Part shown: piece by piece, positions 1 through 64,000 of the stretch
Layout of the letters: each line of letters opens with the position of its first letter
How positions within the stretch are numbered: the stretch's first letter is position 1
Source of the DNA: Candidatus Uhrbacteria bacterium
Lineage (GTDB): Bacteria > Patescibacteriota > Patescibacteriia > UBA9934
Direction: 5' to 3'
NCBI GenBank assembly: GCA_963822405.1
Contig: CAWGHH010000002.1
Span: 23,569-87,568, forward strand
DNA: 64,000 nucleotides
Made by a program: the position numbers and the translations under genes
Notes under the pieces: generated by a model
Databases searched by the model: none
What the model saw: only the letters and a program-made list of their open reading frames with translations
What the model was told of the DNA's origin: nothing

Positions 1-604
1 CTGCAAAATCTGCAAAAAACTGGAGTTCGAGGTGCCTGAAATGGCACAAATATCTAAGGCGGGAGTATACACCACAAAGCCGAAAAGGTCAAATAAAATG
101 AACGACGCGCAGGCCTCTGGTTAGGCTTGCGCGTCGAGACGAATGGAACGGTGTTCGGATTTCCCTTTGGGGTTTATGTCCCAGTCAAGCCCCTAAGGCT
201 CACCAATATTCTGAAGGGGGTTTTAGAAGGATTGCCCCCGCGACGGACTCCATCTCACAAGCGTTCAGCCAACGTTGTGACCATCGGAACTAACTCACCC
301 GGTGTGTCCTTTCACCCGCGAGGAACGATCCGTTCCTAATGGAATGAGTTGCTGCCCCTGGCTCGGTCAGTGGACCGGGTTCAGGGTGGCTGCTGGTAGG
401 GCATCGATTGGTTGTGGGGCATATGGCGGGGGAGTGCCTGCCTACCCATCCTTACTTGAAATGGCTTGGATGCATTCTGCCTCCGTCGTATCGTGGCATT
501 ATGATAGCAGAAATTTACAAAAAAGTCAACAAAAACTGCCCCGGCTGTCTATTCCGACTGCGGTCGGTGAGAAGCGCGGGGCGTTTAGCGGGTGTTGTCC
601 GACC

Positions 605-1042
605 TTAGGATTCGTAACGTTTTTGATCGTACGGGTCTGGCGTACGGCGACCATCGATCATCTCAATGATCTCGTAGGTGTATGTGACATGTTGCTGACA
701 GATGCAGGAACATTGAGGGGTTTCCTTTGTCGGCATATCCACACCCTTCTCGCGGAGTTCGTCCAACGTCGGGGGATACTCTTGCGTCCCCGACCAGATA
801 TTGTTGAGACCGTGTCTTTTTTTTGGTCCGTCGGTGGTTGGTATTTCTTGCTTTTCGGTGTCAGGAACCCAGCGATGGACGTAGAGTCGAAACTCGCGCA
901 TATGGCCTCCATGTCTAGGCGAAGACGTTCTCATGAAAGTCGCTTTCTGTAAAGGCAAAGTACCCTCTTTACTCTTAGGCCAGTTAGCTCTAAACTCTGA
1001 ACACTTATGTTCAAAGCGGTCGAGGCGCCCTTGTCGGGACAT
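605..1042 (-). CDS. doubtful hypothetical protein (145 aa, hydrophilic, C-terminal Cys cluster)
   Basis: Six-frame ORF only; no recognisable motif. It lies in the ORF-poor, hairpin-rich 1-kb leader and would overlap the metK start by 36 nt. Confidence 0.2.
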   Translation of the reverse strand: MSRQGRLDRFEHKCSEFRANWPKSKEGTLPLQKATFMRTSSPRHGGHMREFRLYVHRWVPDTEKQEIPTTDGPKKRHGLNNIWSGTQEYPPTLDELREKGVDMPTKETPQCSCICQQHVTYTYEIIEMIDGRRTPDPYDQKRYES

Positions 1043-2068
1043 CCTGATAAAATCTGCGATATTTTGGTCGAATCTATTGTCGACGAATATTTGCGTCGAG
1101 ATCCGTTGTCCAGACTCGACATCCAGGCGCTTGGCAGTAATGGCATGGTGATGATGGGCGGAATGGCAGATTCAAAGGCAGATTTTGATGTGGCGGAGGT
1201 TGCCAGAAGAGCCTACGAGGCCATTGGCTACAAAGATAGTTTGGAATTTTTTGTAAACCTGGAGAAGCCGTCGGTGAACGGCCCCGCCCCGTCAACGTAC
1301 GGACTTGGCGACGCCAAGTCCCTACAACGGGGCGGGGGAGCTCAGGGCACGGCTATTATTTACGGCTACGCTACTAAAGAGACGCGCGAACTTCTTCCTC
1401 TTCCGGTGGTTCTCGTCCATGCGCTGGCTCGACGGATCGACGATTTGCGACAAGGCGAACCGCGGTTTGCTTGGTTGAAGCCTGACGGAAAAATTCAGTT
1501 AGTCATGGACGGAAAAAATATTGAACACGTAACCGTTATTGCCGAGCATGACGTGAACATGGACGTGTCACAGGTACAGGCGTTGTTGCTTGAGCACGCA
1601 GTTGCGCCGGTTCTTGGAAATGTTGACGGTGTAAAATTATTTATCAATCCAAGTGGTCCGTTTACAAATGGTGGTTTCACTTTGAACGCCGGTGTTTCCG
1701 GTCGAAAAGCCTTAGCCGATTCTTACGGCGGACTCCTCCCACACGGTGGTGTTGCGCTTGCCGGTAAGGATCCGCTGAAGCCCGCCCGCGCCGGTACATA
1801 CATGTCGCGTTATGCTGCGCGCGAGTTAGTGAAAGAAGGTTTGGCGAGCAACGTCCTTGTTCATGCAGTTTACGCTGTTGGTCTCGCTGATCCCGTTTTA
1901 CTTTCTGCTCGCGCTGGTGACGGAACCGATTTATCGAGCATCGTCAAAGAGCGTTTCGACTTCCGCCCCGAAGCAATCGTTGAGCGTTTTAATCTGCGCC
2001 GACCTTTTTACGCATCGTGCGCCACGTACGGAATGTTCGGCCGCGATGGAGTGCCGTGGGAGGAGTAA
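1007..2068 (+). CDS. metK: S-adenosylmethionine synthetase
   Basis: N-terminal GHPDKICD motif and C-terminal ATYGMFGR; 353 aa, typical MetK length and architecture. Confidence 0.92.
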   Translation: MFKAVEAPLSGHPDKICDILVESIVDEYLRRDPLSRLDIQALGSNGMVMMGGMADSKADFDVAEVARRAYEAIGYKDSLEFFVNLEKPSVNGPAPSTYGLGDAKSLQRGGGAQGTAIIYGYATKETRELLPLPVVLVHALARRIDDLRQGEPRFAWLKPDGKIQLVMDGKNIEHVTVIAEHDVNMDVSQVQALLLEHAVAPVLGNVDGVKLFINPSGPFTNGGFTLNAGVSGRKALADSYGGLLPHGGVALAGKDPLKPARAGTYMSRYAARELVKEGLASNVLVHAVYAVGLADPVLLSARAGDGTDLSSIVKERFDFRPEAIVERFNLRRPFYASCATYGMFGRDGVPWEE

Positions 2069-2134
2069 TGCATTGGTCCCCGAGCGTAGGCGAGGGGTCT
2101 AGAGATAAGGTATTTGGTGGAGTAAGATTGTGAT

Positions 2135-2875
2135 ATGGAAAAACTATTTATTAAAAACCGAAAAGGACAGAAGATCAGTGTTATCGTCGAACAACCCGAG
2201 AATCCTGTTGGACTAGCTTTTGTAATGCACGGTCTTGGAGGATTTAAAGAGCAGCTACACATTGAAGTGATGGCCAAATCATTTGTTGATGCCGGATACA
2301 CAACGGTACGTTTCGACGCAACGAACGCGTTTGGGGAGAGCGATGGTGATTATGCCGACGCAACGGTGACAAATTATTTTGCGGATCTTGAAGATGCGAT
2401 CTCGTGGGCGAAGAATCAGAAATGGTATCGGGAACCATTTGTTTTAGCTGGGCATAGTCTTGGTGGTCTCTGCACAATGTTATTCACTGAACAACATCCA
2501 GAACTCGTAAAGGCACTTGCGCCTATTGCGACCGTTCTTTCTGGCGAGATGCACGCGAATACTTCGCAGTCGCTTGAACGAATGCCGGAATGGAAGCGTA
2601 CCGGCTGGTTGATAACAGAAAGTCATTCAAAGCCAGGAATAATGAAGAAATTAAAGTATGGTTTTATCAAAGATATTTTGCGGTTCGACGCGATGAAGGA
2701 TTTGCGGGAAGTGACCGTTCCTGTTTTGATTATTGCGGGTGAAAACGATGAATCGACCCCACTCGATCAACAGAAATTTCTATTTGACCAGCTAGTTGGA
2801 TCAAAAGAATTCCATGTTATTAAGAAGGCACCGCACACTATCCGTGATAGCGAGCAGTTGAAAGAACTAGGTTGA
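2135..2875 (+). CDS. alpha/beta-hydrolase fold serine hydrolase
   Basis: GHSLGG nucleophile-elbow motif; HG oxyanion region (FVMHGLGG); 246 aa. Confidence 0.8.
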   Translation: MEKLFIKNRKGQKISVIVEQPENPVGLAFVMHGLGGFKEQLHIEVMAKSFVDAGYTTVRFDATNAFGESDGDYADATVTNYFADLEDAISWAKNQKWYREPFVLAGHSLGGLCTMLFTEQHPELVKALAPIATVLSGEMHANTSQSLERMPEWKRTGWLITESHSKPGIMKKLKYGFIKDILRFDAMKDLREVTVPVLIIAGENDESTPLDQQKFLFDQLVGSKEFHVIKKAPHTIRDSEQLKELG

Positions 2876-2948
2876 CTATTCGATGTTTGGATTGAGTCAC
2901 TTTCTAGATAACCAATTTTTGAAAAGTGATGTGTTATCATACGAACAT

Positions 2949-3776
2949 ATGACGAACAATCACATTGCATTGTTTAAGGGCAAACAGATTCGAAAAATAG
3001 AACTCAACGGTGAGTGGTGGTTTTCGGTGGTGGATGTAATCGAGGCGCTCACTGATAGCGCTCAGCCGAGTGTTTATTGGAGCGTCATGAAGTCTCGCAT
3101 GAATAGTGAAGACGGAATTCAACTCTTTACAATTTGTAAACAGTTGAAATTGGAGGCCCCGGACGGGAAGATGCGCGAAACAGATTGTGCTGACACGGAA
3201 GGAATGTTTCGTATCATTCAATCGGTTCCATCCCCCAAGGCTGAGCCATTTAAGCGCTGGCTTGCAAAAGTTGGTTTCGAGCGCGTGCAGGAAATCGAGA
3301 ATCCCGAACTCGCTTCGAAACGAACTCGAATGCTTTACAAACTAAAGGGCTATCCAGATTCCTGGATTGAAAAGCGCATGCGGGGAATTGTTATTCGCGA
3401 GGAACTGACTGACGAATGGCAGAAACGAGGCGCAGAAGAAGGTGGGGATTACGAAATCCTAACAGCTGAAATTTCAAAGGCTACTTTTGGAGTGACGCCG
3501 ACTGAGTACAAGAAACTCAAAGGCTTGAAGCGTGAGAATTTGCGCGACCACATGGACGACTTTGAGCTGATTTTTAATATGCTTGGCGAGCGGTCTACAA
3601 CAGAAATCCATCGCAATGAAAATTCGAAAGGCGTAAAGAAATTAAAGGCTGACGCAAAAGCCGGTGGCGCTATTGCCGGGGGAGCGAGGAAACAACTCGA
3701 GAAGAAACTCGGAAGATCAATCGTGACGAAGAAAAACTTTTTGAAACCAGGGAAGAAAAAGAAATTGATCAAATAG
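2949..3776 (+). CDS. DNA-damage-inducible protein D-like (Bro-N domain) with Lys-rich C-terminal tail
   Basis: N-terminus (IALFKGKQIRKIE..WWFSVVDVIEAL) and the central region align by eye with recalled E. coli DinD. The ATG at 2949 is chosen over the upstream ORF start at 2883 because it matches the DinD N-terminus. Confidence 0.65.
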   Translation: MTNNHIALFKGKQIRKIELNGEWWFSVVDVIEALTDSAQPSVYWSVMKSRMNSEDGIQLFTICKQLKLEAPDGKMRETDCADTEGMFRIIQSVPSPKAEPFKRWLAKVGFERVQEIENPELASKRTRMLYKLKGYPDSWIEKRMRGIVIREELTDEWQKRGAEEGGDYEILTAEISKATFGVTPTEYKKLKGLKRENLRDHMDDFELIFNMLGERSTTEIHRNENSKGVKKLKADAKAGGAIAGGARKQLEKKLGRSIVTKKNFLKPGKKKKLIK

Positions 3777-3784
3777 CACCACCT

Positions 3785-4213
3785 CTAGATCCCTCCTGAC
3801 GTCGGGATCGAATGCATGCCGAGGATCCCGTCAATAAGAGTTGAATTGTATTTCAGATAAAGGAAAATGAGCGCGATCTGCAGAAGAACGAGTAGTGCAA
3901 AGACGAACTGAAAACTCGTCTTTTTTGTTTTGTGCCTAAATAGTTGCATGCCGGCTATGGCGCCAATGGAGCCGCCGAGAAATGCGGAGAGCCAGAGAAT
4001 GCGTTCGGGGATGCGTTGGCTGTTTGAACCGGCTAATAATTTGTCGAGTCCGTACAAAAGAAATGCACCAACGTTGAGGCCGATGAAAAGTGAGAGTAGC
4101 CACGGCAGATGAAAAAATGAACCGATCAGAACACTCGACGCGAAGACAAAAAATCCCCAGGGGATAAGTGCGCGAGAATACGGTGATTTAAATCTCAAAT
4201 TGCGTGGACGCAT
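3785..4213 (-). CDS. DUF1294-family small membrane protein
   Basis: Four hydrophobic segments; RIPERILWLSAFLGGSIGAIAGMQLFRHKTKK matches the recalled DUF1294 signature. Confidence 0.65.
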   Translation of the reverse strand: MRPRNLRFKSPYSRALIPWGFFVFASSVLIGSFFHLPWLLSLFIGLNVGAFLLYGLDKLLAGSNSQRIPERILWLSAFLGGSIGAIAGMQLFRHKTKKTSFQFVFALLVLLQIALIFLYLKYNSTLIDGILGMHSIPTSGGI

Positions 4214-4240
4214 ATGTTATACTTGTGCGGTAATAATACT

Positions 4241-4522
4241 ATGTCTAACAAGGAGGATATGTCTACCCCAATTTCACAGGATAAACCAAAGCGTCCAGCT
4301 ATGAAAAAATCAAAAGTGATGTCTACTGCTTCTTCCTCGCCACGGGCTGGAAACGTGTGCCACAGCTGTAATCTTTTGCCAGTTGGTAGCATTGATTTGA
4401 CGGCTCTTATGCTTGTGCTAGTGTTCTCTCTGTCCGCAGTATTGTTCACCACGGTTTACGCGCTTAACGTGTCTCACGCAAAAGTAAATCAACTCCAGGG
4501 CCAGCTCACTTACCAAAAATAA
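4241..4522 (+). CDS. hypothetical small membrane-anchored protein
   Basis: ORF with C-terminal TM segment. An AAGGAGG sits at 4250-4256, so the alternative start at 4259 is also possible. No homology recognised. Confidence 0.4.
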
Positions 4523-4527
4523 ATTCT

Positions 4528-5196
4528 ATGCGTCTTGCGCCCGTTGCTCTTGTTGTTCTTCTCTTGACTACAGTTGGCGCTGGTTGTACGAATCAGGCTC
4601 CAGCTGAGTCAGTTTCTCCTTCCACAGCCGTGAAAGGAGTAAGTGATCCTGCGGAGTCTTTTTCGAACCAACCAACAACCACACCTATGGCCACCTATAC
4701 CTACCAGGGACAGCTTCCAGAGAGTGAGATTACCAATAAAGTTGTGCGCATTACTACTGAGAAGGGTGATATTGTAATTGCGCTCTATCCAGACACTGCG
4801 CCACTAACGGTTTCAAACTTTGTTTCTTTGGCTGGCAAAGGTTTTTATGACGGTACTATTTTTCATCGCATCATTAAAGACTTCATGATCCAGGGTGGTG
4901 ATCCAACGGGCACAGGCATGGGTGGTCCAGGATATCAGTTTAAGGATGAGCTGAAGGATAAGCACACTTATGTTCGAGGCACAGTGGCCATGGCTAACTC
5001 GGGTCCGGATACAAACGGTAGCCAGTTCTTCATTATGCACGCTGACGTTCCATTGCCACACGCTTACTCTATTTTTGGAGAAGTTATTTCCGGGATGGAC
5101 GTAGTTGACGCTCTCGCTTCTACCACCGTAGACGGCAGTGATCGTCCACTCAAGGAACAGAAGATGACTAAGGTGACAGTTGAGGACGCAAAATGA
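4528..5196 (+). CDS. ppiB: cyclophilin-type peptidyl-prolyl cis-trans isomerase, lipoprotein
   Basis: [15 protein letters not shown]...[14 protein letters not shown] cyclophilin core. N-terminal signal peptide with lipobox VGAGC. Confidence 0.88.
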
Positions 5197-6602
5197 AATC
5201 AATAACGCAAAAACATTTCTACCAGTATCTCAAGTGTCCGTCATGGATCGCTCATGACGCTAAGGAAGCCAGACTTGAGAACAAGCTAAAAGACCGTCTG
5301 CAGCAGGACGGTCTTTTGTCGTCACATGAAAAGGAATTATTGAAGGGTCGCGACGTAATTGACGTCGGGGTCGACCCATGCGTCGACCCTGGCCACGGCG
5401 ACGTCGAAGAATTATTCGCGCGTACGCTTGAAGAAATGAAAAAAGGGACGCCTACTATTTATGGGGGAGTTCTGGTTCATGGTCGATTTGTGGCCGAACC
5501 GGATTTGCTTGAACGCGTGGAAGGGAAGTCAAAGCTTGGCAAATATTATTACGTAGCTTGTGACATAAAGCGATCAAGTAGGCTCAAAGAAGAATACAGA
5601 CTACAGGGCTGTTTTTACGCCGAACTTTTGAATTTGATTCAGGGCACTCGACCACTCCAAGGCTACATCATGCATCCTAATAAGGAGGTCGAGGCTTACT
5701 TGCTTGAGGAGACTGCGGTGAAATACCGGCTTACGCTTGATGCCATTGAGCGAATAATGGACGGGGAAGAGGAGCCTCATTTTTTGACCAGCGATTGTAA
5801 ACAGTCGCCATGGTTTTCTATTTGTAAGCAAGGCGCTATTGAATGTGACTCGCTGTCTAGACTGAATAGAATTTGGCGCAGTGAAGTTAGAATATTTGAA
5901 GAAGCTGGATTTAAAACTGTCACAGATTTTGCTAGACAAAATCCTGACCTAATTGCCGCGCGTACTTCTGGAATCACTAGGGACAGAATAGACTTTTTAC
6001 ATCTGCAGGCGCGAGCATTACTCGAAAACAGATTTCTCAAAGTCGGCTCGGTTGATCTGCCCGAGAGCGATCTCATTCTTGTGGTCGATATCGAAAGCGA
6101 TCCGTTGCGCGACGTTCACTATTTGTTTGGCGTACTCGAAAAAGGTGACGGCATAGATGTCTATCATTCTTTCTTAGCGAAAGACCCGAAAGACGAGCGC
6201 CGAGCTTGGGAAGACTTCATTGCTTTCATGAAGAATTATCCTGGCGTGCCAATTTATCATTACGGTTGGAGCGAGCAAGCTACATTTAAGGAGCTTGGCG
6301 AAAAATATGCCACGCCAATTGAAACGCTTGTCATGCTTGAAGAGCAGGGTGTTGATCTATTAATTCGGTTACGCGAAGCAGTTGTCTTTCCGTTGTCTTT
6401 CTATTCGCTCAAAGACATTGCGCAGTTTCTAGGTTTCAAATGGAGACATGCAGATGCCTCTGGTCTTAACTCCGTTCTCTGGTTTAACGAGTGGCTGACA
6501 AAGAAGGACGAGTCTGCACTTAAAGACATCATCGAGTACAATGAAGACGACGTCCGTGCGACTCTCGTTTTGATCGAATGGGCACAAAAAAACCTGAAGT
6601 AG
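5193..6602 (+). CDS. RecB-like nuclease, TM0106 family (RNase H-like C-terminal domain)
   Basis: 469 aa; C-terminal [11 protein letters not shown]...[17 protein letters not shown] exonuclease-like motifs. Carries one in-frame family-A palindromic repeat, translated as [10 protein letters not shown]. Confidence 0.55.
5367..5390. repeat. palindromic repeat family A, copy A1 (GGGGTCGAC-CCATGC-GTCGACCC), in-frame inside the nuclease CDS
   Basis: Perfect 8-9 bp inverted arms around a 6-nt spacer; same unit as 6603, 27827 and 28487. Confidence 0.85.
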
Positions 6603-6624
6603 TGGTCGACCCATGCGTCGACCA
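6603..6624. repeat. palindromic repeat family A, copy A2 (TGGTCGAC-CCATGC-GTCGACCA), intergenic
   Basis: Begins 1 nt after the nuclease stop codon and 9 nt before the next start; the hairpin could also act as a terminator. Confidence 0.85.
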
Positions 6625-6632
6625 AATCTCTT

Positions 6633-7442
6633 ATGCGAACACGCCCTCTCACTTGGAAATCTTTCTGGCCTCTTTTCCTAATTTTGATCATCGCTGGCGT
6701 CCTCAAGATCAAGACGCATTTTTCGCAACCAGTCGTGCCAACGGCTACTGTGCCGGCGGTGACGCATGAAGAAATTGTCGAGGTGCCAACCACCCCGACC
6801 GAAAGCGCGGGAGTGCCCGCGCCTGCAACCTCCCCCCAGCCCCCTCCTTCTGAAGGAGGGGGAGTAGGCGAGCATCCTGCCGAGTTCAACCTCGCCGTTC
6901 CGTTTTCATCACAGGCGCCGTTCATGAAATGGGACGCGTATCATGAGGAGTCATGTGAGGAGGCGTCGATTTTGATGACGCTCGAGTTTTATAAAGGCGC
7001 GAAGTCTGTTGATCCACAATTTGCCGACGACGAATATTTGAAAATAACAACGCTTGAAGATTCACTTGGTTATGGCTTGAGCATGACTGCCGAACAGACA
7101 GTCGACATCATTCAAAAGTACTCCGACTACTCGGCGCGCGTGATTGAGAATCCAACCGTCGATCAACTCAAAGAACTTCTAGTTAAGGGCGAGCCGATCA
7201 TCATTCCCGCCGCTGGTCGCAAGCTCGGCAATCCGTTCTTCACTGGTATTGGTCCGCTCTATCACATGCTCGTTATTCGTGGCTACACAAAAGACGGCAA
7301 GTTCATCACAAACGACCCCGGCACCCGCCACGGCGAAAACTACACCTACGACGCCTCCGTCCTCATGAACGCCATCGGCGACTGGAACAACGGCGACCCC
7401 GAACACGGCGCAAAACGCGTTGTGATTATTGAGTCAAAATAG
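6633..7442 (+). CDS. peptidase C39-like domain protein, membrane-anchored with Pro/Thr-rich linker
   Basis: N-terminal TM segment; C-terminal domain resembles the recalled C39-like/YvpB family. The linker carries the family-B palindrome, translated as SPQPPPSEGGGVGEHP. Confidence 0.5.
   Translation: MRTRPLTWKSFWPLFLILIIAGVLKIKTHFSQPVVPTATVPAVTHEEIVEVPTTPTESAGVPAPATSPQPPPSEGGGVGEHPAEFNLAVPFSSQAPFMKWDAYHEESCEEASILMTLEFYKGAKSVDPQFADDEYLKITTLEDSLGYGLSMTAEQTVDIIQKYSDYSARVIENPTVDQLKELLVKGEPIIIPAAGRKLGNPFFTGIGPLYHMLVIRGYTKDGKFITNDPGTRHGENYTYDASVLMNAIGDWNNGDPEHGAKRVVIIESK
6841..6861. repeat. palindromic repeat family B, copy B4 (CCCCTCCTTC-T-GAAGGAGGGG), in-frame in the peptidase linker
   Basis: 21-bp perfect palindrome; extended similarity to copy B5 covers 6832-6873. 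Confidence 0.8.
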
Positions 7443-7497
7443 ATTTGAAATAGGCTATACTTACCGCTGAACCTAGCCAAAAAAGGCGTGTTTGAGG

Positions 7498-7526
7498 TTG
7501 ACAAAAGGCTGTTTTTCTGCTAAGAT
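7498..7526 (+). promoter_or_regulatory. sigma-70-like promoter TTGACA-N17-TAAGAT
   Basis: TTGACA at 7498-7503 and TAAGAT at 7521-7526 with a 17-nt spacer, 9 nt upstream of the GT4 ATG. Almost the same hexamers recur at 53546-53574. Confidence 0.35.
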
Positions 7527-7534
7527 TGGCGGTT

Positions 7535-8695
7535 ATGAAAATCGCAATGATAGGACAAAAAGGAGTACCGAATATCTTTGGCGGGGTTGAAACCCACGTC
7601 ACGGAATTAGCTACTCGACTAGTAAGACTTGATAATGACGTAATTGCTTACGCACGTTTTTGGTACACGCCACGCGGTACAAAGATGTTTAATGGCATCC
7701 GCGTTGTTCGTTTGCCAAGCATAAAGACCAAGATGTTGGATGCTATTTCGCATACCTTTCTTTCAACCATGCACGCATGTTTATTTGTGCGCCCTGACGT
7801 TTATCACTTCCACGGCGTAGGCCAGGCGTTACTTGCTTGGATCCCACGCGTCCTCGCGCCTCGTGCTCGAGTTGTTGTGACATTCCACGCCATTGACCGC
7901 TTCCACGATAAGTGGAATCCATTTGCGCGTTTAATGTTGCATTTGGGCGAGTATTGCGCAGTTACTTTCCCGCACGAGACCATTACGGTGTCGAAAGTCC
8001 TTCGCGACTATGTGAAGAAGGAATACGGTGTTCGCGCTACATATATTCCTAACGGAATTTCCCCTCGTCGCGCTTCTGCTGATCCAATTCTACTTAAGCC
8101 TTTTGGCCTTGAGCCGTTTGGTTACATTGCGGTCGTATCACGCCTTGTTCGCCACAAGGGTCAGCACACGCTGATTTCAGCTTGGCAGAAAGCGCGTGAA
8201 CTCCGCCCAGAACTATTTATGGATTTGAAGCTCGCCATTGTTGGCGACTCCGCCTTTACGGATGCGTACGTTCGCGAACTTAAGAAGATGGCTAAGGGTG
8301 ATGACTCGATTGTCTTCACTGGTTATCAACGTGGTGAAACTCTTGAATCCATTTTTATGGGCGCTCGATTCATTGTTCACCCATCTATTAGTGAAGGTTT
8401 GTCGATTGCCATCCTTGAGGCTATGAGCTACGGCAAGGCGGTTATTGCTGCGAGCATTCCTGAGAATATGGAAGCCCTCGGCGATCACGGTATCCCGTTT
8501 AAGCCGGGTAGGGTTAACGAGCTTGCTGATAAAATAGTCGAGCTAACAGAAGACCCAATGAAGGCCGCTGGTATAGGCCATGTAGCCAGACACTACGTAG
8601 AGGACACATTTAACTGGGATGCGATTTCGAAGAAGACACTTCACGTGTACGAGGAATACGCGAACCAGGCACAACCGGTTCTCGCGACTCGATAA
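7535..8695 (+). CDS. glycosyltransferase family 4
   Basis: N-terminal GT4 fold (MKIAMIGQKGVPNIFGGVETHV) and C-terminal EGLSIAILEAMSYGKAVIA motif. ATG 7535 is preferred over the TTG at 7526. Confidence 0.82.
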   Translation: MKIAMIGQKGVPNIFGGVETHVTELATRLVRLDNDVIAYARFWYTPRGTKMFNGIRVVRLPSIKTKMLDAISHTFLSTMHACLFVRPDVYHFHGVGQALLAWIPRVLAPRARVVVTFHAIDRFHDKWNPFARLMLHLGEYCAVTFPHETITVSKVLRDYVKKEYGVRATYIPNGISPRRASADPILLKPFGLEPFGYIAVVSRLVRHKGQHTLISAWQKARELRPELFMDLKLAIVGDSAFTDAYVRELKKMAKGDDSIVFTGYQRGETLESIFMGARFIVHPSISEGLSIAILEAMSYGKAVIAASIPENMEALGDHGIPFKPGRVNELADKIVELTEDPMKAAGIGHVARHYVEDTFNWDAISKKTLHVYEEYANQAQPVLATR

Positions 8696-8696
8696 A

Positions 8697-8740
8697 GAAA
8701 AACTCCCCAACGCCGTAAAGCGATGGGGAGTTTTTTTGGT
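8697..8740 (+). terminator. rho-independent terminator
   Basis: CTCCCCA...TGGGGAG stem followed by T7. Confidence 0.6.
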
Positions 8741-8755
8741 TCTTGGATATTCTTT

Positions 8756-8781
8756 CCCCTTCCAGGGGGATAGAGGGGGTC
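8756..8781. repeat. palindromic repeat family B, copy B1 (CCCCTTCCAGGGGGATAGAGGGGGTC), intergenic
   Basis: Near-identical 27-mer to copy B3 at 51457-51483; contains a CCCCCT/AGGGGG hairpin. Confidence 0.8.
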
Positions 8782-8782
8782 A

Positions 8783-9058
8783 TTACTCACTTTCTAACGC
8801 TTTCGGGTTGGGGGAGTAGAGGCGGTTTTTGATTTTCCAGCGGTCTACATATTGGCCAAGGCCGGACTTGTTCATCTTATTTTTGACCGTTGTAGTTTCC
8901 TGACTCCACTTGAGTAAGGACTCGAATGTAATTTTATACCTACCTTGAACGACTATATACGTTACAGCCCCGTCGGATACTGCGCGACGGATTGTCCGCG
9001 GGCTGACGCCGAATAACTTAGAGGCTTCTGAGACGGAGAGTCTAATGAGAGTTTGCAT
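8783..9058 (-). CDS. helix-turn-helix DNA-binding protein (excisionase/MerR-like HTH_17)
   Basis: LSVSEASKLFGVSPRTIRRAV HTH motif; 91 aa; divergent from the ECF sigma gene. Confidence 0.6.
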   Translation of the reverse strand: MQTLIRLSVSEASKLFGVSPRTIRRAVSDGAVTYIVVQGRYKITFESLLKWSQETTTVKNKMNKSGLGQYVDRWKIKNRLYSPNPKALESE

Positions 9059-9064
9059 AATGTT

Positions 9065-9106
9065 ACACTAGCGTGGACAAACAGATTTACTTGTCCATAC
9101 TAGTGT
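9065..9106. promoter_or_regulatory. large imperfect palindrome (ACACTAGcGTGGACAA-N10-TTGTCCAtaCTAGTGT), putative operator
   Basis: 16-bp inverted arms lying 7 nt upstream of the HTH gene start, in the divergent promoter region shared with the ECF sigma gene. Confidence 0.4.
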
Positions 9107-9231
9107 AGACAAACGTAAAGTGCTGGTCAAGAGGTATGGCTAATATTTCTTGCGCATAGGAACCTTATCCTGTTACATTAGCCCCTTATAAGAGTGCTTG
9201 TAATGATTTCCTTTCCCAAACGACTTCATCC

Positions 9232-9771
9232 ATGTCAGCCTATCGTCAAAAATTTCTTGCCTTCCGCGTGTACCGGTTTAAGGACACGGACGCGTACGGG
9301 CAGTTGTATGACATCCATGCTGACCGCATACGTCGGTTTTTAATCTTCAAAGTTCCTCGCAAAGAGGACGCTGAAGAAATTACCAGTGAGGTATTTTTAC
9401 GAGGTTGGGAGTACATGACTTCAAGCTCAGTGGATAACGTTGGCGCCTTGCTCTTCCGCATAGCCAGAAACATTACGGCTGACTTCTACCGCAGGAATGT
9501 GCCAGTCGACAATGTCGAGGATTCAATCCTTGAACAGATCCCTGCCGGTACGGTACTCGCCGAAGAAGTGGCTCAGAAGATAGAGAGTGATGATCTCATT
9601 GAGAAGCTGAAACTTCTTAAAGAAGATTATAGAGAAATCCTAGTCATGCGGTATTTGAACGAGATGAGCATAGGCGAGATTGCGGATACGCTTGAGCAGA
9701 CGCCAAATAACGTGAGGGTCACTCTACATAGAGCGAAGAAAGCTCTCCAGGAGATAGTCGTTAGTCGCTAG
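9232..9771 (+). CDS. ECF-type RNA polymerase sigma factor (sigma-70 regions 2 and 4)
   Basis: Region 2 (FLRGWEY...RIARNITADFYRR) and region 4 HTH (EMSIGEIADTLEQTPNNVRVTLHRAKKAL). Confidence 0.88.
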   Translation: MSAYRQKFLAFRVYRFKDTDAYGQLYDIHADRIRRFLIFKVPRKEDAEEITSEVFLRGWEYMTSSSVDNVGALLFRIARNITADFYRRNVPVDNVEDSILEQIPAGTVLAEEVAQKIESDDLIEKLKLLKEDYREILVMRYLNEMSIGEIADTLEQTPNNVRVTLHRAKKALQEIVVSR

Positions 9772-9802
9772 TCATTAGTCTATAGTCAAAGAACCTGATC
9801 CT

Positions 9803-10933
9803 GTGTCCAACTTATTTTCACAATTAAAGAGTTTGAAAAATAACCCCCAAGCTGGGGCTCTTTCTCTATCTGAGCATGAGACGGCTAAGGCTCGTCTCCT
9901 TTCCCGCGTGAGTGCAGACCTGCCAGCAGGCAATGAATCCAAGTCTTATGTTTCCTGGTATGTCAGTTCTTTCATTTCTAAGCCAGTGACCGTTGGCGTA
10001 GCGGTAGTGACAATTTTTACGGGAAGTTTGTCTACGGTAAGCGCTGCGTCTTCCAGTATTCCTGGCGATACCTTATATACGGTGAAGCGCATTACAGAAC
10101 AGGCACAGCTAAAACTGGCCTCACTAGACCGTCGAGCGATCCTTCACACGGAGTTCGCAGAACGCCGGTTGCGGGAGGCAGTCGAACTGCGGTCAGCTGA
10201 CACGGTTGACTCAGCTCATCAGACACTCGCTAAAACAGCCATGGTTGAGTATGCCTCAGAATTATTGCAAGCCTCGGCTGATCTGAAAAACTTGAAGAAC
10301 AATGTTGGTTCCTCGGCAGCTCTCGCAGTTGTCACAGATGTCCAGAACAAGATTGATTCAATGAAGGCGGTGATTGAGGAAACGGCTTCCACTAACTCTA
10401 CTTCAGCTGCTGGCACAGAAACTGTTGACGCCAAGCAAGCAGTAAAAGAAACCCAGGAGGTTGCTACCACGGTTGCGGTAGACGTACATGAGCAAGAAGC
10501 CACTGATAAATCTAGCCAAGAATTAAAGGCGATGTTTACAAAAGAACTTGGTTCTATAGAAGCCAGGCAGACCTTTGACGAACATAGACTGCAAACTATT
10601 GAAAAGAACGTGATCGGAAATGAGATGTTTGAGGGCGTGGCGGGAATTCCAGACAGTGATGATCTAAAAAGACTGAACTACGTTATTAAGCAAACCAAGC
10701 TCCAGATTCCAGAAGCCATGAATGGCTTTGCCGCTGGGGGATACAGAACAGCCTTCGCCACACTTCAAGGAGTAGACCAAGAACTGCTGACACTTGAAGC
10801 AAAGATTGCTGAGGTAGAAATCCTGATCATGCAAACTAGAGACGCTTCTGAGAAAGCGGGGTTAGAAACCCCGCCTTCCGAAACGCCGACATCCGATCTG
10901 GAAACCCCGCCTTCTGCGGCGCCAATGCCATAG
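9803..10933 (+). CDS. putative anti-sigma factor-like membrane protein (DUF5667-like, coiled-coil)
   Basis: Immediately downstream of the ECF sigma; one TM segment (VTVGVAVVTIFTG), then a long coiled-coil region. The C-terminal ETPPSETPTSDLETPPS tail is encoded by a GC palindrome. Confidence 0.5.
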   Translation: MSNLFSQLKSLKNNPQAGALSLSEHETAKARLLSRVSADLPAGNESKSYVSWYVSSFISKPVTVGVAVVTIFTGSLSTVSAASSSIPGDTLYTVKRITEQAQLKLASLDRRAILHTEFAERRLREAVELRSADTVDSAHQTLAKTAMVEYASELLQASADLKNLKNNVGSSAALAVVTDVQNKIDSMKAVIEETASTNSTSAAGTETVDAKQAVKETQEVATTVAVDVHEQEATDKSSQELKAMFTKELGSIEARQTFDEHRLQTIEKNVIGNEMFEGVAGIPDSDDLKRLNYVIKQTKLQIPEAMNGFAAGGYRTAFATLQGVDQELLTLEAKIAEVEILIMQTRDASEKAGLETPPSETPTSDLETPPSAAPMP

Positions 10934-11100
10934 ATACAAATCTCACGTATTTCCTTCACGAGCGATCTCAAACGAGGTCGCTCGGAAAGGGACTGCGTTT
11001 AACGCATCCCGGGTAAGCATGCTCAAAGGTCGGGGCCGCAGGCCCATGCAAACCTCTATCTCTTTACCCCTTAAAAGGGGAAAATGGTTCTTGCAATTTT

Positions 11101-13059
11101 ATGCAACATGTTCTAGAAACTGGAAAGCGCGCAATCTCCGCAGCAGTAGCTGCCGCGACGATCGCTTTCTCAATCGGTGCTGGTGTTCTAATGACCCCAA
11201 GCACTTCTCACGCTGCAGCTGCCGGTGACCGCTTCCGAAGCGTTTCACTTTCTACTGTCTATTACTACGGTTACGACGGCATGCGTTACACGTACCCAAA
11301 CCTAAGCACTTATAAGAGCTGGCACATGACAGCTTCTGGCGCAGCTGATTTCAGCGGCGTTAGCACAGTTTCAGATAGCACGATCTCGGATATCACCTTG
11401 GGTGGTAACGTCGTCATGCGTGGCGGTTCCTACTGGATCAAGGTCACTTCTGACCCTAAGGTCTACGCGGTCGCCCGCAACGGTAACATTCACTGGATTG
11501 AATCAGAAGCTGTCGCCACCTCATTCGCTGGCTCCGACTGGAACCAGAGAATCGTTGACGTAGCCGATGTTTTCTTCACAGATTACACGGTTGGCTCCTC
11601 ACTCATGAGTGCCACTGCGTATGACGGTGTGATGTTCTCAGACGCTGGTAGCACATACCTCGCATGGGGTGGTGCAAAGCGTTTGGTATCCGCTGCAGGT
11701 ATGTCTGCTAACGGTCTCCAGTCCATGTTCGTCATGGATGGATCCGGTGTTGTAAGCAGCGCATTGTCTGCTGGTTCTGATTTGACTGTTAAGGACAGCG
11801 AAGTCTCTGACGACGCTCAGACTGTAGTTGGTTCATCGGTAGTTACTGGCGCCCTCACGGTGTCCGCAGCTTCCTCTATGCCAGCTGGTGCCTCCCTTCC
11901 AGGTGGCGCTAACTCAGTCCAGGTCTACTCCTTCAACGTGAAGGCAGGTAGCGAAGCTGCTACGTTCAGTGGTGTAACTCTCTCCATGATTGGAGCTGGT
12001 TCCACTAACAACATCAGCAACGCCTACTTGTACGAAGGTGCCACACGTTTGACGGAATCACGCACTGTGAACTCCTCAACACGTCAGGTTTCCTTCAACA
12101 ACTTGAACCGCGCTATTGCTGCAAACGCAATGCACACCTACACGGTGCGCGTAACCGTTTCTACGTCCCAGACGGCAGCTGATACGTTTGGCTTCAAGAT
12201 CGGAGCTTCTGCTGACGTAGTGTCCGCAGGATCCGTAGGCGGTTCCTTCCCAATCTCGGGAAACATCTTTACCCTCACCGGTACTGATGCTGGAACTCTC
12301 TTGATCACAAAGACCGGAACAATCGCTGACCCAACGGTTGGCGCACAGGACGCAGAAATTGGTCAGTTCAAGGCAGCCGCAAACGGCTCCGAGGCTGCAG
12401 ACATTTCCGCAATCACTCTTAAGATTGACAATGCTTCAGACCACGCAGACTTCCGTCTCTGGGATGGCAACGTTGAACTTTCTAAGGGTGTTAACTCCTC
12501 CGGTGACTGGGTAGTCTTTGATCTTTCCGCACATCCTTTCCACATCAACGAAGGTGGTAATAACATCTTCTCAGTGACTGCGGATATTGGCGGACAGTCA
12601 CTTGACACAGTTAAGGTTTACGTTGACAACGCAGTTGACGTTGTCGCTATCGGTGGTGACTACGGATTTGGCCTGACAATTGACATCAGCACCGGTTCTA
12701 CCGGTTACGATGGTACTTCTTGTACGGCTTCCACCGGTGAATGTTCCTTCAGCACGGTTAAGGGTGGCAAGCTCACGCTTGTACTCAACGGCCCAGCTGC
12801 TGGCGACATCCAGGTAGATTCTCAGGATCAGACTCTCTTGAAGTTCGCTGTGACCGCTACTCAGTACGTCAACATCAAGGACCTTGATATCAACGTCTAC
12901 GGTGATGACGACGCAGATGCAGACGCATTTGACGGAACTGAAGCTGACACAGATGTAAGCACGGACGGTTTGATCGGTGCTACTTCCGCTAACATCACGG
13001 ACATCAAGATCATTAACGCTGACACTGGCGCTGTGATCATGGGTCCTGATGGAGCTTGA
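11101..13059 (+). CDS. large secreted Ser/Thr/Gly/Ala-rich surface (S-layer/adhesin-like) protein, N-terminal part
   Basis: Signal peptide (AISAAVAAATIAFSIGAGVLMTPSTSHAAAAG); 652 aa of low-complexity beta-rich sequence. Ends at a TGA that overlaps the next ORF by 11 nt in the +1 frame. Confidence 0.6.
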   Translation: MQHVLETGKRAISAAVAAATIAFSIGAGVLMTPSTSHAAAAGDRFRSVSLSTVYYYGYDGMRYTYPNLSTYKSWHMTASGAADFSGVSTVSDSTISDITLGGNVVMRGGSYWIKVTSDPKVYAVARNGNIHWIESEAVATSFAGSDWNQRIVDVADVFFTDYTVGSSLMSATAYDGVMFSDAGSTYLAWGGAKRLVSAAGMSANGLQSMFVMDGSGVVSSALSAGSDLTVKDSEVSDDAQTVVGSSVVTGALTVSAASSMPAGASLPGGANSVQVYSFNVKAGSEAATFSGVTLSMIGAGSTNNISNAYLYEGATRLTESRTVNSSTRQVSFNNLNRAIAANAMHTYTVRVTVSTSQTAADTFGFKIGASADVVSAGSVGGSFPISGNIFTLTGTDAGTLLITKTGTIADPTVGAQDAEIGQFKAAANGSEAADISAITLKIDNASDHADFRLWDGNVELSKGVNSSGDWVVFDLSAHPFHINEGGNNIFSVTADIGGQSLDTVKVYVDNAVDVVAIGGDYGFGLTIDISTGSTGYDGTSCTASTGECSFSTVKGGKLTLVLNGPAAGDIQVDSQDQTLLKFAVTATQYVNIKDLDINVYGDDDADADAFDGTEADTDVSTDGLIGATSANITDIKIINADTGAVIMGPDGA

Positions 13060-15214
13060 CTCTGCAGTAGACGGTGGAAATGACGCCGTGCAGACCATTG
13101 ACTTCACTGATGACTTCTCCATGAACGCAGGTGAAACTTTGAACCTTGCGGTTACGGCAGACATTGCTAGCGGTGCAGCCTCTGGCACAGCCTTTGGTGC
13201 AAAGTTCGTTCGCTCAGGTCTAGTAACAGAAGATGGCAACGGTGATGCACTCGCAACATCTGACATCATCCCTGGTACTGACATCACTGGTTACAACCAG
13301 GTTGCTCGTGCTGCTTCCTTGGCCTTTGCCTTGGCTAGCACACCTTCTAGCACTACTACTGTTGACGGTACACAGAACGTTTCTGTGGTCGGCTTCACAG
13401 TAACTGCTGGCTTGGCTTCTCCAGTTACTGTTACTGATTTGACTCTCTCTGCATACGGTGAAGACACAGCAGTGGGCGGTACTTACACCATTGGTGGTGG
13501 AGCTCCGGACACCAACGCAGACGTTAACGATTACGTTGACTCCTGCTCACTCTATGACGGTGCTACACGCGTAGCTGGTCCAGAGGCTCCAGCAACTAAC
13601 GGTCAGACGATCCGCTTCAACTCTATGAGCTGGACGATTGCTGCCGGTGGTGTAAAGAACCTCACAGTACAATGTAACTTTGCCAACACTTCTACGGCTG
13701 GCAATGCTTACTTCTCCTTTGACATCGCAACCGTACTTACGGACGTTGTTGCAGAAGATTCTTCTAGCAACGCGATTGACGTAACGGGTGACGCAGCTAA
13801 CGGTGGTGTGACTCCTACTCGCACTGTAACGTTGGCCGACTCCGGCACACTTGCAGTAACGGTAGCTTCTGGTACTCCTAGCGCTGACTTTATCCTCACG
13901 GGTACAAACAACGCAGAGGTAGCAGAATATCGTTTCACAGCTACTAACGAATCCTTCAACGTCACCACGCTCGAATTCAAGGAATTTGCAGCTCAGAATG
14001 ACGGAATTGGTGCTGATTCTTCCGCATACGCTAACAACATCTCTCTCGTGACCCTCTCTTACCCTAAGGCCGACGGCACAATGGGTACGGCTACTGCGTC
14101 TATGTCAGCAAACGCTGCAACGTTTACTGGTCTAACCATGTACGTACCGGTAGGAACTCCGAAGGATGTAAAGGTATACGTGAACACCCCAGCTTCTGAT
14201 CGTAACTCTGGTGGCTCCGCTACCAGCAACGAGAAGATTCGCATGACGTTCTCTAACGGTGACGGATCTGGCACTGAATCATTCAAGGCGACTGGAGCAG
14301 GCTCCGGTTACACACTTGATGAATCAACCAAGTCTGATATCACTACTGGTGTACCGGCTTTCGTAGTCCGCGAAACCAAGCCAGTGATCACTCTCAGCGC
14401 TTCCTCACCTTCCGGTAGTGTCGTCGCTGGTCGCATCGAAGCTCTCCGCTTTAACGTAGCGGCTTCTGCTAACCAGGATGTAGTATTGAACACACTTACG
14501 TTCAAGATGACATCAACAGACAACGCAGGCACTCCAACTCTCTGGAACGGTTGTGACACTAACGGTGTATCTCAGACACTTACGTCAGACTTCGATTTCT
14601 ACGATCTGAAGGACGCAAGTACGACTCTTGATACAGCAGATACCGATTGGACCTTCTTGAAGGCCACCGGTGCAGTTTGCGACACAGCAGCTGCTTCACT
14701 CGGTTTCGTAAAGATCACTCTTCCAGTCGCCTCGATTGTTACTAAGGGTACGAGCCACTCGTATGCCTTGTACTTCGATGCAACCGGTGCAAGCTCAAGC
14801 AGCGATGATTCGCTTCGCTTCGACCTTCCTACGGATCCGATCGCGAATACGTATTTGGTTGATCAGGCATATGTTGTTGCTGTCACTGCAGTCAACACTG
14901 ATTTCACGGCTGCAGCCGCAGGAGGATATACGCTTGGTGACGTTATTTGTGTGGACGCAGACGCTAGTGGCGTTTGTGACGCAGCGGAAGAAAAGGTATT
15001 GGTCGTGGTAGACGGTGGAACTGCTCTTACAGTAGTTCGCGGGTACCTCGGATCTACACCAGCAGCTGATGCGGCTGGAAACTTCCTACGTATGCCAGGT
15101 TCTCTTCTATGGCAGGATGACGGTTCTTCAACCGTTGCCCTTCCTTTGCAGGAATACTGGAGCTCGTCACTTGTTGACAACCTACCGGTCACCGGCGGAA
15201 CATTGGTCTTCTAA
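13049..15214 (+). CDS. large Ser/Thr/Gly/Ala-rich surface protein, C-terminal part (probably continuous with 11101..13059 across a frameshift)
   Basis: Same composition and repeat style as the upstream ORF; no signal peptide of its own; the frame switches at 13049-13059. Confidence 0.6.
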   Translation: MELDSAVDGGNDAVQTIDFTDDFSMNAGETLNLAVTADIASGAASGTAFGAKFVRSGLVTEDGNGDALATSDIIPGTDITGYNQVARAASLAFALASTPSSTTTVDGTQNVSVVGFTVTAGLASPVTVTDLTLSAYGEDTAVGGTYTIGGGAPDTNADVNDYVDSCSLYDGATRVAGPEAPATNGQTIRFNSMSWTIAAGGVKNLTVQCNFANTSTAGNAYFSFDIATVLTDVVAEDSSSNAIDVTGDAANGGVTPTRTVTLADSGTLAVTVASGTPSADFILTGTNNAEVAEYRFTATNESFNVTTLEFKEFAAQNDGIGADSSAYANNISLVTLSYPKADGTMGTATASMSANAATFTGLTMYVPVGTPKDVKVYVNTPASDRNSGGSATSNEKIRMTFSNGDGSGTESFKATGAGSGYTLDESTKSDITTGVPAFVVRETKPVITLSASSPSGSVVAGRIEALRFNVAASANQDVVLNTLTFKMTSTDNAGTPTLWNGCDTNGVSQTLTSDFDFYDLKDASTTLDTADTDWTFLKATGAVCDTAAASLGFVKITLPVASIVTKGTSHSYALYFDATGASSSSDDSLRFDLPTDPIANTYLVDQAYVVAVTAVNTDFTAAAAGGYTLGDVICVDADASGVCDAAEEKVLVVVDGGTALTVVRGYLGSTPAADAAGNFLRMPGSLLWQDDGSSTVALPLQEYWSSSLVDNLPVTGGTLVF

Positions 15215-15256
15215 GACTAGTGTGACGTCCTAAGCCAAAGGGTTTAAGACAATCAA

Positions 15257-15296
15257 AATCCCCCAAGGCCGAAAGGCTGAGGGGGATTTTGGTTTG
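15257..15296 (+). terminator. rho-independent terminator
   Basis: ATCCCCC...GGGGGAT stem followed by TTTTGGTTT. Confidence 0.6.
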
Positions 15297-15310
15297 GGTG
15301 ATAAATATGC

Positions 15311-15355
15311 TATAATCAACAATATGCGATGGAAGTAAGAGTTTTCCATACTTCC
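15311..15355 (+). promoter_or_regulatory. TATAAT -10 box plus inverted repeat GGAAGTA-N11-TACTTCC upstream of abiEi
   Basis: Perfect TATAAT at 15311-15316. The 7-bp inverted repeat at 15331-15355 lies between the -10 box and the AbiEi start, as expected for an autoregulatory operator. Confidence 0.35.
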
Positions 15356-15371
15356 GTCCACTATTATTGAT

Positions 15372-15944
15372 ATGGACAGCCTTTTGAGCAAAATCTATCA
15401 GTCACAAAAAACGATCCTTACTAGTAAGGATTTGGCTTTGATTTGGCGAGAAACTGATCAAAATAATTTAAAAACGAAAATTTCATACTACGTAAAGCAA
15501 GGGTCGTTACTCCGTTTATCTAGGGGAATTTTCGCGAAAGATAGTAACTATTCTCCCAGGGAGCTGGCCACGAGTGTATATACTCCGTCGTACATAAGTT
15601 TTGAAACAGCGCTTCGTGACGCTGGCATGATTTTTCAACATCACGATACTATTTTTGTGGCTGGGCCATGGTCTAAGACGGTGCGCATTGACAAGACGTC
15701 TATTGTATTTCGGAAACTTAAAGAGAGCGTATTGTATAACCAGGAAGGGATAGAAAGAAACGAAACATATAGTATTGCTTCACCAGAGCGTGCATTTTTA
15801 GATATGATTTATCTTTTTCCAGAATATCACTTTGATAATCTTCGAGTATTAAATTGGGAGAAGTGCTTCGAATTAGTAAGAATATACAGCAATGCACAGC
15901 TGGAGAAGCGGTTAAGAAAGTATCAAAACATTTATGCTAAATAG
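15372..15944 (+). CDS. AbiEi-like antitoxin/transcriptional regulator (type IV TA)
   Basis: 190 aa; overlaps the following AbiEii-like gene by 11 nt. N-terminal wHTH-like region plus a C-terminal domain of AbiEi size. The assignment rests mainly on synteny. Confidence 0.55.
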   Translation: MDSLLSKIYQSQKTILTSKDLALIWRETDQNNLKTKISYYVKQGSLLRLSRGIFAKDSNYSPRELATSVYTPSYISFETALRDAGMIFQHHDTIFVAGPWSKTVRIDKTSIVFRKLKESVLYNQEGIERNETYSIASPERAFLDMIYLFPEYHFDNLRVLNWEKCFELVRIYSNAQLEKRLRKYQNIYAK

Positions 15945-16644
15945 AGAAAAGCACCAACTGATCATGGGGCGTATTTTGCGTGATATTTACGCTGACGCTT
16001 CGATTGCTTCATTGTTGGGTTTCAAGGGAGGCACCTGCGCGTATTTTTTTTATGACCTTCCAAGGTTTTCGGTAGATTTGGACTTTGATTATTTAGGAGG
16101 GGATGACACGGATAAGCAGTTAGTATTTGAGAAGTTGGGTAAGATCCTGGAGCAATACGGTCAGCTTAAGGATAGTTGTATCAAACTTAAAACAATATTC
16201 TTCCTTCTGTCTTATGGTGACAGTGATCACAATGTAAAAATTGAAGTAAGTACAAGGATGAACATTCCTAATTTTGGTGATCATTTTGAACTGAAAGAAT
16301 ATCTTGGTATTTCTATGCTAGTTAGTAAGCAACCATATCTTTTTGCGAGTAAGCTTGCGGCACTTACAACGCGAAGTGAGATGGCCACACGTGATATTTT
16401 TGATATCTGGTACTTTGCGAAGAGTAACTGGGATATTGATAGCGAGGTGCTCATTTTGAGGGTCGGAAAGAGTGTGAAAGACCATCTATTGGCATGCATT
16501 ACTGTTATCGAAGGAGTTAAGGACAATCAAATCCTCTATGGGTTAGGGGAGCTTGTCGACGAAAAAGGGAAGACATGGATCAAGAATCATTTACGAGATG
16601 AGGCAGTTTTTATGCTGAAAAATTATTCTTCTGTGTTGAGATGA
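15934..16644 (+). CDS. AbiEii/AbiGii-family nucleotidyltransferase toxin (DUF1814)
   Basis: LGFKGGTCAYFFYDLPRFSVDLDFD nucleotidyltransferase motif (GG..., D.D); 236 aa. Confidence 0.78.
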   Translation: MLNREKHQLIMGRILRDIYADASIASLLGFKGGTCAYFFYDLPRFSVDLDFDYLGGDDTDKQLVFEKLGKILEQYGQLKDSCIKLKTIFFLLSYGDSDHNVKIEVSTRMNIPNFGDHFELKEYLGISMLVSKQPYLFASKLAALTTRSEMATRDIFDIWYFAKSNWDIDSEVLILRVGKSVKDHLLACITVIEGVKDNQILYGLGELVDEKGKTWIKNHLRDEAVFMLKNYSSVLR

Positions 16645-16648
16645 GCAT

Positions 16649-16840
16649 ATGCAACAAGAGCAAGAGAGTAGTGATGCGAAGAAGATATATATTAGATGCA
16701 CTCATTGCGGAGATGAAATATTTTGGAATACTCACAAAAGCCTGACGTACTGTCAGTGCGAGCAAATTTCTGTTGATGGTTGTGAATACTACGTACGAAT
16801 CAACGGTAACAAGGGTGATTATGAGCATGTACAGCGTTGA
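16649..16840 (+). CDS. small zinc-ribbon protein (63 aa; CxxC...CxC...C)
   Basis: CTHCGDE and CQCEQISVDGC cysteine pairs. Starts 4 nt after the abiEii stop, so it is probably co-transcribed. Confidence 0.45.
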   Translation: MQQEQESSDAKKIYIRCTHCGDEIFWNTHKSLTYCQCEQISVDGCEYYVRINGNKGDYEHVQR

Positions 16841-16857
16841 CAATCAACGATAAATTA

Positions 16858-16903
16858 TTGACATTTCTGCATATTTCAGCTATTTTAGTGAAGTTAACTT
16901 CAC
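16858..16903 (+). promoter_or_regulatory. promoter TTGACA-N17-TATTTT followed by palindrome GTGAAGTTAACTTCAC
   Basis: -35 at 16858-16863 and -10 at 16881-16886; a 16-bp perfect palindrome at 16888-16903 lies just upstream of the GTG start of the MopE-like gene. Confidence 0.35.
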
Positions 16904-16916
16904 TCTGGGAGATACC

Positions 16917-19397
16917 GTGAAAAACAGCATTCTATTGTTCGTGTTCCTGACCGCGTGCATTTTCCCCCATGAACCATTGGTGGATGCGGATGGGGACGGT
17001 TATTGGGATTTTGAGGACTGTAATGACTCGGATGCGTCGATTAACCCCGGCGCGGAAGACATTATGTGCGAGGAGGTTGATCGCAACTGTGACGAGAACG
17101 TGGCGTACCCGCGCAATAGCACGTTCACGGACGCTGATGGTGATGGATTCGGTGACCCCGAAGCCTACATCGATCCATGTGCTGCCGTTCAGGGGGTCGA
17201 CAACCGCGACGATTGCAACGACGCGGATCCGGAGATTCATCCCGAACTTGAAGATCCGGCCGACGGAGTCGACAACGACTGCGACGGTGAGGTTGACGAG
17301 GACGCAGTGGTCGACGAAGACCTGGACGACGACGGTTACGGTGTGGACGACTGTGACGACACGAACGCGGGCATCAATCCCGATGCGGAGGAAATCTGCG
17401 ACGGGGTCGACAACGACTGTAACGGTTTGGTTGACGATGACGATACCGGTGTGGCCAGTCAGGCCACTTGGTACGTTGACGTTGACCATGACGGTTACGG
17501 GACGAGCGTGTCAGTCCTGGCTTGTGAAGAGCTGTCTGGCTACTCGGCCGACAACGGGGATTGCAATGACGAGAATTCGGACATTCACCCCGGGGCTGAT
17601 GAGTGGGACTGCTTGGATGTCACGGACTACAACTGTGACGGTCAAACGGGTTACACCGACGCTGACCTGGACTGCAGTCCTGCCTGTGAGGACTGTAACG
17701 ACCAGGACAAGAATTCCTATCCCGGCGCGTCAGAGGTTTGTGATAACGCCGACAACGATTGCAACAACATCGTGGACGATCCTGGCACGGTCACTGGCCA
17801 GAGTCCGTTCTACGCAGACCTTGATCATGACAGCTACGGAGACTTGAACTCTTTTGTGCTGGCTTGTTCTGTGCCAAACGGGTACACGGGCGACTCGACC
17901 GACTGCGATGACGGGAAAACACTCGTGCATCCAGGCGGCGTAGAGGTGTGTGACTCGAACAGCGTAGACGAAGACTGTGACGGAACAGCGAACGACGCTG
18001 ATAGTTCCGTGACCGGTAAATCTACGTTCAATAAAGATGTGGACGGTGATGGGTACGGCGGAGTGCTGACCATCGCCGCGTGCGTTGCGCCTCCGGGTTA
18101 TGTTGCCTTGATTGGCGACTGTGATGACTCGAGCGTTGCGTATCACCCGGGTGCACCCGAAGCTAGTTGTACAGATTCGCATGATTACAACTGTGACGGC
18201 GTAACTGGATATGTTGATCAAGACGGAGACGGCTCTCCGGCTTGCGAAGACTGCAACGACAACAACCCCAGCATTCATACCGGCGCCACAGAATTGTGCA
18301 ACGGTGTGGATGATAACTGTAACGGAACCGTAGACGGTTCAACTGAGGCCACGAATACAAATACTTACTACTTGGACGCAGATGGTGACACGTTCGGGAA
18401 ACTGAGTGCGACCACTAAGGCTTGTTCGTTACCGTCTGGCTACTCGTCGAATTCAACGGACTGTGATGACTCGAAAGTTGGGGTTAATCCCTCAGCGGTC
18501 GAAGTCTGCAACAGTATCGACGACAACTGTAACGGCCTGGCGGACGACGCCGACCCTGGCGTAACTGGTCGCGCTACGTACTATCGTGATGCGGACGGGG
18601 ACACTTTCGGGAGTTCGTCGACTACCAAGCTTGGTTGCGTTCAGCCTCCCGGTTACGTAGTCAGTTCGACTGACTGCAACGACGTCGTCAGCGCAATCAA
18701 TCCGAGCGCAGTTGAAATCTGCGACGTGAAAGACAACGACTGCGACGGCTTCGTTGATGACCAAGACCCGTCCATCACCGGCCAGACCAAGTGGTACGTG
18801 GATACGGATGGTGACGGTTACGGGAATCCGAACTCGTCGAAGCTCGTCTGTTCGCAACCGGCTAACTACGTCGTCAGCTCGACGGACTGCGATGACGCAA
18901 AGTCGGCCGTCAATCCGAGCGCGGTTGAGATCTGCGACGGGATAGACAACAACTGCGTTGGCGGCATTGACGACGGTCTAGCTACCAGTATTTGGTACGC
19001 CGACGTAGATGGTGACGGTTATCGGAATGTGAGTTCGTCGGTCACGGCGTGCGCTCGGCCTGCGGGCTATGTAGCGTCAACCGCCGGAGCGGATTGCGAT
19101 GACACAAACTCGCACGCTCAGACTACGGTTGGACCGGAGGTTTGCGACGGCTTCGACAATAACTGCGATGGTAATATCGACGAAACGTTCGGGACGCAGC
19201 CTTGGTACCCGGATACGGACGGCGATATGTACGGCCTGTTGTCGGGCATGGTTCGTAGCTGTTACCAGCTGCCTGGCTACGTTGACAACAAGTACGACTG
19301 CGACGACACGCGCAGTTATGTCCATCCGTCAGCGCAGGAGCTGTGCAACGGGATTGATGACAACTGCAACGTAACCGTTGACGAGAACTGCATTTGA
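16917..19397 (+). CDS. lipoprotein with about 17 tandem MopE-like Cys/Asp-rich putative metal-binding repeats
   Basis: GTG start; lipobox LTAC. The unit ...DCDDxxxxxxPGAxExCDGxDNDCDGxxDD and WYxDxDGDGYG recurs about every 70 aa. About 12% Asp and 8% Cys. Confidence 0.7.
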   Translation: MKNSILLFVFLTACIFPHEPLVDADGDGYWDFEDCNDSDASINPGAEDIMCEEVDRNCDENVAYPRNSTFTDADGDGFGDPEAYIDPCAAVQGVDNRDDCNDADPEIHPELEDPADGVDNDCDGEVDEDAVVDEDLDDDGYGVDDCDDTNAGINPDAEEICDGVDNDCNGLVDDDDTGVASQATWYVDVDHDGYGTSVSVLACEELSGYSADNGDCNDENSDIHPGADEWDCLDVTDYNCDGQTGYTDADLDCSPACEDCNDQDKNSYPGASEVCDNADNDCNNIVDDPGTVTGQSPFYADLDHDSYGDLNSFVLACSVPNGYTGDSTDCDDGKTLVHPGGVEVCDSNSVDEDCDGTANDADSSVTGKSTFNKDVDGDGYGGVLTIAACVAPPGYVALIGDCDDSSVAYHPGAPEASCTDSHDYNCDGVTGYVDQDGDGSPACEDCNDNNPSIHTGATELCNGVDDNCNGTVDGSTEATNTNTYYLDADGDTFGKLSATTKACSLPSGYSSNSTDCDDSKVGVNPSAVEVCNSIDDNCNGLADDADPGVTGRATYYRDADGDTFGSSSTTKLGCVQPPGYVVSSTDCNDVVSAINPSAVEICDVKDNDCDGFVDDQDPSITGQTKWYVDTDGDGYGNPNSSKLVCSQPANYVVSSTDCDDAKSAVNPSAVEICDGIDNNCVGGIDDGLATSIWYADVDGDGYRNVSSSVTACARPAGYVASTAGADCDDTNSHAQTTVGPEVCDGFDNNCDGNIDETFGTQPWYPDTDGDMYGLLSGMVRSCYQLPGYVDNKYDCDDTRSYVHPSAQELCNGIDDNCNVTVDENCI

Positions 19398-19494
19398 CCT
19401 ACAGCCCCGCGTTTCATCCGCCCTTGCGCACAAGGGAGCTAGGATGGGACGTGGGGTTGCTCTTTTTCTCAGGTTTTTCTATACTTTCACCTAT

Positions 19495-20193
19495 ATGACC
19501 TTGTCTAGAACGCGTTTGATTATTGGCCTTGTAGCTGTAGTTGTTCTACTTTCTCTTGGTTACGGCGTTTTTCTGCTTTTTGGTCCTTCGGCTAAGTATA
19601 GAGGCTTAACTACACATATCCAGGTAGACATGGATGACTCTACGCGTGCATATGTCCAGAATCAGTTGAATACTGCTAAGGCATCACTCGCCGCCGCTAA
19701 AGCAAAAGGCGGGGAAATTGATTTGAACATGTATGACGCGGTTGCTAGCCAGGCATTTATTCTTGGTGATTTGGTCACCGCTCGTGAAGCGCTTGAAGCT
19801 GAGCTGAAGGGCAACCCAATAAACTACGGCGCCACAAATTCCTACGGCAACGTTCTGGAAAAAATGGGGGATTATGCTGGCGCTCGTCAGGCGTTTGAAA
19901 AATCCATTGAGCTTAGTGCCGGCCAAGGTCCAGAGAGTTTCTATATTAATTTGATCGAGCTTCTTGAGACTCGTTTCCCGGATGAAAAGGACACAGTCAA
20001 GACGATCCTTGAGGGTTACGTAGCCAAGCGCGGACAGACCGCTTGGTCCATGGTAAAGCTTGGCCGATGGTATGAGGCCGCTGGGGATTGTCAGCGTGCT
20101 ATTGATCATTTCTCGGTTGCCAAAACCCTGTCGCCAACTAACCAGAGCATTACGGACGAACTTCAAGCCTTGAAAGTGTCGTGCGTGAAGTAG
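19495..20193 (+). CDS. membrane-anchored tetratricopeptide-repeat protein
   Basis: N-terminal TM segment (LIIGLVAVVVLLSLGYGVFLLF), then TPR-like helical repeats (AYVQNQLNTAKA..., GDYAGARQAFEKSIEL). The ATG at 19495 is preferred over the upstream ORF start at 19378. Confidence 0.6.
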   Translation: MTLSRTRLIIGLVAVVVLLSLGYGVFLLFGPSAKYRGLTTHIQVDMDDSTRAYVQNQLNTAKASLAAAKAKGGEIDLNMYDAVASQAFILGDLVTAREALEAELKGNPINYGATNSYGNVLEKMGDYAGARQAFEKSIELSAGQGPESFYINLIELLETRFPDEKDTVKTILEGYVAKRGQTAWSMVKLGRWYEAAGDCQRAIDHFSVAKTLSPTNQSITDELQALKVSCVK

Positions 20194-20215
20194 GGTTCAG
20201 GTATACTGCTCTCAT

Positions 20216-22291
20216 ATGCGCTTTCCAGTGAAATTTCTCGCTGGCGCCGCTATGGGAGCGGTTTTTATTTCGCAAACATTTCCCTATGCGTTCGCCAGGA
20301 CTCCGAATGATCCTTTTTTTGTTAATCAATGGTATTTGCGGATGATTGGCATGGAAACCGCTTGGGATACGGCCACTGGCGATAGCTCGATGATTGTTGC
20401 TGTGCTTGATACAGGTGTAGACCTTGATCATCCTGATCTGGCCGGGAATCTTTGGAAAAATTCGAAAGAAATTCCAGGCAATAACATTGATGATGACAGG
20501 AACGGATATATTGATGACGTAGAGGGTTGGGATTTTGTCGACCATGACAACAACCCAGTCCCAAATGGAACTGTGGCAGACCCAAACTCTTCGTCGCTGG
20601 CGCTGTCTCACGGCACACTCATTGCTGGCATTATTGGCGCGGTTGCAGATAATAGCCTTGGTTACGCTGGCATAGATTGGCAGGTGAAAATTATGCCTCT
20701 TCGTATTTTGAATGAAGAAGGCGGTGGGGGAGAGGAAGGGGCAATAAACGCAATTCATTACGCGGTAAAAAACGGTGCCAAAGTTATTAATCTAAGTTTC
20801 GTTGGCAACGATTCGGCGCCAGCCTTGAGGCAAGCTGTGGCCGATGCGTATCACGCCGGTGTTGTGGTTGTAGCCGCGCTTGGAAATGACGCAAAAGATG
20901 TGAACTTGTCACCAGTTTATCCGGCTTGTTTTCGCTCAGCTACAGAAGATTGGGTGATCGGCGTTTCAGCTACTGATGAAAATGACGCGGAGACTGAATT
21001 CACAAACTTCGGCAACACATGTGCTGACTTGAGCGCGCCTGGAACAAATATTGAAGGACTAACTTTGAGTAACGGCAATGACGGTTTGACTAGCAATCAA
21101 ATTTCTTGGGACGGCACTTCAGCGGCCAGTCCAATGGTAGCTGGCGCAGCGGCCCTGATTCTTTCGGCCTTCCCAACGCTGTCAGTTGATCAGGTTCGAA
21201 CCGCGTTAAAACTATCGGTCGATCCAATTAAAGAAACCGTATCCGGCAAGGGCGCACTTGGCGTTGGCAGATTGAATGTTGGGCGAGCTTTGACTGTGGC
21301 TCAGGCAATTGCCGGCACGGTTCCGGTTATCCCAATAGTCGGCACGCCAACTCAGACTAAGCCTTCAACTGGTACAGTCGGCCTCACTGGTGACGCGTCA
21401 TATTCGTTTATTGCGCTTGGTGCACCGGCCGGCGAGGTACCGAATATTCGAGTGTTTAAGGCTGACGGTACGCCTTACGCTGAATTCTATGCTTTTGCGC
21501 CTACATTTCTTGGTGGCGTTCGGGTTACACTCGCCGATTTAGACGGTGATGGTACGCCGGAAGTTATTGCCTCAGCCGGGAAGGGCGGTGGTCCGCAGAT
21601 TCGAGTGTTTACTGCTACCGGTGCGCTTATCCGCTCATTCTTCGCTTTTGATGAGAAGTCGCGGCAGGGGGTTTCGGTGGCGCTTGGTGACGTAGACGGA
21701 GATTACAGTGACGATATCATTGCAGTAGTTGGCGCGGGGGTGAGTAACGACGCGGTTGTTTTTGGGCAAGACGGAAAGGAGAAGCTCCGGTTTCCGGTGT
21801 CCGGTTTCGTGCCCGGCACACCATTAACAGCCACCGTGGCTGACGTTGATGATGACTTTGATAAAGAAATAGTTTTTGCTGGTTTATCTGGTTCGCCACG
21901 CGTTGCGGTTTATGACAATAACGGCAAGCCACTTGTAGACTTCTTGGCTTACTCGTCAGATATGACCAGCGGTTTGTCACTCGCTGCCGGTGACTTTGAT
22001 GGTGATTCGCGAGACGAGATTGTGACTGCGCCTCACGCGCCAAATTCCGCAAACATCCGCATCTTTAATAAAATCGGGGCGCTTTGGGGACAATTCTCGG
22101 TGACCGATCAGACAACGTCGGGCACGGTCATTTCTGTTTCAGATATGGATGTGGACGGAAATCCCGATATTATCGTTGCGCCTCAGGCTGGTGCTGGCGA
22201 AGTTAGAATTTTTACCCCGCACGGTAGTATTATGGGGACACTTGGTTCTAAGCTTGTTGGATCAAAGGGAACTAATTTGGGCGCGTGGTAA
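20216..22291 (+). CDS. S8 family subtilisin-like serine peptidase with C-terminal FG-GAP/VCBS-like repeats
   Basis: Catalytic triad motifs VAVLDTGVD, HGTLIAGIIGA and GTSAASPMVAGAAALI. C-terminal DLDGDGTPEVI/DVDGDYSDDII/DFDGDSRDEIV repeats. Confidence 0.88.
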   Translation: MRFPVKFLAGAAMGAVFISQTFPYAFARTPNDPFFVNQWYLRMIGMETAWDTATGDSSMIVAVLDTGVDLDHPDLAGNLWKNSKEIPGNNIDDDRNGYIDDVEGWDFVDHDNNPVPNGTVADPNSSSLALSHGTLIAGIIGAVADNSLGYAGIDWQVKIMPLRILNEEGGGGEEGAINAIHYAVKNGAKVINLSFVGNDSAPALRQAVADAYHAGVVVVAALGNDAKDVNLSPVYPACFRSATEDWVIGVSATDENDAETEFTNFGNTCADLSAPGTNIEGLTLSNGNDGLTSNQISWDGTSAASPMVAGAAALILSAFPTLSVDQVRTALKLSVDPIKETVSGKGALGVGRLNVGRALTVAQAIAGTVPVIPIVGTPTQTKPSTGTVGLTGDASYSFIALGAPAGEVPNIRVFKADGTPYAEFYAFAPTFLGGVRVTLADLDGDGTPEVIASAGKGGGPQIRVFTATGALIRSFFAFDEKSRQGVSVALGDVDGDYSDDIIAVVGAGVSNDAVVFGQDGKEKLRFPVSGFVPGTPLTATVADVDDDFDKEIVFAGLSGSPRVAVYDNNGKPLVDFLAYSSDMTSGLSLAAGDFDGDSRDEIVTAPHAPNSANIRIFNKIGALWGQFSVTDQTTSGTVISVSDMDVDGNPDIIVAPQAGAGEVRIFTPHGSIMGTLGSKLVGSKGTNLGAW

Positions 22292-22300
22292 TTAAATAAT

Positions 22301-23317
22301 ATGAACAAGAAAAATATCTTGGTTACGGGTGGAGCCGGGTTTATTGGTTCATTTTTGTGCGACGCTTTGTTGAAGGAAGGTAATCACGTTATTTGCGTGG
22401 ATAATTTCTCTACCGGCCATGTTAGAAACATCGAATCATTACTTCGCAACCCAGATTTTCAGTTTTTGAAACTCGACATCTCTGTACCGTTTGATCTCGA
22501 ATCATTTCTAGAACTTGAACCGTTCAAGGTGAAGTTCCTGGGCATCCAGGAAATTTATCATCTTGCTTTGCCAACGGCCGTTAAGGGTTTTGAAAAATAT
22601 CGCATGGCTGCGTTACTCGCTAACTCCGTTGGCACGAAGAACGTTCTTGATCTGGCGGTGAAGTACAAGTCACGCGCTCTCCTCACCTCGTCAGCTACAG
22701 TTTACGGTGCTCGAGATGCGAGTATTACTTCTGGCATTGTCGAAACAGAAATGGGCGTTGTTGACCACCTTAATCCTCGCGCCTGTTTTAATGAGGGTAA
22801 GAAATTTGCTGAGACCATGTTCCAGACATATGCGGACGTGTATGACCTTGACTGTAAAATTGCCCGTATCTTCCGGACATATGGTCCGCGTATGCCTCTG
22901 TTCCAGGGTCATCAAATTCCTGATTTCATTTTGAATGTTCTGGAGGGCGTGCCGATTTCTATTATGGGCGACGAACATTCCACGACTACGTTGGCTTATG
23001 TCACGGATGTGGTAGATGGACTGACTCGTTTGATGCGCGCCGAGAAAGGAATTGGTCCAGTTAACCTTGGTAGTGACGTCGAAGTGAAGATTTCGGACGT
23101 CGCTAAGCAGATTATGGCGATTGCGGAGGGTGATGTAGCAATTGCTTATGAACCACAGGCTGCCCATATGGTGACTCTTGGTTTGCCAGCTCTCAACAAG
23201 GCCAGGGAGAAGCTCGGTTGGATTCCGCTTGTTCGGACAGAAGATGGTCTAAAGAAGGCCGTTGATTACGTTCGCGCTAATAAACTGCTTTTGACGAATG
23301 GCGGAAATGGCGGTTAG
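22301..23317 (+). CDS. NAD-dependent epimerase/dehydratase (UDP-glucuronate decarboxylase/UXS-like SDR)
   Basis: N-terminal GGAGFIGSFLCDALL Rossmann motif; extended SDR family; 338 aa. Confidence 0.8.
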   Translation: MNKKNILVTGGAGFIGSFLCDALLKEGNHVICVDNFSTGHVRNIESLLRNPDFQFLKLDISVPFDLESFLELEPFKVKFLGIQEIYHLALPTAVKGFEKYRMAALLANSVGTKNVLDLAVKYKSRALLTSSATVYGARDASITSGIVETEMGVVDHLNPRACFNEGKKFAETMFQTYADVYDLDCKIARIFRTYGPRMPLFQGHQIPDFILNVLEGVPISIMGDEHSTTTLAYVTDVVDGLTRLMRAEKGIGPVNLGSDVEVKISDVAKQIMAIAEGDVAIAYEPQAAHMVTLGLPALNKAREKLGWIPLVRTEDGLKKAVDYVRANKLLLTNGGNGG

Positions 23318-23327
23318 ATAGCGCTAT

Positions 23328-24005
23328 ATGCGCACCGTTGCGGTAATAGCTGGATATAACGAAGAGGCCCGGATTGCGGAAGCAATTAGGGACGCTTTGG
23401 TGTATGTGCCTTTAGTGGTTGTGGTCGACGATGGCAGTCGAGACAGAACCGGCGAAGTAGCCCTTAGTGCTGGGGCACACGTGCTCACTCACATTTTGAA
23501 CCGCGGACAAGGCGCGTCACTGCAGACTGGCATGGACTACGCCTTGCGAGTGTTAGAGGCTGATGTCATTGTTCACTTCGACGCTGATGGTCAAATGCGG
23601 GGGAGTGAGATTCCGATGATGGTCGAGCCGATTCTAACGGGCGAGGCTGACGTAGTGCTCGGTTCTAGGTTTCTTGGCCGTGAGGCGGAGAATATGCCTA
23701 CTATGCGTCGAGTGATGATTCGGTTGGGTGTTCTATTCACTCGCGGTCTTTCCGGAATTAAAGTGACGGACACGCATAACGGGTTTCGGGTGTTGTCGAG
23801 AAACGCCGCGTTAAAAATCCGCATCTCCCTTGATCGCATGGCGCACGCTTCAGAGATTCTCGACATTATCGTGAATAAGCGGTTGAAGTATGTCGAGCGT
23901 CCCGTGACCATTCGCTACAGTGAAGAGACTTTGAAGAAAGGGCAGTCAACGCTTAAGGCAATGGCTACAGCTAAAGATATTTTGAAAAAGAAACTTGTTG
24001 GCTAA
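23328..24005 (+). CDS. glycosyltransferase family 2 (polyprenol-phosphate sugar transferase-like)
   Basis: VVVDDGSRDRT and DADGQ motifs; 225 aa. Confidence 0.82.
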   Translation: MRTVAVIAGYNEEARIAEAIRDALVYVPLVVVVDDGSRDRTGEVALSAGAHVLTHILNRGQGASLQTGMDYALRVLEADVIVHFDADGQMRGSEIPMMVEPILTGEADVVLGSRFLGREAENMPTMRRVMIRLGVLFTRGLSGIKVTDTHNGFRVLSRNAALKIRISLDRMAHASEILDIIVNKRLKYVERPVTIRYSEETLKKGQSTLKAMATAKDILKKKLVG

Positions 24006-24339
24006 TATGATATTTCAAATTGCACTCGTAGTATTTGCAGCCTTCGCCATTTATAAAACTTGGATTCAATATTCAAAAAAAGAAGCGTCCAAATATTGGG
24101 CGATTGCTTTTTCGTGTTTGTGGCTGATAGTGATTGCCGTGGCCCTCGTTCCAAATTTGGCCAACGTGCTCGCGAACCTTGTCGGCATTGGTCGCGGTGC
24201 GGACGTGATTGTTTACTCGGCGATTGTAATTCTGACGTATACGGTTTATCGACTAATGTTGAAGCAACAGAAGTTGTCTGCGGAGATGACGGAACTTGTT
24301 CGCGCGGTAGCCATTGAGAAAGCCAAGAAAGCCAGTTGA
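23995..24339 (+). CDS. DUF2304-family small membrane protein
   Basis: Two TM segments plus a C-terminal amphipathic helix; its position directly after a GT2 gene is the usual context for DUF2304. Confidence 0.55.
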   Translation: MLANMIFQIALVVFAAFAIYKTWIQYSKKEASKYWAIAFSCLWLIVIAVALVPNLANVLANLVGIGRGADVIVYSAIVILTYTVYRLMLKQQKLSAEMTELVRAVAIEKAKKAS

Positions 24340-24351
24340 TCCTCCCCCCGA

Positions 24352-24374
24352 CCCCCTCCACTTCGTGGAGGGGG
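24352..24374. repeat. palindromic repeat family B, copy B5 (CCCCCTCCAC-TTC-GTGGAGGGGG), intergenic
   Basis: 10-bp perfect arms; the flanks 24341-24382 resemble copy B4. Lies between the DUF2304 stop and the GT4 ATG at 24392. Confidence 0.8.
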
Positions 24375-24391
24375 AGGAGCTCACCAATTCT

Positions 24392-25504
24392 ATGAAAATA
24401 GCTATTGTTACCCCTGTTTTCCCTCCTTATAAGGGTGGTATTGGGCATGTGGCCGAGGCACAGGCTAATTCTTTGAAGGCACTAGGACATGAGGTGGTTG
24501 TGTTTGCGCCGTCGACCATGAAGCCATGGTTTTCTTACGGTAATGCCTCCATAACTCCACAACTTCTTTCTAAACTTTATAACTTTGATCTCATTCACGT
24601 TCACTACCCGTGCTACGGAACGGACGTCTTCGCGGCACTCGCCTCGATCGTGCATAAAACGCCCCTTGTGCTCACGTATCACATGAAAGCGGTGACGAAT
24701 GATTGGCGCAATATAATTTTTACTTTACACCGTTGGTTCATTGAGCCGATAATTTTCAAGATCGCTAAAATAGTGTTTGTCAGTACGTTCGAATATGCCG
24801 AGGCTTCCGGTATTCAGCATCCTCATCTTGTCGAAATGCCCTTCGGCGTAGACGGCGCGCGCTTCGCACCCGGTCCGGGTGGCGCGACCTTCCCCCTTCC
24901 AGGGGGCTCGCCCGTAGGGCGGTCTACGCCCGAGGGACCAGAGGGGGTCGCAGGGGCGCGCCTCCTCTTCGTGGGTGGTCTCGACCGCGCACACGACTTC
25001 AAAGGCGTCGACGTTCTTCTCCGAGCCTTTGCCACGCTTCCAGCTTCGGCGAGTTTACTTATTGCCGGCGACGGTGATCTTCGACTATTCTACGAGAGTC
25101 TCGCGCGCGATCTTAAAATTGCGGATCGGGTACAATTTCTTGGTCGAGTTTCTGACGAGGACTTGCCGAACGTATATCGCTCAGCTGATGTTCATGTATT
25201 GCCGAGTATCAATGGTGGCGAGGCTTTTGGTTTAGTTACACTTGAAGCCGCTGCCTCGGGTTTGCCGTCAGTAGTTAGCGACTTGCCTGGGGTTAGAACG
25301 CTCGTCGTAAAGGGTCAGACTGGATACTTGGCCAAGCCTGGAGATATTGATGACTTAGCTTATCAACTGCAAAAACTAGTAGATCACCCAGAAGACGCCA
25401 TAATTATGGGGGCAGCGGCTAGAGTTAGGGTCATGGAAAGTTACGACAGCGGGGCTATTGCGCGCTCATTACTCCAGGCGTATAACGGGATTCTGAAGGT
25501 ATGA
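24392..25504 (+). CDS. glycosyltransferase family 4 with an in-frame palindromic-repeat insertion in the interdomain linker
   Basis: MKIAIVTPVFPPYKGGIG N-terminal GT4 motif and C-terminal E..E region (GEAFGLVTLEAAASGLP). The insert FPLPGGSPVGRSTPEGPEGVAGAR corresponds to repeat B2. ATG 24392 is preferred over the upstream ORF start at 24314. Confidence 0.78.
   Translation: MKIAIVTPVFPPYKGGIGHVAEAQANSLKALGHEVVVFAPSTMKPWFSYGNASITPQLLSKLYNFDLIHVHYPCYGTDVFAALASIVHKTPLVLTYHMKAVTNDWRNIIFTLHRWFIEPIIFKIAKIVFVSTFEYAEASGIQHPHLVEMPFGVDGARFAPGPGGATFPLPGGSPVGRSTPEGPEGVAGARLLFVGGLDRAHDFKGVDVLLRAFATLPASASLLIAGDGDLRLFYESLARDLKIADRVQFLGRVSDEDLPNVYRSADVHVLPSINGGEAFGLVTLEAAASGLPSVVSDLPGVRTLVVKGQTGYLAKPGDIDDLAYQLQKLVDHPEDAIIMGAAARVRVMESYDSGAIARSLLQAYNGILKV
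24892..24950. repeat. palindromic repeat family B, composite copy B2 (CCCCCTTCCAGGGGG...GCCCGTAGGGC...GAGGGGGTCG), inside the GT4 CDS
   Basis: Shares the CCCCCTTCCAGGGGG and AGAGGGGGTCG ends with B1/B3, with an extra internal hairpin. Confidence 0.75.
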
Positions 25505-26730
25505 AGATAGGAATCATTACAAACCTATATCCTCCGCATGCTCGTGGGGGAGCGGAAACGGTCATTGTCCGAACAGTGCAAGAACTCCTTGCCCGCGGAC
25601 ATGACGTATTTGTGATTACCGGACAGCCCCGAAGCGAGGGAAAAGGGATACTACTTGATCGTTCTACGGTTGAGCGAATTTACAGATTCTTTCCGCGTAA
25701 CATTTATTTTACTTTGAACGACTACAAGTATCCGTGGTTCATCAGACTTTTTTGGCACATCATTGATGGTTTCTCTGGACATGGCGCGGAGGTTGTTCGA
25801 ACGATCCTCGTTAATGAACAACCAGACGTTGTCATTACGCATAACCTGAAGGGTCTAGGTCTGACTATTCCGCGAGCGATTCGTCAGATGAAGGTGCCAC
25901 ATGTGCACGTCATTCATGATTTGCAGTTGATCGTTCCGTCTGGTCTTGTCATGTTCGGCAAGGAGCAGACGCCGTGGTTTATTGAGCCGATTTACAAAAT
26001 TTATCAGTTAGTTTGTCGAGCCAGGTTTAAGAACCCTGACGTAGTTATTTCTCCTTCTCATTACCTTGAGCGAATGTATCGTCAGGTGCATTTCTTTACG
26101 GGTACAAATATTGAAGTCCTCTCAAACCCAGCGCCAACGTATAACATTTCGCCTAAGAAGGGCCGTTCGGTTGGTCCGTTAAAATTGCTGTTTGTTGGCC
26201 AGCTTTCTCAGCATAAAGGTACAGCGTTTTTGGTCGAGGCCATCTCTACGTTGCCGGTGGATACTCGCCTAATGATTGCTGGTGACGGAGTACTTCGTCG
26301 ATGGACTGAGAAACGGGCAAGCGAGAATGAGCGCATTACTTACTTGGGTTACATGCCACCAGAAGAGTTGATTAATGTGTTCGGTGTGGTTGACGCGCTA
26401 GTGGTACCGAGCTTGTGCTACGAGAATTCGCCAACTGTTATTTACGAAGGACTACAGGCTGGTTTGCCAATTTTGGCTTCTAGGATTGGGGGAGTAGGCG
26501 AGCTGGTAGAAGAAGGTAAAAATGGTTTCTTGTTTATTCCTGGTGATAAGGGTGATTTTTTACGGGCTTTGACCACACTTGATAAACAGAAGGACGAGTT
26601 TGCCCAGCGAAGAGAAGAAATAAGCAAAACAGTGGCCGAGTATTCACTCCCAAAATACGCTGAACACCTTGAACGACTTTGCGCAGAAGCCATCAAGCAC
26701 CGGAAGGAGAGGATGATTGTGGGGAAGTAG
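25501..26730 (+). CDS. glycosyltransferase family 4
   Basis: MKIGIITNLYPPHARGGAETV N-terminus; C-terminal ENSPTVIYEGLQAGLPILASRIGG motif; 4-nt overlap with the previous GT4. Confidence 0.82.
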   Translation: MKIGIITNLYPPHARGGAETVIVRTVQELLARGHDVFVITGQPRSEGKGILLDRSTVERIYRFFPRNIYFTLNDYKYPWFIRLFWHIIDGFSGHGAEVVRTILVNEQPDVVITHNLKGLGLTIPRAIRQMKVPHVHVIHDLQLIVPSGLVMFGKEQTPWFIEPIYKIYQLVCRARFKNPDVVISPSHYLERMYRQVHFFTGTNIEVLSNPAPTYNISPKKGRSVGPLKLLFVGQLSQHKGTAFLVEAISTLPVDTRLMIAGDGVLRRWTEKRASENERITYLGYMPPEELINVFGVVDALVVPSLCYENSPTVIYEGLQAGLPILASRIGGVGELVEEGKNGFLFIPGDKGDFLRALTTLDKQKDEFAQRREEISKTVAEYSLPKYAEHLERLCAEAIKHRKERMIVGK

Positions 26731-28695
26731 TTACTCAAACACCATCACTGTCACCTCGTGGTCGCCGAAGATCCAGGATGTGTCCGTGATGGTTTTTGAT
26801 TGTTCGATGACACGTTTGGAATCCCACCAATAATCGTCCATGACAAAGAAGACGAGCTGTGCGCCGGTGAGTGTGCGAGCTTGATCAACGGTTTCTTTGG
26901 TTGGTGCTTTGGCCATGTCGAGATAAAGCTGATAAAGGGGGCCACCGGTCGGGATAGGATAGAAATAGATATCGTCGTGATAATATTTTTTGAAACCGAG
27001 TTTTGCAATTGCGGCAGATGATGTTGCTTGGTTTGCAAGGACAACGTAATCGCGTCCCGCCGCATATTTATCAATGGCCGCCACCGCGTCAAAGTCAGCT
27101 TGCGTCACATTGAACCCCGCGGACGATGCATACGCGTCATACCGCGGGTACGCGCCATACACGGTCGACACGAACACGACGCCGATGACGACAATGGCAA
27201 ACGCGCCCCGCGCGTTGTAAGGGCCGACTTCTATGTCGGCCCCTCTCTCGATCGCATGTGGAATGTATGGCGTCAGGAACAACACCGTCAGGGTCAGCAT
27301 TCTGGCCGCAAAATCCGTCCGTTCATACGAAATCAAAAACGGGAAATCAAAGAACAACCCGAGGATAAGGAAATTCGAAAACGCAATCCCCGCACAAATC
27401 AACGGGACGAATTGTCGTAGGGGCCGACTTCTATGTCGGCCCTCTTGGAGCATCCGCCACGCCCCCACAATCCCCAAAACAACGGTCACGATAAATATAT
27501 TCCCGATGATCAGATACGCCGTATCACCCCACGCATTAAAATGCGTTCCGACAAATGCGGTTAACGGCAGAGCGGTCAGGTCGTGGATGGTCGGCAGGTG
27601 CAATCCAATCGGCATGTGCGCCTTCATGGATTGCACGATAAATGCCGCCGGCAATGCAACGGCCGATGCGATTGCGACGATGATCGTCGCGGCTGTAAGG
27701 GTCGACTTCGATGTCGACCCTCTCTCCGCCACGTACATCATCCCCACGAAAAACACCGCCGGCAACCCCGCAATCGGATGTGCACATAGCGCCGCGAGTG
27801 CGAAAATACCCGTGATCATCGTGGTAGGGGTCGACCCATGCGTCGACCCATCCGGATCCGCGCGTGTCGTGCCCAACAACACCGCCATCGCCGTAAACAC
27901 AAACGCCAACGCTTGTGGGGTGGTCTGCACGAACGCGGCGATAGGCAGAACCAACAACATCGCCGCCGTAAGGGTCGACTTCGATGTCGACCCTTGATTG
28001 GTCCGCATGAGCACCGCCGCCGGAATCAACGTCGCCGCCAAAAGTGGCACGAGGTACACGTCCACGAGCATTAGTGGCAGGTGGAGCACCTTCAGCGCGA
28101 ACAATTCGATCACATATTCGCCAATGTAGTAGAGGGGTTTCGGGGTGATCGTTCCAAAGTCGGCAATATGTTGGATGGTTGCGCGATGCAAGAATGGATC
28201 GAACCCATACCCAAGCGGATATACCGTCGCTACAAATGACAACGCCGAGAACAGGGTCATGACAATCACGCCGAAGGCCATCGCGGTTGTAAGGGTCGAC
28301 TTCAATGTCGACCCTCTCTTCATCATCACCGCCGCACACACCGTTGGTATGAACAGCCACACCAGGTTGGCCGGCGAAATCACCAACCACGGCGAGCGTA
28401 CCGATTCGAGAATCGGATGAGTGAGGATAGCGTGCCACCACGCGCCGAGGGACGCGACTGCAATTACCGCGAGGAAAACCGCTGTAGGGGTCGACCCCCG
28501 CGTCGACCCTCGTTGAACTGTGACCAAGGGAAAGGATTTTGATAGCAAGAAAATCGCCCCGATCGCCATAGCTGCGCAGACAATCAGTCCGACAGTTGTC
28601 ACATTCATGACATAATAGAGAAAAGTAGCCAGAATGCTATAAATAGCTAAACCGGCGCCAGACCAAATGATTCCTTGAAGAAAGCGATTAAACAT
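26731..28695 (-). CDS. polytopic integral membrane protein (GT-C-like?) carrying seven in-frame family-A palindromic repeat insertions
   Basis: 654 aa with more than 12 hydrophobic segments. The peptides [55 protein letters not shown] and RGADIEVGP map exactly onto repeats A9 to A3. Confidence 0.6.
   Translation of the reverse strand: MFNRFLQGIIWSGAGLAIYSILATFLYYVMNVTTVGLIVCAAMAIGAIFLLSKSFPLVTVQRGSTRGSTPTAVFLAVIAVASLGAWWHAILTHPILESVRSPWLVISPANLVWLFIPTVCAAVMMKRGSTLKSTLTTAMAFGVIVMTLFSALSFVATVYPLGYGFDPFLHRATIQHIADFGTITPKPLYYIGEYVIELFALKVLHLPLMLVDVYLVPLLAATLIPAAVLMRTNQGSTSKSTLTAAMLLVLPIAAFVQTTPQALAFVFTAMAVLLGTTRADPDGSTHGSTPTTMITGIFALAALCAHPIAGLPAVFFVGMMYVAERGSTSKSTLTAATIIVAIASAVALPAAFIVQSMKAHMPIGLHLPTIHDLTALPLTAFVGTHFNAWGDTAYLIIGNIFIVTVVLGIVGAWRMLQEGRHRSRPLRQFVPLICAGIAFSNFLILGLFFDFPFLISYERTDFAARMLTLTVLFLTPYIPHAIERGADIEVGPYNARGAFAIVVIGVVFVSTVYGAYPRYDAYASSAGFNVTQADFDAVAAIDKYAAGRDYVVLANQATSSAAIAKLGFKKYYHDDIYFYPIPTGGPLYQLYLDMAKAPTKETVDQARTLTGAQLVFFVMDDYWWDSKRVIEQSKTITDTSWIFGDHEVTVMVFE
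27221..27243. repeat. palindromic repeat family A, copy A3 (GGGCCGAC-TTCTAT-GTCGGCCC)
   Basis: GCCGAC variant of the unit; preceded by GTAA; read in-frame as GADIEVGP on the minus strand. Confidence 0.85.
27421..27442. repeat. palindromic repeat family A, copy A4 (GGGCCGAC-TTCTAT-GTCGGCCC)
   Basis: Identical core to A3 but read in a different codon phase (GRHRSRP); preceded by GTAG. Confidence 0.85.
27699..27720. repeat. palindromic repeat family A, copy A5 (GGGTCGAC-TTCGAT-GTCGACCC)
   Basis: Preceded by GTAA; translated as RGSTSKSTL. Confidence 0.85.
27827..27849. repeat. palindromic repeat family A, copy A6 (GGGGTCGAC-CCATGC-GTCGACCC)
   Basis: Identical to copy A1 at 5367; preceded by GTAG; translated as DGSTHGSTP. 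Confidence 0.85.
27972..27993. repeat. palindromic repeat family A, copy A7 (GGGTCGAC-TTCGAT-GTCGACCC)
   Basis: Identical to A5; preceded by GTAA; translated as QGSTSKSTL. Confidence 0.85.
28293..28314. repeat. palindromic repeat family A, copy A8 (GGGTCGAC-TTCAAT-GTCGACCC)
   Basis: Preceded by GTAA; translated as RGSTLKSTL. Confidence 0.85.
28487..28509. repeat. palindromic repeat family A, copy A9 (GGGGTCGAC-CCCCGC-GTCGACCC)
   Basis: Preceded by GTAG; translated as RGSTRGSTP. Confidence 0.85.
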
Positions 28696-28714
28696 GTAAA
28701 ATGATGGTACTTGT

Positions 28715-29302
28715 ATGGAAGAAACAGCGCAAACTACCGTGCCGAAGCTTTATTTACATGACAAACTCATGAAAGTGCTAGTTTTGCCTTTTGTGCCAGC
28801 ATTTGTGAGGCCAAACCATGTAACAGCCTTCCGCCTTCTTTTTACGCCGGTCATTTTTTATTTGTTCATGATCGAAAACTTTAACCTGGCGGTTCCGGCG
28901 TTTATTGTGGCGGCGTTTTCAGACGCGCTCGATGGTTCGCTGGCCAGGGTCAGGAATCAGATTACGCCTTGGGGAATATTTTTTGACCCTTTGGCTGACA
29001 AGCTGCTGATTGGCGGCACCGCACTTTTGGTTGCGATTAAATATTACCACCCAATAATAATTATCGGTGCTTTGGTTTTGGACGTTATGCCCTCAATTTT
29101 GTGGGCTAGTAACAAGCGAGGCGGAATGATCATGATGGCCAACTGGTGGGGAAAAACAAAAATGATCCTCCAGGTGGTAAGTATGACAGCGTTGTTGATC
29201 GGAATAATGACGAATACTCCGGATCTAATAATTTTTGGTCAGGTGACGCTTGGGATTTCGCTCATCTTTGCCTTTATTGCGGTCATTACGTATTCCTTGT
29301 AG
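28715..29302 (+). CDS. CDP-alcohol phosphatidyltransferase family protein
   Basis: DALDGSLAR...GIFFDPLADK signature (D-x2-DG-x2-AR...G-x3-D-x3-D); multiple TM segments. Confidence 0.78.
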   Translation: MEETAQTTVPKLYLHDKLMKVLVLPFVPAFVRPNHVTAFRLLFTPVIFYLFMIENFNLAVPAFIVAAFSDALDGSLARVRNQITPWGIFFDPLADKLLIGGTALLVAIKYYHPIIIIGALVLDVMPSILWASNKRGGMIMMANWWGKTKMILQVVSMTALLIGIMTNTPDLIIFGQVTLGISLIFAFIAVITYSL

Positions 29303-29305
29303 GAT

Positions 29306-30964
29306 GTGGCCGTTATGCGGGGATTTTTCAAAGACTTTATTCGCAGCGTTATTGTCATCGCTTTCTTTGTTTCGACGCTCTGTTTGAGCGCGTACGGCGA
29401 GCGTGTTTTTGTTTCGCCGGATGAGAATTCGGCATTTTTCTTTGCTAAACAATTTGCAAATGTTGGTTCACTTTCGGTTCACGAAAGCCTTAACACGACA
29501 GTCGGAGGAATTATTCATCCGCGTAGTACGGCGGTTTTGGGTGAAGTCATTCTCCCTGGTAGTTTTATTGGCTTACCAATTTTGGCCGGGCTATTTATTA
29601 TTCCATTCGGCGATGCTGGTGGTTTATTGCTGACGCCAGTTCTAGCATTATTTGGTATTTTGGCCTTTCGAACATCAATAAAGAAAGTGTTCGAGGATGA
29701 GGCTTTGGCGGATCTTTCGGCGCTGTTGCTCATGGCGCATCCGGCATATTTGTATTTTTCTGGTCGAGTCATGATGCATAACATTGCCTTTGTCGACTTT
29801 CTTATCTTCGCAGTATATTTTGCGGTCACTCGTCCATTCGGTACGAAATCATTATTCACAAGAGAGTTTCGTCGGTTAGAGTTTATTCTTTCCGGCATTA
29901 TGGTTGGCACGGCGCTTTTTCTGCGGATCAGTGAGGCTCTCTGGGTTCTACCGATTGCTTTTGGTCTATTTATATATTTCCGAAACAATCTTGGTTGGCG
30001 AAACATTGTTTCATTTTTCTTTGGTTTGGGTTTAATGTTAACGGTGATCGCTGGGGTCAATTCGTGGGTTTATGGTTCTCCATTTGCTACCGGATATACT
30101 CTTCCAACTGTTTCTGTTACCACTTCTTCTCTTAACCCGTCACCCGTCACTTATCGCCTGCCTCTCTTTGGTTTTCACCCTCGAGCAATTCTACGTAACG
30201 TCTGGGATTACGGCGTAACTCTTTATCCGTGGATGACGGTTCTCTCTATCCTTGGTTTTTGCCTTTTAGCGTTTAGGCGATTCGAAAAGAATAAAGCCTG
30301 GAAAGCCTTGACGATTATTTCTATTTTTACGTCTGTTATTTTATTTTCGTTGTACGGTAGTTGGAATTTTTTCGACAACCCAAACGCGGCTCTCGTAACA
30401 ATCGGTAATTCGCACGTTCGCTATTGGCTCCCGGTATTTATTTTATCGATTCCATTTACGTCATATCTAGTTGTGAGCCTGTGGCGCTTGGTGAAGGAGT
30501 TTGGCGACGCCAAACCCTTACACCGATTATTGCGCGCATCCGTCCGCGCCCTCCTCATTCTCGCTTTTCTCGCTGGACTTGTGGCGAATGTCCGGTTAGT
30601 TTTTTACGGTCACGATGGGATTCTGGCCTCTCGCGCCGCAATGAGTTCGTTTGTCAGTAAACGTACCCGTCTGCTCATGATTACTGAGCCGGAATCGGTT
30701 ATTGTGGTTGATCGGGCTGATAAATATCTCTTTCCTTATCGTCGAGTAATTGCGCCGCTCCGTGACGAGAGAACTTATTCTGCACTGCCAGAGCTTGTTA
30801 AAGATGTGCCAACATATTACTTTGGTATTACATTCCCACAGTCAGACCTCGACTATTTGAACGGCGAGAAACTGAAAGCGCTTGGTCTTAAAATTGATCT
30901 TGTAGAAACAATAAACGAAGAATCGCTTTATAAATTCTCACATGCGCAAACAACTATTCGTTAA
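29306..30964 (+). CDS. polytopic membrane protein, putative GT-C-fold glycosyltransferase (GT39/ArnT-like)
   Basis: 552 aa with more than 10 TM segments in the N-terminal two thirds and a soluble C-terminal domain. The family is not recognised with confidence. Confidence 0.45.
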   Translation: MAVMRGFFKDFIRSVIVIAFFVSTLCLSAYGERVFVSPDENSAFFFAKQFANVGSLSVHESLNTTVGGIIHPRSTAVLGEVILPGSFIGLPILAGLFIIPFGDAGGLLLTPVLALFGILAFRTSIKKVFEDEALADLSALLLMAHPAYLYFSGRVMMHNIAFVDFLIFAVYFAVTRPFGTKSLFTREFRRLEFILSGIMVGTALFLRISEALWVLPIAFGLFIYFRNNLGWRNIVSFFFGLGLMLTVIAGVNSWVYGSPFATGYTLPTVSVTTSSLNPSPVTYRLPLFGFHPRAILRNVWDYGVTLYPWMTVLSILGFCLLAFRRFEKNKAWKALTIISIFTSVILFSLYGSWNFFDNPNAALVTIGNSHVRYWLPVFILSIPFTSYLVVSLWRLVKEFGDAKPLHRLLRASVRALLILAFLAGLVANVRLVFYGHDGILASRAAMSSFVSKRTRLLMITEPESVIVVDRADKYLFPYRRVIAPLRDERTYSALPELVKDVPTYYFGITFPQSDLDYLNGEKLKALGLKIDLVETINEESLYKFSHAQTTIR

Positions 30965-32387
30965 GGGCGTGATTGTAGCTGTTCCGATACTTCTCTTCTT
31001 TGGTCTTCTGTATAACTACTTGGGTCTTTCCGGTGAAAAAATAGTTCATTACACAGTTGGCGACTCTTCGCCCTTTGTTCAGAGCCTTTTGCCGAGCGAT
31101 CGGGTGAGTAAAGTTGAAAATGGTTCCGTGAAACTACTTGAAGAGCCGGTCTATTTTTCCGTTTTTGCGCCGCCTGGAAATTGGCAGACAGCAGACGTTA
31201 AGATTGATTTTCAAACAGGCGATCAAGCTATTTTAGAGCTTGGGGTATTGAGAGATCTATTCGCCCAAGCATTTGATTTTAAGCCATTAGCAAATACTGT
31301 AGTTGAGCACTTAGAAGCGAATGGTTGGGTGGGGAGACCGCTGGCACAGTTAGGCGAGAACGTTAATGTGTTTATTCGTAAGGAGTTTGTCGGCGCGCCA
31401 CCTTCGTCAATTAAGGATGCGCAAATCGGTATTTATAAAGCATCTCTGCCGTGGTCGCCTCCACCGGGCGCTACTGCTTCAAAAAAAGATAAGACCTATT
31501 CATTGATGTTACGCGGTCCGCACGAGCTTTTTACGGCTATTGGCGATAAAGAACCGTTGCGAATCTCAATACTCTTGGATGATCTGAATGAGGCGGTTGG
31601 TTCTGACGAGGGAGCAATTAGAATCTATTCGCAAAAAGGAGGCATGGTTTCAGAAACAGTATTTGCTGATGACGGGAATACGACTGCGGATGGATCATTG
31701 AGTCCTTCAAGAACAGTTGTCGTCGCGCCAGACGGTTTGCCTGCCGGTACGTACAGAATCGTTCTTTCCGGTACGTCAGACATTGTTTTTGATGAATTTG
31801 TTACCAAACAAAACTATCTAGTTGTTAAGAACTCAATGACGATTAAGCCACATACTGGCGCAATTGCCTTGAACACGAACGCAAAAAAGATAACGGTAGA
31901 GCCGTTAGCTGTTGGCGCCCTCGGCACTACGGTGTTTGGTCAGACCAAAATGGCGCTTGAGAAAGTTAATGAAAAAGTCAGCGGAGTTTCTATTGATCGT
32001 GATGTCTCATCACTCATCCTTCCGGGAGGCGGCGTGAAGATCACGGGCGAGGGATTCTTTGCGCTGGCTAACGCCGCATTCTTCATTCCGGAGCCGGCCG
32101 GATTCTCAAACTTTCTAGCCGCGCCAGATCGTTTCAGAGCAATTGTCGCTTTCTTCCCGCCACAGATGCGAGACGGCCATTGGCGCACTGCTACTACGAA
32201 GTACGAATTATCAACGCTCGCTAAAGAACGTGGAGCGTATAAGTTTGTTATTTCGGCGCCGCTCGTGCATGAGACTGATGGGGGAGTTGAAATTCATTCT
32301 ATTGACGTAACATTCAAGAAACCACAAACAACATTCCGGTCGCTGTTTTCATCGCTTAAGTCTTTTGCTCGTGATCTCATTTGGTAA
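30942..32387 (+). CDS. hypothetical membrane-anchored extracytoplasmic protein
   Basis: N-terminal TM segment (VIVAVPILLFFGLLYNYLGL), then 450 aa with no recognised domain; overlaps the upstream GT-C-like gene by 23 nt. Confidence 0.5.
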   Translation: MRKQLFVKGVIVAVPILLFFGLLYNYLGLSGEKIVHYTVGDSSPFVQSLLPSDRVSKVENGSVKLLEEPVYFSVFAPPGNWQTADVKIDFQTGDQAILELGVLRDLFAQAFDFKPLANTVVEHLEANGWVGRPLAQLGENVNVFIRKEFVGAPPSSIKDAQIGIYKASLPWSPPPGATASKKDKTYSLMLRGPHELFTAIGDKEPLRISILLDDLNEAVGSDEGAIRIYSQKGGMVSETVFADDGNTTADGSLSPSRTVVVAPDGLPAGTYRIVLSGTSDIVFDEFVTKQNYLVVKNSMTIKPHTGAIALNTNAKKITVEPLAVGALGTTVFGQTKMALEKVNEKVSGVSIDRDVSSLILPGGGVKITGEGFFALANAAFFIPEPAGFSNFLAAPDRFRAIVAFFPPQMRDGHWRTATTKYELSTLAKERGAYKFVISAPLVHETDGGVEIHSIDVTFKKPQTTFRSLFSSLKSFARDLIW

Positions 32388-32562
32388 TATGAAAGAATAT
32401 TTTTATTTCGCGTTCAAAGTTTCTTTCATCGCTACAATTGTTTTGGGTATTATCGAGTGGCGAGCGCCGGGATTTGTAAGTTACGCATTCCCGTTTCCAG
32501 TTTTAATTTTCTTCACGGCTTTCTTCTATTATTTTTCGACTAATAATTTCAAATTACCACCT

Positions 32563-32964
32563 ATGCCATGTATCTTTTGTAAGATTGTTTCCGGCGAAAT
32601 CCCAGCTTTGAAAATTCACGAGAATGAAAAGGTTTTAGCTTTTCTAGATATAAATCCAGTCAGCAAAGGTCACACACTGTTAATTCCAAAGACGCATGCT
32701 CAGGATCTCGCGGCTGGTTCCGTCGACGACGCAACTGAGCTCATGAAAGTGGTTCACGACCTCGCGCCGAAGATTACGAAGGCTCTCGGTGCCTCCGGAT
32801 ACAACCTCGGCATGAACCATGGAATAGACGCCGGCCAAGAGGTTCTCCACACGCACATTCATATCATGCCTCGCTACAACGGGGATGCGAGAAGTTTTGT
32901 TAAGACGCATCCGGTGAAGGAAGAGCTCGAGGTTGTCGCACAGGAGATAAGAGCGAAGATGTAA
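32563..32964 (+). CDS. HIT-family (histidine triad) hydrolase
   Basis: CIFCKIVSGEIP N-terminus and HTHIHIMPR histidine triad. ATG 32563 chosen; the upstream in-frame 66-aa hydrophobic extension from 32365 is probably spurious. Confidence 0.8.
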   Translation: MPCIFCKIVSGEIPALKIHENEKVLAFLDINPVSKGHTLLIPKTHAQDLAAGSVDDATELMKVVHDLAPKITKALGASGYNLGMNHGIDAGQEVLHTHIHIMPRYNGDARSFVKTHPVKEELEVVAQEIRAKM

Positions 32965-32969
32965 TTTTT

Positions 32970-33284
32970 ATGGAGGTAATTGTTTATTACACCGACACGC
33001 AAGAGTTTATAGCAGATCTTGATGATGTGCCGACTGCCAAGGTGATCAGTCTCATTCGTGCTCTTCGGGTCTGCGGAAGTGACATGAGCATGCCACAGAG
33101 CAGAAGTCTTGGCGGAGGTCTCTTTGAATTGCGGGCAAGAGGCAAGAAGGAAGTCCGACTTTTTTATTGTTTCCATCGTGATTCCGCGATTATTCTTCAT
33201 GGGATTATTAAGAAAACCTCAAAGATTCCCAGGAATGAAATCGAGATCGCAAAATCACGTATGGGAAAAATTGCTGGATTATAG
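32970..33284 (+). CDS. type II toxin, RelE/HigB-like (phage Gp49-like family)
   Basis: 104 aa; LFELR...RLFYCF...AIILHGIIKKTSKIPRNEIEIAKSR matches the recalled Gp49/HigB-like toxins paired with XRE antitoxins. Confidence 0.6.
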   Translation: MEVIVYYTDTQEFIADLDDVPTAKVISLIRALRVCGSDMSMPQSRSLGGGLFELRARGKKEVRLFYCFHRDSAIILHGIIKKTSKIPRNEIEIAKSRMGKIAGL

Positions 33285-33307
33285 CGTATAAGCTATAATC
33301 ACAATAT

Positions 33308-33631
33308 ATGAAAAAGAACGAAATAAAAATGGTTAATTTTAGAGTTATTGAGCGGGAACTCATGAAACGTCCGGGAGTACGTAAGGCGGTTGAGGATCTC
33401 AAGCATGATCCTGAATTTGCACTGCTTGATCGTATTATCGAAAAACGGAAGGAAGAAGGTCTCACACAAGCGAAACTTGCAAAGAAGATGAAGACTACGC
33501 AATCTGCAGTGGCCAGATTTGAAGCTGGCGACACAAATCCTACATTAGACTTTTTAAAGAAGCTCGCCGACGCACTTGGAACCGACATGAAGATTACGTT
33601 TAAGGATCGAGTCGTTTCGAAAGCGCGATAG
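33308..33631 (+). CDS. XRE-family HTH antitoxin (HigA-like)
   Basis: LTQAKLAKKMKTTQSAVARFEAG HTH_XRE motif; 107 aa; immediately downstream of the toxin. Confidence 0.7.
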   Translation: MKKNEIKMVNFRVIERELMKRPGVRKAVEDLKHDPEFALLDRIIEKRKEEGLTQAKLAKKMKTTQSAVARFEAGDTNPTLDFLKKLADALGTDMKITFKDRVVSKAR

Positions 33632-33633
33632 AT

Positions 33634-34080
33634 ATGCCCAAAGACCGATTCAAAAGCATTGTTGCGGTGTACATGATTCTTGAGCGTGACGGAAAGATTT
33701 TTTTAATGCGCAGAGCGAATACGGGATACATGGATGGCATGTACGGGTTGCCGGCGGGGCATCATGATGGAGCGGAAGGCCTGCGCGAGGCCACGGCACG
33801 GGAGGCAAGAGAAGAAATCGGTGTGACAATAAAACCAGAAGACTGCGAGTTTGCATTTCTGTTGCATCGGCCGTTTGCGAACGACGGAGACCGCGTCGAT
33901 GCATATTTCAAGATCAAATCTTGGGAGGGCGAGCCGCAGAATCTGGAGCCAGAAAAGTGCGATGAGATGGGCTGGTTTGCGTATGACGCACTGCCGGAAA
34001 ATCTCATTTCTAAACTCCAAATCGTGCTCGAGGGGATAAAAAATGGCGAACGTTACGCAGAAGTTGACGATAGGGTCTAA
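33634..34080 (+). CDS. NUDIX hydrolase
   Basis: Nudix box GLPAGHHDGAEGLREATAREAREEIGV. Confidence 0.8.
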   Translation: MPKDRFKSIVAVYMILERDGKIFLMRRANTGYMDGMYGLPAGHHDGAEGLREATAREAREEIGVTIKPEDCEFAFLLHRPFANDGDRVDAYFKIKSWEGEPQNLEPEKCDEMGWFAYDALPENLISKLQIVLEGIKNGERYAEVDDRV

Positions 34081-34101
34081 CGTGGTAACGTTGAAGGTGC
34101 T

Positions 34102-35121
34102 ATGAAGCTTTTAATAACTGGAGGTGCTGGGTTTATTGGATCGAACTTTGTTCGTCATGTTTTGCGCGAACGCAGGTTTATCCAAGTATTGAATTTTGAT
34201 TTGCTGACTTACGCGGGCAACCAGGAGAACTTAGCAGATTTGTCTGGTGACCCTCGGTATCGTTTTGTGCAGGGTGACATTGCAAACCCAGGACTTGTAG
34301 ATAAAGTTTTTGAGGATTTTAAGCCGGACGCCATTATTAACTTCGCTGCAGAAACGCACGTTGATAGATCCATTCACGGGGGAGCGGCCGATTTTGTGCG
34401 GACAAATGTGATGGGCGTGCAGGTATTACTTGAGGCCGTGAAGAAACATAAGACAACTGCCTACGTCCAGATTTCTACAGACGAAGTTTACGGCGCACTC
34501 GATCTTGACTCTGGCTTACCAAAAGTCGAGACTGATACGTTCGAACCAAACTCGCCATACTCCGCAAGTAAAGCGGGAGGCGATTTGCTGTGTCGCGCCT
34601 ATCATCAGACTTACGGCGTGCCGGTGATTGTTACTCATGCCGCGAATAATTACGGGCCATATCATTTCCCCGAAAAAATTATTCCGTTTTTTATTACTCG
34701 CGCGCTGAAGGACGAAAAATTGCCACTGTACGGCGATGGAAAAAATGTTCGCGATTGGTTGCACGTTGAGGACCATTGTTCGGCGATACTTGCGGTACTC
34801 GAACGCGGTGTGTTCGGCGGGGTTTATAATATCGGCGCGGACAATGAGTGGGCGAATATTGATCTGGCGAAAATGATCTTGAAGATTCTCGGCAAGCCAG
34901 AGGATCTACTCGCTTATGTTGCGGATCGACCAGCTCATGACCGTCGTTATTCATTGTCGAGCGAAAAGATTCGTCGAGAACTAGGTTGGAAGCCGAAGTA
35001 TGGTCGAGATTCATTTGAACAGGGAATGAGGGAAACTGTCGAGTGGTTTTTGGCGCACCAGGAATGGGTTGAACAGGCTATGGCTCGATCAAAAGGCGTT
35101 AACGAACATATCACACTATGA
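34102..35121 (+). CDS. rfbB: dTDP-glucose 4,6-dehydratase
   Basis: GGAGFIGSNFVRHVL, YSASKAGGDLL catalytic YxxxK motif, and C-terminal RFBB-like region. Confidence 0.9.
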   Translation: MKLLITGGAGFIGSNFVRHVLRERRFIQVLNFDLLTYAGNQENLADLSGDPRYRFVQGDIANPGLVDKVFEDFKPDAIINFAAETHVDRSIHGGAADFVRTNVMGVQVLLEAVKKHKTTAYVQISTDEVYGALDLDSGLPKVETDTFEPNSPYSASKAGGDLLCRAYHQTYGVPVIVTHAANNYGPYHFPEKIIPFFITRALKDEKLPLYGDGKNVRDWLHVEDHCSAILAVLERGVFGGVYNIGADNEWANIDLAKMILKILGKPEDLLAYVADRPAHDRRYSLSSEKIRRELGWKPKYGRDSFEQGMRETVEWFLAHQEWVEQAMARSKGVNEHITL

Positions 35122-35981
35122 GGATTTTAATTTTCGGCCACGGGTTTCTTGGCCAGCGCGCACTGGGTGCGTGGGGTGATGACGCGATCTTGTCTGAGCG
35201 GCGTATTTCTACGCGTGAAGACGCGCTTGCGGAGATTAAAAAATACCAGCCCGATGCCGTCTTGAATGCCATTGGCATCACGGGGAAACCGAACGTCGAT
35301 TGGTGCGACATTACTGATAATCGAGTTGCGACGATGCGTGGCAACGTGATCATCCCGCTTGAAATTGCGGACGCTTGTCAGGAAGCCGGCGTGTATCTTT
35401 TGCACATGGGTTCTGGTTGTATCTACTACGGAGATTCTCCGCATCCAGACAAAGCATGGCGCGAAAATGACCACGGAAATCCTGAGCCGGTGTATTCGCG
35501 TTCAAAGCTCGCGGCGGATTTAATGTTGTCGACGCTCCCGAATGTTGGTATTGGTCGTGTCCGCATGCCGATTGATCATATTCCAGGGTCTAGAAACCTT
35601 ATCGACAAACTTGCGAAGTATCCCAAGATTATCGACGTTGAAAATTCCGTCACCGTTATCGACGACATGTTGAATGTGTTTCACCAACTCATGGAGAAAA
35701 AAGCTCCAGGTATTTTTCACGTTACGAATCCAGGAACAATGAAGCACCGCGACTTGATGGCGTTGTATGTCGAACTCGTAAACCCCGCACATACAAACGA
35801 ATGGATCACCGCCGAAGACCTCGTCGCCCAAGGACTCGCCACGAAATTGCGTTCCAATAATTTCCTCGCCTCAGAACGCCTCGGCGAGTTTGGCATTTTA
35901 ATGCGTCCGATCTCGATTGCGTTGCGTGACACGATGGAAAAATATGCCGCTAATGTTAAGGCTGCTCGAGCCACTTTTTAA
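35118..35981 (+). CDS. rfbD: dTDP-4-dehydrorhamnose reductase
   Basis: MRILIFGHGFLGQ N-terminus, YSRSKLAAD YxxxK motif; 4-nt overlap with rfbB. Confidence 0.8.
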   Translation: MRILIFGHGFLGQRALGAWGDDAILSERRISTREDALAEIKKYQPDAVLNAIGITGKPNVDWCDITDNRVATMRGNVIIPLEIADACQEAGVYLLHMGSGCIYYGDSPHPDKAWRENDHGNPEPVYSRSKLAADLMLSTLPNVGIGRVRMPIDHIPGSRNLIDKLAKYPKIIDVENSVTVIDDMLNVFHQLMEKKAPGIFHVTNPGTMKHRDLMALYVELVNPAHTNEWITAEDLVAQGLATKLRSNNFLASERLGEFGILMRPISIALRDTMEKYAANVKAARATF

Positions 35982-36060
35982 TTTCATTGTTTCACTGTTG
36001 CGAAAGTATCAAGCAAAAACGGGATTATTACCGATCAATTATTGGCATGCGATTATTAAA

Positions 36061-36453
36061 ATGACTCCGGTTGCGGCAATAGAGCTCATCGTATTGCGTG
36101 GCGCGGGAGCTGATCAGGAGATTCTTTTGCTTCGCAGGTCGTCAACGGATCCCATTTGGCCAAATCAGCTTCATTTTCCAGGCACGGTCATTAGGAATGG
36201 CGATTCGCTCGAAAAAGCACTTGATCGTGACGCGAAAGAAATCGGACTCGATCAATTCTCTTGCCCTCCTCAATTTTTTGGATTTGATATTTGTCCAAGT
36301 GAACGAAACTATGTTGTTTCGCTTTGTTATGTCTTGGAGGCAGGCGATTTTACCCCAATAATTGGTGAATTCCATAGCTTGAACGCGCTGCCAAGCGATA
36401 TGATGCAGTATCAGATCGGCCAACTCACGCGACTGGGGATTTTGACCAAATAG
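36061..36453 (+). CDS. NUDIX-like hydrolase (degenerate Nudix box)
   Basis: LLLRRSSTDPIWPNQLHFPGTVIRNGDSLEKALDRDAKEIGL resembles a Nudix fold, with G in place of the first catalytic E. ATG 36061 is chosen to avoid overlap with rfbD. Confidence 0.4.
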   Translation: MTPVAAIELIVLRGAGADQEILLLRRSSTDPIWPNQLHFPGTVIRNGDSLEKALDRDAKEIGLDQFSCPPQFFGFDICPSERNYVVSLCYVLEAGDFTPIIGEFHSLNALPSDMMQYQIGQLTRLGILTK

Positions 36454-36481
36454 CTACTTCTTTGCTAATGTACCCCGTGAT

Positions 36482-37561
36482 ATGAAAGCACTTTTGACAG
36501 CTGGGGGACTGGCCACGAGATTGCGTCCAATCACTTGGACTTTGAATAAGCATTTGATTCCACTCGCTAATAAGCCGATGCTTGGGTATGCGATCGAAAA
36601 GTTAGTCGACGCGGGGATTACGGAGATTGGGATCAATGTAAATATTGGAGATACGGAAATTGCCGGGGCTTTTGGTGATGGGTCAAAGTTTGGTGCGAAG
36701 ATTTCGTACTTGGAACAGCCAGGAGGACCGCTTGGTATTGCGCACGCGGTGAATGCGCAACAGGCATTTTTGGGAGACGAGCCATTTATTTTTTTCTTGG
36801 GCGATAACATTGTTCTCGGAAGTTTGAAACGCTTTGTCGATAAATTCGAGTCTGAGAAATTAAACTGTTTGCTCGCGCTTTCTCGCGTGAAGAATCCGAA
36901 TCGTTTCGGTGTTCCTGTTTTTGATGAAGCCGGAAGGATTACGAGTGTAGAGGAGAAGCCAGCGAACCCAAAGAGTCAGTACGCAGTGACGGGTATTTAT
37001 GTGTACGACAAAAGTTTCTTTGAAGCGTTCAAGCACATCGCGCCTTCTGCTCGCGGTGAGTACGAAATTTCTGATATTCACACGTGGCTTTTGCAGAACA
37101 ACTATAACGTTGGTCATGAAGAAATTACGGGTTGGTGGAAGGACACGGGGAATCCAGAAGACTTGCTGGAAGGCAACGCACTTTTCTTGAATGAGCTACC
37201 CGTTGAAAAAGTGGTCATGCAAGGTGAGGTGATGGACGGTGCAATTATCCAGGGCAAAGTGAGCGTGGGTGCCGGTACAAAAATTGGTCCGAAAGTTTTG
37301 ATTCGTGGACCAGTGGTTATTGGTGAAGGCTGCATTATCAACGAGGCGTACATTGGTCCTTATACCTCTATCGGGAATGCCGTTACACTCGACGGCACAG
37401 AGATTGAACATTCTATTGTCTTCGACGGTGCTGCTATTCGTTGCGGCAAGAGAATTGTCGACAGTCTGATCGGGAAGAATGCGGTTGTGACACGTGTCGA
37501 GGAATCTCTGCCACACGGGCACAAGCTAGTAGTCGGCGATCACGCGAGAGTTGAACTCTAG
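36482..37561 (+). CDS. rmlA: glucose-1-phosphate thymidylyltransferase, long form with C-terminal left-handed beta-helix
   Basis: MKALLTAGGLATRLRPITWTLNKHLIPLANKPML nucleotidyltransferase motif; hexapeptide repeats in the C-terminal 120 aa; 359 aa. Confidence 0.8.
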   Translation: MKALLTAGGLATRLRPITWTLNKHLIPLANKPMLGYAIEKLVDAGITEIGINVNIGDTEIAGAFGDGSKFGAKISYLEQPGGPLGIAHAVNAQQAFLGDEPFIFFLGDNIVLGSLKRFVDKFESEKLNCLLALSRVKNPNRFGVPVFDEAGRITSVEEKPANPKSQYAVTGIYVYDKSFFEAFKHIAPSARGEYEISDIHTWLLQNNYNVGHEEITGWWKDTGNPEDLLEGNALFLNELPVEKVVMQGEVMDGAIIQGKVSVGAGTKIGPKVLIRGPVVIGEGCIINEAYIGPYTSIGNAVTLDGTEIEHSIVFDGAAIRCGKRIVDSLIGKNAVVTRVEESLPHGHKLVVGDHARVEL

Positions 37562-37576
37562 TATATAAAAGCAATC

Positions 37577-37612
37577 GCCCGCCAGAGGATCTCCTCCGGC
37601 GGGCCGTTTTTG
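37577..37612. terminator. bidirectional rho-independent terminator between convergent rmlA and the GNAT gene
   Basis: CCCGCC-AGAGGATCTCCTCC-GGCGGG stem followed by TTTTTG; the complement strand also ends in a T-run. Confidence 0.6.
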
Positions 37613-37621
37613 TTATCTGAC

Positions 37622-38053
37622 TCAGAGTTTGAGCCGGTACGTGTTCGTGTCCCTTTGTTCGAAGCCCAGCGATTGATAGAGCTTGTTCGCCGCTACGCGT
37701 GATGGGCGACTCGTGAGATGGAGGTGAGTCATGTGAAGACTCGTGGCGTCGTTCATGAGTGCTTTCATGATTGCCTTGCTAACGCCCTGTCCGCGATAGG
37801 ATTCTGTTACAACGACCCCTTCTACGTGTCCCTCGGTTCCATCGAGCGTATACGCAGGAACAAGCGTTGCCATGCCGATGATGAGCGTGTCATCAATGGC
37901 GAGCCAGAGCCGACTGAACCTTACGGCGTTACAGAGGCCGTTGAAGTCTATGTCTTTCGTCCTTTCGGAAAGCTCTTTGCGGAGAGCATTGATCATCGCC
38001 ACTTCTTCGACGATCCGATTGAACTCATTTAGACGAACAATCGTGAAGTTCAT
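37622..38053 (-). CDS. GNAT-family N-acetyltransferase
   Basis: VVVTESYRGQGVSKAIMKAL acetyl-CoA binding motif (Q/RxxGxG/A); 143 aa. Confidence 0.8.
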   Translation of the reverse strand: MNFTIVRLNEFNRIVEEVAMINALRKELSERTKDIDFNGLCNAVRFSRLWLAIDDTLIIGMATLVPAYTLDGTEGHVEGVVVTESYRGQGVSKAIMKALMNDATSLHMTHLHLTSRPSRVAANKLYQSLGFEQRDTNTYRLKL

Positions 38054-38486
38054 GAAAACACCTCCTGGAGGAGGGTATCAATTCCCTGATTCTTTTAAAA
38101 GGGGGAGGCATCTTGTGCGTTTATAATAGTTGTCGGGAGAGATATTGTTCTGTTGGGGGCACTCGAGTTTGGTGTACCGCAAGTGTACACCTGACGGACG
38201 GTTTGCAGAGAATTAAATCAGTAACTTGAGGTTACCAGACACGCCAGTATCGTAGTATTTCGATCTCATCGAGGAGATCCGCGGCGTTTAACACAGCTCA
38301 ATGTTTTCAGGCAGATGTTTGTGCTCGATAACGAAGAAGGTACCCCGTTGAGAAATCCAAAATTCCCATATCCAGACCTGACCCCATCTTACGTTATTTG
38401 GATGTCATCTCTAATAAAAGGTCACTTCCAATAGCCCACCTCTAGGCCCTTCGCCTACGCTCAGGGACTAATGCAGTTATCCGTCA

Positions 38487-39581
38487 CTACCACCGCACAA
38501 TGAATTTCACTATCTTGAAATAGAATTCCATGATCGGGTTTGCGAATCTTGTCACCAGAGGGTTCTCCATAGAAGATTCTTGAAACAGAATCGAGCCGAC
38601 ACAACTCGCCAATATAGTTTTGTCCGAAATCTGACGCATGGCCTGCGTTTGTTTCCGTTTGCCGAGCCAGAGTTTCCACGTAGAAGGTTTGATCCAATAC
38701 TTGAGAACCTTTACGCGTTCGCTGACCCAGCCACCTTTAAGCGCAAAGACCCAGAGGCCTAGCTCGAGCGGAATCAGAATTGGTAGGATAAGAAGCAACG
38801 TCGGCCACTTATAGAACATGAGTAGCACAGCGTAACGGTTCCGTTCCATCCAGTAGAACTTAGTGATTGATTTGGAGAATTCGTATTTGTGATAAAAGAT
38901 GGAATCGCGTACACAAACCACACGGTATTTATTGATTTTGAGTCGCAAAGACCATTCTAAATCTTCGTGATACATGAAGAAATTTTCATCCCATGCGCCG
39001 AGCGCTTGAACGACACTCGAACGTACCATGAACGCCGCGCCACTTGCGTAGGGAACGTCGTAAACAGCCGGAAGGTTTAGGTCGGTCAGCTTTTTTTGAT
39101 AATCGTTGCAGTATCCGAAACCTAGATAGTGGAAAGCGTTACCGGAAGTATTCACGAGCTCCTTGTTATTAAATAGAAGAATCATGGATTGAGCGATCCC
39201 AATAGTTGAATCGGCTTCCATGGCTTCGACTAGCTTCAAGATACAATCTTTGCCTAGGGCTGCGTCATTATTGTGAAAGAAGACGTAATCAAAGCCTTTA
39301 TCAAGCGCCCAGGCGACGCCGGCGTTGTTGCCAATACCAAAACCGCCATTTTCTGGTTGCGGTAAGTAGGTGACATGTGGAATTTCTTTGCCGGAGAGGG
39401 GGAGGATGTGTTCTTCCACGTACTTATTCGACAATCCATGAACTGGATGTGGATTATCCACGATCACAAATTCGACTAACTCTTTTGGGTAGTTAAGTGT
39501 TTTGAGTGCATCGACTACGTCTGGAAAATATGGCTCAGAATGAAATGAAAGATAAATAACCGCTACTTTTTTATTCGGCAT
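38487..39581 (-). CDS. glycosyltransferase family 2
   Basis: VIYLSFHSEPYFPDVVDAL...VIVDNPHP N-terminal GT-A fold, DAAL/DxD region; 364 aa with a C-terminal membrane-associated extension. Confidence 0.75.
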   Translation of the reverse strand: MPNKKVAVIYLSFHSEPYFPDVVDALKTLNYPKELVEFVIVDNPHPVHGLSNKYVEEHILPLSGKEIPHVTYLPQPENGGFGIGNNAGVAWALDKGFDYVFFHNNDAALGKDCILKLVEAMEADSTIGIAQSMILLFNNKELVNTSGNAFHYLGFGYCNDYQKKLTDLNLPAVYDVPYASGAAFMVRSSVVQALGAWDENFFMYHEDLEWSLRLKINKYRVVCVRDSIFYHKYEFSKSITKFYWMERNRYAVLLMFYKWPTLLLILPILIPLELGLWVFALKGGWVSERVKVLKYWIKPSTWKLWLGKRKQTQAMRQISDKTILASCVGSILFQESSMENPLVTRFANPIMEFYFKIVKFIVRW

Positions 39582-40410
39582 AATTTCTGTGTTTGAAAGA
39601 CCACTTAGCTAAATATCTAAACCAGCTGGCACCGTGGATCCGAGCGAGTTTGTTTTTGAGAATAGCCGAAATAATTCCCGGCACTTTAGCGCTTTCACGT
39701 TCATGTACGTGAGTGATCTCAATGTCATGGACGTAATATACTTTCCAACCACGTTCCCACATTGTTCGGCACCAATCGCAGTCTTCAAGGTACATGAAAT
39801 AGCGTTCGTCAAACCAGCCGACTTCTTGAATAGCTTCGCCCCTAACAAGCAAGGCCGCACCAAGCACCCAGTCTACAGGCCGAGTGCTCGCATGATCAAA
39901 ATCAGCCATTTGCAGCCGGCTTACAAGGCGTTTCACGAGCGGTAATTTCTCGTCCAACTTTGCTTGCTTGAACGGTTTGACTAGAATAGACGGCAGATCA
40001 AACCTGTAGCACGAACTCTGTAGCCGGCCATCAGGGTAGACAAGCTTTGGTCCGCAGATGCCAACTAAAGGGTTTGCGTCCATGAAAGCTACCAACCGAT
40101 CCATTACCTTTGTTCCGCCGTTCATGTCAGTATCGCGGTTTAAAGCAAAATAATATCGGGCTGGGTAAGTCTTGAAACCGATTGTATTACCTGTGCCAAA
40201 ACCTACATTACCTCCAGCATCAATATATTTCACGCTCGGGAGTGCAGAGCTGAGAGCCTCACGGATTCCGTCTACGTTCGCTGAGTTATCAACTACCACG
40301 ATCTCGACTGACAACGCCGAGCCGCTTAAGTCCGAAATAACCGCCGCAGCTGCGCGGAGGATATCTGCCTTCATCTTATAATTTACAAATACTACCGTAA
40401 CGTCCGTCAT
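39571..40410 (-). CDS. glycosyltransferase family 2
   Basis: VVFVNYKMKADIL...VVVDNSAN, DTDM and YLEDCDWC motifs typical of rhamnosyl/galactofuranosyl GT2 enzymes; 11-nt overlap with the downstream GT2. Confidence 0.8.
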   Translation of the reverse strand: MTDVTVVFVNYKMKADILRAAAAVISDLSGSALSVEIVVVDNSANVDGIREALSSALPSVKYIDAGGNVGFGTGNTIGFKTYPARYYFALNRDTDMNGGTKVMDRLVAFMDANPLVGICGPKLVYPDGRLQSSCYRFDLPSILVKPFKQAKLDEKLPLVKRLVSRLQMADFDHASTRPVDWVLGAALLVRGEAIQEVGWFDERYFMYLEDCDWCRTMWERGWKVYYVHDIEITHVHERESAKVPGIISAILKNKLARIHGASWFRYLAKWSFKHRNYAE

Positions 40411-40427
40411 ACGTCGTTCACTGAACC

Positions 40428-41615
40428 TTACTGTACTAACCTTCTCCTTTCAAGGGTTGGGGTTCCATCAATATTCATGATGATATAGAGGTTCTTTGCG
40501 CCCTTATCTAGCCACATATCAGTTACCGGGGCTTTAGAATCAAGAAGAATTGTGGAAACTCGGCCATTGAAGGCATCTTTATCAATGGCATTGATATGCG
40601 TCGATGTGCCCACTAGCACCGCTGATCCACTTGGGTGCCAGGCTAGGTTAGTGATCAAATCACTTTGTCTGGTGAAGAAAGTTTTTTCGCCAGTGGTTGC
40701 GTCATAGCTACTCACTTCAATGCCATCTGACCAGGCTAGAAAATGAAGATCAGGTAACCAGCTAATTATTGAGGCTGACGAGTCTAGCGTCACCACATTG
40801 TTTCCAGAGAGGGATAGCACGGTGAGCATTTTGCGTTCATCTTTTAAAACGGCAAACTCATCATCAAAGGCGACTACGTTGTACGTTCCGTCTGGTAGCA
40901 GGGCGAGTGTTTTGCTGTTATCACGAACTGGATGTACTTCGATATTTTTTCCGTTGTTAACGAGCACTATTGGAGCATTTTCGTCATTCGCCGAAAAGAC
41001 ACTAGCACTAACTTTTTCTCCGCTGACTGTAAAACCCTCAAACGGTAATCCGTTTTGCCATAAGACAAAAAGATTTTTACTTTCATTATAGGTGGCGGTA
41101 TACGGCGTGGAAGATATTGGCAGGGTACCGAGTTTTTTTGAAAAATGAGTTAGATCGTCATATAAGGTTATTGTCGAGCCATCAAGTTCAGGGGTAACGG
41201 CGAACAGATAGCGACCGTTGATTGATCGAGCGAAGACTGATCCGACCCCAAAACTAGTGAGTTTTTCTGGCGTAGTGTCGGCGTAAAGAATGGCGGACAC
41301 ATATGTTGTTCGACCTGCGCTCACTGGAACTGTTTGTTCCCAGGAAATATAGCCGGCGCGTTCAAAACGAACCCGGGTGTCATGGGGGAGTACGTTCTGG
41401 ATAACTGTTGGTGTCTTGGCTGATTCTTTTTTACCGTCAATTAATACTGTTGCTCCTCTTGGGCTGGTGCTACTAGCTACGGCACCGGTTTCAAGGACGC
41501 GGTAATTGTTTAAACTAAGGCGGTAGCCGGCCGTGTAGAGAACTACAAGTGGCGCAGACACTAGGAAAGCGCCAGCGAAGAAGAAAAAGAGAATTTGGCG
41601 TGTTGTTTTACGCAT
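40428..41615 (-). CDS. hypothetical membrane-anchored extracytoplasmic protein (beta-propeller-like?)
   Basis: N-terminal TM segment (ILFFFFAGAFLVSAPLVVLYTAGY), then 360 aa of beta-rich sequence; no confident family. Confidence 0.5.
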   Translation of the reverse strand: MRKTTRQILFFFFAGAFLVSAPLVVLYTAGYRLSLNNYRVLETGAVASSTSPRGATVLIDGKKESAKTPTVIQNVLPHDTRVRFERAGYISWEQTVPVSAGRTTYVSAILYADTTPEKLTSFGVGSVFARSINGRYLFAVTPELDGSTITLYDDLTHFSKKLGTLPISSTPYTATYNESKNLFVLWQNGLPFEGFTVSGEKVSASVFSANDENAPIVLVNNGKNIEVHPVRDNSKTLALLPDGTYNVVAFDDEFAVLKDERKMLTVLSLSGNNVVTLDSSASIISWLPDLHFLAWSDGIEVSSYDATTGEKTFFTRQSDLITNLAWHPSGSAVLVGTSTHINAIDKDAFNGRVSTILLDSKAPVTDMWLDKGAKNLYIIMNIDGTPTLERRRLVQ

Positions 41616-41644
41616 ACCAGTATGGTAGCATGTCTTAGAAATCT

Positions 41645-42871
41645 ATGAGAATCGCACCCTCTTCTTTACCCCGTTCCTTTAAGGCATTTATCCTCCTTAC
41701 TGGTACGGCAGCTGTGTTTTCAGGTGGATTTATTGCTGGTCGAGTGCCAACGGTTAATGGCGCAGTGCCAACTGTTGATAGTGTAGCTAACATGGGAACT
41801 CTGCCGCCCTTCGCCATGAAGGACGTAGACTTTAACATGTTTTGGGACGTTTGGAAGCTGGCCAAATCTCAGTACGTAGACCAGCCAGTATCTGACAAGG
41901 AACTATTCTACGGCGCACTTGATGGCATGGTATTTGGTCTAAAAGACCGGTACTCCACCTTCTTTGATCCAGAGAAGGCTCAAGCCTTTAATGACGAGCT
42001 TGATGGCACGTTCTTTGGCATCGGCGCGCAGATAGGGTTAGACAAAGACGGTCTAATCACGGTTATTGCGCCTCTTCCGGGGACGCCAGCTGATAAAGCC
42101 GGTATCATGGCCGAAGATCATATTTTGGCCATTGACGCGGTTGACACAGCCGGCATGACAGTGGACGAAGCTGTCTCGAAAATTAGAGGAGAAAAGGGGA
42201 CGCCAGTAAAACTGACTATTCTGTCCAAGGGTTCAAAGACTCCAAAGCCAGTTGAGATTGTTCGTGATGAGATTTCTGTAAAGAGTGTAACTTGGAAGAT
42301 GCGTGATGACGGAATCGCCGTGGTTTCTATTACCATCTTCAATGAAGACACTTCTAAACTTTTCGGCGATGCGGTGACGGACATCATGACAAAGAATCCA
42401 AAGGGGTTGATTGTTGACTTGAGAAATAATCCAGGTGGACTTTTAGACGCCGCTATTAATTTATCTGGTTATTGGATGGATGGTAAGACGGCAGTTATGG
42501 AGGAGGTGCGTGGCAAGAGAACTGAGAGCGTAGCTCACGGCAATAACGCTCTTTCTAAAGTACCTACTATGGTGCTGGTGAATGGTGGCTCAGCTTCAGC
42601 TTCAGAAATTCTCTCTGGCGCGCTTCAGGATTATCACTTCGCAACTTTGATCGGTGAGAAAACTTTTGGTAAAGGTTCTGTTCAGGAGTACCATGATCTG
42701 CCAGATGGTAGTGCGGTTAAAATTACAGTTGCTAGATGGTTGACTCCGCTTGGGAGATCAATTGATAAAGAGGGCATCACCCCGGATGATGTGGTGCCGT
42801 ACACTATAGAAGATTTACATGCCGATAGAGACCCCCAGCTTCAAAAGGCGGTCAGTCTCCTCAAGAAATAA
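41645..42871 (+). CDS. ctpA: carboxyl-terminal processing protease (S41 family) with PDZ domain
   Basis: PDZ region (GIGAQIGLDKDGLITVIAPLPGTPADKAG) and S41 catalytic region (VLVNGGSASASEILSGALQD...GEKTFGKGSVQ). Confidence 0.88.
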   Translation: MRIAPSSLPRSFKAFILLTGTAAVFSGGFIAGRVPTVNGAVPTVDSVANMGTLPPFAMKDVDFNMFWDVWKLAKSQYVDQPVSDKELFYGALDGMVFGLKDRYSTFFDPEKAQAFNDELDGTFFGIGAQIGLDKDGLITVIAPLPGTPADKAGIMAEDHILAIDAVDTAGMTVDEAVSKIRGEKGTPVKLTILSKGSKTPKPVEIVRDEISVKSVTWKMRDDGIAVVSITIFNEDTSKLFGDAVTDIMTKNPKGLIVDLRNNPGGLLDAAINLSGYWMDGKTAVMEEVRGKRTESVAHGNNALSKVPTMVLVNGGSASASEILSGALQDYHFATLIGEKTFGKGSVQEYHDLPDGSAVKITVARWLTPLGRSIDKEGITPDDVVPYTIEDLHADRDPQLQKAVSLLKK

Positions 42872-43376
42872 GCCCGGAGGAGGCAAACACCGTACCGAAG
42901 TCTCAGCCGGAGGCTTAGTTTTTAAGCGTACCAAAGACGGTGTATTTTTTGCCATGGTTGTAGATTCTTATGGCAAGTGGGCGTTTCCTAAGGGCCACGT
43001 TAAGCTCGACGAAAGATACCGAGAAGCGGCTGTGCGAGAGATCCGCGAAGAGATGGGGCTTACTAGGCTACGAACAATTGCCAGACTCGACACCATAGAC
43101 ATTTGGTTCCGCGACCGGTTTGTGCACAAAGGCTCGCTCATCCATAAATACATTCATTATTTTCTATTCGAGGCTCCACCGGACGCCGGCCTCACTAAGC
43201 CCGCGCCGAAGGACGAGGGCGAGACAATTAAGGATGTAGCCTGGGTTCCGGCGGAAGAGTTGCTCAAACGCTCGAGCTACAAAGATATGCTTGGTATAAT
43301 CAAGAAGGCTCTACGCCTATGCTCGTCACCCTCTTGGAAAACGTCGCGTCACTTGGCTCCGAAGGCCAAGCTGTAG
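42819..43376 (+). CDS. NUDIX hydrolase
   Basis: Nudix box KGHVKLDERYREAAVREIREEMGL. Start uncertain (42819 overlaps ctpA by 53 nt); the 3' end overlaps rplI by 58 nt. Confidence 0.7.
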   Translation: MPIETPSFKRRSVSSRNKPGGGKHRTEVSAGGLVFKRTKDGVFFAMVVDSYGKWAFPKGHVKLDERYREAAVREIREEMGLTRLRTIARLDTIDIWFRDRFVHKGSLIHKYIHYFLFEAPPDAGLTKPAPKDEGETIKDVAWVPAEELLKRSSYKDMLGIIKKALRLCSSPSWKTSRHLAPKAKL

Positions 43377-43738
43377 AAGTGCCGGAAGGCTACGCTACGC
43401 ATTTTTTATTTCCGCAACATCTAGCCGTCGAGGGGGGAGAAAAAGAACCAAAGGAGATAAAGAACCAAGAACCAACCAAGGTTGAACTTGAAGAAGAAAA
43501 ATTAGCAGCAGAAATCGATGGCGTAGAAGTTGTCATCCCGGCGAAATCGGTCAAGGGGAAACCAGAGACTGCAGTAACCGCAACAGAAATCAGAAAAGGA
43601 TTAAAAGAACTTGGCTATACTGTGCCTAAGGATGCTATTAAAACTTTACAACTTTACAACTTTACTACTGTGGAGGTCCCTGTGGAGTTCTCCTCTGGCT
43701 TTGAAGCACAAATAAAGGTTACTGTAGAGCCGGCCTGA
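43319..43738 (+). CDS. rplI: 50S ribosomal protein L9
   Basis: N-terminus MLVTLLENVASLGSEGQAVEVPEGYATHFLFPQ aligns with E. coli L9 [33 protein letters not shown]; 139 aa. Confidence 0.88.
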   Translation: MLVTLLENVASLGSEGQAVEVPEGYATHFLFPQHLAVEGGEKEPKEIKNQEPTKVELEEEKLAAEIDGVEVVIPAKSVKGKPETAVTATEIRKGLKELGYTVPKDAIKTLQLYNFTTVEVPVEFSSGFEAQIKVTVEPA

Positions 43739-43756
43739 TGGGCCGGTTCTTCTTTT

Positions 43757-45376
43757 ATGCAACATTCTTATCTGTTTATCGTTGGTGGCGTCATGAGTGG
43801 CGTTGGTAAGGGGACATCGAGCGCGGCATTGGCGCTCACGCTCAAGGCAAAAGGCTACAAAGCGACCATGATGAAGATTGATCCGTACGTGAACGTTGAC
43901 GCTGGCACAATGAACCCGCTTGAACACGGTGAAGTGTTCGTGACTACGGATGGCGATGAGACTGACCAGGATATTGGAACCTATGAACGCTTTTTGAACG
44001 AGGATATTACTCGACTAAATTACATGACGACTGGGCGCGTTTATCAGACGGTCATTGCTCGCGAGCGAAATCTTGAGTACGGGGGAAAATGCGTAGAAGT
44101 CGTCCCGCACGTACCGGAAGAAATCATTCGTCGAATCAAGACTGCCGCCGAGCACGCCGAAGCTGACATTACGATTATTGAAGTTGGCGGAACAGTGGGG
44201 GAGTACCAGAACATTTTGTTCTTGGAAGCCGCTCGCATGTTGCAGGGGGAGCTTGGTCGAGACCGAGTTCAGTTTGTGCTTGTTAGTTATTTGCCGGTGC
44301 CGAAGTCTATTGGCGAGATGAAAACTAAGCCGACGCAATACGCGGTGCGTGAGCTAAATGGTGTAGGCATTTTGCCGAATTACATCGTCGGTCGTTCTGA
44401 GTATCCGATCGATAAGCCACGAAAAGAAAAGATTGCTATGTTCTGCGCGGTTTCGGCAGAGAACATTATTTCGGCCCCAGATGTTTCGAGTATCTACGAC
44501 ATTCCAGATATGTTCGAGGGTCAGGAATTTGCCAGCAAAGTGCTAAAGGGTTTTGGCCTTGTTCAAAAGCAAAACGACCTTGAAGCTTGGAATGATTTTA
44601 CGGCCAAGATTCGTTCGGCGCAGAAGGAGGTCCGAGTCGGAGTGGTCGGCAAATACTTTTCAACGGGAGATTTTGTGCTATCCGACGTGTATCTTTCGGT
44701 GCTTGAATCGATTAAGCACGCTGGCGCTGCACTTGGGGTGAAGCCGGTTATTGAGTGGTTGAATGCCGAGTTATATGAAACTAATCCTGAGAAGCTAGTT
44801 GATCTTAAAGACTTGCATGCAATTGTTATTCCCGGCGGGTTTGGTTCGCGTGGTATCGAGGGAAAAATTAAGGTTATCGAGTACGTCCGCGTGAATAACA
44901 TTCCGTACCTCGGTTTGTGTTACGGTATGCAATTGGCGGTTGTCGAGTATGCCAGAAACGTCCTTGGCTGGACTGACGCGAATACTACGGAGATCGATAA
45001 ACTGACGGCTCATCCAGTGATTGATTTCATGGCGGGACAGAATGAAAACGTCGAGAAGGGTAATTACGGTGGTACGCTCCGTCTTGGTTCGTACGATTGC
45101 GTTCTCGCGCCGGGTACGAAGTCTGCGGTAGCGTACGGGCGTCCAACAATTTCAGAACGTCACCGTCATCGCTATGAGTTCAACAATACCTTTCGCGCCG
45201 AACTTGAGGCGGCTGGCTTAATCATTGCCGGTACTTCGCCCGACGGATCACTTGTAGAAATGATCGAGCACAAGAATCACCCTTTCTTTGTTGGCGTGCA
45301 GTTCCATCCTGAATTCCAAAGTCGGCCATTAGCCCCACATCCGCTCTTCGTTGCGCTCCTGAGCGGGCGGGAATAA
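43757..45376 (+). CDS. pyrG: CTP synthase
   Basis: N-terminal GGVMSGVGKGTSSAAL P-loop region and C-terminal glutamine amidotransferase (GLCYGMQLAVVE, HPEF); 539 aa. Confidence 0.95.
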   Translation: MQHSYLFIVGGVMSGVGKGTSSAALALTLKAKGYKATMMKIDPYVNVDAGTMNPLEHGEVFVTTDGDETDQDIGTYERFLNEDITRLNYMTTGRVYQTVIARERNLEYGGKCVEVVPHVPEEIIRRIKTAAEHAEADITIIEVGGTVGEYQNILFLEAARMLQGELGRDRVQFVLVSYLPVPKSIGEMKTKPTQYAVRELNGVGILPNYIVGRSEYPIDKPRKEKIAMFCAVSAENIISAPDVSSIYDIPDMFEGQEFASKVLKGFGLVQKQNDLEAWNDFTAKIRSAQKEVRVGVVGKYFSTGDFVLSDVYLSVLESIKHAGAALGVKPVIEWLNAELYETNPEKLVDLKDLHAIVIPGGFGSRGIEGKIKVIEYVRVNNIPYLGLCYGMQLAVVEYARNVLGWTDANTTEIDKLTAHPVIDFMAGQNENVEKGNYGGTLRLGSYDCVLAPGTKSAVAYGRPTISERHRHRYEFNNTFRAELEAAGLIIAGTSPDGSLVEMIEHKNHPFFVGVQFHPEFQSRPLAPHPLFVALLSGRE

Positions 45377-45446
45377 TATTATTGCTCTTCGGCTGTCGTC
45401 GGATTACCGACTAAGCAGCCTCATCGCAACAATATTATTCCCGCCC
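45365..45446. repeat. 21-bp inverted repeats (GGGCGGGAATAATATTATTGC / GCAACAATATTATTCCCGCCC) flanking a 40-bp hairpin-containing spacer
   Basis: Arms at 45365-45385 and 45426-45446, 20/21 complementary. The first arm overlaps the pyrG stop codon; an inner TCGG-ATTA-CCGA hairpin lies between the arms. Confidence 0.7.
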
Positions 45447-45450
45447 TTAA

Positions 45451-45485
45451 GAAGACCGCCCTATGCGGTCTTTGTGCTTTTTTGA
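45451..45485. terminator. rho-independent terminator between convergent pyrG and the membrane-protein gene
   Basis: AGACCGC-CCTAT-GCGGTCT stem followed by TTGTGCTTTTTTG. Confidence 0.6.
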
Positions 45486-46942
45486 GCAATGAGAACTCGA
45501 CCGATCCCGAGCGTGAGCCAGAAGAAGATGCAGAAGAAGTTTGTTTCAAGATAGGGCTGGAAGAGGAAGACAAAACCCTGGAAGAGAAGTAGGCCAAGAA
45601 TGATGAAGTCTAGCTGACCAAGTGAGGTGTGTTTTCTGGCCTCGACAAAAAGTTTATAGACAATTGTGAAGATGTACCCCAGGAGTAGCCCGGCACCAAC
45701 TATGCCAGTTTGGATAAGGAGAGCGAGCCAGGAGTTATGCATGTTGCGAATTTCCACCACGGCGTGATAGTCGCCCATTTGGATAGGGACACTCGCGCCA
45801 AAGCCAACGCCAATAATAGGGGAGACGGCAAACTTTTTCAGGGCTTCTTTCCAGACCACAATTCGCCAAGCAAAGCTGGAGTCTTCAGCGTTACCAAGCG
45901 AAGTGACTCGTTCGCCGACATGTACAAAATTGCTGTTGACTCCGCCGGTGTGGGGGAGCGAGAGAAATGCGGTTAGGACAATGCCGACGAGCACGGCTGG
46001 TACTGCGGCTTTGAGTACGAAAGCAGCTAACGCTTTACCGTAATAGATCGGGGCACTCGCTAGAGCTACGCTAAACGCAAGCAGCAAGCCAAGCCACAGA
46101 TGTCGCATGAGCGAGCTTATGATGCCCGCGGTTAAGAATGTCACCCAGGCGCCACAGGCCAGTTGGACGTTTGTCGAGGCTTTTTTGAACCAGATCGGGA
46201 GTGACAACAGAGTTATTAAAAGCGCGAGAGAGAAGTAAAAAGTATGCGGGAAGGCTAAAAGTCTAACGCCTTCTGTTGAGAGCGGGGTGTACTCGGTCCA
46301 CAAGCCTTGACCACGGATCAAGGCGAGAATGAAGAATGCGCCAGCCGTAGCTACACCAGACAAAAATAGTTTTCCAAAGCCAATTACGTCATCTGTACTA
46401 CGCAGAAGACCAAGAACAGCAAAGGTAAGTGACCCGTAAAATACGTAATTTTTAACTGCGCTAAAGGCGACGGCGGCGTCTGTATGTCCTGGGGCTAGAA
46501 TGGAGCCGGCGAAGAGAACGATTACCCACAGAAAAAATAGACCAAGCAGCGCGTCCTCTTTTTTCCAGGCGAAAAGTTTTTTGCCCTGTTGTAGATACTT
46601 CACGCCAAGAGCCAAAAATATAGCGACGACAATGAAGTCTATTGGGTAGAGTTTGATTAGATGTGTGCCCCAGGTGATTGGTTCAAGAGTGAAGAAGCGT
46701 TCAAAGAGTACCGTGGTGATGACGGCCGCGGTTAGGCCCGCGCGGGGTGCGAAATACGTAGCTACAGCACATAGCGGAACAGTTAGGATAAGACTAATGA
46801 GCGAGAAGCCGGCTACAGCTGTGAGCGCGGCATTTACTCCAAGAAGGCTAAGTATGAATATTAGTGCAGTGCTTTCAAAGCGGGGATGTTTAAAAAAACT
46901 CTCCATAAACTGATTGGTTATTTCCCTACAATGGTAACACAA
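45461..46942 (-). CDS. O-antigen ligase/polymerase-like polytopic membrane protein (Wzy/WaaL family)
   Basis: 493 aa, 10-12 TM segments with a larger periplasmic loop; the family call is from architecture only. Confidence 0.5.
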   Translation of the reverse strand: MCYHCREITNQFMESFFKHPRFESTALIFILSLLGVNAALTAVAGFSLISLILTVPLCAVATYFAPRAGLTAAVITTVLFERFFTLEPITWGTHLIKLYPIDFIVVAIFLALGVKYLQQGKKLFAWKKEDALLGLFFLWVIVLFAGSILAPGHTDAAVAFSAVKNYVFYGSLTFAVLGLLRSTDDVIGFGKLFLSGVATAGAFFILALIRGQGLWTEYTPLSTEGVRLLAFPHTFYFSLALLITLLSLPIWFKKASTNVQLACGAWVTFLTAGIISSLMRHLWLGLLLAFSVALASAPIYYGKALAAFVLKAAVPAVLVGIVLTAFLSLPHTGGVNSNFVHVGERVTSLGNAEDSSFAWRIVVWKEALKKFAVSPIIGVGFGASVPIQMGDYHAVVEIRNMHNSWLALLIQTGIVGAGLLLGYIFTIVYKLFVEARKHTSLGQLDFIILGLLLFQGFVFLFQPYLETNFFCIFFWLTLGIGRVLIAQKSTKTA

Positions 46943-46972
46943 AAACGAGCCGTTTAAGGCTCGTTTTGCTTT
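46943..46972. terminator. rho-independent terminator downstream of rpmA (minus strand)
   Basis: ACGAGCC-GTTTAA-GGCTCGT hairpin flanked by T/A runs on both strands. Confidence 0.55.
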
Positions 46973-46977
46973 ATCGT

Positions 46978-47250
46978 TTAGACGATGGACACGTAAGTGC
47001 GGAGTTTAAGCGCGCCGACGAAGTTCTCAGACTTCTTCTTCATGAACTTTACAACTCCGTCCTTCATGGCGTAGATAGTGAAGTCTGTTCCAACTTTCAC
47101 GTTCTTTCCAGGATGAACTTTAGTGCCGCGCTGGCGGATGATGATTTCACCAGTTTTCACTTTGGTGCCATCAGAGCGCTTGACGCCCAAGCGTTTAGCT
47201 TGCGAATCTCGGCCGTTTCTTGTAGAACCTTGGGCAAGTTTATGTGCCAT
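46978..47250 (-). CDS. rpmA: 50S ribosomal protein L27
   Basis: [25 protein letters not shown]...[13 protein letters not shown] closely matches L27. The start is set at the MAHK codon (47250) rather than the upstream ORF Met. Confidence 0.92.
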
Positions 47251-47329
47251 ATATAGTAAATACGAATGGCAGAAGAGTACGTGAATGTGTAACATTAGTC
47301 AAGGATTAGAGGTGTATAATGAAAATGTT

Positions 47330-47557
47330 ATGCGGGAAGAGGTAGAAAAAGCATTAAGAAGGGTGTCAGAAGCCTTGAAAATCCACGCCGGAGGCATTGA
47401 GCTGGTAGACTGTGACGAGGTGCTTGGGGTGGTGAAAGTGCGTTTTACGGGCATGTGCGCTTCCTGTATGCTTCAGGCCGTCACGCTTAAGGACGGAGTG
47501 GCCGTTATGCTTTACGAATCAGTCCCTCAGATTAAAGAAGTTATTCAGGTTCCCTAG
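47330..47557 (+). CDS. NifU-like (Nfu-type) Fe-S cluster scaffold domain protein
   Basis: IHAGGIELVDCDEVLGVVKVRFTGMCASCMLQAVTLKDGVAVML matches the NifU C-terminal domain CxxC pattern. Confidence 0.7.
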   Translation: MREEVEKALRRVSEALKIHAGGIELVDCDEVLGVVKVRFTGMCASCMLQAVTLKDGVAVMLYESVPQIKEVIQVP

Positions 47558-47602
47558 CACATGCGCTCATTATTTTATCTGCATGAAGGGGGAGGCGAAC
47601 GG

Positions 47603-47953
47603 ATGCGAAGCGTCGGTTTTTTTCGTTTCGTGCCGATTGTTTCTGGATTGCTCATTGTGTCGGAAATCGCCCTCATCTCTTGGCGCATTGTGCCCATGAT
47701 CTACGGACAGACCGCTGTTCCTCTGCATTATAATGTTCACATTGGTGTGGATACGGTTGGGGACTGGTGGAGAATTTACACTGTTCCGGTAGTTGCTCTC
47801 TTGGTACTTTTAGTGAACTTTGGGCTGGCTAGGTTTTTCTTCAGGCGAGAACGCGCTCTTTCTTACATGGCTTTTGGTGCTACTTTGCTACTTGAAGGTG
47901 TTTTGTTTATAGCTACCATCTTTATCATCCTCTTGAATATCTCGTATGGTTGA
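47603..47953 (+). CDS. hypothetical small membrane protein
   Basis: Three hydrophobic segments; no homology recognised. Overlaps the mraY start by 8 nt, suggesting translational coupling. Confidence 0.4.
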   Translation: MRSVGFFRFVPIVSGLLIVSEIALISWRIVPMIYGQTAVPLHYNVHIGVDTVGDWWRIYTVPVVALLVLLVNFGLARFFFRRERALSYMAFGATLLLEGVLFIATIFIILLNISYG

Positions 47954-49001
47954 TCCCTTTGCGCTCGGTAAAATTCTCCTACTCTCTACACTCGCTTTTC
48001 TAGTTGCGATTGCTTGGACTCCGGCTCTCACGCACTTTTTGTATAAATATAAGTTAGGCAAAAGTATTCGGAGCGCAGTTAAGGCGCCAATGTTCGCCGA
48101 GCTTCACAAGAAGAAGGCCGGCGTCCCAACCATGGGTGGCATTCTCATGTGGGGAACGGCTCTATTCATTGCCGTATTTTTTGCTATTTTGGCTTGGCTA
48201 TTTCCGACTAGTGGTATTGCGTCATTGAACTTTTTGACTCGTTCGCAGACTTGGTTGCCTCTGGCTGTGCTTGTGGCTGCAGGGCTAGTTGGTATCGTCG
48301 ACGATCTCTTTAATATTCTGAAGATCGGTCCAGATGGTGGCGGCATCCGTTTTCGTGAGCGCATAGTCCTTTACGCGATCATTGCCGGGATTGGTGCTTG
48401 GTGGTTCTTCTTCAAGCTTGGTTTTGATTCTCTTCATATCCCGTTTTTTGGAGACGTGGCAATGGGGGTTTGGTACATTCCGCTTTTCATCTTAGTTATC
48501 GTCGCTACATCATTCTCTGTGAACCAGACCGATGGGCTGGATGGACTGGCTGGCGGAACTCTGGCTTCGGCTTTTGCGGCCTATGCCATCATTGCGTTGC
48601 TTGAGGGTAAGGTCGAGCTGGCCGCTCTATGCGCTGTAATCGTTGGAGCTACGCTGGCGTTTCTCTGGTTCAACATTTACCCAGCGCGCTTCATCATGGG
48701 GGACACCGGCGCTATGAGTCTTGGGGTCACGCTTGGGGTGGTGGCTATGTTGACTAATACGGTGGCTCTTCTGCCTATTATTGGCATTGTTTTTGTGGGC
48801 GAGTCACTGACAACAATCATTCAAATTACTTCGAAAAAACTTTTTTACAAGAAAGTGTTTCTTATTGCGCCTATTCACCATCACTTTGAAGCTAAGGGTT
48901 GGCCAGAACCAAAAGTGGTTATGCGTTTTTGGGTGATCTCTTGGATTGGGGCTGGTATCGGTTTAATCCTGGCTCTTCTTGATCCGAGCTTCTTTTCTTA
49001 A
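47946..49001 (+). CDS. mraY: phospho-N-acetylmuramoyl-pentapeptide transferase
   Basis: NQTDGLDGLAGG and HHHFE motifs; 10 TM segments; 351 aa. Confidence 0.92.
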   Translation: MVDPFALGKILLLSTLAFLVAIAWTPALTHFLYKYKLGKSIRSAVKAPMFAELHKKKAGVPTMGGILMWGTALFIAVFFAILAWLFPTSGIASLNFLTRSQTWLPLAVLVAAGLVGIVDDLFNILKIGPDGGGIRFRERIVLYAIIAGIGAWWFFFKLGFDSLHIPFFGDVAMGVWYIPLFILVIVATSFSVNQTDGLDGLAGGTLASAFAAYAIIALLEGKVELAALCAVIVGATLAFLWFNIYPARFIMGDTGAMSLGVTLGVVAMLTNTVALLPIIGIVFVGESLTTIIQITSKKLFYKKVFLIAPIHHHFEAKGWPEPKVVMRFWVISWIGAGIGLILALLDPSFFS

Positions 49002-49022
49002 GTATGTCGGAACCGAACGCTG

Positions 49023-50096
49023 TTGGTCCTGCTCTCCGGTATAGTCCTTTTTGGACTAGCTATGTTGGCGTCAGCTTCCTGGCCACTTGGTTTTGATAAA
49101 TTTCATGACGGATATTATTTTGTAAAACATCAAGTTATTTTTGGTCTTATTCCTGGGGTGATCGGCGCAATTGTTGCCTCAAGGATTCCATATTCATTTT
49201 ACCGAGAATACGCTTGGGCCATGTTACTTATCTCTATCGGGCTTCTCGTTCTAGTCTTTGTCCCAGGTTTGAGTGCAGACTTCGGCTCTTCGAAGAGTTG
49301 GATCACGCTCGGCAGTTTTTCTGTTCAGCCGTCAGAAATTGTTAAGCTGACTTTTCTTATTTACTTGGCCGCGTGGATGGAAAAGCGTTCAAAGGATGAT
49401 CTGCATAGCGTTAATACCGGCTTGATTCCATTCATGACAATTCTTGGGGTAATTATGGGACTGTTGATTTTAGAGCCCGACACTGGCTCAATGGCGATAA
49501 TCGTCGCTATGTCATTGGCGGTATATTTTGTGGCTGGTGCGCCACTTCGTTACTTCTTTTTGTTTGGCGGGCTGGGAGCTGGAATTTTCTGGTTACTCAT
49601 AAAAATTTCGCCTTATCGAGCCGCTCGGTTTACTACTTTTCTTCATCCAGAACTTGATCCTCAGGGTATCGGTTACCACATTAACCAGGCTCTCCTCGCA
49701 ATTGGTTCTGGTGGTATTTTTGGTCGAGGGTATGGCCACTCCGTACAAAAGTTTCAGTATCTACCGGAGGTTGAAGGGGACAGTATATTTGCGGTGGCTG
49801 GCGAGGAACTTGGTTTTATTCTTACGGCCGCCTTCCTTCTAATGTATGTATCCTTTCTTTGGCGAGGTCTGACAATTGCTGACCGAGCACCAGACGCCTT
49901 TGGCCGATATTTAGCCGTTGGTATTATTTCTTGGTTCGGCATCCAGGCCTTTGTTAACATCGGCGCCATGGTTGGCGTTCTACCAATTACTGGTGTTCCT
50001 TTGCCATTTGTCAGCTACGGCGGAACTTCTCTGGCCGTCTGTCTAACAGCAGCGGGTATACTATTGAATATATCGAAGGAGATGAAAGAAACCTAA
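49023..50096 (+). CDS. ftsW: SEDS-family peptidoglycan glycosyltransferase FtsW/RodA
   Basis: GSGGIFGRGYGHSVQKFQYLPEVEGDSIFAVAGEELGF matches the SEDS signature; 357 aa; polytopic. Confidence 0.88.
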   Translation: MVLLSGIVLFGLAMLASASWPLGFDKFHDGYYFVKHQVIFGLIPGVIGAIVASRIPYSFYREYAWAMLLISIGLLVLVFVPGLSADFGSSKSWITLGSFSVQPSEIVKLTFLIYLAAWMEKRSKDDLHSVNTGLIPFMTILGVIMGLLILEPDTGSMAIIVAMSLAVYFVAGAPLRYFFLFGGLGAGIFWLLIKISPYRAARFTTFLHPELDPQGIGYHINQALLAIGSGGIFGRGYGHSVQKFQYLPEVEGDSIFAVAGEELGFILTAAFLLMYVSFLWRGLTIADRAPDAFGRYLAVGIISWFGIQAFVNIGAMVGVLPITGVPLPFVSYGGTSLAVCLTAAGILLNISKEMKET

Positions 50097-50150
50097 ATAC
50101 CGGCATGAGGAGATAGAGGGCTCCTCTCTCCTCTAGTCGACGGTGGCATT

Positions 50151-51230
50151 ATGAAAACAGTTTTATTCACAGGCGGTGGCACTCTTGGTCCGGTTACGCC
50201 TCTTTTATCAGCGGCGCGTCTTTTGCGTGAAATAAATCCGGACGTGAAAATTGTTTGGATCGGTACACCGGACGGGCCGGAACGTGAGCTTGTTGAACGG
50301 GACAGCTATGAGTTTCGCTCGCTCAAGGCACCGAAGCTAGATCGAACTCGACCGTGGACTTTGCCGTTAGTTCTTCCGCAATTTATTATCAGTTGTTTTC
50401 AGGCGTACGCTATGTTGCAGGACATTGATCCGTTTACGGTTGTTAGCGCGGGTGCGTACGTGAGCGTGCCGGTGGCCTTCATGGCGAAGACGCTTGGTAT
50501 CCCGGTAGTTATTGAACAGCTCGATGTTGTTCCTGGGATTGCGAATAAATTAATGGCGCGGGTAGCGAAAAAGATTTTTGTTACTTGGCCAGAAAATCTT
50601 TCAGCGTTTCCAAAAGGGAAGACAGAAGTGGCCGGTGGTTCTGTTCGCAAATCTATGTTGCGCGGCGAAGCACACTTGGCGCGCGAACGGTTCGGTCTTA
50701 GACGAACATTGCCGACCATACTCGTGATCGGCGGGGGTACAGGTGCGGCGAGCATGAACGAAATATTTTTGACGATCGGTCCTGAGCTTGTAAAATTCGC
50801 CAATGTGATCCATCTAACCGGCAAGGGCAAGATGTTGCCGGGGCTTGAGCAGATCGGTGACGGATACAAGGCCGTTGAATTTTTGGGCGAGTCACTTGCG
50901 GATGCCTACGCCCTTGCTGACGTCGTCGTTGCTCGCGCTGGGATGGGAACCATCATGGAGGTGGCCGCGCTTAAGAAGCCAACGATTCTCATTCCTATTC
51001 CGGGTACGCACCAAGAAGCAAATGCTAAAGCTGTGGAATCTCGTGGCGCGGCACTTTCGCTATTCGGCGACGCAACTCCGCAAAATCTTTTGCAGGCTAT
51101 TAAGAAACTTATTCAAGACGATCTTAAGCGAGCCGAACTTTCTGAGGCAGTAGGGAAGCTCTTCCTATTTAATCTCGACGAAATGTTGGTATCAGCGGTA
51201 GAGTATCCTCATGACCTGGGAAATGCCTGA
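50151..51230 (+). CDS. murG: undecaprenyldiphospho-muramoylpentapeptide beta-N-acetylglucosaminyltransferase
   Basis: MKTVLFTGGGTLGPVTPLL N-terminal G-loop and C-terminal GGGTGAASMNE motif (GT28); 359 aa. Confidence 0.9.
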   Translation: MKTVLFTGGGTLGPVTPLLSAARLLREINPDVKIVWIGTPDGPERELVERDSYEFRSLKAPKLDRTRPWTLPLVLPQFIISCFQAYAMLQDIDPFTVVSAGAYVSVPVAFMAKTLGIPVVIEQLDVVPGIANKLMARVAKKIFVTWPENLSAFPKGKTEVAGGSVRKSMLRGEAHLARERFGLRRTLPTILVIGGGTGAASMNEIFLTIGPELVKFANVIHLTGKGKMLPGLEQIGDGYKAVEFLGESLADAYALADVVVARAGMGTIMEVAALKKPTILIPIPGTHQEANAKAVESRGAALSLFGDATPQNLLQAIKKLIQDDLKRAELSEAVGKLFLFNLDEMLVSAVEYPHDLGNA

Positions 51231-51969
51231 TAGAAACTGGGTTAAGTTACTCGCGCCATCTGTCTTTTTTGGTCTTATTGCCGTTGTGCTTCTTTTGAAA
51301 TTTATTACGAGCGACGGAATACCAACGGTAGCCTCCTATCAATCATCCTGTGCAGAGCAAAATGGCGAATGGCTATTTAATAGCGCCAAGCCTACCTGCG
51401 TTTTCCCGGGCGGTCGCCTCGTCGTCTTCGACGATCGTCAGGACGGTTCGCTCCTTCCCCCTTCCAGGGGGATAGAGGGGGTCGTAAGCGCGTCAGCGCC
51501 CTCCGGCAGGGTGGCCACCTCCGACGACGCTTCTGTGCCGTCGACCGACCCCGCTCCCGAATGTGGCTACGGCCAGGTTGGTTCATTCGCCGATTATCCC
51601 GCAACGGACACATATCGAGGTCGCCCCCACAAGCCCGACTTCTCGACTTTTCCCGACGCCGCAAAGTATCGAACTGCAATTATGAAAGACGTCACACGTG
51701 GGGTGAACTTCGCTGGAGTGTATGTGATTTCTACTTGGGGTCGAGCACAGACTTTTAACGAAACAAAAACTATCGGATTCGCGATCGTTGATGCCCGAGA
51801 CGGTCGAATTATTGATTACAGTGAGCGATCCGATTATGTAAGTTGGTCGGGCGCAGTTTTGTCAGTTGATTATCAAAAAGACAGCCGGTTCTTTCGAGTG
51901 CATTCGTCTACTGGCCCCTTCGCTGAAATCATTTCGAACGGCAACGAGGTTCAATGCGGTCGCTATTAA
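51211..51969 (+). CDS. hypothetical membrane-anchored protein with an in-frame family-B repeat
   Basis: N-terminal TM segment (VFFGLIAVVLLLKFI); the LLPPSRGIEGVV segment is encoded by repeat B3; no domain recognised. Confidence 0.5.
   Translation: MTWEMPDRNWVKLLAPSVFFGLIAVVLLLKFITSDGIPTVASYQSSCAEQNGEWLFNSAKPTCVFPGGRLVVFDDRQDGSLLPPSRGIEGVVSASAPSGRVATSDDASVPSTDPAPECGYGQVGSFADYPATDTYRGRPHKPDFSTFPDAAKYRTAIMKDVTRGVNFAGVYVISTWGRAQTFNETKTIGFAIVDARDGRIIDYSERSDYVSWSGAVLSVDYQKDSRFFRVHSSTGPFAEIISNGNEVQCGRY
51457..51483. repeat. palindromic repeat family B, copy B3 (CCCCCTTCCAGGGGGATAGAGGGGGTC), inside a CDS
   Basis: 27-mer nearly identical to copy B1 at 8756. Confidence 0.8.
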
Positions 51970-52020
51970 TAAGAAAACCCCGACCGGAGAGCGGTCGAGG
52001 TCTTGAGCGAGTGTGACTCG

Positions 52021-52560
52021 CTAGTCTGCTGATGGACGTGGGAACGTGCGGTCTTGTTTGTTTTTCCGCACAAGCCAGCTTGTTCCTGTCTTGTCGAACA
52101 CATGGATCAGAATAAGGAGCCATTCCATGAGAAACCGTTTCAACCCTACGTGATAACGGAGCGGAATGATCTCAACCGCCACACCATGCGCTCGGTGGAA
52201 CGTGATCCAGAACCGCAGGGCATGTTGCCATTGGGAGATCACGGTGATGGTCCCGGTTCGCTTGCCCCAAAGTGCATCCATCACTCCGGAGATATTCTCG
52301 TAAGTATCTCGAGAACGGGTCTCGGCAATGATCAGATGTTCCTTTACTCCGCATCGTACCAGCCACTCTTTCATGAGCGTGCCCGATGGGCGGGTTTGGA
52401 TCTCCGGTGGCATATACACACCGCCCGAGACAATAATCATCTCGAACTGTCCTCTTTTCCACATGGCCAGTCCCGCGTTCAGACGCCTTTCCGTCTCCGT
52501 GCCATCGAGCTGATCGACCGGCGCCACCTCACAACTCGGAATTAGCAAGTATCGCATCAT
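52021..52560 (-). CDS. DUF218 (ElyC/SanA/YdcF-family) protein
   Basis: MIIVSGGVYMPPE...SRDTYENI core; 179 aa. Coding sequence is visibly GC-richer than the flanks. Confidence 0.65.
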   Translation of the reverse strand: MMRYLLIPSCEVAPVDQLDGTETERRLNAGLAMWKRGQFEMIIVSGGVYMPPEIQTRPSGTLMKEWLVRCGVKEHLIIAETRSRDTYENISGVMDALWGKRTGTITVISQWQHALRFWITFHRAHGVAVEIIPLRYHVGLKRFLMEWLLILIHVFDKTGTSWLVRKNKQDRTFPRPSAD

Positions 52561-52674
52561 CGGTCACCTCCAAAGTAACGGGGAATAGTAATAGATAAAT
52601 GTAGATTATGCAAAAACCCCGCCAGCCAAAGCCGTTGGGGCCTTGGTCAGCGAGGCTGACGAACGAGTCACTGA

Positions 52675-53307
52675 TTACTTGATGAGACCGGATGCCACGA
52701 GCGATTCGAGGGTGTAGACCTGCTTGCGGAGCGGTACTCCCCGTGCGAAACCGCCCTTGAAGTTGTTCCATTGCCCGAGTCCCCAGAGGAATCCGAACAT
52801 GTAGAACTCACTTCGGACTCCTGGCGTGAACGAGCTCGGCGGGAGATTCTCGCGCCGGTGAACGCGACCTGTTCTCTGATCGTCAATGATGACGTTCTTG
52901 CCCGAGGCTCTGACCCCGTCTGCGAAATCGGCAATGCAGTAGCACCGTTCCGGGAGCCTGCCGGTTGCCAGCTCTATCTCCCGCTGCGGATCAATGTACT
53001 CCACGCTGACGAGCCTTTGCCCTTCGTGGGTGGACACCATGACCGCCCTTTCGTAACCAGCCTTTCCGCGCCGCTTGATGGTAACTTGTTTGCTCATGAC
53101 GTGCTCCGATCTTGGGTTTTGCCCGCTACCGTTTCCAGCCGCGAGCAGTTTTGCCTCCGTACCCAGGACATCAGGCCTTCGCAGAGAAAAGCCTGTCATG
53201 AGAAGAACAATAATCTGTGTGATCATGTTCTTGAAATGTGGTCGAAATCCTTCGCATTGAAAGGAGGATCGACCAAGGATATTGGCATAAAAGTTGGGTT
53301 TTGTCAA
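52675..53307 (-). CDS. hypothetical protein (orphan; start possibly at internal MSKQ codon at about 53097)
   Basis: ORF in the GC-richer islet; the N-terminal 70 aa may be a signal/TM segment or spurious; no motif recognised. Confidence 0.4.
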   Translation of the reverse strand: MTKPNFYANILGRSSFQCEGFRPHFKNMITQIIVLLMTGFSLRRPDVLGTEAKLLAAGNGSGQNPRSEHVMSKQVTIKRRGKAGYERAVMVSTHEGQRLVSVEYIDPQREIELATGRLPERCYCIADFADGVRASGKNVIIDDQRTGRVHRRENLPPSSFTPGVRSEFYMFGFLWGLGQWNNFKGGFARGVPLRKQVYTLESLVASGLIK

Positions 53308-53427
53308 TGTATTTATGGATATTTATAAGCTATTTAGGGTTGCAAGTTATTTATTTTTTGTGTAAGCTACTCGCCGTTAGTGCTGAAGCCGAATTTTGGG
53401 AAGTCCGTAAAATGGGCATTCCAGTAC

Positions 53428-53500
53428 GCGCTGGTAGCTCAGCTGGTAGAGCACAGGCCTTTTAAGCCTATGGTCATGGGTTCGAATCCCATCCGGCGCA
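53428..53500 (+). tRNA. tRNA-Lys (anticodon UUU)
   Basis: Cloverleaf checked by hand: acceptor GCGCTGG/CCGGCGC, D-arm GCTC-AGCTGGTA-GAGC, anticodon loop CTTTTAA, T-arm ATGGG-TTCGAAT-CCCAT. CCA is encoded at 53501-53503. Confidence 0.92.
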
Positions 53501-53506
53501 CCAGAG

Positions 53507-53535
53507 AATCCCCTTAGAACAGGGGATTTTTTGTT
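53507..53535 (+). terminator. rho-independent terminator after tRNA-Lys
   Basis: AATCCCC-TTAGAACA-GGGGATT stem followed by TTTTTTGTTT. Confidence 0.6.
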
Positions 53536-53545
53536 TACCAAATCA

Positions 53546-53595
53546 TTGACAAAAAGCATAAAAAGTGCTAAGATTACAGGTGATCTGGAGATCAC
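53546..53595 (+). promoter_or_regulatory. promoter TTGACA-N17-TAAGAT followed by operator-like palindrome GTGATC-TGGA-GATCAC
   Basis: -35 at 53546-53551 and -10 at 53569-53574; a 16-bp palindrome at 53580-53595 lies between the -10 box and the GGAGG RBS at 53597-53601. Confidence 0.4.
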
Positions 53596-53605
53596 TGGAG
53601 GTGAC

Positions 53606-54553
53606 ATGCTGACCAAGGCGGACTTTGTTTTCCTGCTTAATGCGCTGGATGTCGCCGATGTTCTCGGGACTCCCCGGCGCCTGCCATTTCTTCTTGTGCC
53701 CCTCATGCTGGAGTGGTTCGTGGACGACCCTTTGGAGGCCATTGCGCGCCTGGCCGAGTCCGGCTGTGCACGGATGGTTTCTACGGAGGTGGTCGTCATC
53801 TACCCCGACCAGATCCTGAAGAACTCGAAGGATCTCCTGTCGGCTTCTGCGGGGCAGGTGTCTGGCAACATTGTAGAGCTCGCGTATCTTCGCTGGTCAC
53901 TGCGTAGCCATGAAGGAGTGACCAAGCTTGCCCAAGAAGAACTGATTCGGGCTTGGTATGTTGGCCGGTCTCCCCGGGCTCCGTCTACGCCGGAAACGGT
54001 TCAGAACCGTTCGCGGGTCGAGCTTCAGAGGCAGTTCCAGGAGCGCCAGAATCAAGATTCGCTTGGCCATTTGATGGATCAGGACGAATACTTACCCGCT
54101 TGTACGCCAATGCGTGGGGCGTGCGAGCTGATCGAGTTTCCGGGGTCAGTTTCTGGGGAGCCTGCTCAGTCGTCGCGGTACGTGTACCGTACGCCTCAGT
54201 GGCTGCACTACCAGATTCTCCGCGATCATCGGTACGTGGAGGAGGTGAACATTGAACTCTACGGCGAATGTCCTCTCTATGAGGGCACGTCTTACGCAAC
54301 GTTCAACCACCACCACGATCACAAGATCAATGAGCGTGCTCAGCGCCAAGCCTGGAAGGAGCGGGGCGAGTTCGTCTCAAGTGACGAAGGGCGGTACGGC
54401 CCAGGTTGCCGCTGGCGAGTGGCTGATCGGATGCTGGGCATAATCGAAAACATCGCCCCATCCATCACGCGCGCCCAGGCTGAGGACTTCATTGCTACAG
54501 GTCGCGGCTCCGCCACTCGGGTGCGTCGGCGCGCGCATTCGTTCATGAGATAG
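53606..54553 (+). CDS. hypothetical protein (orphan, 315 aa, His-rich motif NHHHDH)
   Basis: ATG 53606 with GGAGG RBS is preferred over the ORF-track start at 53531, which runs through the promoter. GC-rich; no recognisable domain. Confidence 0.5.
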   Translation: MLTKADFVFLLNALDVADVLGTPRRLPFLLVPLMLEWFVDDPLEAIARLAESGCARMVSTEVVVIYPDQILKNSKDLLSASAGQVSGNIVELAYLRWSLRSHEGVTKLAQEELIRAWYVGRSPRAPSTPETVQNRSRVELQRQFQERQNQDSLGHLMDQDEYLPACTPMRGACELIEFPGSVSGEPAQSSRYVYRTPQWLHYQILRDHRYVEEVNIELYGECPLYEGTSYATFNHHHDHKINERAQRQAWKERGEFVSSDEGRYGPGCRWRVADRMLGIIENIAPSITRAQAEDFIATGRGSATRVRRRAHSFMR

Positions 54554-54673
54554 TTTCTCGCTGATCCCTGGGTCGTGTCGTCCATTGGACACATGACTCG
54601 GGGATTTTCGTTTTGCCACAAACAAAAAACCACGTTTTTCAACGCGGTCGCCCTCAGCGGAGGGGCTTAGTTG

Positions 54674-55018
54674 CTAGCAGAAGTACGTGATGTTAATTTC
54701 CCCCATCGTGTTCGTGGCTTCGAAATTGCCGTTTTGGAGAAGATACTCGTGGAAGGCCGAGATGACGCCAGTAACTGGATCGGGTGTGAGCTCTACGAGC
54801 GCAAAGTCAAGGATGCAGTCGTCCTGATTTGCGCATGCCTCACACTCTGCCTGATGTTTTTCGTATAACTCTTTTCTGTGCCGGACGAATTCCGCGTTAA
54901 GAGATTCGACGCTTATACAGAATACTCGCCTAGTTTTCGGGTTATAGGCTGCGTGCCCCCTGAGGAATGCAATGATTAGATCGCGGACCTTGACCCGTAC
55001 GTGCTGAGCATGAGACAT
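54674..55018 (-). CDS. hypothetical small Cys-containing protein (114 aa)
   Basis: ORF convergent with the upstream orphan gene; a GC hairpin (CCCTC-AGCG-GAGGG at 54651-54664) lies between the two; Cys pattern C..CEAC..C. Confidence 0.4.
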   Translation of the reverse strand: MSHAQHVRVKVRDLIIAFLRGHAAYNPKTRRVFCISVESLNAEFVRHRKELYEKHQAECEACANQDDCILDFALVELTPDPVTGVISAFHEYLLQNGNFEATNTMGEINITYFC

Positions 55019-55096
55019 GGAACCTCCCGATAGCCAGCTTAAGACAAAATCTCTTCTAGGACAATATAGCTAATTATTGGTGGTAATATAGGGGAT

Positions 55097-57613
55097 ATGC
55101 TGGATGTACGTCCTTGGCATCATTTGAGTACCGCGGAGGTGATGACTTCGCTTGGTTCGGGGCGTGAGGGGTTAACAGAGGTTGAGGCGAAGAAGCGGTT
55201 GGCTGGGTTGCCTAAGTTGGCCAGACCGCGGGCTACTCGCTCGACTAAAATTTTGTTACGCCAATTTACTAGTCCGTTCATGTTGATTTTGGCGGTGGCC
55301 GTTGGCTTAAGTGCGGTGACGAGCGAGTGGCAAGATGTGTCTTTGATAGTCGCGATCGTTCTATTTAATGTTGGCCTTGGGTTCTTTCAAGAGTACAAAG
55401 CTGACCGAGCACTGTTTGCGCTCGCCCAGCTATTACCACGAACTGCGAGTGTACGTAGGGACGGAGTGATGAAAACTATTTCTGCGGACGAGGTTGTTCC
55501 AGGGGACGTGATGTACTTAACTTCCGGGGATCGAATAGTAGCTGACGCCCGAGTCATTTCTTCGACTAATTGTTTGACTAACGAATCTGCTTTGACGGGG
55601 GAGTCAGAACCAGTTGAAAAATTAAGTCATCACGTAGCGCTAGACGTTTCAACGCCCGAACAGCATTCTATGGTTTTTGCGGGAACAATAGTTGTCGGTG
55701 GAAAAGCGCAGGTGATGGTGGTGGGGGTAGGCGAGCAAACGGCGCTTGGCAAGATTTCGATTTTGGTTTCAGACGTTAGCGAAACAGAAACGCCTTTGAC
55801 TATAGAGCTAAAACGTTTCTCACGAAGAGTAGCTGTCTTAATTGCGCTGGTTGCTGTTGGCGTATTTTTTCTTGGCGTAGTGCGTGCCGAGCCGACCATT
55901 TCGATGCTCACTTTGTCAGCTGCCCTTGCTGTGGCTGCTGTGCCCGAGGGACTGACGGTGGCTTTGACGGTAATTTTTGTCGCTGCCATGAGGCGGATGG
56001 CTAGGCGTGGTGCCTTGACGCGGCGAATGGTGGCGGCTGAGACGCTCGGCGCGGTAACGGTTATGTGCATGGACAAGACGGGAACGCTGACCACGGGGGA
56101 GATGAAAGTAGAAATGTTCGACGGCGATAGTGAAGCAACATCGATCTTTGCGGCTCTCCTTGCGGTAAACGATGGCCATGCAACGCCTCTAGAAAAGGCG
56201 GGGAGAGAATTCCTCGACACTCGAGCACCATCAGTCCCGACACCTGTAGTGACGCATGAGTTGCCATTTGATTCTCGTCATAAATTTTCAGCCGTTGTCG
56301 CGCAGATGAATGGTGATGAAACACTATGCGTCATGGGTGCGCCCGATATTCTTTTCCAATTACTTGGCATATATCCAGACGCACTTGAGAAACTGAAAGC
56401 AACTCACCGTGAGTTAATGAGCCAGGGACTCAGAGTTTTGTTAATCGCTAAGTGCGATTGGACAGATGAAAAACTTACGGCGAAGTCTGTAAATAATCTC
56501 GTGCCAGTAAGTTTTGTTGGTTTGCGAGATCCTTTGCGAGTAGAAGCAAAGCACGTAGTCATGAATGCCTTACTCGCCGGCGTGCGTTCTGTGATGGTGA
56601 CGGGTGATCATGAAGACACAGCGCGCGGAATTGCTGTGTCGCTTGGTTTATCCGTGCACGCCGGGGCGGTAATTTCGCACAATGAACTGGTTACACTCGA
56701 CGACCAGCAACTAGCAAAACGAATTAATGCAGTTCGAGTTTTTGCGCGAGTATTACCGGAAGACAAAGTGCGAATTGTGCAGGCTTTTCAGCGAGCGGGA
56801 CACATTGTAGCCATGACTGGGGATGGGGTGAATGACGCGCCGGCACTTAAGGCCGCAGATATTGGCGTGGCCATGGGTAGCGGAACAGACGTTGCAAAAG
56901 AAGCGGCGGATATGGTCTTGCTCGACGATAATATTGCTACTTTGCTTGCCGCTATTCGGGAGGGCCGCGTACTTTATGACAATGTGCGCAAAGTCGTCGC
57001 TTACCTGATGACGTTTAGTTTGAGCGAGGTGGCGGTGATTGTATTCGCTTTGGTGGCAAATATTCCGGTCCCGTTTCTGCCGATCCATCTTTTGTTTATA
57101 AACATCGTGACTGACGGTTTTCCAGCCATGGCTTTAGCTTTTGAGTCTGGCGAGCCAGGAATCATGCGAGCTGGGGCGCGCCGGAAAGATGAAGCAGTTA
57201 TTAATTCGAACTTGTTGTGGCTCATGACGGCGATTGGTGCGGTTTCTGTCTTGTCCCTCGCGATTCTGCAAGGATTTTTGTTTAAGGCTGGAGTATCAAT
57301 TGAGGCCACTCGAACTGTTCTCTTTTTGTCCTTGTGTTTAGACGGCGTGATGGCTGTGTTTGTGATCCGTCATCTACGTGGTCATGCCTTTATGCGGGGG
57401 AGCGAGCGGAACAGAGCGTTTGTTCCGGCTGTGCTTGCGAGCATTGTTTCGATTATTCTAGTTTTGGGTGTTCCAAACCTTCGTGAGGCCTTTGGATTCT
57501 CAATTTTACCGGGTATTGGATTCGCTACACTGTGCCTTCTTCTTCTCATTAAGTTTGGTCTCTTCGAAGGTCTTAAACACCTAGTCATTCCTGAATCAAG
57601 AGGCATCATGTAG
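55097..57613 (+). CDS. cation-transporting P-type ATPase (P2/P3-type, Ca2+/Mg2+-like)
   Basis: CMDKTGTLT phosphorylation motif, TGES actuator motif (LTGESEPV), MTGDGVNDAPALK hinge motif; 838 aa; 10 TM segments. Confidence 0.9.
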   Translation: MLDVRPWHHLSTAEVMTSLGSGREGLTEVEAKKRLAGLPKLARPRATRSTKILLRQFTSPFMLILAVAVGLSAVTSEWQDVSLIVAIVLFNVGLGFFQEYKADRALFALAQLLPRTASVRRDGVMKTISADEVVPGDVMYLTSGDRIVADARVISSTNCLTNESALTGESEPVEKLSHHVALDVSTPEQHSMVFAGTIVVGGKAQVMVVGVGEQTALGKISILVSDVSETETPLTIELKRFSRRVAVLIALVAVGVFFLGVVRAEPTISMLTLSAALAVAAVPEGLTVALTVIFVAAMRRMARRGALTRRMVAAETLGAVTVMCMDKTGTLTTGEMKVEMFDGDSEATSIFAALLAVNDGHATPLEKAGREFLDTRAPSVPTPVVTHELPFDSRHKFSAVVAQMNGDETLCVMGAPDILFQLLGIYPDALEKLKATHRELMSQGLRVLLIAKCDWTDEKLTAKSVNNLVPVSFVGLRDPLRVEAKHVVMNALLAGVRSVMVTGDHEDTARGIAVSLGLSVHAGAVISHNELVTLDDQQLAKRINAVRVFARVLPEDKVRIVQAFQRAGHIVAMTGDGVNDAPALKAADIGVAMGSGTDVAKEAADMVLLDDNIATLLAAIREGRVLYDNVRKVVAYLMTFSLSEVAVIVFALVANIPVPFLPIHLLFINIVTDGFPAMALAFESGEPGIMRAGARRKDEAVINSNLLWLMTAIGAVSVLSLAILQGFLFKAGVSIEATRTVLFLSLCLDGVMAVFVIRHLRGHAFMRGSERNRAFVPAVLASIVSIILVLGVPNLREAFGFSILPGIGFATLCLLLLIKFGLFEGLKHLVIPESRGIM

Positions 57614-57625
57614 AATGTCCGCATT

Positions 57626-59083
57626 ATGGACCTCAGCAAAATCGCCAGTTTTAAGGATGCCATTGTTACCGTCATGGGACTTGGTCGGTATAAGCAGGGA
57701 AGCGGACTCGGCACTGCCAAGTGGCTCATGCGTCACGAGGCGCAAACGGTCATCACTGATTTGAAAGACGAGAAAGAACTGAAGGAATCAGTTGACCTTG
57801 TCATGGAATGGTTTAATAAATACAAGGAAATGTATCCAGACAGAACTATTTATCAGCCATTATTTATTTTGGGCGAGCATAGAAAGGAGGATTTTACCGG
57901 TGTTGATTGTGTCGTGCAGAACCCCGGCGTGCCAAGCGAGAGCGAGTTTGTACAGCAAGCAAAGGCTGAGAATATTCACATTGAGTCAGATGTCAGTTTG
58001 TTCTTCCGTTATTACCCGCATGAGATCATCGCTGTTACTGGAACAAAGGGTAAGACGACGACTACTCTCATGCTTGGCGAAATGGTGAAGACGCTTGACC
58101 CGGCCACGATCATTGCCGGTAACGTGAAGGTTTCGCCACTCGAATTCCTTGATGACCTACTTGTGAAAGACATGAAGACGCCGGTAGTGCTCGAACTCTC
58201 CTCGTGGCTCCTTGAAAGTTTGCCTGGCGCGTTTGCCGAGATGAAGAAGGGTCCAGAGATTGCGGTGTTAACAAACGTCTTCCCAGATCACTTGAACCGT
58301 TATGCTTCTTTCGAGGACTACCAGAAGTCCAAGGAAATCATTTTCGAGTACCAAACTCCAGAACAGTACACGGTCTTGAACCGTGACCACGACCTCGTCA
58401 AAGCCATGGCTTCACAAGTTAAGGGCAAGCTTTATTGGTTCTCGAAGACCGATGATGGTACTTCTAATGGCTGTTTCTTAAAGGGCGAGGCCGTTGTTTT
58501 CCGAAAAGATGGCGTCGAAACGATCATCTGTTCTTACAAGGATGTCGCACTTCAGGGCGAGCATAACCTTGAAAATGTTTTGTCGGCTGCGTGTGCCGCC
58601 ATGCTTCGAGGAGTCAGCGTCGAAGGTGTCGCGAAAGTGCTTAAGGAGTTCAAAGGCGTGCCTGACCGCCAAGAGTTGGTTCGAGAGGTAGACGAAATCA
58701 TGTACATCAATGACACAGCTGCGACTGCGCCAACTGCTGTCGTCGCCGCACTTAAGGTTTACGGCAAAGACAAGAAAGCTATTCTCATTGCCGGCGGTGT
58801 CGACAAAAAATTGCCATACGAAGAAATGATCGCGGAAGCCGTTAAGGGCTGCAAGGCCGTCATTCTGTTCCCCGGCGACGCATCCGACATTATCGAAAAA
58901 GGTTTACTTGGCAAGGTCGCCATCGAACACGCCGCTAACATGAAAGAAGCGGTCCAGAAATCTCGTAAACTTGCGGAAACCGGCGATATTGTCTTACTTT
59001 CTCCTGGAGCTGCCAGCTTCAACATCTTTAAAAATGAATTTGACCGCGGTGAGCAGTTCAGAGAAGAAGTGAGAAATTTGTAG
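57626..59083 (+). CDS. murD: UDP-N-acetylmuramoylalanine--D-glutamate ligase
   Basis: N-terminal Rossmann-like VTVMGLGRYKQGSGLGTAKWL, GVDCVVQNPGVP, P-loop IIAVTGTKGKTTTT; 485 aa. Confidence 0.85.
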   Translation: MDLSKIASFKDAIVTVMGLGRYKQGSGLGTAKWLMRHEAQTVITDLKDEKELKESVDLVMEWFNKYKEMYPDRTIYQPLFILGEHRKEDFTGVDCVVQNPGVPSESEFVQQAKAENIHIESDVSLFFRYYPHEIIAVTGTKGKTTTTLMLGEMVKTLDPATIIAGNVKVSPLEFLDDLLVKDMKTPVVLELSSWLLESLPGAFAEMKKGPEIAVLTNVFPDHLNRYASFEDYQKSKEIIFEYQTPEQYTVLNRDHDLVKAMASQVKGKLYWFSKTDDGTSNGCFLKGEAVVFRKDGVETIICSYKDVALQGEHNLENVLSAACAAMLRGVSVEGVAKVLKEFKGVPDRQELVREVDEIMYINDTAATAPTAVVAALKVYGKDKKAILIAGGVDKKLPYEEMIAEAVKGCKAVILFPGDASDIIEKGLLGKVAIEHAANMKEAVQKSRKLAETGDIVLLSPGAASFNIFKNEFDRGEQFREEVRNL

Positions 59084-59084
59084 G

Positions 59085-59327
59085 TTGGACGAGGTTTTGG
59101 TGGGCGTGGTAATGTGTAAATATATGACGTCAAAAGCCATGCAGGCAGTGATTGAGAATATTTCCGAGCGGCTCGGGATTCTTGAGCGTAAAATTGGTAC
59201 GCCGCAAAAAAAGTTAAGTCCTGAAGATCGTCAAAGAATTCATGACGAGACTTTTGGTTCGATCGATAAAAAGCGAGCGAAAGCGATGATAACTTTTCTG
59301 AATAAATCGCGGAATTCTGGGAGATAA
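59085..59327 (+). CDS. putative antitoxin partner of the downstream PIN protein (small hypothetical)
   Basis: 80-aa ORF (TTG at 59085; alternative ATGs at 59112 and 59124) ending 2 nt before the PIN gene; no known antitoxin fold recognised. Confidence 0.4.
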   Translation: MDEVLVGVVMCKYMTSKAMQAVIENISERLGILERKIGTPQKKLSPEDRQRIHDETFGSIDKKRAKAMITFLNKSRNSGR

Positions 59328-59329
59328 GT

Positions 59330-59695
59330 ATGGCACTTGCCGTATTGGATTCGAATGCTCTAATTTACCATGTGGGTGGATTGCAGACGATTCCCGATTT
59401 GCTCACGAGCACCTATGCAGTTTCCTCGGTTATTGTTTTTGAGTTATTGCGCTTTCCTGGGATGTCAAAACAGGAAGAGTCATCTTTAATCAAGGCTATT
59501 GATTATTGTGAGATTGTAGGTGTTACTGAGGCGATTGCTTTTCGAGCGGCTTTTTTGAGTCGGATACGTCCACGTGGTAAAGCTATGGATATATTTATCG
59601 CGGCAACTGCCCTGGAATTAGACATTCCTTTGATTACGGGTAACATTAAAGACTTTAAGAATATTCCCGGTCTTCAGGTTAAGAGTGAATTTTGA
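59330..59695 (+). CDS. vapC: PIN-domain ribonuclease toxin (VapC-like)
   Basis: VLDSNALIY (Asp1), FELL (Glu), DIFIAATALELDIPLITGNIKDF (Asp3/Asp4 region); 121 aa. Confidence 0.8.
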   Translation: MALAVLDSNALIYHVGGLQTIPDLLTSTYAVSSVIVFELLRFPGMSKQEESSLIKAIDYCEIVGVTEAIAFRAAFLSRIRPRGKAMDIFIAATALELDIPLITGNIKDFKNIPGLQVKSEF

Positions 59696-60993
59696 TTATG
59701 TTGCACCAGCTTAAAAAACTTGTTCCTCGTCCGGTACTTCAGATCTATCACTTCGCCCTCGCAAAAACGGCTGAGGCTGTTTATCGGCATCCGTCGGAGA
59801 AGCTCGTCGTCATCGGCGTCACGGGGACAAACGGCAAGTCATCAACGGTTAATTTCATCGCACAGATTTTGAATAACCTCGGCGAAACTGTTGGTTATAC
59901 GTCGACTGCCGGTTTTTCGATCGCGGGGAAGGAAGTCGAGAATAAGATGAAGATGACCATGCCGGGGAGATTCTATTTGCAGAAGATCATGAGCGAGATG
60001 GTGAAGGAGAAATGCGCGTACGCTGTTATTGAAACGTCTAGTCAAGGACTCGACCAGTTCCGCCACCTCGGTATCAATTATGACGTCGCTGTTTTTACAA
60101 ACCTCACACCGGAACATATTGAAGCGCACGGAGGATTCGAAAATTACAAGAAGGCAAAAGGGAAGTTGTTCGAGCATCTGACAAATCGTCGAAAGAAACA
60201 CTTTGAAGGACATGAAGTGCCGAAGACAATTATCGTGAATGGTGACGACGAACACTCGGCGTACTTTGCATCTTTTCCGGCCGATAAACATGTGTCATTT
60301 AGTTTTACGGAAAAGGTGATTCGGGCGGGTGACGTGATTCACCCTGTCGACAAGCTACCATTACGCGCCGAGTTCGAGCAGAAGAATGCGCTGGCTGCTA
60401 TTGCCACGGTTGAGGCTCTAGGTTTCCCATTGAAGCGTGTGCTCGACGCAGCTGAGTTGCTCCGACCACTCGCTGGCCGTTTCGAAAAGATCGAGCAAGG
60501 TCAGCCTTTTGCGGTTATTGTCGACTACGCGTATGAACCTTATGCGCTCCAGGCACTATATGATGCTGTGAGTGGGCCGACATCGAAGTCGGCCCTTACC
60601 TCGAGGATCATCGGTGTACACGGTTCGGCGGGGGGAGGGCGTGATATTGCGCGTCGTCCTATCATCGGCAAACTCGCCGGTGAACACGAGGCTGTAGTGA
60701 TTGTGACGAATGAGGATCCGTACGATGAGGATCCGCGAGAGATCATTGAGGCCGTTGCGTCGGGCGCTCGCGAAGCGGGGAAGATTGAGGGAAAAGATTT
60801 GTTCTTGGTCGACGACCGCAGAGAAGCCATTGAGAAAGCGTTCGAGCTCGCCAAACCGGGTGATACTGTTTTATTAACAGGCAAAGGTTCGGAACCGGTG
60901 ATGGCTGTGGCTGGCGGAAAGAAAATTGCCTGGGATGATAGAATTGCTGCGCGAGAAATCTTAGCTCAGATGGGGTATCATAAAGCCGTATGA
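59692..60993 (+). CDS. murE: Mur ligase, MurE-like (UDP-MurNAc-L-Ala-D-Glu:diamino acid ligase)
   Basis: P-loop VIGVTGTNGKSST and the IETSSQGL motif (MurE-type E.SSHGL); 433 aa with a short N-terminal domain; 4-nt overlap with the PIN gene. Confidence 0.72.
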   Translation: MIMLHQLKKLVPRPVLQIYHFALAKTAEAVYRHPSEKLVVIGVTGTNGKSSTVNFIAQILNNLGETVGYTSTAGFSIAGKEVENKMKMTMPGRFYLQKIMSEMVKEKCAYAVIETSSQGLDQFRHLGINYDVAVFTNLTPEHIEAHGGFENYKKAKGKLFEHLTNRRKKHFEGHEVPKTIIVNGDDEHSAYFASFPADKHVSFSFTEKVIRAGDVIHPVDKLPLRAEFEQKNALAAIATVEALGFPLKRVLDAAELLRPLAGRFEKIEQGQPFAVIVDYAYEPYALQALYDAVSGPTSKSALTSRIIGVHGSAGGGRDIARRPIIGKLAGEHEAVVIVTNEDPYDEDPREIIEAVASGAREAGKIEGKDLFLVDDRREAIEKAFELAKPGDTVLLTGKGSEPVMAVAGGKKIAWDDRIAAREILAQMGYHKAV

Positions 60994-61406
60994 CGAAGGG
61001 CGAGGGCGGTGGCAAAAAAAGTATTTTTCTACTAGCGACCATGGTTGTGGCTGGTGTTTTCGTTTTTGGCTTTGGCCGAGAGTACTTGCGCGAGCGAGAA
61101 ATTGCGATGCAAATTTCTTCATTGCAGGCTGAAAATGATCGGCTCGACGGGAAGAAGCTGGAGTTTTTGGATTTGATCGACAAGCTATCTAGCCAGTACT
61201 ATTTAGAAGGACAGGCTCGAACAAAAGAGGGGCTAGCGAAGCCGGGTGAGACACTTTTGGTTGTCGATGCCGGTCAGTCTGCAACTACGGTCACGTCTGG
61301 CAAGGTTCTTGGCGCAACAGACATGGCAGAGGACATTAGTAATCCAACCCGTTGGTTTTACTATTTTTTTGACCGCACCAAGTTTGATTCCATGAGTAAG
61401 CTATGA
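60990..61406 (+). CDS. septum formation initiator-like protein (FtsB/DivIC family)
   Basis: Single N-terminal TM segment (IFLLATMVVAGVFVFGFG), then a coiled coil (LQAENDRLDGKKLEFLDLIDKL); 138 aa; located in the cell-wall/division cluster. Confidence 0.5.
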   Translation: MTKGEGGGKKSIFLLATMVVAGVFVFGFGREYLREREIAMQISSLQAENDRLDGKKLEFLDLIDKLSSQYYLEGQARTKEGLAKPGETLLVVDAGQSATTVTSGKVLGATDMAEDISNPTRWFYYFFDRTKFDSMSKL

Positions 61407-62146
61407 GGACGCTGGTTAGTCTGCTTTTAGCCGCGTATCTCGGGCTGCACTTTATTGTTTTTGTGTTTCACCCGTTGTCGGGTGTTTTTCTTTCTTTGTC
61501 GCATGTTGTGCTTCCGGCGGCTATCGTCGACGGCCGTCCGGTTTGGTATCCGCGCGTTGCGACCTTCGCCAAAATTGCTCGCGCCGAAGAACCGACTATG
61601 AAGAAGCGTGATGTTGTCGAGCTCGGACTTCAGGAGGCGGTGTATGAAGCTCGTGTACGAAACATATTGCGACAAACTCATGCTCCGTTTGACCAAAAGA
61701 ACCGAGAAGATCCAGTTGCCGGTGTCGTCGAACTCTCCCGCGCTGCAAACGCCGCCGTTTTCGCTTCGGTCGATCTTCAATCGGATGTGAAGCTACGACT
61801 CGACGGTTTACGTTCGCGTATCGTTAACGACGGTCTGCCATTTGGTGACGCCGCGATGCGCTACTCGGAACATCCTTCAGCGAAATTCAACGGAGATCTT
61901 GGTCTGTTGGATAGCCAAACTGTCCCGGGGTGGATGAAAAAAGTTTTCGAATTATCTGTCCTCGAGGTCTCTCAACCGATAAATGGTCTGGATTCATATT
62001 GGCTATTTCTCATTCGTTCAGAAGCCGGCAAAGACGCTGAACATATGGGAGGAAGAGTAAGTGGTATCGCCTTCCGCAAAAAAGAGCTTCCTGCCATCAT
62101 CGCCAAATCTGCCAAGAACGATAGGCCGTGGGTGTTTGTGTGGTAA
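61403..62146 (+). CDS. membrane-anchored parvulin-type (PpiC) peptidyl-prolyl isomerase
   Basis: C-terminal FGDAAMRYSEHPSAKFNGDLGLLDSQTVPGWMKKVFELSVLEVSQPINGLDSYWLFLI resembles the PpiC rotamase domain; N-terminal TM segment. Confidence 0.55.
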   Translation: MRTLVSLLLAAYLGLHFIVFVFHPLSGVFLSLSHVVLPAAIVDGRPVWYPRVATFAKIARAEEPTMKKRDVVELGLQEAVYEARVRNILRQTHAPFDQKNREDPVAGVVELSRAANAAVFASVDLQSDVKLRLDGLRSRIVNDGLPFGDAAMRYSEHPSAKFNGDLGLLDSQTVPGWMKKVFELSVLEVSQPINGLDSYWLFLIRSEAGKDAEHMGGRVSGIAFRKKELPAIIAKSAKNDRPWVFVW

Positions 62147-62183
62147 AAAGAAAAACCATCCGGTTAGGGATGATTTTTCCTGG

Positions 62184-62256
62184 AGCCGATTCCGGGAATC
62201 GAACCCGGGACCTCTACTTTACGAAAGTATTGCTCTACCAGCTGAGCTAAATCGGC
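62184..62256 (-). tRNA. tRNA-Thr (anticodon CGU)
   Basis: Hand-folded from the reverse complement: acceptor GCCGATT/AATCGGC, D-arm GCTC-AGCTGGTA-GAGC, anticodon loop TTCGTAA, T-arm CCGGG-TTCGATT-CCCGG. CCA encoded (62181-62183 on the plus strand). Confidence 0.9.
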
Positions 62257-62262
62257 CTATGG

Positions 62263-62334
62263 AGCAGGAGACGGGATTCGAACCCGCGACCCTTTGCTTG
62301 GGAAGCAAATATTCTACCACTGAACTACTCCTGC
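62263..62334 (-). tRNA. tRNA-Gly (anticodon CCC)
   Basis: Acceptor GCAGGAG/CTCCTGC, anticodon stem TTTGC/GCAAA, loop TTCCCAA, T-arm GCGGG-TTCGAAT-CCCGT. CCA encoded (62260-62262). Confidence 0.9.
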
Positions 62335-62450
62335 ACTGTCGTCGATCGGGTGAAAAGATAACATGATCACCTGATCTTTCGCAAGTTTCGCTACACAGCT
62401 AAAGGATGCTAATCTATACATGGAGATTTCTATTAGTACGTTGTCCTCAT

Positions 62451-62930
62451 ATGGTTATGAACTGCCTTGTTTGCTCAGAAATCGAAAAAATCAAAGCCGA
62501 CATCTGCCCAGACCTTATCGCTGAACTCGAAACAGGTTATGCCGTACTTGGTTGGCACCAATTTTACAAGGGCTATACTATTTTCTTTTGTAAGGAGCAC
62601 AAAACAGAGTTGCATGAACTCGACCATGATTTTAAGATTAAGTTTTTAGAAGAAATGAGTCAGGCAGCTGAAGCAGTTTTCAAGGCATTTGGTCCGCAGA
62701 AGATGAATTACGAACTTCTCGGCAACAGCGAATCACACATGCACTGGCACTTGTTTCCAAGACACGCGGACGACCCACGACCGCTCAACCCGGTGTGGGT
62801 GATCGACGAATCCGTGCGTCGGGCTGACTCGGTCAAACCATCTCCGGAACAACTCGCCGAATATAAGCAAAGAATTTTTGCGGAACTAGAGAAAATTGCT
62901 TCAATCGAAAAAGGCCCATCAAGATGTTGA
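62451..62930 (+). CDS. HIT-like hydrolase with N-terminal CxxC
   Basis: NCLVCSEI CxxC and HMHWHLFPRH histidine-triad-like motif. ATG 62451 is preferred; the ORF-track ATG at 62406 is also possible. Confidence 0.55.
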   Translation: MVMNCLVCSEIEKIKADICPDLIAELETGYAVLGWHQFYKGYTIFFCKEHKTELHELDHDFKIKFLEEMSQAAEAVFKAFGPQKMNYELLGNSESHMHWHLFPRHADDPRPLNPVWVIDESVRRADSVKPSPEQLAEYKQRIFAELEKIASIEKGPSRC

Positions 62931-62945
62931 AGGTGGTGTTTCTTT

Positions 62946-64000
62946 TTATATCGTGCCATTGTTTAGGACGAGCTCGGTATCAATCCCTATACTTTTGAGA
63001 AAATATTCGTCATGCGAAACAATAAGCAAAGCGCCTTGGTATTCGCGCAGTGCGTTTTCAATGATTTCTCGGGACGGGATGTCTAAGTGGTTAGTTGGTT
63101 CGTCGAGGATCAAGAGTTGAGATTCTTGCTGCAACAGTATGGCGAGTTGTAGTCGAACGCGTTCACCGTAACTGATATTACGAATTTTCTTGGAGATAAT
63201 ATCGCCCGTAAAAAGAAACGCGCCGAGGGTTGCTCTCGCTCGTGATTCAGTGAATGGTCGTTGCACCTTGCTGACAAACGACTCCATTACGGTTGAATAT
63301 GGATTTAACGTTTCAAGCTGTTGGGCGAAGTATCCAATTCGGACATTCTCGCCTATCTCTACTGTTCCATGATCGGGGGAGAGTTCTCCAGTAATAATGC
63401 GAAGGAGCGTTGATTTACCCGAACCGTTTTCACCGACCAATCGAAAATGGGTTTTTCCGCGTAGCTCAAACGTTACATTCTGCAGTACTGGATGATCGTC
63501 GAAGTGTTTAGATACGTCCGACAATCTCAGTATGAGCTTGCCGGTGTGCACCGCGCCCGCAAAGTTGGCACTAACCATATCTTTTCCCAGCTGGGGCTTG
63601 GCGATTTCCTGGTTTAGGATTTCGCGTTCGAGTCTATGTTCCATTTGCTTCAGTTGTCGGCCCTTGGCGGGACTTGGATGGGCTGTGGCCTCTTGGCGTT
63701 TGAGCGCCATCCACTGTAACATGTCCTTTTTCTTTCGTTGTTGAAGATAGTAATCATCGGTTCGTCTATCGAACTCCAGCGCCTTTTCTTGCTTGAATGC
63801 ATCGTAATTTCCCTGGTAGAGGCTGGTGTGATGATTGGCGGGGTCAATTTCGAGGATTTCTGTTGCGCACACGTTGAGAAATGTTCGGTCGTGAGAAATA
63901 ACAAGAATAATCCCGGAATAGGTCAGGATATTTTCGGTGAGCCATTGACGAGTCACTGTATCGAGATGATTCGTAGGTTCATCGAGGAGTAGCGTGCTTG
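62946..64000 (-). CDS. ABC-F family ATPase (translation-factor-type, EttA/Uup-like), 5' end beyond window
   Basis: Second ABC domain (LSGGERVRLQLAILL, LILDEPTNHLD, LIVSHDEYFL), inter-domain linker, and the end of the first domain (LVISHDRTFL). The reading frame runs open to the window edge. Confidence 0.85.
   Translation of the reverse strand, partial: STLLLDEPTNHLDTVTRQWLTENILTYSGIILVISHDRTFLNVCATEILEIDPANHHTSLYQGNYDAFKQEKALEFDRRTDDYYLQQRKKKDMLQWMALKRQEATAHPSPAKGRQLKQMEHRLEREILNQEIAKPQLGKDMVSANFAGAVHTGKLILRLSDVSKHFDDHPVLQNVTFELRGKTHFRLVGENGSGKSTLLRIITGELSPDHGTVEIGENVRIGYFAQQLETLNPYSTVMESFVSKVQRPFTESRARATLGAFLFTGDIISKKIRNISYGERVRLQLAILLQQESQLLILDEPTNHLDIPSREIIENALREYQGALLIVSHDEYFLKSIGIDTELVLNNGTI

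Follow-up and report, generated by a model that had tools for sequence, protein, structure and literature searches.

Why does a glycosyltransferase gene carry, between its two domains, a G/C-rich stretch of DNA that recurs in another gene and between genes? We addressed this question for a window of 64,000 nucleotides (the whole stretch of DNA that was analyzed) from a Candidatus Uhrbacteria bacterium. A first-pass annotation had described a palindromic repeat, family B, at three sites and "related" palindromes at two more. All five sites read as described there, and shuffled sequence contains approximately none. Judged by sequence, the window elements belong to the G/C-rich class II (C-G*G, purine-motif) intrastrand triplex motif, as do the BoxC/PIT/TM_ECO repeats. 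Our verdict is that the repeat is of a known but obscure kind, that the lineage is a new one for it, and that its in-frame setting has not been described before.

A three-block unit in five copies

The family B unit has 27 to 30 nt (CTTCCCCCTTCCAGGGGGATAGAGGGGGTC; in oligonucleotide form, TCCCCCTTCCAGGGGGATAGAGGGGGT). In the 64-kb window, its copies lie on the plus strand at 8752-8781 (B1), 24888-24949 (B2) and 51454-51483 (B3), and a 33-nt filler splits B2. B1 and B3, which had been called near-identical, share 29 of 30 positions over their 30-mers. With up to two mismatches, CCCCCTTCCAGGGGG has 4 matches in the window when 0.03 are expected, and CCCCTCC-N(1-12)-GGAGGGG has 2 when 0.00 are expected. 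The head of B2 (18 nt; 24888-24906, flanking CCTT included) and its tail (10 nt; 24940-24949) are the same as those of B1 and B3, and separate copies have identical non-palindromic flanks and loops in common. B2 and B3 are the same DNA in different reading frames, and the unit is open in five of six frames. Together with the intergenic copies, the difference in frame bears out the earlier view of a dispersed repeat at the DNA level, as opposed to a protein motif.

The filler of B2 (24907-24939, plus strand) is G/C-rich, lies in the second loop and has a small hairpin of its own, GGGCG-GTCTA-CGCCC. A search of the window for other copies found none, and we rejected the idea of a third repeat family because the filler is single-copy there. 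In the frame of B2, the TAG loop of the canonical unit would read as a stop codon, and the filler removes this stop. Two other candidates were discarded. The 16-mer GGGGGAGTAGGCGAGC (6858 and 26488) was rejected as a repeat, because one exact 16-mer pair is about what chance gives in 64 kb, and GGGGGAGTAGAGGCGG at 8810 is coding sequence of a conserved minus-strand gene (8783-9058).

Each unit consists of a pyrimidine block, a short loop, a complementary purine block, a second loop mostly of 3 nt, and a third block in which the purine block recurs in mirror order, either A or T being allowed opposite its A. The first-pass annotation did not mention this third block. The repeat reported earlier is real, but the elements are more than palindromes. 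B3 has a perfect 7-triad unit at 51456-51482 (TCCCCCT / TCC / AGGGGGA / TAG / AGGGGGT). B1 (TTCCCCT / TCC / AGGGGGA / TAG / AGGGGGT, with a C-to-T mismatch in the pyrimidine block) and B2 (head TCCCCCT / TCC / AGGGGG, third block AGGGGGT) each have 7 triads with one mismatch. The "related" palindromes are present at both sites, on the minus strand, and have 8 to 11 triads. The copy at 6826-6862 is a perfect 11-triad unit (CCCCCTCCTTC / A / GAAGGAGGGGG / CTG / GGGGGAGGTTG), and that at 24341-24374, whose hairpin has 10 bp and a 3-nt loop, is a perfect 8-triad unit (CCCCCTCC / ACGAAGT / GGAGGGGG / TCG / GGGGGAGG). Because they have the third mirror block, they are not separate from family B but form one class with it, in opposite orientations.

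An ITxF-like scan for perfect triads, whose units are perfect by construction, found 3 units in the window and 0 in 100 shuffles; a relaxed scan, which gained B2, found 4 when 0.03 are expected. The ITxF criteria of Holder et al. (2015, PMC4666352) call for loops of 1-6 nt and stems of 6-15 nt, with one mismatch only in stems above 7. Stem and loop sizes are within these limits at 51456-51482 (7/3/3) and 6826-6862 (11/1/3). Scored with 8 triads, the copy at 24341-24374 has a first loop of 7 nt, against the limit of 1-6 nt; B1 has its mismatch in a 7-nt stem, against the rule of more than 7; and the second loop of B2, at 34-36 nt, is beyond the limit.

All 15 units that we listed, in the window and elsewhere, obey the mirror rule. 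In 13 of them the purine block is asymmetric, and when the third block is read as a direct repeat, only 3-7 of 7-11 positions fit; a direct repeat therefore cannot account for it. A mirrored third block is expected by chance at 1e-4 to 2e-6 per unit. Among hairpins found without reference to the third block, seven of the nine testable ones have a perfect third block. Minimum free energy was no discriminator, as single units fold about as well as shuffled sequence of the same composition (z of -1 for B) under ViennaRNA, which considers Watson-Crick pairs only. On paper, by the published triad rules, the units could fold into three-stranded DNA on one strand.

Some side observations concern the same blocks. 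Proline and glycine codons are mutually complementary, which gives P..G linkers some hairpin potential without any element, FPPYKGG in L002 being an example. A likeness of the TT-NNN-AA centers to tRNA anticodon loops was rejected as a mere extension of the palindrome, and complementarity of the third block to the anti-Shine-Dalgarno sequence, at only 4-5 nt, is not special.

Occupied and empty sites among relatives

The GT4 glycosyltransferase gene (24392-25504, plus strand; 370 aa) was characterized through Pfam, orthologues and synteny, and its start, ATG 24392, matches that of all orthologues (MKIA/MRIA). Pfam places Glyco_transf_4 at residues 15-140 and Glycos_transf_1 at residues 192-344. 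B2, at residues of about 166-186, thus lies between the two domains, as had been claimed, and the peptides quoted for the inserts (FPLPGGSPVGRSTPEGPEGVAGAR, here residues 167-190, as well as LPPSRGIEGV and PPPSEGGGV) are correct. In the AlphaFold model, residues 161-190 have pLDDT values of 44-54, compared with a mean of 86. The prediction thus puts the insert in a low-confidence interdomain loop and supports a disordered setting for this copy.

At the position of B2, the four closest GT4 orthologues have versions of the motif that differ from it, and more distant orthologues are without an equivalent linker. A linker of this kind in all orthologues, the observation named in the first-pass annotation as contradicting an insertion, was not seen. 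The other versions in the closest orthologues mean that the GT4 copy is not a unique insertion. On this comparison, the linker is a fast-turnover hot spot, either old or recurrent. At one orthologous site, the third block differs together with the other two: L001 has CCCCCTCCT / AGGAGGGGG / GGGGGTGGT, and L004 has CCCCCTTCT / AGAAGGGGG / GGGGGAAGT. In these alignments, the third block co-varies with the duplex. Such joint change at orthologous occupied sites is comparative evidence for the maintenance of triplex potential, beyond that of a hairpin.

The copy annotated at 24352-24374 begins 1 nt past the DUF2304 stop codon and, with the GT4 start at ATG 24392, is intergenic, as was reported. 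As delimited here (24341-24374), it occupies the spacer between this stop codon (24337-24339) and the GT4 start, and ends 17 nt before the ATG. The DUF2304-GT4 spacer is only 2-7 nt long in relatives L001, L003, L004 and L008, and a different unit is present at this junction in L002.

Within the gene for a C39-like peptidase (6633-7442, plus strand), the copy at 6826-6862 reads on the plus strand as PQPPPSEGGG, within the linker that joins a membrane helix to the C39 peptidase domain. L095 lacks 24 nt at this site (GAAGGAGGGGGAGTAGGCGAGCAT), and L096 lacks the whole stretch. B3 encodes LPPSRGIEGV in a linker of a conserved hypothetical protein (51211-51969, plus strand; 252 aa, with an N-terminal membrane helix). 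Five of its seven orthologues are without an insert at this site and two have other versions; the site is filled in L093 and empty in L094. The gene for this membrane protein is next to murG. A structure model of the protein was too weak to be used (mean pLDDT 48). B1 is intergenic, with the terminator of gene 7526-8695 on one side and, on the other, the stop codon (8783-8785) that ends a small minus-strand gene (8783-9058). The orthologous site is empty in L095, where the terminator directly adjoins ATTACTCA.

Units are thus present or absent at orthologous sites in the GT4 linker, the hypothetical gene, the B1 site and the C39 linker. Qualitatively, four occupied sites (GT4, the DUF2304-GT4 spacer, the hypothetical gene and C39) differ in length and sequence among relatives, with conserved flanks. 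The units are multi-copy, and the version is specific to each genome: the window has three copies of B, both units of L001 have the TTACGAA center and the loop-2 sequence CCA, and L002 and L093, from the same sample, have the arms CCTCCCCCTT/AAGGGGGAGG in common. Among the five copies that form our sample from the source organism (64 kb), three are translated in-frame (GT4, the C39 peptidase and the hypothetical gene) and two abut stop codons, at a distance of at most 1 nt. In a genome that is approximately 94% coding, placement is just outside stop codons or in-frame in disordered linkers that tolerate proline and glycine. The units are found only where little harm is done.

Proposed maintenance and spread of the units

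We consider it probable that these are triplex-motif repeats of the BoxC/PIT/TM type, maintained for their structure and copied in a structure-dependent manner, with the encoded peptides as passengers. Blocks 1 and 2 on one strand would form a hairpin, and the third block would lie antiparallel along the purine arm, with G*G-C, A*A-T and T*A-T triads by the published rules. This structure itself may be what is maintained. Work on E. coli suggests that single-strand folding during replication or repair could stall polymerases; stalling would make a site prone to indels, so that occupied linkers would become hypervariable while their flanks remain conserved. Most tentatively, copies may spread and stay alike by structure-dependent copying, through ectopic gene conversion, template switching or a structure-specific enzyme, and not with a classical transposase. 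In work on E. coli, the TM_ECO triplex was seen only in isolated single strands; double-stranded DNA did not show it, and DMS probing in vivo revealed no protection (Holder et al., PMC4666352).

There is a small chance that the units are instead a non-autonomous transposon similar to REP/REPIN or MITE elements, with the hairpin serving as the site of a trans-acting HUH transposase (RAYT or IS200/IS605-type) or another transposase, and the third block being incidental. Short G/C-rich hairpin repeats that are present or absent between relatives fit this idea, genome-specific versions agree with amplification within genomes, and the inverted doublets in Planctomycetota, Arenicellales and E. coli resemble REPINs or BIMEs. 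However, no conserved 5' GTAG is present, and no target-site duplication was found at the filled/empty pairs (the hypothetical gene, B1 and C39 sites). A Pfam and domain search detected no transposase domain, including Y1, in the 37 window proteins. All-against-all clustering of 2726 ORFs from the 80 scanned loci found no co-occurring gene family beyond housekeeping genes, and only ABC ATPases, aminoacyl-tRNA synthetases and SDRs were recurrent. Also, TM_ECO showed no link with transposons, phages or plasmids (Holder et al., PMC4666352), and the mirroring of the third block, which is neither a direct nor an inverted copy, would be unexplained in 13 of 13 asymmetric units. Searches with the unit gave no matches in viral contigs and, for an exact 24-mer, none in JGI metagenomes.

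Somewhat less plausible still is a benefit to the host, through pause sites for replication or transcription or through local mutators that diversify the linkers and spacers of envelope genes, as in the contingency-locus idea for TM motifs. Occupied sites are indeed hypervariable, the genes that contain units, for GT4, a secreted C39 peptidase and a membrane protein, are related to the envelope, and Holder et al. (PMC4666352) speculated about adaptive instability. Yet the variation concerns disordered linkers with no evident functional read-out, most orthologues are without units, and other phyla have copies in ValRS and in a DnaE2-like polymerase. In E. coli, moreover, PIT elements acted neither as promoters nor as terminators and had no effect in vivo (PMC4666352).

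We regard a signal in RNA or translation as very improbable. The G-runs could resemble Shine-Dalgarno sequences, as was first suggested, or pause ribosomes, and the hairpins could stabilize or terminate transcripts: GGAGGGGGAGGAG of 24341-24374 is upstream of the GT4 start, L002 has GGAGGGGG 9 nt before its own ATG, and B1 is 3' of a terminator. The Shine-Dalgarno idea nevertheless finds no support: the units face either way with respect to transcription, three of the copies are intragenic, B1 comes after a terminator and has no start downstream on the same strand, and the one copy upstream of a start ends 17 nt before it. No T-run is found 3' of the hairpins, and Rfam searches, at the gathering threshold for the window and at an E-value threshold for six loci, returned only tRNAs and chance microRNA-like matches. 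Purine-motif triplexes do not occur in RNA (PMC4666352), which would leave the conserved third block unexplained.

Least probable is selection on the protein for flexible Pro/Gly linkers, with DNA symmetry a by-product of complementary CCN/GGN codons. The peptides are P/G/S/E-rich and in linkers, and in L002 the stretch that codes for the conserved GT4 motif FPPYKGG is in itself a 6-triad unit. However, the mirrored third block has no rationale at the protein level, and separate copies have identical non-palindromic flanks and loops; two of five copies being non-coding and the same DNA being read in multiple frames and orientations (LPPSRGIEGV, FPLPGG..PEGV, TPSIPLEGGS, SPFQGE and SPWKGE) bring this reading close to refutation.

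A broader proposal, more doubtful than the triplex-motif explanation on which it builds, is that such repeats cross phyla and are propagated through their structure, that the third strand is under selection, as three-way covariation may indicate, and that they routinely colonize genes in-frame, making fast-evolving interdomain linkers even in essential proteins. Besides GT4, the C39 peptidase and the membrane protein, the proposed colonized proteins include ValRS and a DnaE2-like polymerase from Chloroflexi and Gammaproteobacteria. If true, the triplex would form and matter in vivo. Spacers are almost absent from the ultra-small Patescibacteria genome, so that repeats would be forced into view inside genes. 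In-frame copies that yield fast-changing linkers matter for annotation, where they may appear as spurious "low complexity" rich in P/G, for the way proteins evolve in reduced genomes, and for assembly or indel errors at such sites. They also advise caution, as P/G-rich linker inserts can be driven by DNA and not by the protein.

Comparison with known repeat systems

To our knowledge, the BoxC/PIT/TM repeats have been on record for three decades without a known function or mechanism of spread. Holder et al. (2015, PMC4666352), with Hoyne and Maher (2000) as a cited source, describe BoxC/PIT/TM_ECO as a G/C-rich class II intrastrand triplex motif. An E. coli 35-mer has matches in 4518 of 5426 E. 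coli genomes, and the median genome has it at 6 intergenic places. The E. coli hrpB-mrcB spacer reads CCCTCTCCC-TGT-GGGAGAGGG-CCG-GGGTGAGGG, with an inverted partner; it is this sequence that Holder et al. 2015 describe as TM_ECO/BoxC (PMC4666352). The same report places TM_ECO in Proteobacteria and calls it "always intergenic" in E. coli K-12 (PMC4666352).

Similar units were found in other phyla. In Chloroflexi ValRS, a unit is N-terminal to the aligned catalytic domain, and at the protein level a unit-like peptide lies between domains. In a DnaE2-like polymerase, a unit-like pair lies between the HHH and OB domains. Units of Dehalococcoidia and Chloroflexi have loop-2 hairpins analogous to the B2 filler. 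A Planctomycetota inverted doublet forms a long hairpin (83 nt, -26.7 kcal/mol, z of -3.9), and a comparable inverted pair can be read in an Arenicellales sequence. Because loop 1 and both G-blocks were set in advance in the cross-phylum search, its matches are partly forced and may reflect convergence. We therefore tempered an interpretation of cross-phylum "identity" as horizontal transfer, given also that the class is already known to be widespread. A literature search on the unit sequence and on CPR or Patescibacteria repeats found nothing relevant.

The window units have in common with BoxC/PIT/TM_ECO the three-block architecture, the mirrored purine block with A-to-T allowed, the 3-nt second loop, multiple copies in both orientations with high conservation within a genome, the lack of an associated transposase, inverted pairs (seen for this class in other phyla) and unusual variability of occupied loci among close relatives. 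They differ in being based on C5/G5 blocks (TCCCCCT, CCCCCTCC) instead of CCCTCNCCC, in having 7-11 triads instead of 9, and in their Patescibacteria host, the in-frame translation of three of five copies and the 34-nt structured second loop of one copy. The TM_ECO/BoxC consensus is CCCTCNCCC-N3-6-GGGNGAGGG-N3-GGGNGAGGG, with an intergenic location (PMC4666352). The window units have other block sequences, and three of the five are inside genes; they belong to the same class but to another family.

Other short repeats are more distant. Units of 27-37 nt differ from MITEs, which are typically 50-500 bp, and no target-site duplication accompanies them. REP, BIME and REPIN elements are likewise short G/C-rich hairpins with genome-specific sequence and inverted doublets (here in relatives from other phyla), but REP/REPIN-RAYT systems are set apart by the GTAG that our unit ends lack, by a RAYT absent from the 37 window proteins, by extragenic location and by the third mirror block found here. 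Rickettsia palindromic elements (RPE), reported by Ogata et al. in 2000, are said to be simple palindromes of about 95-150 bp confined to Rickettsia. They resemble the window units in being selfish-looking, in a small gene-dense genome, and in occupying structurally permissive in-frame positions as well as intergenic ones. By their description, however, they are set apart: in-frame insertion is common to both, whereas length (27-37 nt here, 61 nt for B2), host lineage and the third mirror block differ, and the two are presumably unrelated in sequence. RPE are also mentioned in PMC2267715. For the Cod-2 repeat of Corynebacterium diphtheriae (Cozzuto et al. 2008, PMC2267715), which we compared by description only, no triplex architecture is reported.

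Repeat copies and their three-block architecture

The first-pass annotation described a GC-rich repeat, family B, together with related palindromes, and this description holds at all five sites; the peptides quoted for a GT4 glycosyltransferase gene (24392-25504, plus strand), a C39-peptidase gene (6633-7442, plus strand) and a hypothetical gene (51211-51969, plus strand) are correct on translation. The 30-nt unit CTTCCCCCTTCCAGGGGGATAGAGGGGGTC was read from the sequence at 51454-51483 (B3, in the hypothetical gene), and B1 (8752-8781) carries one change relative to it (29/30 identical). B2 (24888-24949, within the GT4 gene) consists of the 18-nt head and the 10-nt tail of B around a 33-nt G/C-rich filler, which forms a small hairpin of its own on folding and has no second copy in the window. 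Two palindromes with a 10-bp stem, CCCCCTCC-N7-GGAGGGGG, lie at 6840-6862 and 24352-24374. Neither these repeats nor the palindromes are explained by chance: the family B motif with at most two mismatches has 4 matches in the window (0.03 expected), CCCCTCC-N(1-12)-GGAGGGG has 2 (0.00 expected), and perfect C5-initiated hairpins number 0.01 per shuffled window.

Beyond the hairpin, every copy has a short loop after the G-rich arm and then a further G-rich block. This extra block is the C-run on the 5' side of the two related palindromes, which are therefore the same element on the opposite strand. It mirrors the purine arm, with T permitted opposite A. The B unit reads TCCCCCT / TCC / AGGGGGA / TAG / AGGGGGT, and the minus strand reads CCCCCTCCTTC / A / GAAGGAGGGGG / CTG / GGGGGAGGTTG at 6826-6862 and CCCCCTCC / ACGAAGT / GGAGGGGG / TCG / GGGGGAGG at 24341-24374.

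Such a pattern obeys the rule for an intrastrand triple helix of the purine-motif type (class II, C-G*G). Scanning the window with the triplex rule gave three perfect units, versus none in 100 shuffles; B1 fails by a single C-to-T change, and a relaxed scan gained B2 (0.03 in shuffles). The mirror rule holds in all 15 units compiled from the window, from its relatives and from E. coli. The purine block is asymmetric in 13 of them, where a direct-repeat reading fits only 3-7 of 7-11 positions. Among nine testable hairpins that were found independently of any third block, seven have a perfect one, and the remaining two (the GT4 sites of relatives L002 and L003) have decayed blocks in which 8/10 and 7/9 positions fit, as read by eye. 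Neither slippage nor fold-back synthesis can produce a mirror repeat, and the persistence of this one therefore points to the structure itself. Complementarity of Pro and Gly codons can mimic the motif: the L002 sequence at 989-1017, which codes for the conserved N-terminal GT4 motif PVFPPYKGG, satisfies the triplex rule with 6 triads.

Other features of the window were also recorded. The window derives from a Patescibacteria (CPR) genome; by our own gene list it is ~94% coding, and the GT4 homologues carry the labels Patescibacteria or Uhrbacteria. No transposase domain was found among the 37 window proteins scanned, and an Rfam search of the window returned three tRNAs and nothing else. Defense or toxin-antitoxin-like genes encode a BRO-N domain protein (2883-3776), an RNase_H_2 protein with a weak Cas4-like match (5193-6602), an AbiEii toxin (15934-16644), a Gp49-like and HTH pair (32970-33631) and a PIN domain (59330-59695). 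Another set of dispersed palindromes, GTCGACC-N5-GTCGACC (such as GGGGTCGACCCATGCGTCGACC) and presumably the first family of the first-pass annotation, has copies at 5370-5388 (in gene 5193-6602), 6605-6623 (intergenic, directly before the C39 gene), 27701-27719, 27830-27848, 27974-27992, 28295-28313 and 28490-28508 (these five in a conserved hypothetical gene, 26731-28695, minus strand, in a single frame as GST.(K/G)ST), and also at 60567-60595. An inverted repeat of 31 nt (84% complementary, 20-nt spacer) at 45365-45446 overlaps the terminal part of the CTP synthase gene and reaches into the spacer before a convergent O-antigen-ligase-like gene.

Gain and loss at orthologous sites and within proteins

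The GT4 site was compared in eight syntenic orthologues and an alignment, A1. The repeat had been reported as an insertion in the GT4 linker, and distant orthologues (L006, L008 and all others in A1) indeed have a short ordinary linker; that of L005 is a Thr/Ser-rich stretch. Each of the four closest orthologues (L001-L004) has its own unit at the B2 position: CCCCCTCCT/AGGAGGGGG/GGGGGTGGT in L001, CCCCCTTCT/AGAAGGGGG/GGGGGAAGT in L004, and the hairpins CCTCCCCCTT-ACG-AAGGGGGAGG in L002 and CCCCCTCTT-TCA-AAGAGGGGG in L003. Between L001 and L004, one position is altered jointly in all three blocks, from C-G*G to T-A*A. The codon phase of the C-run differs among relatives, and the flanks align cleanly.

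Occupied sites are hypervariable elsewhere as well. The spacer between the DUF2304 and GT4 genes holds unit 24341-24374 in the window and a B-like unit, CTCCCCCT/AGGGGGAG/GAGGGGGT, in L002, and is only 2-7 nt long in L001, L003, L004 and L008. In L005 and L006, a different palindrome, GAAGGATCCGAC...GTCGGA(C)TCTTC, lies in this spacer, within the 90 nt that precede the GT4 start; the junction is thus colonized by unrelated hairpin repeats. Five orthologues of hypothetical gene 51211-51969 are without the insert, orthologue P0124 has PPPSEGGGRGEV at the site, and P0126 (locus L093) has CCTCCCCCT/AGGGGGAGG/GGAGGGGGT, which the near-identical L094 is without. At the B1 site of L095, the terminator directly adjoins the stop codon of the convergent small gene, versus ~44 additional nucleotides in the window, with B1 at their end. 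That gene (8783-9058, minus strand; 91 aa, conserved, below the 100-aa ORF cut-off) has its stop codon 1 nt from the end of B1, and a G-rich 16-mer at 8810 is part of its coding sequence and is conserved in L095. In the C39 linker, L095 is without 24 nt that include the purine arm, and L096 is without the whole insert. None of these sites shows a visible target-site duplication.

The versions of the unit are genome-specific. B occurs three times in the window, two L001 units have in common a TTACGAA center and CCA in loop 2, and the L002 and L093 units, from the same sample, have common arms. That each genome has its own version argues for copying or homogenization within genomes.

The units are confined to spacers and disordered linkers. 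In an AlphaFold model of GT4 built from a 15-sequence alignment (mean pLDDT 86), only residues 161-190 drop to 44-54; they have no regular secondary structure and connect the final strand of the N-domain to the first strand of the C-domain. The insert (residues 167-190) falls in this interdomain segment. The C39 unit lies between a membrane helix and the Pfam domain (from residue 89 onward), and the model of the 51211-51969 protein was of too poor quality for use. Five of the six reading frames of unit B are open, and the sixth exposes a TAG in loop 2 (read by eye). B2 is read in that frame, with the filler standing in place of the stop-creating "AT"; we infer the order of events.

Similar units in other lineages

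Across 185,579 species genomes, the pattern CCCCTTCCAGGGGG-N(2-32)-AGAGGGGG had 88 matches in 82 stretches, versus ~2 by chance (a rough estimate for a 22-base pattern), in Dehalococcoidia, Arenicellales, Sedimenticolaceae, one Planctomycetota MAG, Elusimicrobia, Bacteroidota and others. Perfect triplex motifs account for 59 of the 88, mostly CTCCCCCT / TCC / AGGGGGAG / YTA / GAGGGGGT, and many of the others have a small B2-like hairpin within loop 2. Such a hairpin in Dehalococcoidia (L013, L018, L019, L021, L029, L042, L060, L067 and L079; for example, GGGGGGAG-A-TGCCGAAGGCA-GAGGGGG) recalls the B2 filler. A pair of inverted units in the Planctomycetota MAG makes up a hairpin of 83 nt (-26.7 kcal/mol, z -3.9). 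Certain copies are read in-frame within genes, including essential genes of other phyla. The valyl-tRNA synthetase of Chloroflexi SB0664_bin_15 has a unit N-terminal of the aligned catalytic domain (L036, 7162-7196) and a similar peptide, at the peptide level only, between the catalytic and anticodon-binding domains. In a Sedimenticolaceae DnaE2-like polymerase, the region separating the HHH and OB-fold domains contains a unit (L062, 3109-3134) and a neighboring unit-like peptide. Loop 1 and both G-blocks were set by the search pattern, and the triplex-motif class is already known as widespread (PMC4666352); we therefore take these matches as a sign of ubiquity and constraint of the class and not as proof of horizontal transfer.

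MAG CAYGEQ01, labeled uncultured Gammaproteobacteria, carries the exact 30-nt B unit (L011, 627-653), encoding TPSIPLEGGS immediately after a lipoprotein lipobox, and a 31-nt variant with one additional base in loop 2 (L035, 285-312). These contigs may be Patescibacteria-like and mislabeled or mis-binned; they encode CPR-like proteins 40-49% identical to lineage-specific window proteins (a MopE-like protein and that of gene 11101-13059). In the window, gene 16917-19397 encodes a large Cys/Asp-rich protein and has internal DNA repeats of ~200-213 nt; the L003 and L006 orthologues bear the Pfam annotation Cu-binding_MopE.

Possible mechanism and relation to E. coli triplex motifs

During replication or repair, a single strand would fold into a hairpin with an added third strand and, by analogy with the E. 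coli data, might trigger stalling and indels. Selection would then spare only in-frame, stop-free versions at permissive sites. Most tentatively, copies may multiply by structure-dependent copying or gene conversion, which we favor over classical transposition.

As a query, we used a 35-mer of a similar-looking E. coli repeat. It has matches of 100% identity in thousands of records. Of 5426 E. coli genomes, 4518 contain it, with a median of 6 places each, and the matches listed overlap no annotated feature. The E. coli hrpB-mrcB spacer reads CCCTCTCCC-TGT-GGGAGAGGG-CCG-GGGTGAGGG, followed by an inverted partner, and this sequence, searched in full text, pointed to the study of Holder et al. 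2015 (PMC4666352). There, BoxC (1990s), the Maher laboratory's PIT elements and TM_ECO are intrastrand triplex motifs. E. coli K-12 has 23 TM_ECO copies, which are "always intergenic", occur in both orientations, include five inverted pairs and have no link with transposons, phages or plasmids. Isolated single strands form triplexes in vitro, duplex DNA and in vivo DMS footprinting give no triplex signal, and neither promoter nor terminator activity was found. Occupied loci are far more variable among strains than control loci (PMC4666352).

The initial reading of family B as an in-frame repeat was right but incomplete. Family B and the palindromes belong to this known, poorly understood kind, the BoxC/PIT/TM triplex motifs. 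The literature searched gives no description of in-frame coding copies with fast turnover for this class, and the present lineage is new for it. The window units have the TM_ECO architecture but not the TM_ECO consensus and, judged by sequence, are a different family of the same class.

Follow-up and report, generated by a model that had tools for sequence, protein, structure and literature searches.

GTAG-tagged REP hairpins in predicted cytoplasmic loops of a GT-C-fold glycosyltransferase-like gene of Patescibacteria

Host gene and repeat copies

The window analyzed, a stretch of 64 kb of Patescibacteria DNA, contains an intact minus-strand open reading frame (ORF; positions 26731 to 28695) for a 654-aa protein with 15 transmembrane (TM) helices, which its modeled fold suggests is a GT-C-fold glycosyltransferase-like protein conserved in Patescibacteria. 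The gene is located in a cell envelope glycan cluster, with genes for a GT4 protein, a CDP-alcohol phosphatidyltransferase, and more multi-TM proteins, and synteny is kept in seven loci. None of the 214 homologues found has a Pfam domain, and the best solved-fold matches to the AF2 model of the protein (pLDDT 89.7, pTM 0.93) are AftA, PglB/OST, and ArnT.

In the window, the palindromic pattern GGGYCGAC-N6-GTCGRCCC is matched at 10 positions, versus 0.05 matches expected from 100 shuffles, and seven of the 10 copies, those in the host gene, fall within 3% of the window (binomial P = 2.8e-9). Each element consists of a tetranucleotide tag and a perfect GC-rich stem of 8 to 10 bp around a 6-nt loop, in total 26 to 27 nt including the tag, and all tagged hairpins in the host gene share one orientation. 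Their exact hairpin starts are 27221, 27699, 27972, and 28293, directly preceded by GTAA, and 27421, 27828, and 28488, directly preceded by GTAG. The first-pass annotation had described seven in-frame, GTAA- or GTAG-preceded copies in an intact 654-aa ORF; the pattern count bears this out, and the peptides quoted were correct. Five of its starts were exact, while two (27827 and 28487) were one base early because the last base of the tag had been included. The seven hairpins each fold stably (-16 to -22 kcal/mol; z scores of -2.4 to -6.6 versus shuffles).

The seven copies, which lie on the plus strand and are translated from the minus strand, represent three subfamilies and use all three reading frames. 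S1 (28484 to 28509) is GTAG followed by GGGTCGAC-CCCCGC-GTCGACCC and is read as GSTRGSTPT in the predicted cytoplasmic loop between TM2 and TM3. S2 (28289 to 28314; GTAA and GGGTCGAC-TTCAAT-GTCGACCC) encodes GSTLKSTLT in loop TM4/TM5, S3 (27968 to 27993; GTAA and GGGTCGAC-TTCGAT-GTCGACCC) encodes GSTSKSTLT in loop TM6/TM7, S4 (27824 to 27849; GTAG and GGGTCGAC-CCATGC-GTCGACCC) encodes GSTHGSTPT in loop TM8/TM9, and S5 (27695 to 27720; GTAA and GGGTCGAC-TTCGAT-GTCGACCC) encodes GSTSKSTLT in loop TM10/TM11. S6 (27417 to 27442; GTAG and GGGCCGAC-TTCTAT-GTCGGCCC) uses a second frame and gives GRHRSRPL in loop TM12/TM13, and S7 (27217 to 27242; GTAA and GGGCCGAC-TTCTAT-GTCGGCCC) uses the third and gives GADIEVGPY in loop TM14/TM15. 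Stem changes between subfamilies are complementary, GGGTCGAC/GTCGACCC versus GGGCCGAC/GTCGGCCC (T-A versus C-G). G, S, T, R, K, P, and D are abundant in the peptides that the elements encode; ERGSTSKSTLTAA is an example of a predicted insert junction peptide.

Three more copies, additional to the first-pass annotation, lie at 5368, 6603, and 60574, so that the 10 copies are distributed over four loci in the 64 kb. The copy at 60574 (Mur copy; 60574 to 60599, minus strand) is within a MurE-like ligase ORF (59692 to 60993, plus strand); on the plus strand it is inverted, reading GGGCCGAC-ATCGAA-GTCGGCCC and then TTAC, and it encodes GPTSKSALT in a loop that exceeds that of solved MurE homologues by 5 aa. 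Copy 5368 (5364 to 5389, plus strand) is within an RNase_H_2/Cas4-like ORF (5193 to 6602, plus strand), in the opposite orientation with respect to the gene that carries it, and is read as VGVDPCVDP. Copy 6603 (6599 to 6624, plus strand), GTAG followed by TGGTCGAC-CCATGC-GTCGACCA, is intergenic and supplies, with the TAG of its tag, the stop codon that ends ORF 5193 to 6602. Nine of the 10 copies are thus within ORFs, and all stand singly, spaced by 128 nt or more, with no head-to-head or tail-to-tail dimers or clusters (BIME/REPIN). GTAG is the tag of S1, S4, S6, and copy 6603, and GTAA, in which the A lengthens the stem, is that of S2, S3, S5, S7, and the Mur copy; copy 5368 has a decayed tag, GTCG. 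A hairpin at 1301 in MetK was rejected as a further insertion: relative to solved structures, MetK shows no change in length, and chance would yield one stem of this kind. An Rfam scan returned three tRNAs and no other known RNA family, and an exact-sequence literature search returned irrelevant primer matches only.

Placement of the inserts in the protein

In the AF2 model, the inserts occupy seven short inter-helix turns, one each, on the N-terminal side. The insert regions are mostly coil, S2 being largely a helix extension, and several have locally lower confidence. Because the fold is GT-C, the insert-bearing side is probably cytoplasmic; the seven insert-bearing loops are K/R-rich. Relative to the median of 83 homologues, three sites have a net gain of 7 aa, one of 5 aa, one of 2 aa, and two of approximately 0, and the loops of the median homologue are short and lack hairpins. 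Across these homologues, the seven insert intervals are variable in length (SD, 2.7 to 6.6 aa), versus an SD of 0 to 0.9 for the six intervening intervals. Model and alignment together indicate that the seven short, putatively cytoplasmic loops are the sole length-variable parts of the protein, each with one insert.

Tolerance of extra residues does not fully explain the hotspot, because no copies are present in the remaining multi-TM genes of the window or in its remaining minus-strand genes and because the density of GC-rich hairpins in the GT-C gene is five times that of its flanks in 67 CPR loci, distant orthologues included.

Frames, dispersal, and empty sites

The elements are DNA-level, not protein-level, repeats. 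S6 and S7 share one 22-mer, from which two frames give unrelated peptides, the five other host gene copies (S1 to S5) use the remaining frame, and one copy in the window is antisense (5368) and one intergenic (6603). Copies in different genes also resemble each other: the hairpins of S4 and 5368 are identical, 6603 has the same GTCGAC core and loop, and S3, S5, and the Mur copy have a common loop. These loop-sharing copies in other genes are 21 to 33 kb apart. The flanks of S2 and S5 have approximately 14 of 18 proximal bases in common (25 of 44 overall), while the flank similarity of most other copy pairs does not exceed chance; a longer mobile unit of approximately 39 nt was rejected for this reason.

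Orthologues provided sites without the element. In the closest orthologue (L001), S2 to S5 are all empty. The S2 site is also empty in L004, L005, and L007, the S4 site in L004, and the S5 site in L003, L004, and L007; at S3, other hairpin families are present in L003, L004, and L006. The inserts are thus lineage specific and located in inter-helix loops, the two points that the first-pass annotation had wanted checked against orthologues. That annotation had left a choice between GTAR as a target preference and GTAR as part of the element. Of the 11 orthologous sites without an insert, 0 have YTAC at the insertion point, and in other phyla the tag goes together with the hairpin at unrelated places between genes; GTAR is part of the element, and an IS608-style target site was rejected on the same empty sites. 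Some copies are decaying (S4 and S5 in L002 and S4 in L005), which fits tolerated passengers. With 26 nt, the core is not divisible by 3, and orthologues that are 30 to 40% diverged do not define the exact inserted unit; both points count against the REP reading presented below.

The same loops hold hairpins in orthologues of just 38 to 47% identity, where other hairpin families occur, most of them also followed by (C/T/G)TAC. Further complementary stem variants are found in relatives (GGGCCGAT/ATCGGCCC in L002 and GGGTCGGC/GCCGACCC in L129), and copies also occur in neighboring genes of relatives (at 8538 in L003 and 7827 in L129). Perfect hairpins that differ in sequence are kept in nearly all lineages at S1, S6, and S7. 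S6 is occupied by family A in the window and L002 and by family C in L005 and L007, and the last two differ there by two fully compensatory pairs. The persistence of the S1, S6, and S7 stems with compensatory pairs could reflect selection for structure. A Uhrbacteria orthologue with large insertions at S2 and S6 has a weak structure signal at both (z scores of -2.4 and -1.6).

Other phyla and RAYT transposases

The exact tag and stem form a dispersed repeat in at least 119 stretches from many phyla among the matches listed, and 85 of 133 copies among these matches are intergenic by crude ORF calls. GTAG predominates strongly in this cross-phylum set and GTAA is rare, with four cases noted by eye. 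In a Coatesbacteria metagenome-assembled genome (MAG; L039), the family A tag and hairpin occur as an inverted doublet, and the element lies 1.2 kb from a Y1_Tnp gene whose relatives are annotated as RayT. This gene is directly preceded by GTAG-GGGCGGGG..CCCCGCCC hairpins, the stem of which is that of family C in CPR bacteria.

The 64-kb window yielded no RAYT or IS200-type gene, and 885 kb of related CPR DNA yielded none flanked by family A hairpins; phmmer searches of CPR DNA with approximate Escherichia coli RAYT, IS200, and IS608 queries also gave no matches. A profile built from the database RayT matches detected RAYT-class Y1 genes flanked by palindromes in two CPR relatives (L140 and L149), the L149 gene being approximately 150 nt from the GT-C orthologue. 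The palindromes flanking these RAYT-like genes are unrelated ones.

Because the tag and hairpin constitute a dispersed, mostly intergenic, multiphylum repeat that lies near a RAYT gene in one MAG, the elements are assigned to the GTAG-tagged REPs. This is a described superfamily with documented intragenic copies rather than an undescribed class.

Proposed explanation and alternatives

The accumulation of GTAG-tagged REPs in length-tolerant loops of the GT-C gene is the best explanation of these observations, and we consider it likely. The elements are nonautonomous single-hairpin repeats, which would be moved as single-stranded DNA by RAYT (HUH/Y1) transposases, enzymes that act on the hairpin and its GTAG foot. 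As the Patescibacteria genome is approximately 94% coding, nearly all insertions would hit genes, and survival would require both an open frame and a position at which the protein is not harmed by added residues. Read as hairpin-YTAC in the sense direction, the element has a tag that closes none of the frames. Several REP families may have colonized the same loops in related lineages, and the presence of one copy per loop would follow from these loops being the only length-tolerant parts of the protein. Since no RAYT was found for this genome, we infer mobilization by such an enzyme in this lineage rather than observe it, and the copies are presumably neutral passengers rather than selected features. 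Besides the core length and the inserted unit, points against this reading are the lack of a RAYT flanked by family A hairpins in the DNA searched, the GTAA tags, the occurrence of the copies as singletons, the hotspot itself, the perfect stems at S1, S6, and S7, and the single orientation in the host gene.

A rather unlikely alternative is that the hairpins are domesticated REPs, selected as functional RNA or DNA parts of the gene, for example, to pace translation or membrane insertion of TM helix pairs, to protect the mRNA, or to bind a host factor, with REP ancestry being secondary. The presence of one hairpin in each of the seven cytoplasmic loops and none elsewhere in the gene would fit such a function, as would the fivefold density in CPR loci that include distant orthologues, the single orientation of the stable stems relative to the mRNA, and the perfect S1, S6, and S7 stems that differ in sequence but retain compensatory pairs in most close lineages. 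However, S2 to S5 are absent from close orthologues in which the protein is otherwise conserved, several copies are decaying, and the loops of the median homologue do without hairpins. Moreover, the same element is found antisense, between genes, in soluble enzymes, and as an intergenic REP in other phyla, and perfect stems at shared sites can come from replacement of one family by another (A versus C at S6). Orientation bears on the question of replication versus transcription with a P of only approximately 0.03 for the seven identical orientations in the host gene, and outside it only six copies are informative (four sense and two antisense). A related and quite unlikely possibility is that REP hairpins in this clade have moved into coding sequence and undergone co-option, with one strong stem per cytoplasmic-loop segment maintained by selection or by cassette-like replacement among several REP families.

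It is improbable that the copies spread and persist without a transposase, through short-homology recombination or ectopic gene conversion from loop to loop and gene to gene, while hairpin-templated repair within a strand maintains the perfect palindromes. The common flanks of S2 and S5 suggest copying of approximately 40 nt including context, subfamily members within the gene are identical, as in concerted evolution, sites change from one family to another and keep their frame, and no RAYT was seen locally. Nevertheless, the flanks of most copy pairs are similar no more than by chance, conversion needs a homologous acceptor, which the empty sites do not have, and the tag and hairpin are conserved across phyla and lie near a bona fide RAYT. 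It is highly improbable that a GST-rich linker is selected in the protein and that the DNA palindrome is incidental: five copies do encode G-S-T-x-x-S-T-(L/P)-T, but one 22-mer yields both GRHRSRPL and GADIEVGPY, 5368 yields VGVDPCVDP, 6603 is noncoding, and nucleotide identity is far above what the peptide needs. A protein-level motif is contradicted by this three-frame usage and by the antisense and intergenic copies. An equally remote prospect is that of a DNA uptake signal or a motif related to restriction-modification, which a short, overrepresented palindrome with two GTCGAC (SalI-type) sites might bring to mind, as such signals are frequently found within genes. Elsewhere in the window, GTCGAC shows no avoidance, with 42 sites, of which 14 are in elements, versus approximately 15 expected in total, and the search for restriction site avoidance or enrichment gave no signal. 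Two of the seven copies carry GCCGAC/GTCGGC instead, and extreme clustering in one gene and REP-like behavior in biologically unrelated phyla are a poor fit to such a motif.

Under accumulation of REPs in tolerant loops, a classic "extragenic" selfish repeat survives in a streamlined genome as short in-frame peptide insertions where the protein stretches. The occupied loops would then provide a natural map of insertion-tolerant sites in an uncharacterized, conserved CPR GT-C glycosyltransferase, and turnover of hairpin families at the same loops offers a tractable test system for whether REPs are purely parasitic or maintained by structure-preserving processes. Had co-option occurred, the stems might pace translation or membrane insertion or might diversify the cytoplasmic face of the enzyme, with landing sites that are fixed and in frame. 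Caution is also advisable in annotation, as low-complexity loops of the GST, GGASPA, and GVKNPAF types in CPR proteins may be repeat derived.

Comparison with known systems

IS200/IS605 elements (such as IS608 and ISDra2) have two different subterminal hairpins and insert 3' of a preexisting target tetranucleotide. These elements and their MITE derivatives resemble the repeats described here in that a Y1 HUH enzyme recognizes a hairpin and a tetranucleotide and acts on single-stranded DNA, and seamless excision of the IS200/IS605 type would account for the clean empty sites. Unlike them, the present elements have one hairpin, and their empty sites lack the tetranucleotide (0 of 11 with YTAC).

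The first-pass annotation had compared the elements to Rickettsia palindromic elements (RPEs), and the likeness in behavior holds: both are in-frame palindromic repeats in functional genes of reduced genomes, tolerated at surface or loop sites, and here the insertions are lineage specific. In the published account cited below, RPE-1 is approximately 100 to 150 bp, whereas the elements here are 26 nt and add only about 8 aa each, and the RPE families are described there as Rickettsia specific. The two kinds of element have no sequence relationship. RPE-1 to RPE-8 (Ogata et al., cited in PMC3733652) include the short RPE-4/6, which on that account belong to the CGTC-tagged REP superfamily; membership among the RPEs so described is ruled out by size (26 nt) and by tag (GTAR, not CGTC).

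The further suggestion of the first-pass annotation, that the family was undescribed, did not stand. GTAG-tagged REPs and the RAYT/TnpA-REP transposases are known from several studies (Nunvar 2010, PMC2817692; Messing 2012, PMC3479197; Di Nocera 2013, PMC3733652). A GTAG head and a GC-rich 8-bp stem are their defining architecture, and intragenic REPs, including two per gene, and complementary stem subfamilies are documented (PMC3733652). The elements share with these REPs the 4-nt tag at one foot (canonical GT[AG]G or a mild variant), a total length of 20 to 40 nt with a GC-rich stem of 6 to 9 bp and a short loop, complementary stem subfamilies, and insertion in frame within genes, which REPs show occasionally and at times twice in one ORF; with 10 copies at four loci in 64 kb, a dispersed multicopy distribution is probably shared as well. 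The stems also fall within the 5 to 13 bp by which the superfamily is defined, and another phylum has an identical tag and stem close to a RayT-annotated gene. They differ in that half of the tags, including four of seven in the host gene, are GTAA rather than canonical GT[AG]G, and in that they are singletons, whereas many REP families form dimers or BIME clusters. In addition, the host belongs to the Patescibacteria, neither the window nor the 885 kb of related CPR DNA gave a cognate RAYT, and our search of the literature on REPs in this phylum found no paper. REPs are predominantly extragenic, whereas nine of 10 copies here are intragenic, a ratio that random insertion would approximately give at a coding density of about 94%, and seven of them are in a single gene. 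Selfish DNA persisting inside a protein is not new, and this case is an extreme one; its novelty lies in the host phylum, in a niche that is nearly all intragenic, and in the concentration of copies in a single-gene hotspot.

Hairpin copies in the window

Seven exact copies of GGGYCGAC-N6-GTCGRCCC (27221, 27421, 27699, 27828, 27972, 28293, and 28488) lie within one minus-strand ORF (26731..28695), which is intact at 654 aa. GTAA or GTAG directly precedes each on the plus strand, as the first-pass annotation described, and the peptides that it quoted were confirmed. Copies are numbered from the protein N terminus, S1 (28488) to S7 (27221). The 64-kb window contains 10 matches, versus 0.05 expected from shuffles, and 7 of the 10 fall in 3% of its length (P = 2.8e-9). 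Each copy folds as a stable hairpin (-16 to -22 kcal/mol; z, -2.4 to -6.6), in agreement with the palindromic structure originally noticed. Elsewhere, the copy at 5368 has the opposite orientation, within an RNase_H_2/Cas4-like ORF (5193..6602), and its tag has decayed to GTCG; that ORF uses the TAG within the tag of the intergenic copy at 6603 (6599-6624) as its stop codon; and the copy at 60574 is inverted within a MurE-like ligase, in a loop 5 aa longer than in solved MurE structures.

The element is a DNA-level repeat and no protein motif. Three sub-families occur among the seven copies: S1 and S4 (GTAG tags, GC-rich loops), S2, S3, and S5 (GTAA tags, loop TTCRAT), and S6 and S7 (GGGCCGAC stem, loop TTCTAT). 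A protein-motif explanation was rejected, as the identical 22-mer at S6 and S7 is read in different frames, giving GRHRSRPL and GADIEVGPY; the remaining five copies use the third frame (GST..ST[LP]T). Uptake-signal and restriction-site explanations were also rejected. The hairpins of S4 and 5368 are identical, that at 6603 has the same GTCGAC core and loop, and S3, S5, and the Mur-ligase copy have a loop in common. Because these matching copies sit 21-33 kb apart, the element has been dispersed between loci. Flanks are unrelated, except for those of S2 and S5. When the sense strand carries hairpin-YTAC, every frame stays open through the tag; an element turned the other way has one frame closed by the TAA or TAG in its tag. 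Loop variants can also close a frame (ATAGAA, frame 1; ATTGAA, frame 2), and each copy occupies a frame left open by its own loop.

Other repeats were observed in the window. An 11-bp stem, AAAAGACCGTC...GACGGTCTTTT, lies at 5288-5317 in ORF 5193..6602, ~50 nt upstream of the 5368 copy. A second intragenic type with 10-bp stems, CCCCCTCC-loop-GGAGGGGG, is present in a Peptidase_C39_2 gene (6840-6862) and a GT4 glycosyltransferase gene (24352-24374). It recurs in many loci fetched from Patescibacteria (CPR), at L001 5245, L003 14302, L004 6046, and L186 8173 and in L129-L131, L136, and L178; L130 and L131 each carry three copies of a longer unit, attgcYtcCTCCCCC-N4-ATGGGGGAGttagaggg. The MetK gene (ORF 1007..2068) contains a 9-bp perfect hairpin, GGACTTGGC-gac-GCCAAGTCC (1297-1325), flanked by GTAC and CTAC, in the MetK flexible loop, which shows no length change relative to solved MetK structures; chance alone would give ~1 stem of this kind in 64 kb. 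ORF 16917-19397, with orthologues annotated Cu-binding_MopE, is GC rich (55-57%) and has many degenerate GTCGAC-containing repeats at 17196-17360, which appear to form a tandem repeat at the protein level, with no relation to the REP (repetitive extragenic palindrome) element.

Host protein and insertion sites

The host ORF encodes a membrane protein conserved in Patescibacteria, for which a Pfam search gave no match; it has 214 homologues, and identity to the closest is 60-71%. A confident AlphaFold model from the homologue alignment (pLDDT, 89.7; pTM, 0.93) has 15 transmembrane helices and a C-terminal domain. Among solved structures, it best matches the GT-C enzymes AftA, PglB/OST, and ArnT. 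By helix order, S1 to S7 correspond to alternate loops, which all lie on the N-terminal side and are K/R rich. Established GT-C topology and the positive-inside rule suggest a cytoplasmic location for this side; the C-terminal domain and each of the conserved loops face outward. Every putative cytoplasmic loop is occupied, and no other part of the gene is. In a comparison of 83 homologues, length varies in the seven intervals that carry inserts (sd, 2.7-6.6 aa) and is essentially constant in the six that separate them (sd, 0-0.9). Relative to the homologue median, the window protein is longer by 7 aa at S2, S3, and S4 and by 5 at S6.

Seven syntenic orthologous loci (L001-L007) were aligned codon by codon. 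The closest orthologue, L001, has no insert at any of S2 to S5, and various of these sites are also empty in L003, L004, L005, and L007, as expected of lineage-specific insertions in loops. The first-pass annotation took the GTAR context as either a target preference or part of the element. YTAC was present at the insertion point of 0 of 11 empty sites; therefore, the tag arrives with the hairpin and belongs to the element. The flanks compared are 30-40% diverged and allow an inserted unit of either 24 or 27 nt.

Hairpins in relatives

Other perfect GC-rich hairpins occupy the same loops in orthologues, nearly all with a sense-strand [C/T/G]TAC after them. Among them are GGGTCGGTC-aca-GACCGACCC; GG[GA]CGGGG-cRag-CCCCG[CT]CC, encoding GGASPALT; and a 14-bp stem into which the tag is incorporated. 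A family with no tag, GCGGGGTT-aaa-AACCCCGC, encoding GVKNPAF, fills S3, S4, or S5 in L003, L004, L005, and L006. This family is also found in the window, as GCGGGGTT-aga-AACCCCGC followed by CTTC (10856-10874; ORF 9803..10933, DUF5667).

A further 59 orthologous CPR loci were retrieved. The density of perfect GC-rich hairpins over 885 kb is 0.46 per kb in the host gene and 0.089 per kb elsewhere, a fivefold excess. Even where orthologue identity drops to 38-47%, almost all of them fall at S1-S7. S6 is occupied by members of different families in different lineages, and decaying copies occur at S4 and S5 of L002 and S4 of L005. At S6, L005 and L007 differ by two fully compensatory pair changes. 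The fixed landing sites thus undergo turnover.

The Uhrbacteria orthologue P0069 (L186 10001-12097) has far larger inserts in the same loops, ~31 aa at S2 and ~45 aa at S6; the S2 insert forms an imperfect ~100-nt palindrome (-50.8 kcal/mol; z, -2.4), and that at S6 has no significant structure (z, -1.6). Some lineages have small genes in the interval separating the GT-C gene from the GT4 gene downstream: a GIY-YIG gene (L003 12037-12339) and a 302-303-aa ORF lacking a Pfam match (L004 3278-4189; L006 3828-4736). As these genes vary and are absent from the window, the junction is a local hotspot of gene gain and loss.

Candidate transposases and proposed mechanism

In a Coatesbacteria MAG (L039), a family-A copy, i.e., one of the window type, lies in an inverted doublet at a distance of 1.2 kb from a Y1_Tnp gene; relatives of this gene carry the annotation “REP element-mobilizing transposase RayT” (RAYT). 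Immediately 5' of this gene are GTAG-GGGCGGGG..CCCCGCCC hairpins, with the stem of CPR family C. A profile built from these RayTs found RAYT-class Y1 transposase genes in two CPR loci, with HUH motifs NHYH and NHFH plus a YIH.N motif, each with palindromes of its own on either side. One (L149 3440-4260) lies between two identical ~40-nt palindromes (CTGGTTACCTGGTTACCGAACGGTTACCAGGTAACCAG), ~150 nt from the GT-C orthologue; the other (L140 8370-9200) is bracketed by AACTAAGTT-type hairpins. The window yielded no RAYT-class gene with the profile or with approximate RAYT, IS200, and IS608 probe sequences.

The repeat is probably a REP-class hairpin element, and a RAYT may mobilize it. Such an element would insert more or less anywhere in the genome, and insertions would survive only where the frame stays open and the addition is hydrophilic, 8-9 aa long, and in a length-tolerant loop. 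Survival restricted to in-frame loop additions would follow from the genome coding density of 94%. REP-class insertion leaves unexplained why the hotspot in a single gene is so strong, why all copies within it have one orientation, and why perfect stems persist at S1, S6, and S7. For this reason, two other explanations retain some weight: that the hairpins have a selected or domesticated role, which seems unlikely, and that they spread by transposase-free conversion, which we regard as slightly less likely still.

Relationship to known REPs

GTAR plus GGGYCGAC-N6-GTCGRCCC was found in >119 stretches across species-representative genomes. The matches listed include Nitrospirota, Acidobacteriota, Chloroflexota, Clostridia, WOR-3, Planctomycetota, and one Halorubrum; several genomes recur among them, loops are often near identical across phyla, and 85 of 133 copies are intergenic by ORF calls that are crude in the high-GC genomes. 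Rfam holds no family matching the element, and a literature search returned no report of REPs in Patescibacteria or of comparable loop-by-loop colonization. The initial view that the family was undescribed is not supported, as GTAG-tagged REPs have its tag-plus-hairpin architecture. Di Nocera et al. (2013; PMC3733652) described 24 GTAG families with stems of 6-9 bp, sub-families with complementary stem changes, and, explicitly, copies within genes, in some cases two in a single ORF. Neither the element class nor its occasional location inside genes is new.

Follow-up and report, generated by a model that had tools for sequence, protein, structure and literature searches.

Palindromic repeats that are read through as part of protein-coding genes have been described in several bacteria. 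Rickettsia palindromic elements (RPEs) are reportedly found in frame within protein-coding genes, as described by Ogata and colleagues in 2000 and 2002. RPE-1 units are about 100-150 nt long and encode 30-50 residues, and the elements belong to CGTC-type or other families. We know of no dedicated transposase for RPEs. A second class of short palindromes, the REPs, includes units with a GT(A/G)G head that flank RAYT genes (Nunvar et al. 2010, PMC2817692). In Opitutus terrae, the intragenic REPs of a family give several different peptides, and those of GTAG-19 are read in frame as GTGVPPV, HGRDARAT, TGGTPVP and WHGRPAR (Di Nocera et al. 2013, PMC3733652, Additional file 3). REPs also occur as inverted doublets in intergenic DNA, called REPINs (Bertels and Rainey 2011, PMC3116915). 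Binding and cleavage of the REP hairpin as single-stranded DNA by RayT has been shown only for E. coli TnpA-REP (PDB 4ER8; PMC3479197). MITEs such as Nezha and Correia have likewise been found inserted in frame (reviewed in PMC10969869). Intragenic REPs read in several frames are already published for Opitutus terrae and Rickettsia, and we found no paper describing REPs in Patescibacteria (Candidate Phyla Radiation, CPR). Here we describe REP-type hairpins from this group that are a clear new example of a phenomenon known from other bacteria.

A family of hairpin repeats in the window

The window, by which we mean the whole 64-kb stretch of DNA analysed, was searched with the pattern GGGTCGAC-N6-GTCGACCC, allowing up to three mismatches. 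This gave ten hairpin copies compared to 0.22 expected, and none of 100 shuffles reached ten. A head of 4 nt (GTAG or GTAA) precedes a hairpin made of a GC-rich 8-bp stem (GGGYCGAC) and a 6-nt loop, and the element also has a short tail. Its core is 22 nt long and the whole unit 26-30 nt, adding 7-9 residues to host proteins, and the computed folding energy of the stem is -14 to -17 kcal/mol. Four of the ten heads are GTAG, five are GTAA, and one is GTCG; head position and the GTA are conserved. Nine copies lie within long ORFs and one is extragenic. By host, the gene of a GT-C-like membrane protein has seven, murE and a TM0106-family RecB-like nuclease gene have one each, and the last is at the stop codon of the nuclease gene. 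The copies and the two larger host features are:

5364..5389, plus strand: REP in the nuclease gene; its head is degenerate (GTCG), its core matches that of the 27828 copy exactly, and the gene is coded on the head strand
6599..6624, plus strand: the sole extragenic REP in the window, GTAG + TGGTCGAC.ccatgc.GTCGACCA, with T:A in place of G:C at the outer pair; the TAG in the head of this copy terminates ORF 5193-6602
26731..28695, minus strand: host gene, an intact 654-aa ORF for a multi-pass membrane protein with seven REP copies
27217..27242, plus strand: REP A3 (site S7), GTAA + GGGCCGAC.ttctat.GTCGGCCC; the opposite strand is translated, in phase 1, as RGADIEVGPY
27417..27442, plus strand: REP A4 (site S6), head GTAG and the same core as A3; phase 2, EGRHRSRPL
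27695..27720, plus strand: REP S5, GTAA + GGGTCGAC.ttcgat.GTCGACCC; phase 0, RGSTSKSTLT
27824..27849, plus strand: REP S4, GTAG + GGGTCGAC.ccatgc.GTCGACCC; phase 0
27968..27993, plus strand: REP S3, GTAA + GGGTCGAC.ttcgat.GTCGACCC; phase 0, QGSTSKSTLT
28289..28314, plus strand: REP S2, GTAA + GGGTCGAC.ttcaat.GTCGACCC; phase 0, RGSTLKSTLT; a TGA lies in phase 2
28484..28509, plus strand: REP S1, GTAG + GGGTCGAC.ccccgc.GTCGACCC; phase 0, RGSTRGSTPT
59692..60993, plus strand: murE, likely start 59698; TIGR01085 match 2.9e-95
60574..60599, minus strand: REP in murE, whose coding (plus) strand reads GGGCCGAC.atcgaa.GTCGGCCC + TTAC; phase 0, SGPTSKSALT

A3 and A4 have the same 22-mer as their core (27221-27242 and 27421-27442), which reads GGGCCGACTTCTATGTCGGCCC on the plus strand. 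Among copies chosen for at least 7 of 8 stem pairs, 99.4% of stem cells are paired, three of the eight pairs have changed on both sides (for example, T:A in 14 and C:G in 8), and none of 500 shuffles reached the observed covariation score. In 216 kb of DNA from this lineage there are 21 copies. The gene that holds seven of the ten window copies makes up 3% of the window (binomial P ~3e-9), and random landing followed by filtering does not fully explain this clustering.

An Rfam search of the window returned three tRNAs only, with no match at the hairpins. A CRISPR or TIGR-like array was excluded by the irregular spacing of the cores (107-299 nt) and by their location within a conserved ORF. 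Intrinsic terminators were excluded by the lack of a T-run after the stems on the coding strand.

Comparison with described repeat families

Like REPs, the window hairpins are short GC-rich palindromes (20-40 bp, with a stem of 5-13 bp and a loop of 2-20 nt) that form sub-families with complementary stem changes, but REPs typically have an extragenic site just 3' of ORFs. The closest likeness is to GTAG-tagged REPs, in which a GTAG-type head precedes a GC-rich hairpin of 20-30 nt (stem 8, loop 6 here), a Y1/HUH RayT is adjoined by matching REPs (as on the related contig L123, described below), and the minority of units that are intragenic are in frame and give various peptides. The published families differ in being mainly intergenic, and half of the heads here are GTAA, which is absent from the published degenerate heads. 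The copies here are also single units with no head-to-head dimers or REPINs. The REPIN-RAYT system resembles ours in that hairpin repeats tied to a single-copy RayT persist in a lineage with their stems still paired, and differs in its doublets, of which there are none among the window copies. RPEs are similarly palindromes in frame in functional genes of a small, gene-dense genome, tolerated in surface loops. The window elements share the in-frame insertion in functional ORFs; they do not share the sequence families of Rickettsia, and with 26-30 nt and 7-9 residues they are far shorter than RPE-1. MITEs, too, are non-autonomous repeats through which a gene can be read, but they are 70-300 bp long with terminal inverted repeats and target-site duplications, whereas the window unit is a single 22-nt hairpin with none of these features.

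The motif GTAGGGG(C/T)CGAC...GTCG(G/A)CCC was present at more than 119 loci in many phyla among the matches listed. It was mostly outside the deep interior of ORFs, with a median shorter open flank of 36 codons among those matches versus 196 codons in the lineage of the window.

The host gene is conserved and the repeats lie between its predicted helices

The 654-aa host protein has no Pfam or NCBIfam match. It is nonetheless conserved in Patescibacteria, where 214 homologues align over the full length, and an alignment of 24 homologues has 76 invariant columns. Over 538 codons compared with seven orthologues, dN/dS was 0.08-0.16 and dS 1.4-1.9, so that synonymous sites are saturated. Synteny of the gene is kept in eight independent assemblies (JGI, ENA, NCBI, Logan), which carry hairpins at the same loops. 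The first-pass annotation had pointed out that read-through would be accidental if this ORF were a pseudogene. The intact ORF, its full-length homologues, the low dN/dS, and the synteny argue against this, and on these sequence comparisons the gene is judged to be functional and no pseudogene.

The best structure match of the host protein was AftA (8if8; E 1.2e-4, TM 0.40) followed by PglB/STT3, suggesting a GT-C-like fold. Each of the seven REP sites is at a junction of two hydrophobic helices, and the AF2 model shows coil at five of them. Site S7 lies between hydrophobic segments 426-457 and 490-518, with pLDDT below 50 at residues 485-493, and S6 is in the loop between segments 388-418 and 426-457. 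At S4, pLDDT is below 50 at residues 283-289.

Filled and empty sites in relatives

Occupancy of these loops was compared among orthologues. One orthologue (L001) lacks S2-S5 and is 27 nt shorter at S3. A perfect hairpin was found at S3 in six of eight orthologues and at S7 in all eight, where the stem is 8-14 bp long and has at least six different sequences. Different hairpin families occupy the same loops in close relatives, indicating re-use of the sites.

The copy in MurE is located in an interdomain loop ahead of the conserved IGVHGSAGGGRD strand. This site is filled in the window and in one relative (L125), whose copy differs from that of the window only by a compensatory stem pair. The site is empty in three others (L124, L126, L127), which have 82-87% amino acid identity and are 7-8 codons shorter, two of them by 8 codons (24 nt). 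Differences in length between filled and empty sites were 21, 24, 27, and 42 nt. Comparison of filled with empty sites gave no constant insert length, target-site duplication, or exact insertion boundary, and the flanks have no common motif. Gene conversion or de novo formation may have given rise to these differences, and transposition is not demonstrated by them.

Reading phases and stop codons

The first-pass annotation had observed that the same DNA is translated in different frames of one ORF, and this is the case: counted from the first core base on the coding strand, the copy at 27221 is in phase 1 and the copy at 27421 in phase 2. The third phase is used as well, by the five GTCGAC copies (27699, 27828, 27972, 28293, and 28488), all of which are in phase 0. 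The reading GSTxKST that had been given for these five holds for three of them (GSTSKST or GSTLKST), the other two being GSTHGST and GSTRGST. Translation in three phases of one gene supports the conclusion that the element is a DNA-level repeat rather than a protein motif.

The element had also been described as stop-free in more than one phase. The A3/A4 variant is open in two phases; sense phase 0 is closed because the loop ATAGAA yields TAG. Therefore, A3 and A4 occupy exactly the two open phases of this variant. On the head strand, one frame is always closed by the TAA or TAG of the head. The further proposal that such openness is what permits insertion into genes did not hold up against composition-preserving shuffles of each 30-nt unit, examined in six frames. 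Real units have 4-6 of the six frames open and shuffles a mean of 3.9-5.2 (P 0.27-0.91), and random 8-6-8 palindromes with 75% GC stems have at least five of six frames open in 75% of cases. Stop-freeness in several frames is the expectation for any short GC-rich sequence. Phase use is uneven: of the ten independent sites inside genes of this lineage, eight are read in phase 0, which is rich in Gly/Ser/Thr/Pro (binomial P ~0.003). Tolerance of the peptide seems to matter beyond the mere lack of stops.

Three antisense ORFs (27233-27997, 27583-27789, and 27838-28074) are present in this interval, as had been noted. Their attribution to the elements is contradicted by the longest antisense open run, which extends over 258 codons while the seven copies are in place and over 270 codons once these are deleted; in other genes of the window such runs are 95-215 codons. 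The antisense ORFs reflect codon composition (GC3 64%).

Association with a RayT transposase

We scanned 30 ORFs of 90-300 aa in the window for Y1_Tnp; none matches, and no RayT was found in the window. In a metagenome scan, L123 was the sole contig matching the specific variant of the window. This contig is from a related member of the Patescibacteria, possibly another species, and encodes a protein that matches Y1_Tnp (E 2e-9, 38 bits versus a cutoff of 23). The protein is identical to one named by JGI as 'REP element-mobilizing transposase RayT' that NCBI places in a Patescibacteria MAG. Its gene has REP copies upstream and 4 nt past the stop, plus two in frame inside, and these REPs are of the window's variant. 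The flanking REPs are in direct orientation, unlike the inverted orientation described for REPtrons. Where RayT genes contain in-frame REPs, these follow the HUH motif at a conserved position. A RayT homologue (P0242) showed 81% identity. RayT was detected on L123 and at a further locus (L035) by phmmer with a RAYT-like consensus and the 4ER8 sequence; a regular-expression search for HUH/Y motifs at all loci found nothing. One other locus (L036) was considered as a REPtron and rejected. Its two inverted REPs, separated by 775 bp, enclose an ORF that is no transposase.

Discussion

We consider it probable that these elements are palindromic repeats of REP type from the GTAG-headed superfamily, presumably spread by RayT, and that the copies seen are survivors in permissive loops of genes. 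On this account, they would be non-autonomous single-stranded DNA hairpin elements, and a RayT transposase (HUH/Y1, IS200-like) would recognise and presumably spread them and would also mobilise the window copies. New copies would land mostly within genes because intergenic DNA is nearly absent from the genome (ORFs cover 94.5% of the window, and the median gap is 40 bp). Purifying selection would then spare only three kinds of copy: those whose effect on length is a multiple of 3 nt, those with no stop in the phase that is read, and those placed in a permissive surface loop. Such filtering would explain the positions of the copies, with survivors in loops between the membrane helices of the GT-C-like protein, the interdomain loop of MurE, and a loop of the nuclease. 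The landed DNA would be translated in whatever phase it falls, with the benign Gly/Ser/Thr/Pro-rich phase favoured. Turnover, gene conversion, or quasipalindrome template switching may keep the stems perfect.

The hairpins could instead be positively selected mRNA or DNA structures of the host gene, such as translation pauses at inter-helix loops or regulator-binding sites, rather than tolerated selfish repeats. This is unlikely. The persistence of perfect hairpins at S7 and S3 despite a dS of 1.4-1.9, the compensatory stem changes, and the placement of all seven copies of one gene at helix-helix junctions speak for it, and 10 of 12 independent intragenic sites share the same orientation relative to transcription. 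However, stop codons lead to an expected ratio of 60:40, from which this orientation bias does not differ significantly (P ~0.08), distant homologues (37-47% identity) have no such peptides at these loops, and occupancy varies in close relatives, with four sites missing from L001 and three MurE orthologues empty. The stems at one site also come from unrelated repeat families that are found in other genes and in intergenic DNA, and the motif is mainly extragenic in many phyla among the matches listed. Active keeping of hairpins at fixed loops of the GT-C-like gene for a role in either ribosome pausing between helices or RayT-dependent control is, in our view, similarly improbable. It would explain why S7 has hairpins of unrelated stems in all eight orthologues despite saturated synonymous sites and why RayT genes contain in-frame REPs after the HUH motif.

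We give very little credence to selection at the level of the protein, where a loop peptide such as GSTxKSTLT would be the real feature and the palindrome incidental. Five copies of the host gene and the one in MurE do give similar Gly/Ser/Thr-rich peptides, and phase 0 is over-represented, but the same DNA is read as unrelated peptides in three phases and from either strand, the palindromic stems are perfect and show compensatory changes, one copy (6599-6624) is extragenic, and non-coding DNA of other phyla is rich in the motif. It is equally hard to credit that ORF 26731-28695 is a decaying pseudogene read through by accident, or that the repeats arose as artefacts when the genome was assembled from metagenome data. 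The organism is uncultured and the exact 654-aa product is absent from the protein collection, but the low dN/dS against seven orthologues, the invariant columns, and the synteny with hairpins at the same loops in independent assemblies all run counter to this, and the essential enzyme MurE also carries a copy.

If the elements are REPs spread by RayT, as we consider probable, they extend the REP/RayT system to the Candidate Phyla Radiation. They would provide an unusually clean natural experiment in which selfish hairpin repeats persist in protein loops where non-coding DNA is nearly absent, and the occupied loops would serve as markers of permissive insertion sites in the GT-C-like glycosyltransferase and MurE. 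For annotation, the recurring peptides would be translations of REPs and no protein motifs; such translations make loops appear longer and can give rise to spurious similarity among unrelated proteins.

A headed hairpin family within genes

We searched the window for GGGTCGAC-N6-GTCGACCC with up to three mismatches and found ten matches where 0.22 were expected. Because none of 100 shuffles reached ten, this repeat family is not a chance feature. The copies are located as follows.

REP (repetitive extragenic palindrome) copies in the window
27221-27242: copy A3 (site S7), GGGCCGACTTCTATGTCGGCCC on the plus strand, within ORF 26731-28695 (minus strand, 654 aa)
27421-27442: copy A4 (site S6), identical to A3, within the same ORF
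27699, 27828, 27972, 28293 and 28488: sister copies with GTCGAC stems, within the same ORF
5368-5389: within a TM0106-family RecB-like nuclease gene
6603-6624: immediately 3' of the stop codon of the RecB-like nuclease gene
60574-60595: within murE

All copies have the same layout on one strand, with a 4-nt head, an 8-bp stem (GGGYCGAC), a 6-nt loop and the complementary arm, often followed by the tail TCT. The head is GTAA in five copies, GTAG in four and GTCG in one, and on both strands the stems have folding energies of -14 to -17 kcal/mol. We aligned 22 copies, taken from the window and its relatives, and 99.4% of stem cells were paired. Two-sided changes occurred at three of the eight stem pairs (T:A in 14 copies versus C:G in eight, for example), and the covariation score was reached by none of 500 shuffles; the caveat is that these copies had been pre-selected for at least seven of eight pairs. 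By definition (Nunvar et al. 2010 PMC2817692; Di Nocera et al. 2013 PMC3733652), a REP is a GC-rich hairpin preceded by a GT(A/G)G head. At 6599-6602 the RecB-like nuclease gene (5193-6602) ends on the TAG of a GTAG head, and its product still matches family model TIGR03491 end to end (positions 4-461 of 462).

A scan of one genome per species for GTAR-GGGYCGAC-N6-GTCGRCCC returned at least 119 loci; the matches listed include Acidobacteriota, Nitrospirota, Chloroflexota, WOR-3, Oscillospiraceae, Planctomycetota, two Patescibacteria and others. Copies from these genomes are mostly not deep within ORFs, the shorter open flank having a median of 36 codons and being under 30 codons in 54 of 130 among the matches listed. 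By contrast, the window and two orthologous loci (L002, L003) contain 12 exact-core copies, all flanked on each side by no fewer than 60 open codons (median 196). Thus, this REP type is widespread, and in the lineage of the window its habitat is inside genes.

Nearly the same headed hairpin, GTAGGGG(C/T)CGAC..GTCG(G/A)CCC, is found in MAGs of many phyla among the comparison loci L004-L122, including Bacteroidota and even one Halorubrum contig, with the recurring loops CTTCAG, CCATGT, CCGTGT and GACTCT. If REPs co-evolve with lineage-specific RayTs, their Y1/HUH transposases, one would not expect such conservation between phyla. One GTAGGGGTCGACCCATGTGTCGACCC copy from another Patescibacteria MAG (L104, 883-950) has a partial tandem duplication and is read in frame on the head strand; its host ORF is at least 790 aa long, with a flank (GHRIPVWY) that looks like a class I aminoacyl-tRNA synthetase.

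Identical copies are read in different frames

The first-pass annotation had proposed that identical palindromes in ORF 26731-28695 are translated in different frames, and we confirmed this. On the coding strand, the first core base of A3 is at codon phase 1, giving R-G-A-D-I-E-V-G-P-Y, and that of A4 is at phase 2, giving E-G-R-H-R-S-R-P-L. All five GTCGAC-stem copies are in phase 0 and encode G-S-T-x-x-S-T-(L/P)-T.

By the same annotation, the idea would fall if the ORF were a pseudogene. We ruled this out because dN/dS is low, homologues align end to end and gene order is kept. Against seven orthologues (538 ungapped codons, hairpin sites excluded) dN/dS was 0.08-0.16; dS in this comparison was 1.4-1.9, so synonymous sites are saturated. 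The protein has 214 homologues, and those with a named source are all from Patescibacteria, Parcubacteria, Uhrbacteria or an unclassified 'bacterium'; alignment with 23 of them is end to end, with 76 invariant columns. Synteny is conserved where the orthologous loci extend far enough: the gene is flanked by a CDP-alcohol phosphatidyltransferase (six of the seven fetched loci) and, at its opposite end, by a GT4 glycosyltransferase (likewise six). The protein has no Pfam or NCBIfam match. Its AlphaFold model (pLDDT 75.5) resembles GT-C glycosyltransferases (AftA 8if8, E 1.2e-4, then PglB and STT3).

Each of the seven copies in this protein lies where a short hydrophilic stretch separates two hydrophobic segments. 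The model shows five as coil (pLDDT below 50 for three of them) and the remaining two at helix-helix breaks. The copy in MurE (TIGR01085, 2.9e-95) is in a loop between a helix and the conserved strand IGVHGSAGGGRD, with which the C-terminal domain begins; this loop has five residues fewer in solved MurE-like proteins.

The 654-aa protein gene sits in a cell-envelope glycan cluster (28715-32387) that contains the CDP-alcohol phosphatidyltransferase, several GT4/GT2 glycosyltransferases and two more large membrane proteins, of 552 and 481 aa, that match no Pfam family; orthologous loci also contain dTDP-sugar enzymes. The L003 orthologue of the 552-aa protein has a REP copy (8538-8559) that is absent from the window. 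Mobile-element or defence-type genes are scattered in the window (2883-3776, 15934-16644, 32970-33284, 59330-59695), encoding a BRO-N domain protein, an AbiEii toxin (type IV TA), a Gp49-like (HigB-type) protein and a PIN-domain protein, the last directly upstream of murE.

Open frames are not a special property of the element

It had also been suggested that openness in several frames lets the element enter coding sequence without destroying the gene. We found that this openness is not special. Shuffled 30-nt units had on average 3.9-5.2 of six frames open versus 4-6 for real units (P of at least the observed value, 0.27-0.91), and random 8-6-8 palindromes with 75% GC stems had five or more frames open 75% of the time. 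On the head strand one frame is always shut by the head's own TAA or TAG. Stops also occur in single variants, namely a TAG in sense phase 0 for A3/A4 and a TGA in phase 2 for 28293. That every copy occupies a phase open for it is simply a survival requirement. The phases are not evenly used, with phase 0 at eight of ten independent intragenic 8-6-8 sites in 216 kb of lineage DNA (binomial P ~0.003 against one third), a small sample in which seven sites are in one gene. Phase-0 reading yields linker-like peptides rich in Gly, Ser, Thr and Pro, and the nature of the encoded peptide probably also filters survivors.

Nor do the elements account for the antisense ORFs, as had been proposed: the longest antisense open run, 258 codons in the gene as it stands, became 270 when 27 nt were removed for each of the seven copies. 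Antisense open runs in other window genes are 95-215 codons, and GC3 of the 654-aa protein gene is 64%.

Copies are gained, lost and replaced

The murE copy is present in the window and in L125 (86% amino acid identity). It is absent from L124, L126 and L127 (82-87% identity), where the gene is 7-8 codons shorter; for L124 and L127 the difference is eight codons (24 nt). One compensatory stem pair is all that distinguishes the two filled copies, although the genes are 78% identical at the nucleotide level. The L001 orthologue of the 654-aa protein lacks S2-S5, with length differences of 24, 27, 42 and 21 nt.

Across eight orthologues of this protein, 30 of 56 site-by-genome cells contain a perfect hairpin whose stem is 7 bp or longer, and stems at one site are often unrelated between orthologues. 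S7 has a hairpin in all eight genomes, with at least six different stems (GGGCCGAC; GGGTCGAC; (A)AGGGCGGGG; GGATCGACG; CCCCCCTCTT; CGTAGGGGAGGGTC), and several of these stem families recur in other genes of the same loci. At S6 the palindrome has decayed in L001 and L003.

A neutral palindrome inherited over this divergence (dS above 1.4) would be expected to have decayed. The perfect stems thus imply one of three processes: ongoing replacement; gene conversion or template switching between arms; or selection acting on the structure. The L002 sites orthologous to A3 and A4 contain two different hairpins, and the identity of A3 and A4 points to recent homogenisation within the gene.

Other hairpin families are also intragenic. 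One, CCCCCTCC(TT/AC)-N3-(AA/GT)GGAGGGGG, is at 6840-6862 in a C39-like peptidase gene (6633-7442) and at 24352-24374 near the 5' end of a GT4 gene (24314-25504); in relatives it is GTAG-headed (L003 14302) and occurs at S7 of the membrane protein (L128). Another, GCGGGGTT-N3-AACCCCGC, is at 10856-10874 near the 3' end of ORF 9803-10933, fills loop sites S3-S5 in the membrane protein of L128, L003, L130 and L129, and is also found at L003 18902. A single doubly headed hairpin, gtacGGACTTGGC.gac.GCCAAGTCCctac, is at 1301-1321 within ORF 1007-2068.

A related genome contains the REP and a RayT gene

We found no Y1/HUH transposase among 30 window ORFs of 90-300 aa. When metagenomes were scanned for the variant seen in the window (GTAA head, TTCNAT loop), a single contig, L123 (Ga0172379_10000144), came up. 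A 196-aa protein encoded on it hits Pfam Y1_Tnp (E 2e-9; 38.1 bits, cutoff 23) and is identical to one called 'REP element-mobilizing transposase RayT' by JGI and assigned by NCBI to a Patescibacteria MAG.

REP copies of the same variant on L123
6378-6399: upstream of the RayT gene
6655-6676: within the RayT gene, in frame, EGADFNVGP
6828-6849: within the RayT gene, in frame, EPTLKSAPT
7111-7132: GTAA head begins 4 nt past the RayT stop codon

Thus, the association of REP with RayT, the defining trait of the system, is present in a related genome. In a word-seeded search that may have enriched for REP-bearing homologues, all ten aligned RayT homologues (39-82% identity; Patescibacteria, Uhrbacteria, Scalindua, Flammeovirgaceae) had a REP-like peptide right after the HUH motif (GPTSKSAPT, GSTQRSTPT, VGADPRVCPDNMGEHTGSPL and similar), and six had a second near residue 47.

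A model for spread and its relation to known REPs

In E. coli, action of the RayT-type enzyme TnpA-REP on a single-stranded hairpin with a GTAG-type head is established (PMC3479197). By analogy, RayT-type enzymes may act on such hairpins in the lineage of the window. New copies would mostly strike genes, because ORFs cover 94.5% of the window and the median intergenic gap is 40 bp, and selection would then spare only those copies that are in frame, free of stops and placed in permissive loops. Published REP families often show clustering (PMC3733652). Here, seven of ten copies are in one gene that makes up 3% of the window (binomial P ~3e-9), and this clustering suggests extra local spread or insertion beside existing copies.

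The RPEs of Rickettsia are the classic, longer case of intragenic palindromic repeats. Intragenic REPs as such are already described in O. terrae, where about 70 ORFs have in-frame GTAG REPs (supplementary table, PMC3733652). The variety of its GTAG-19 peptides (GTGVPPV, HGRDARAT, TGGTPVP, WHGRPAR, GARASRP; PMC3733652) means that several frames and both strands are used. We found no paper describing REPs in CPR/Patescibacteria, so as far as our literature search shows this host phylum is new. Also new, compared with published REPs, are the near-exclusive intragenic habitat and the GTAA head, as are the seven copies marking seven successive inter-helix loops of one membrane protein and the re-use of the same sites by different hairpin families among orthologues.
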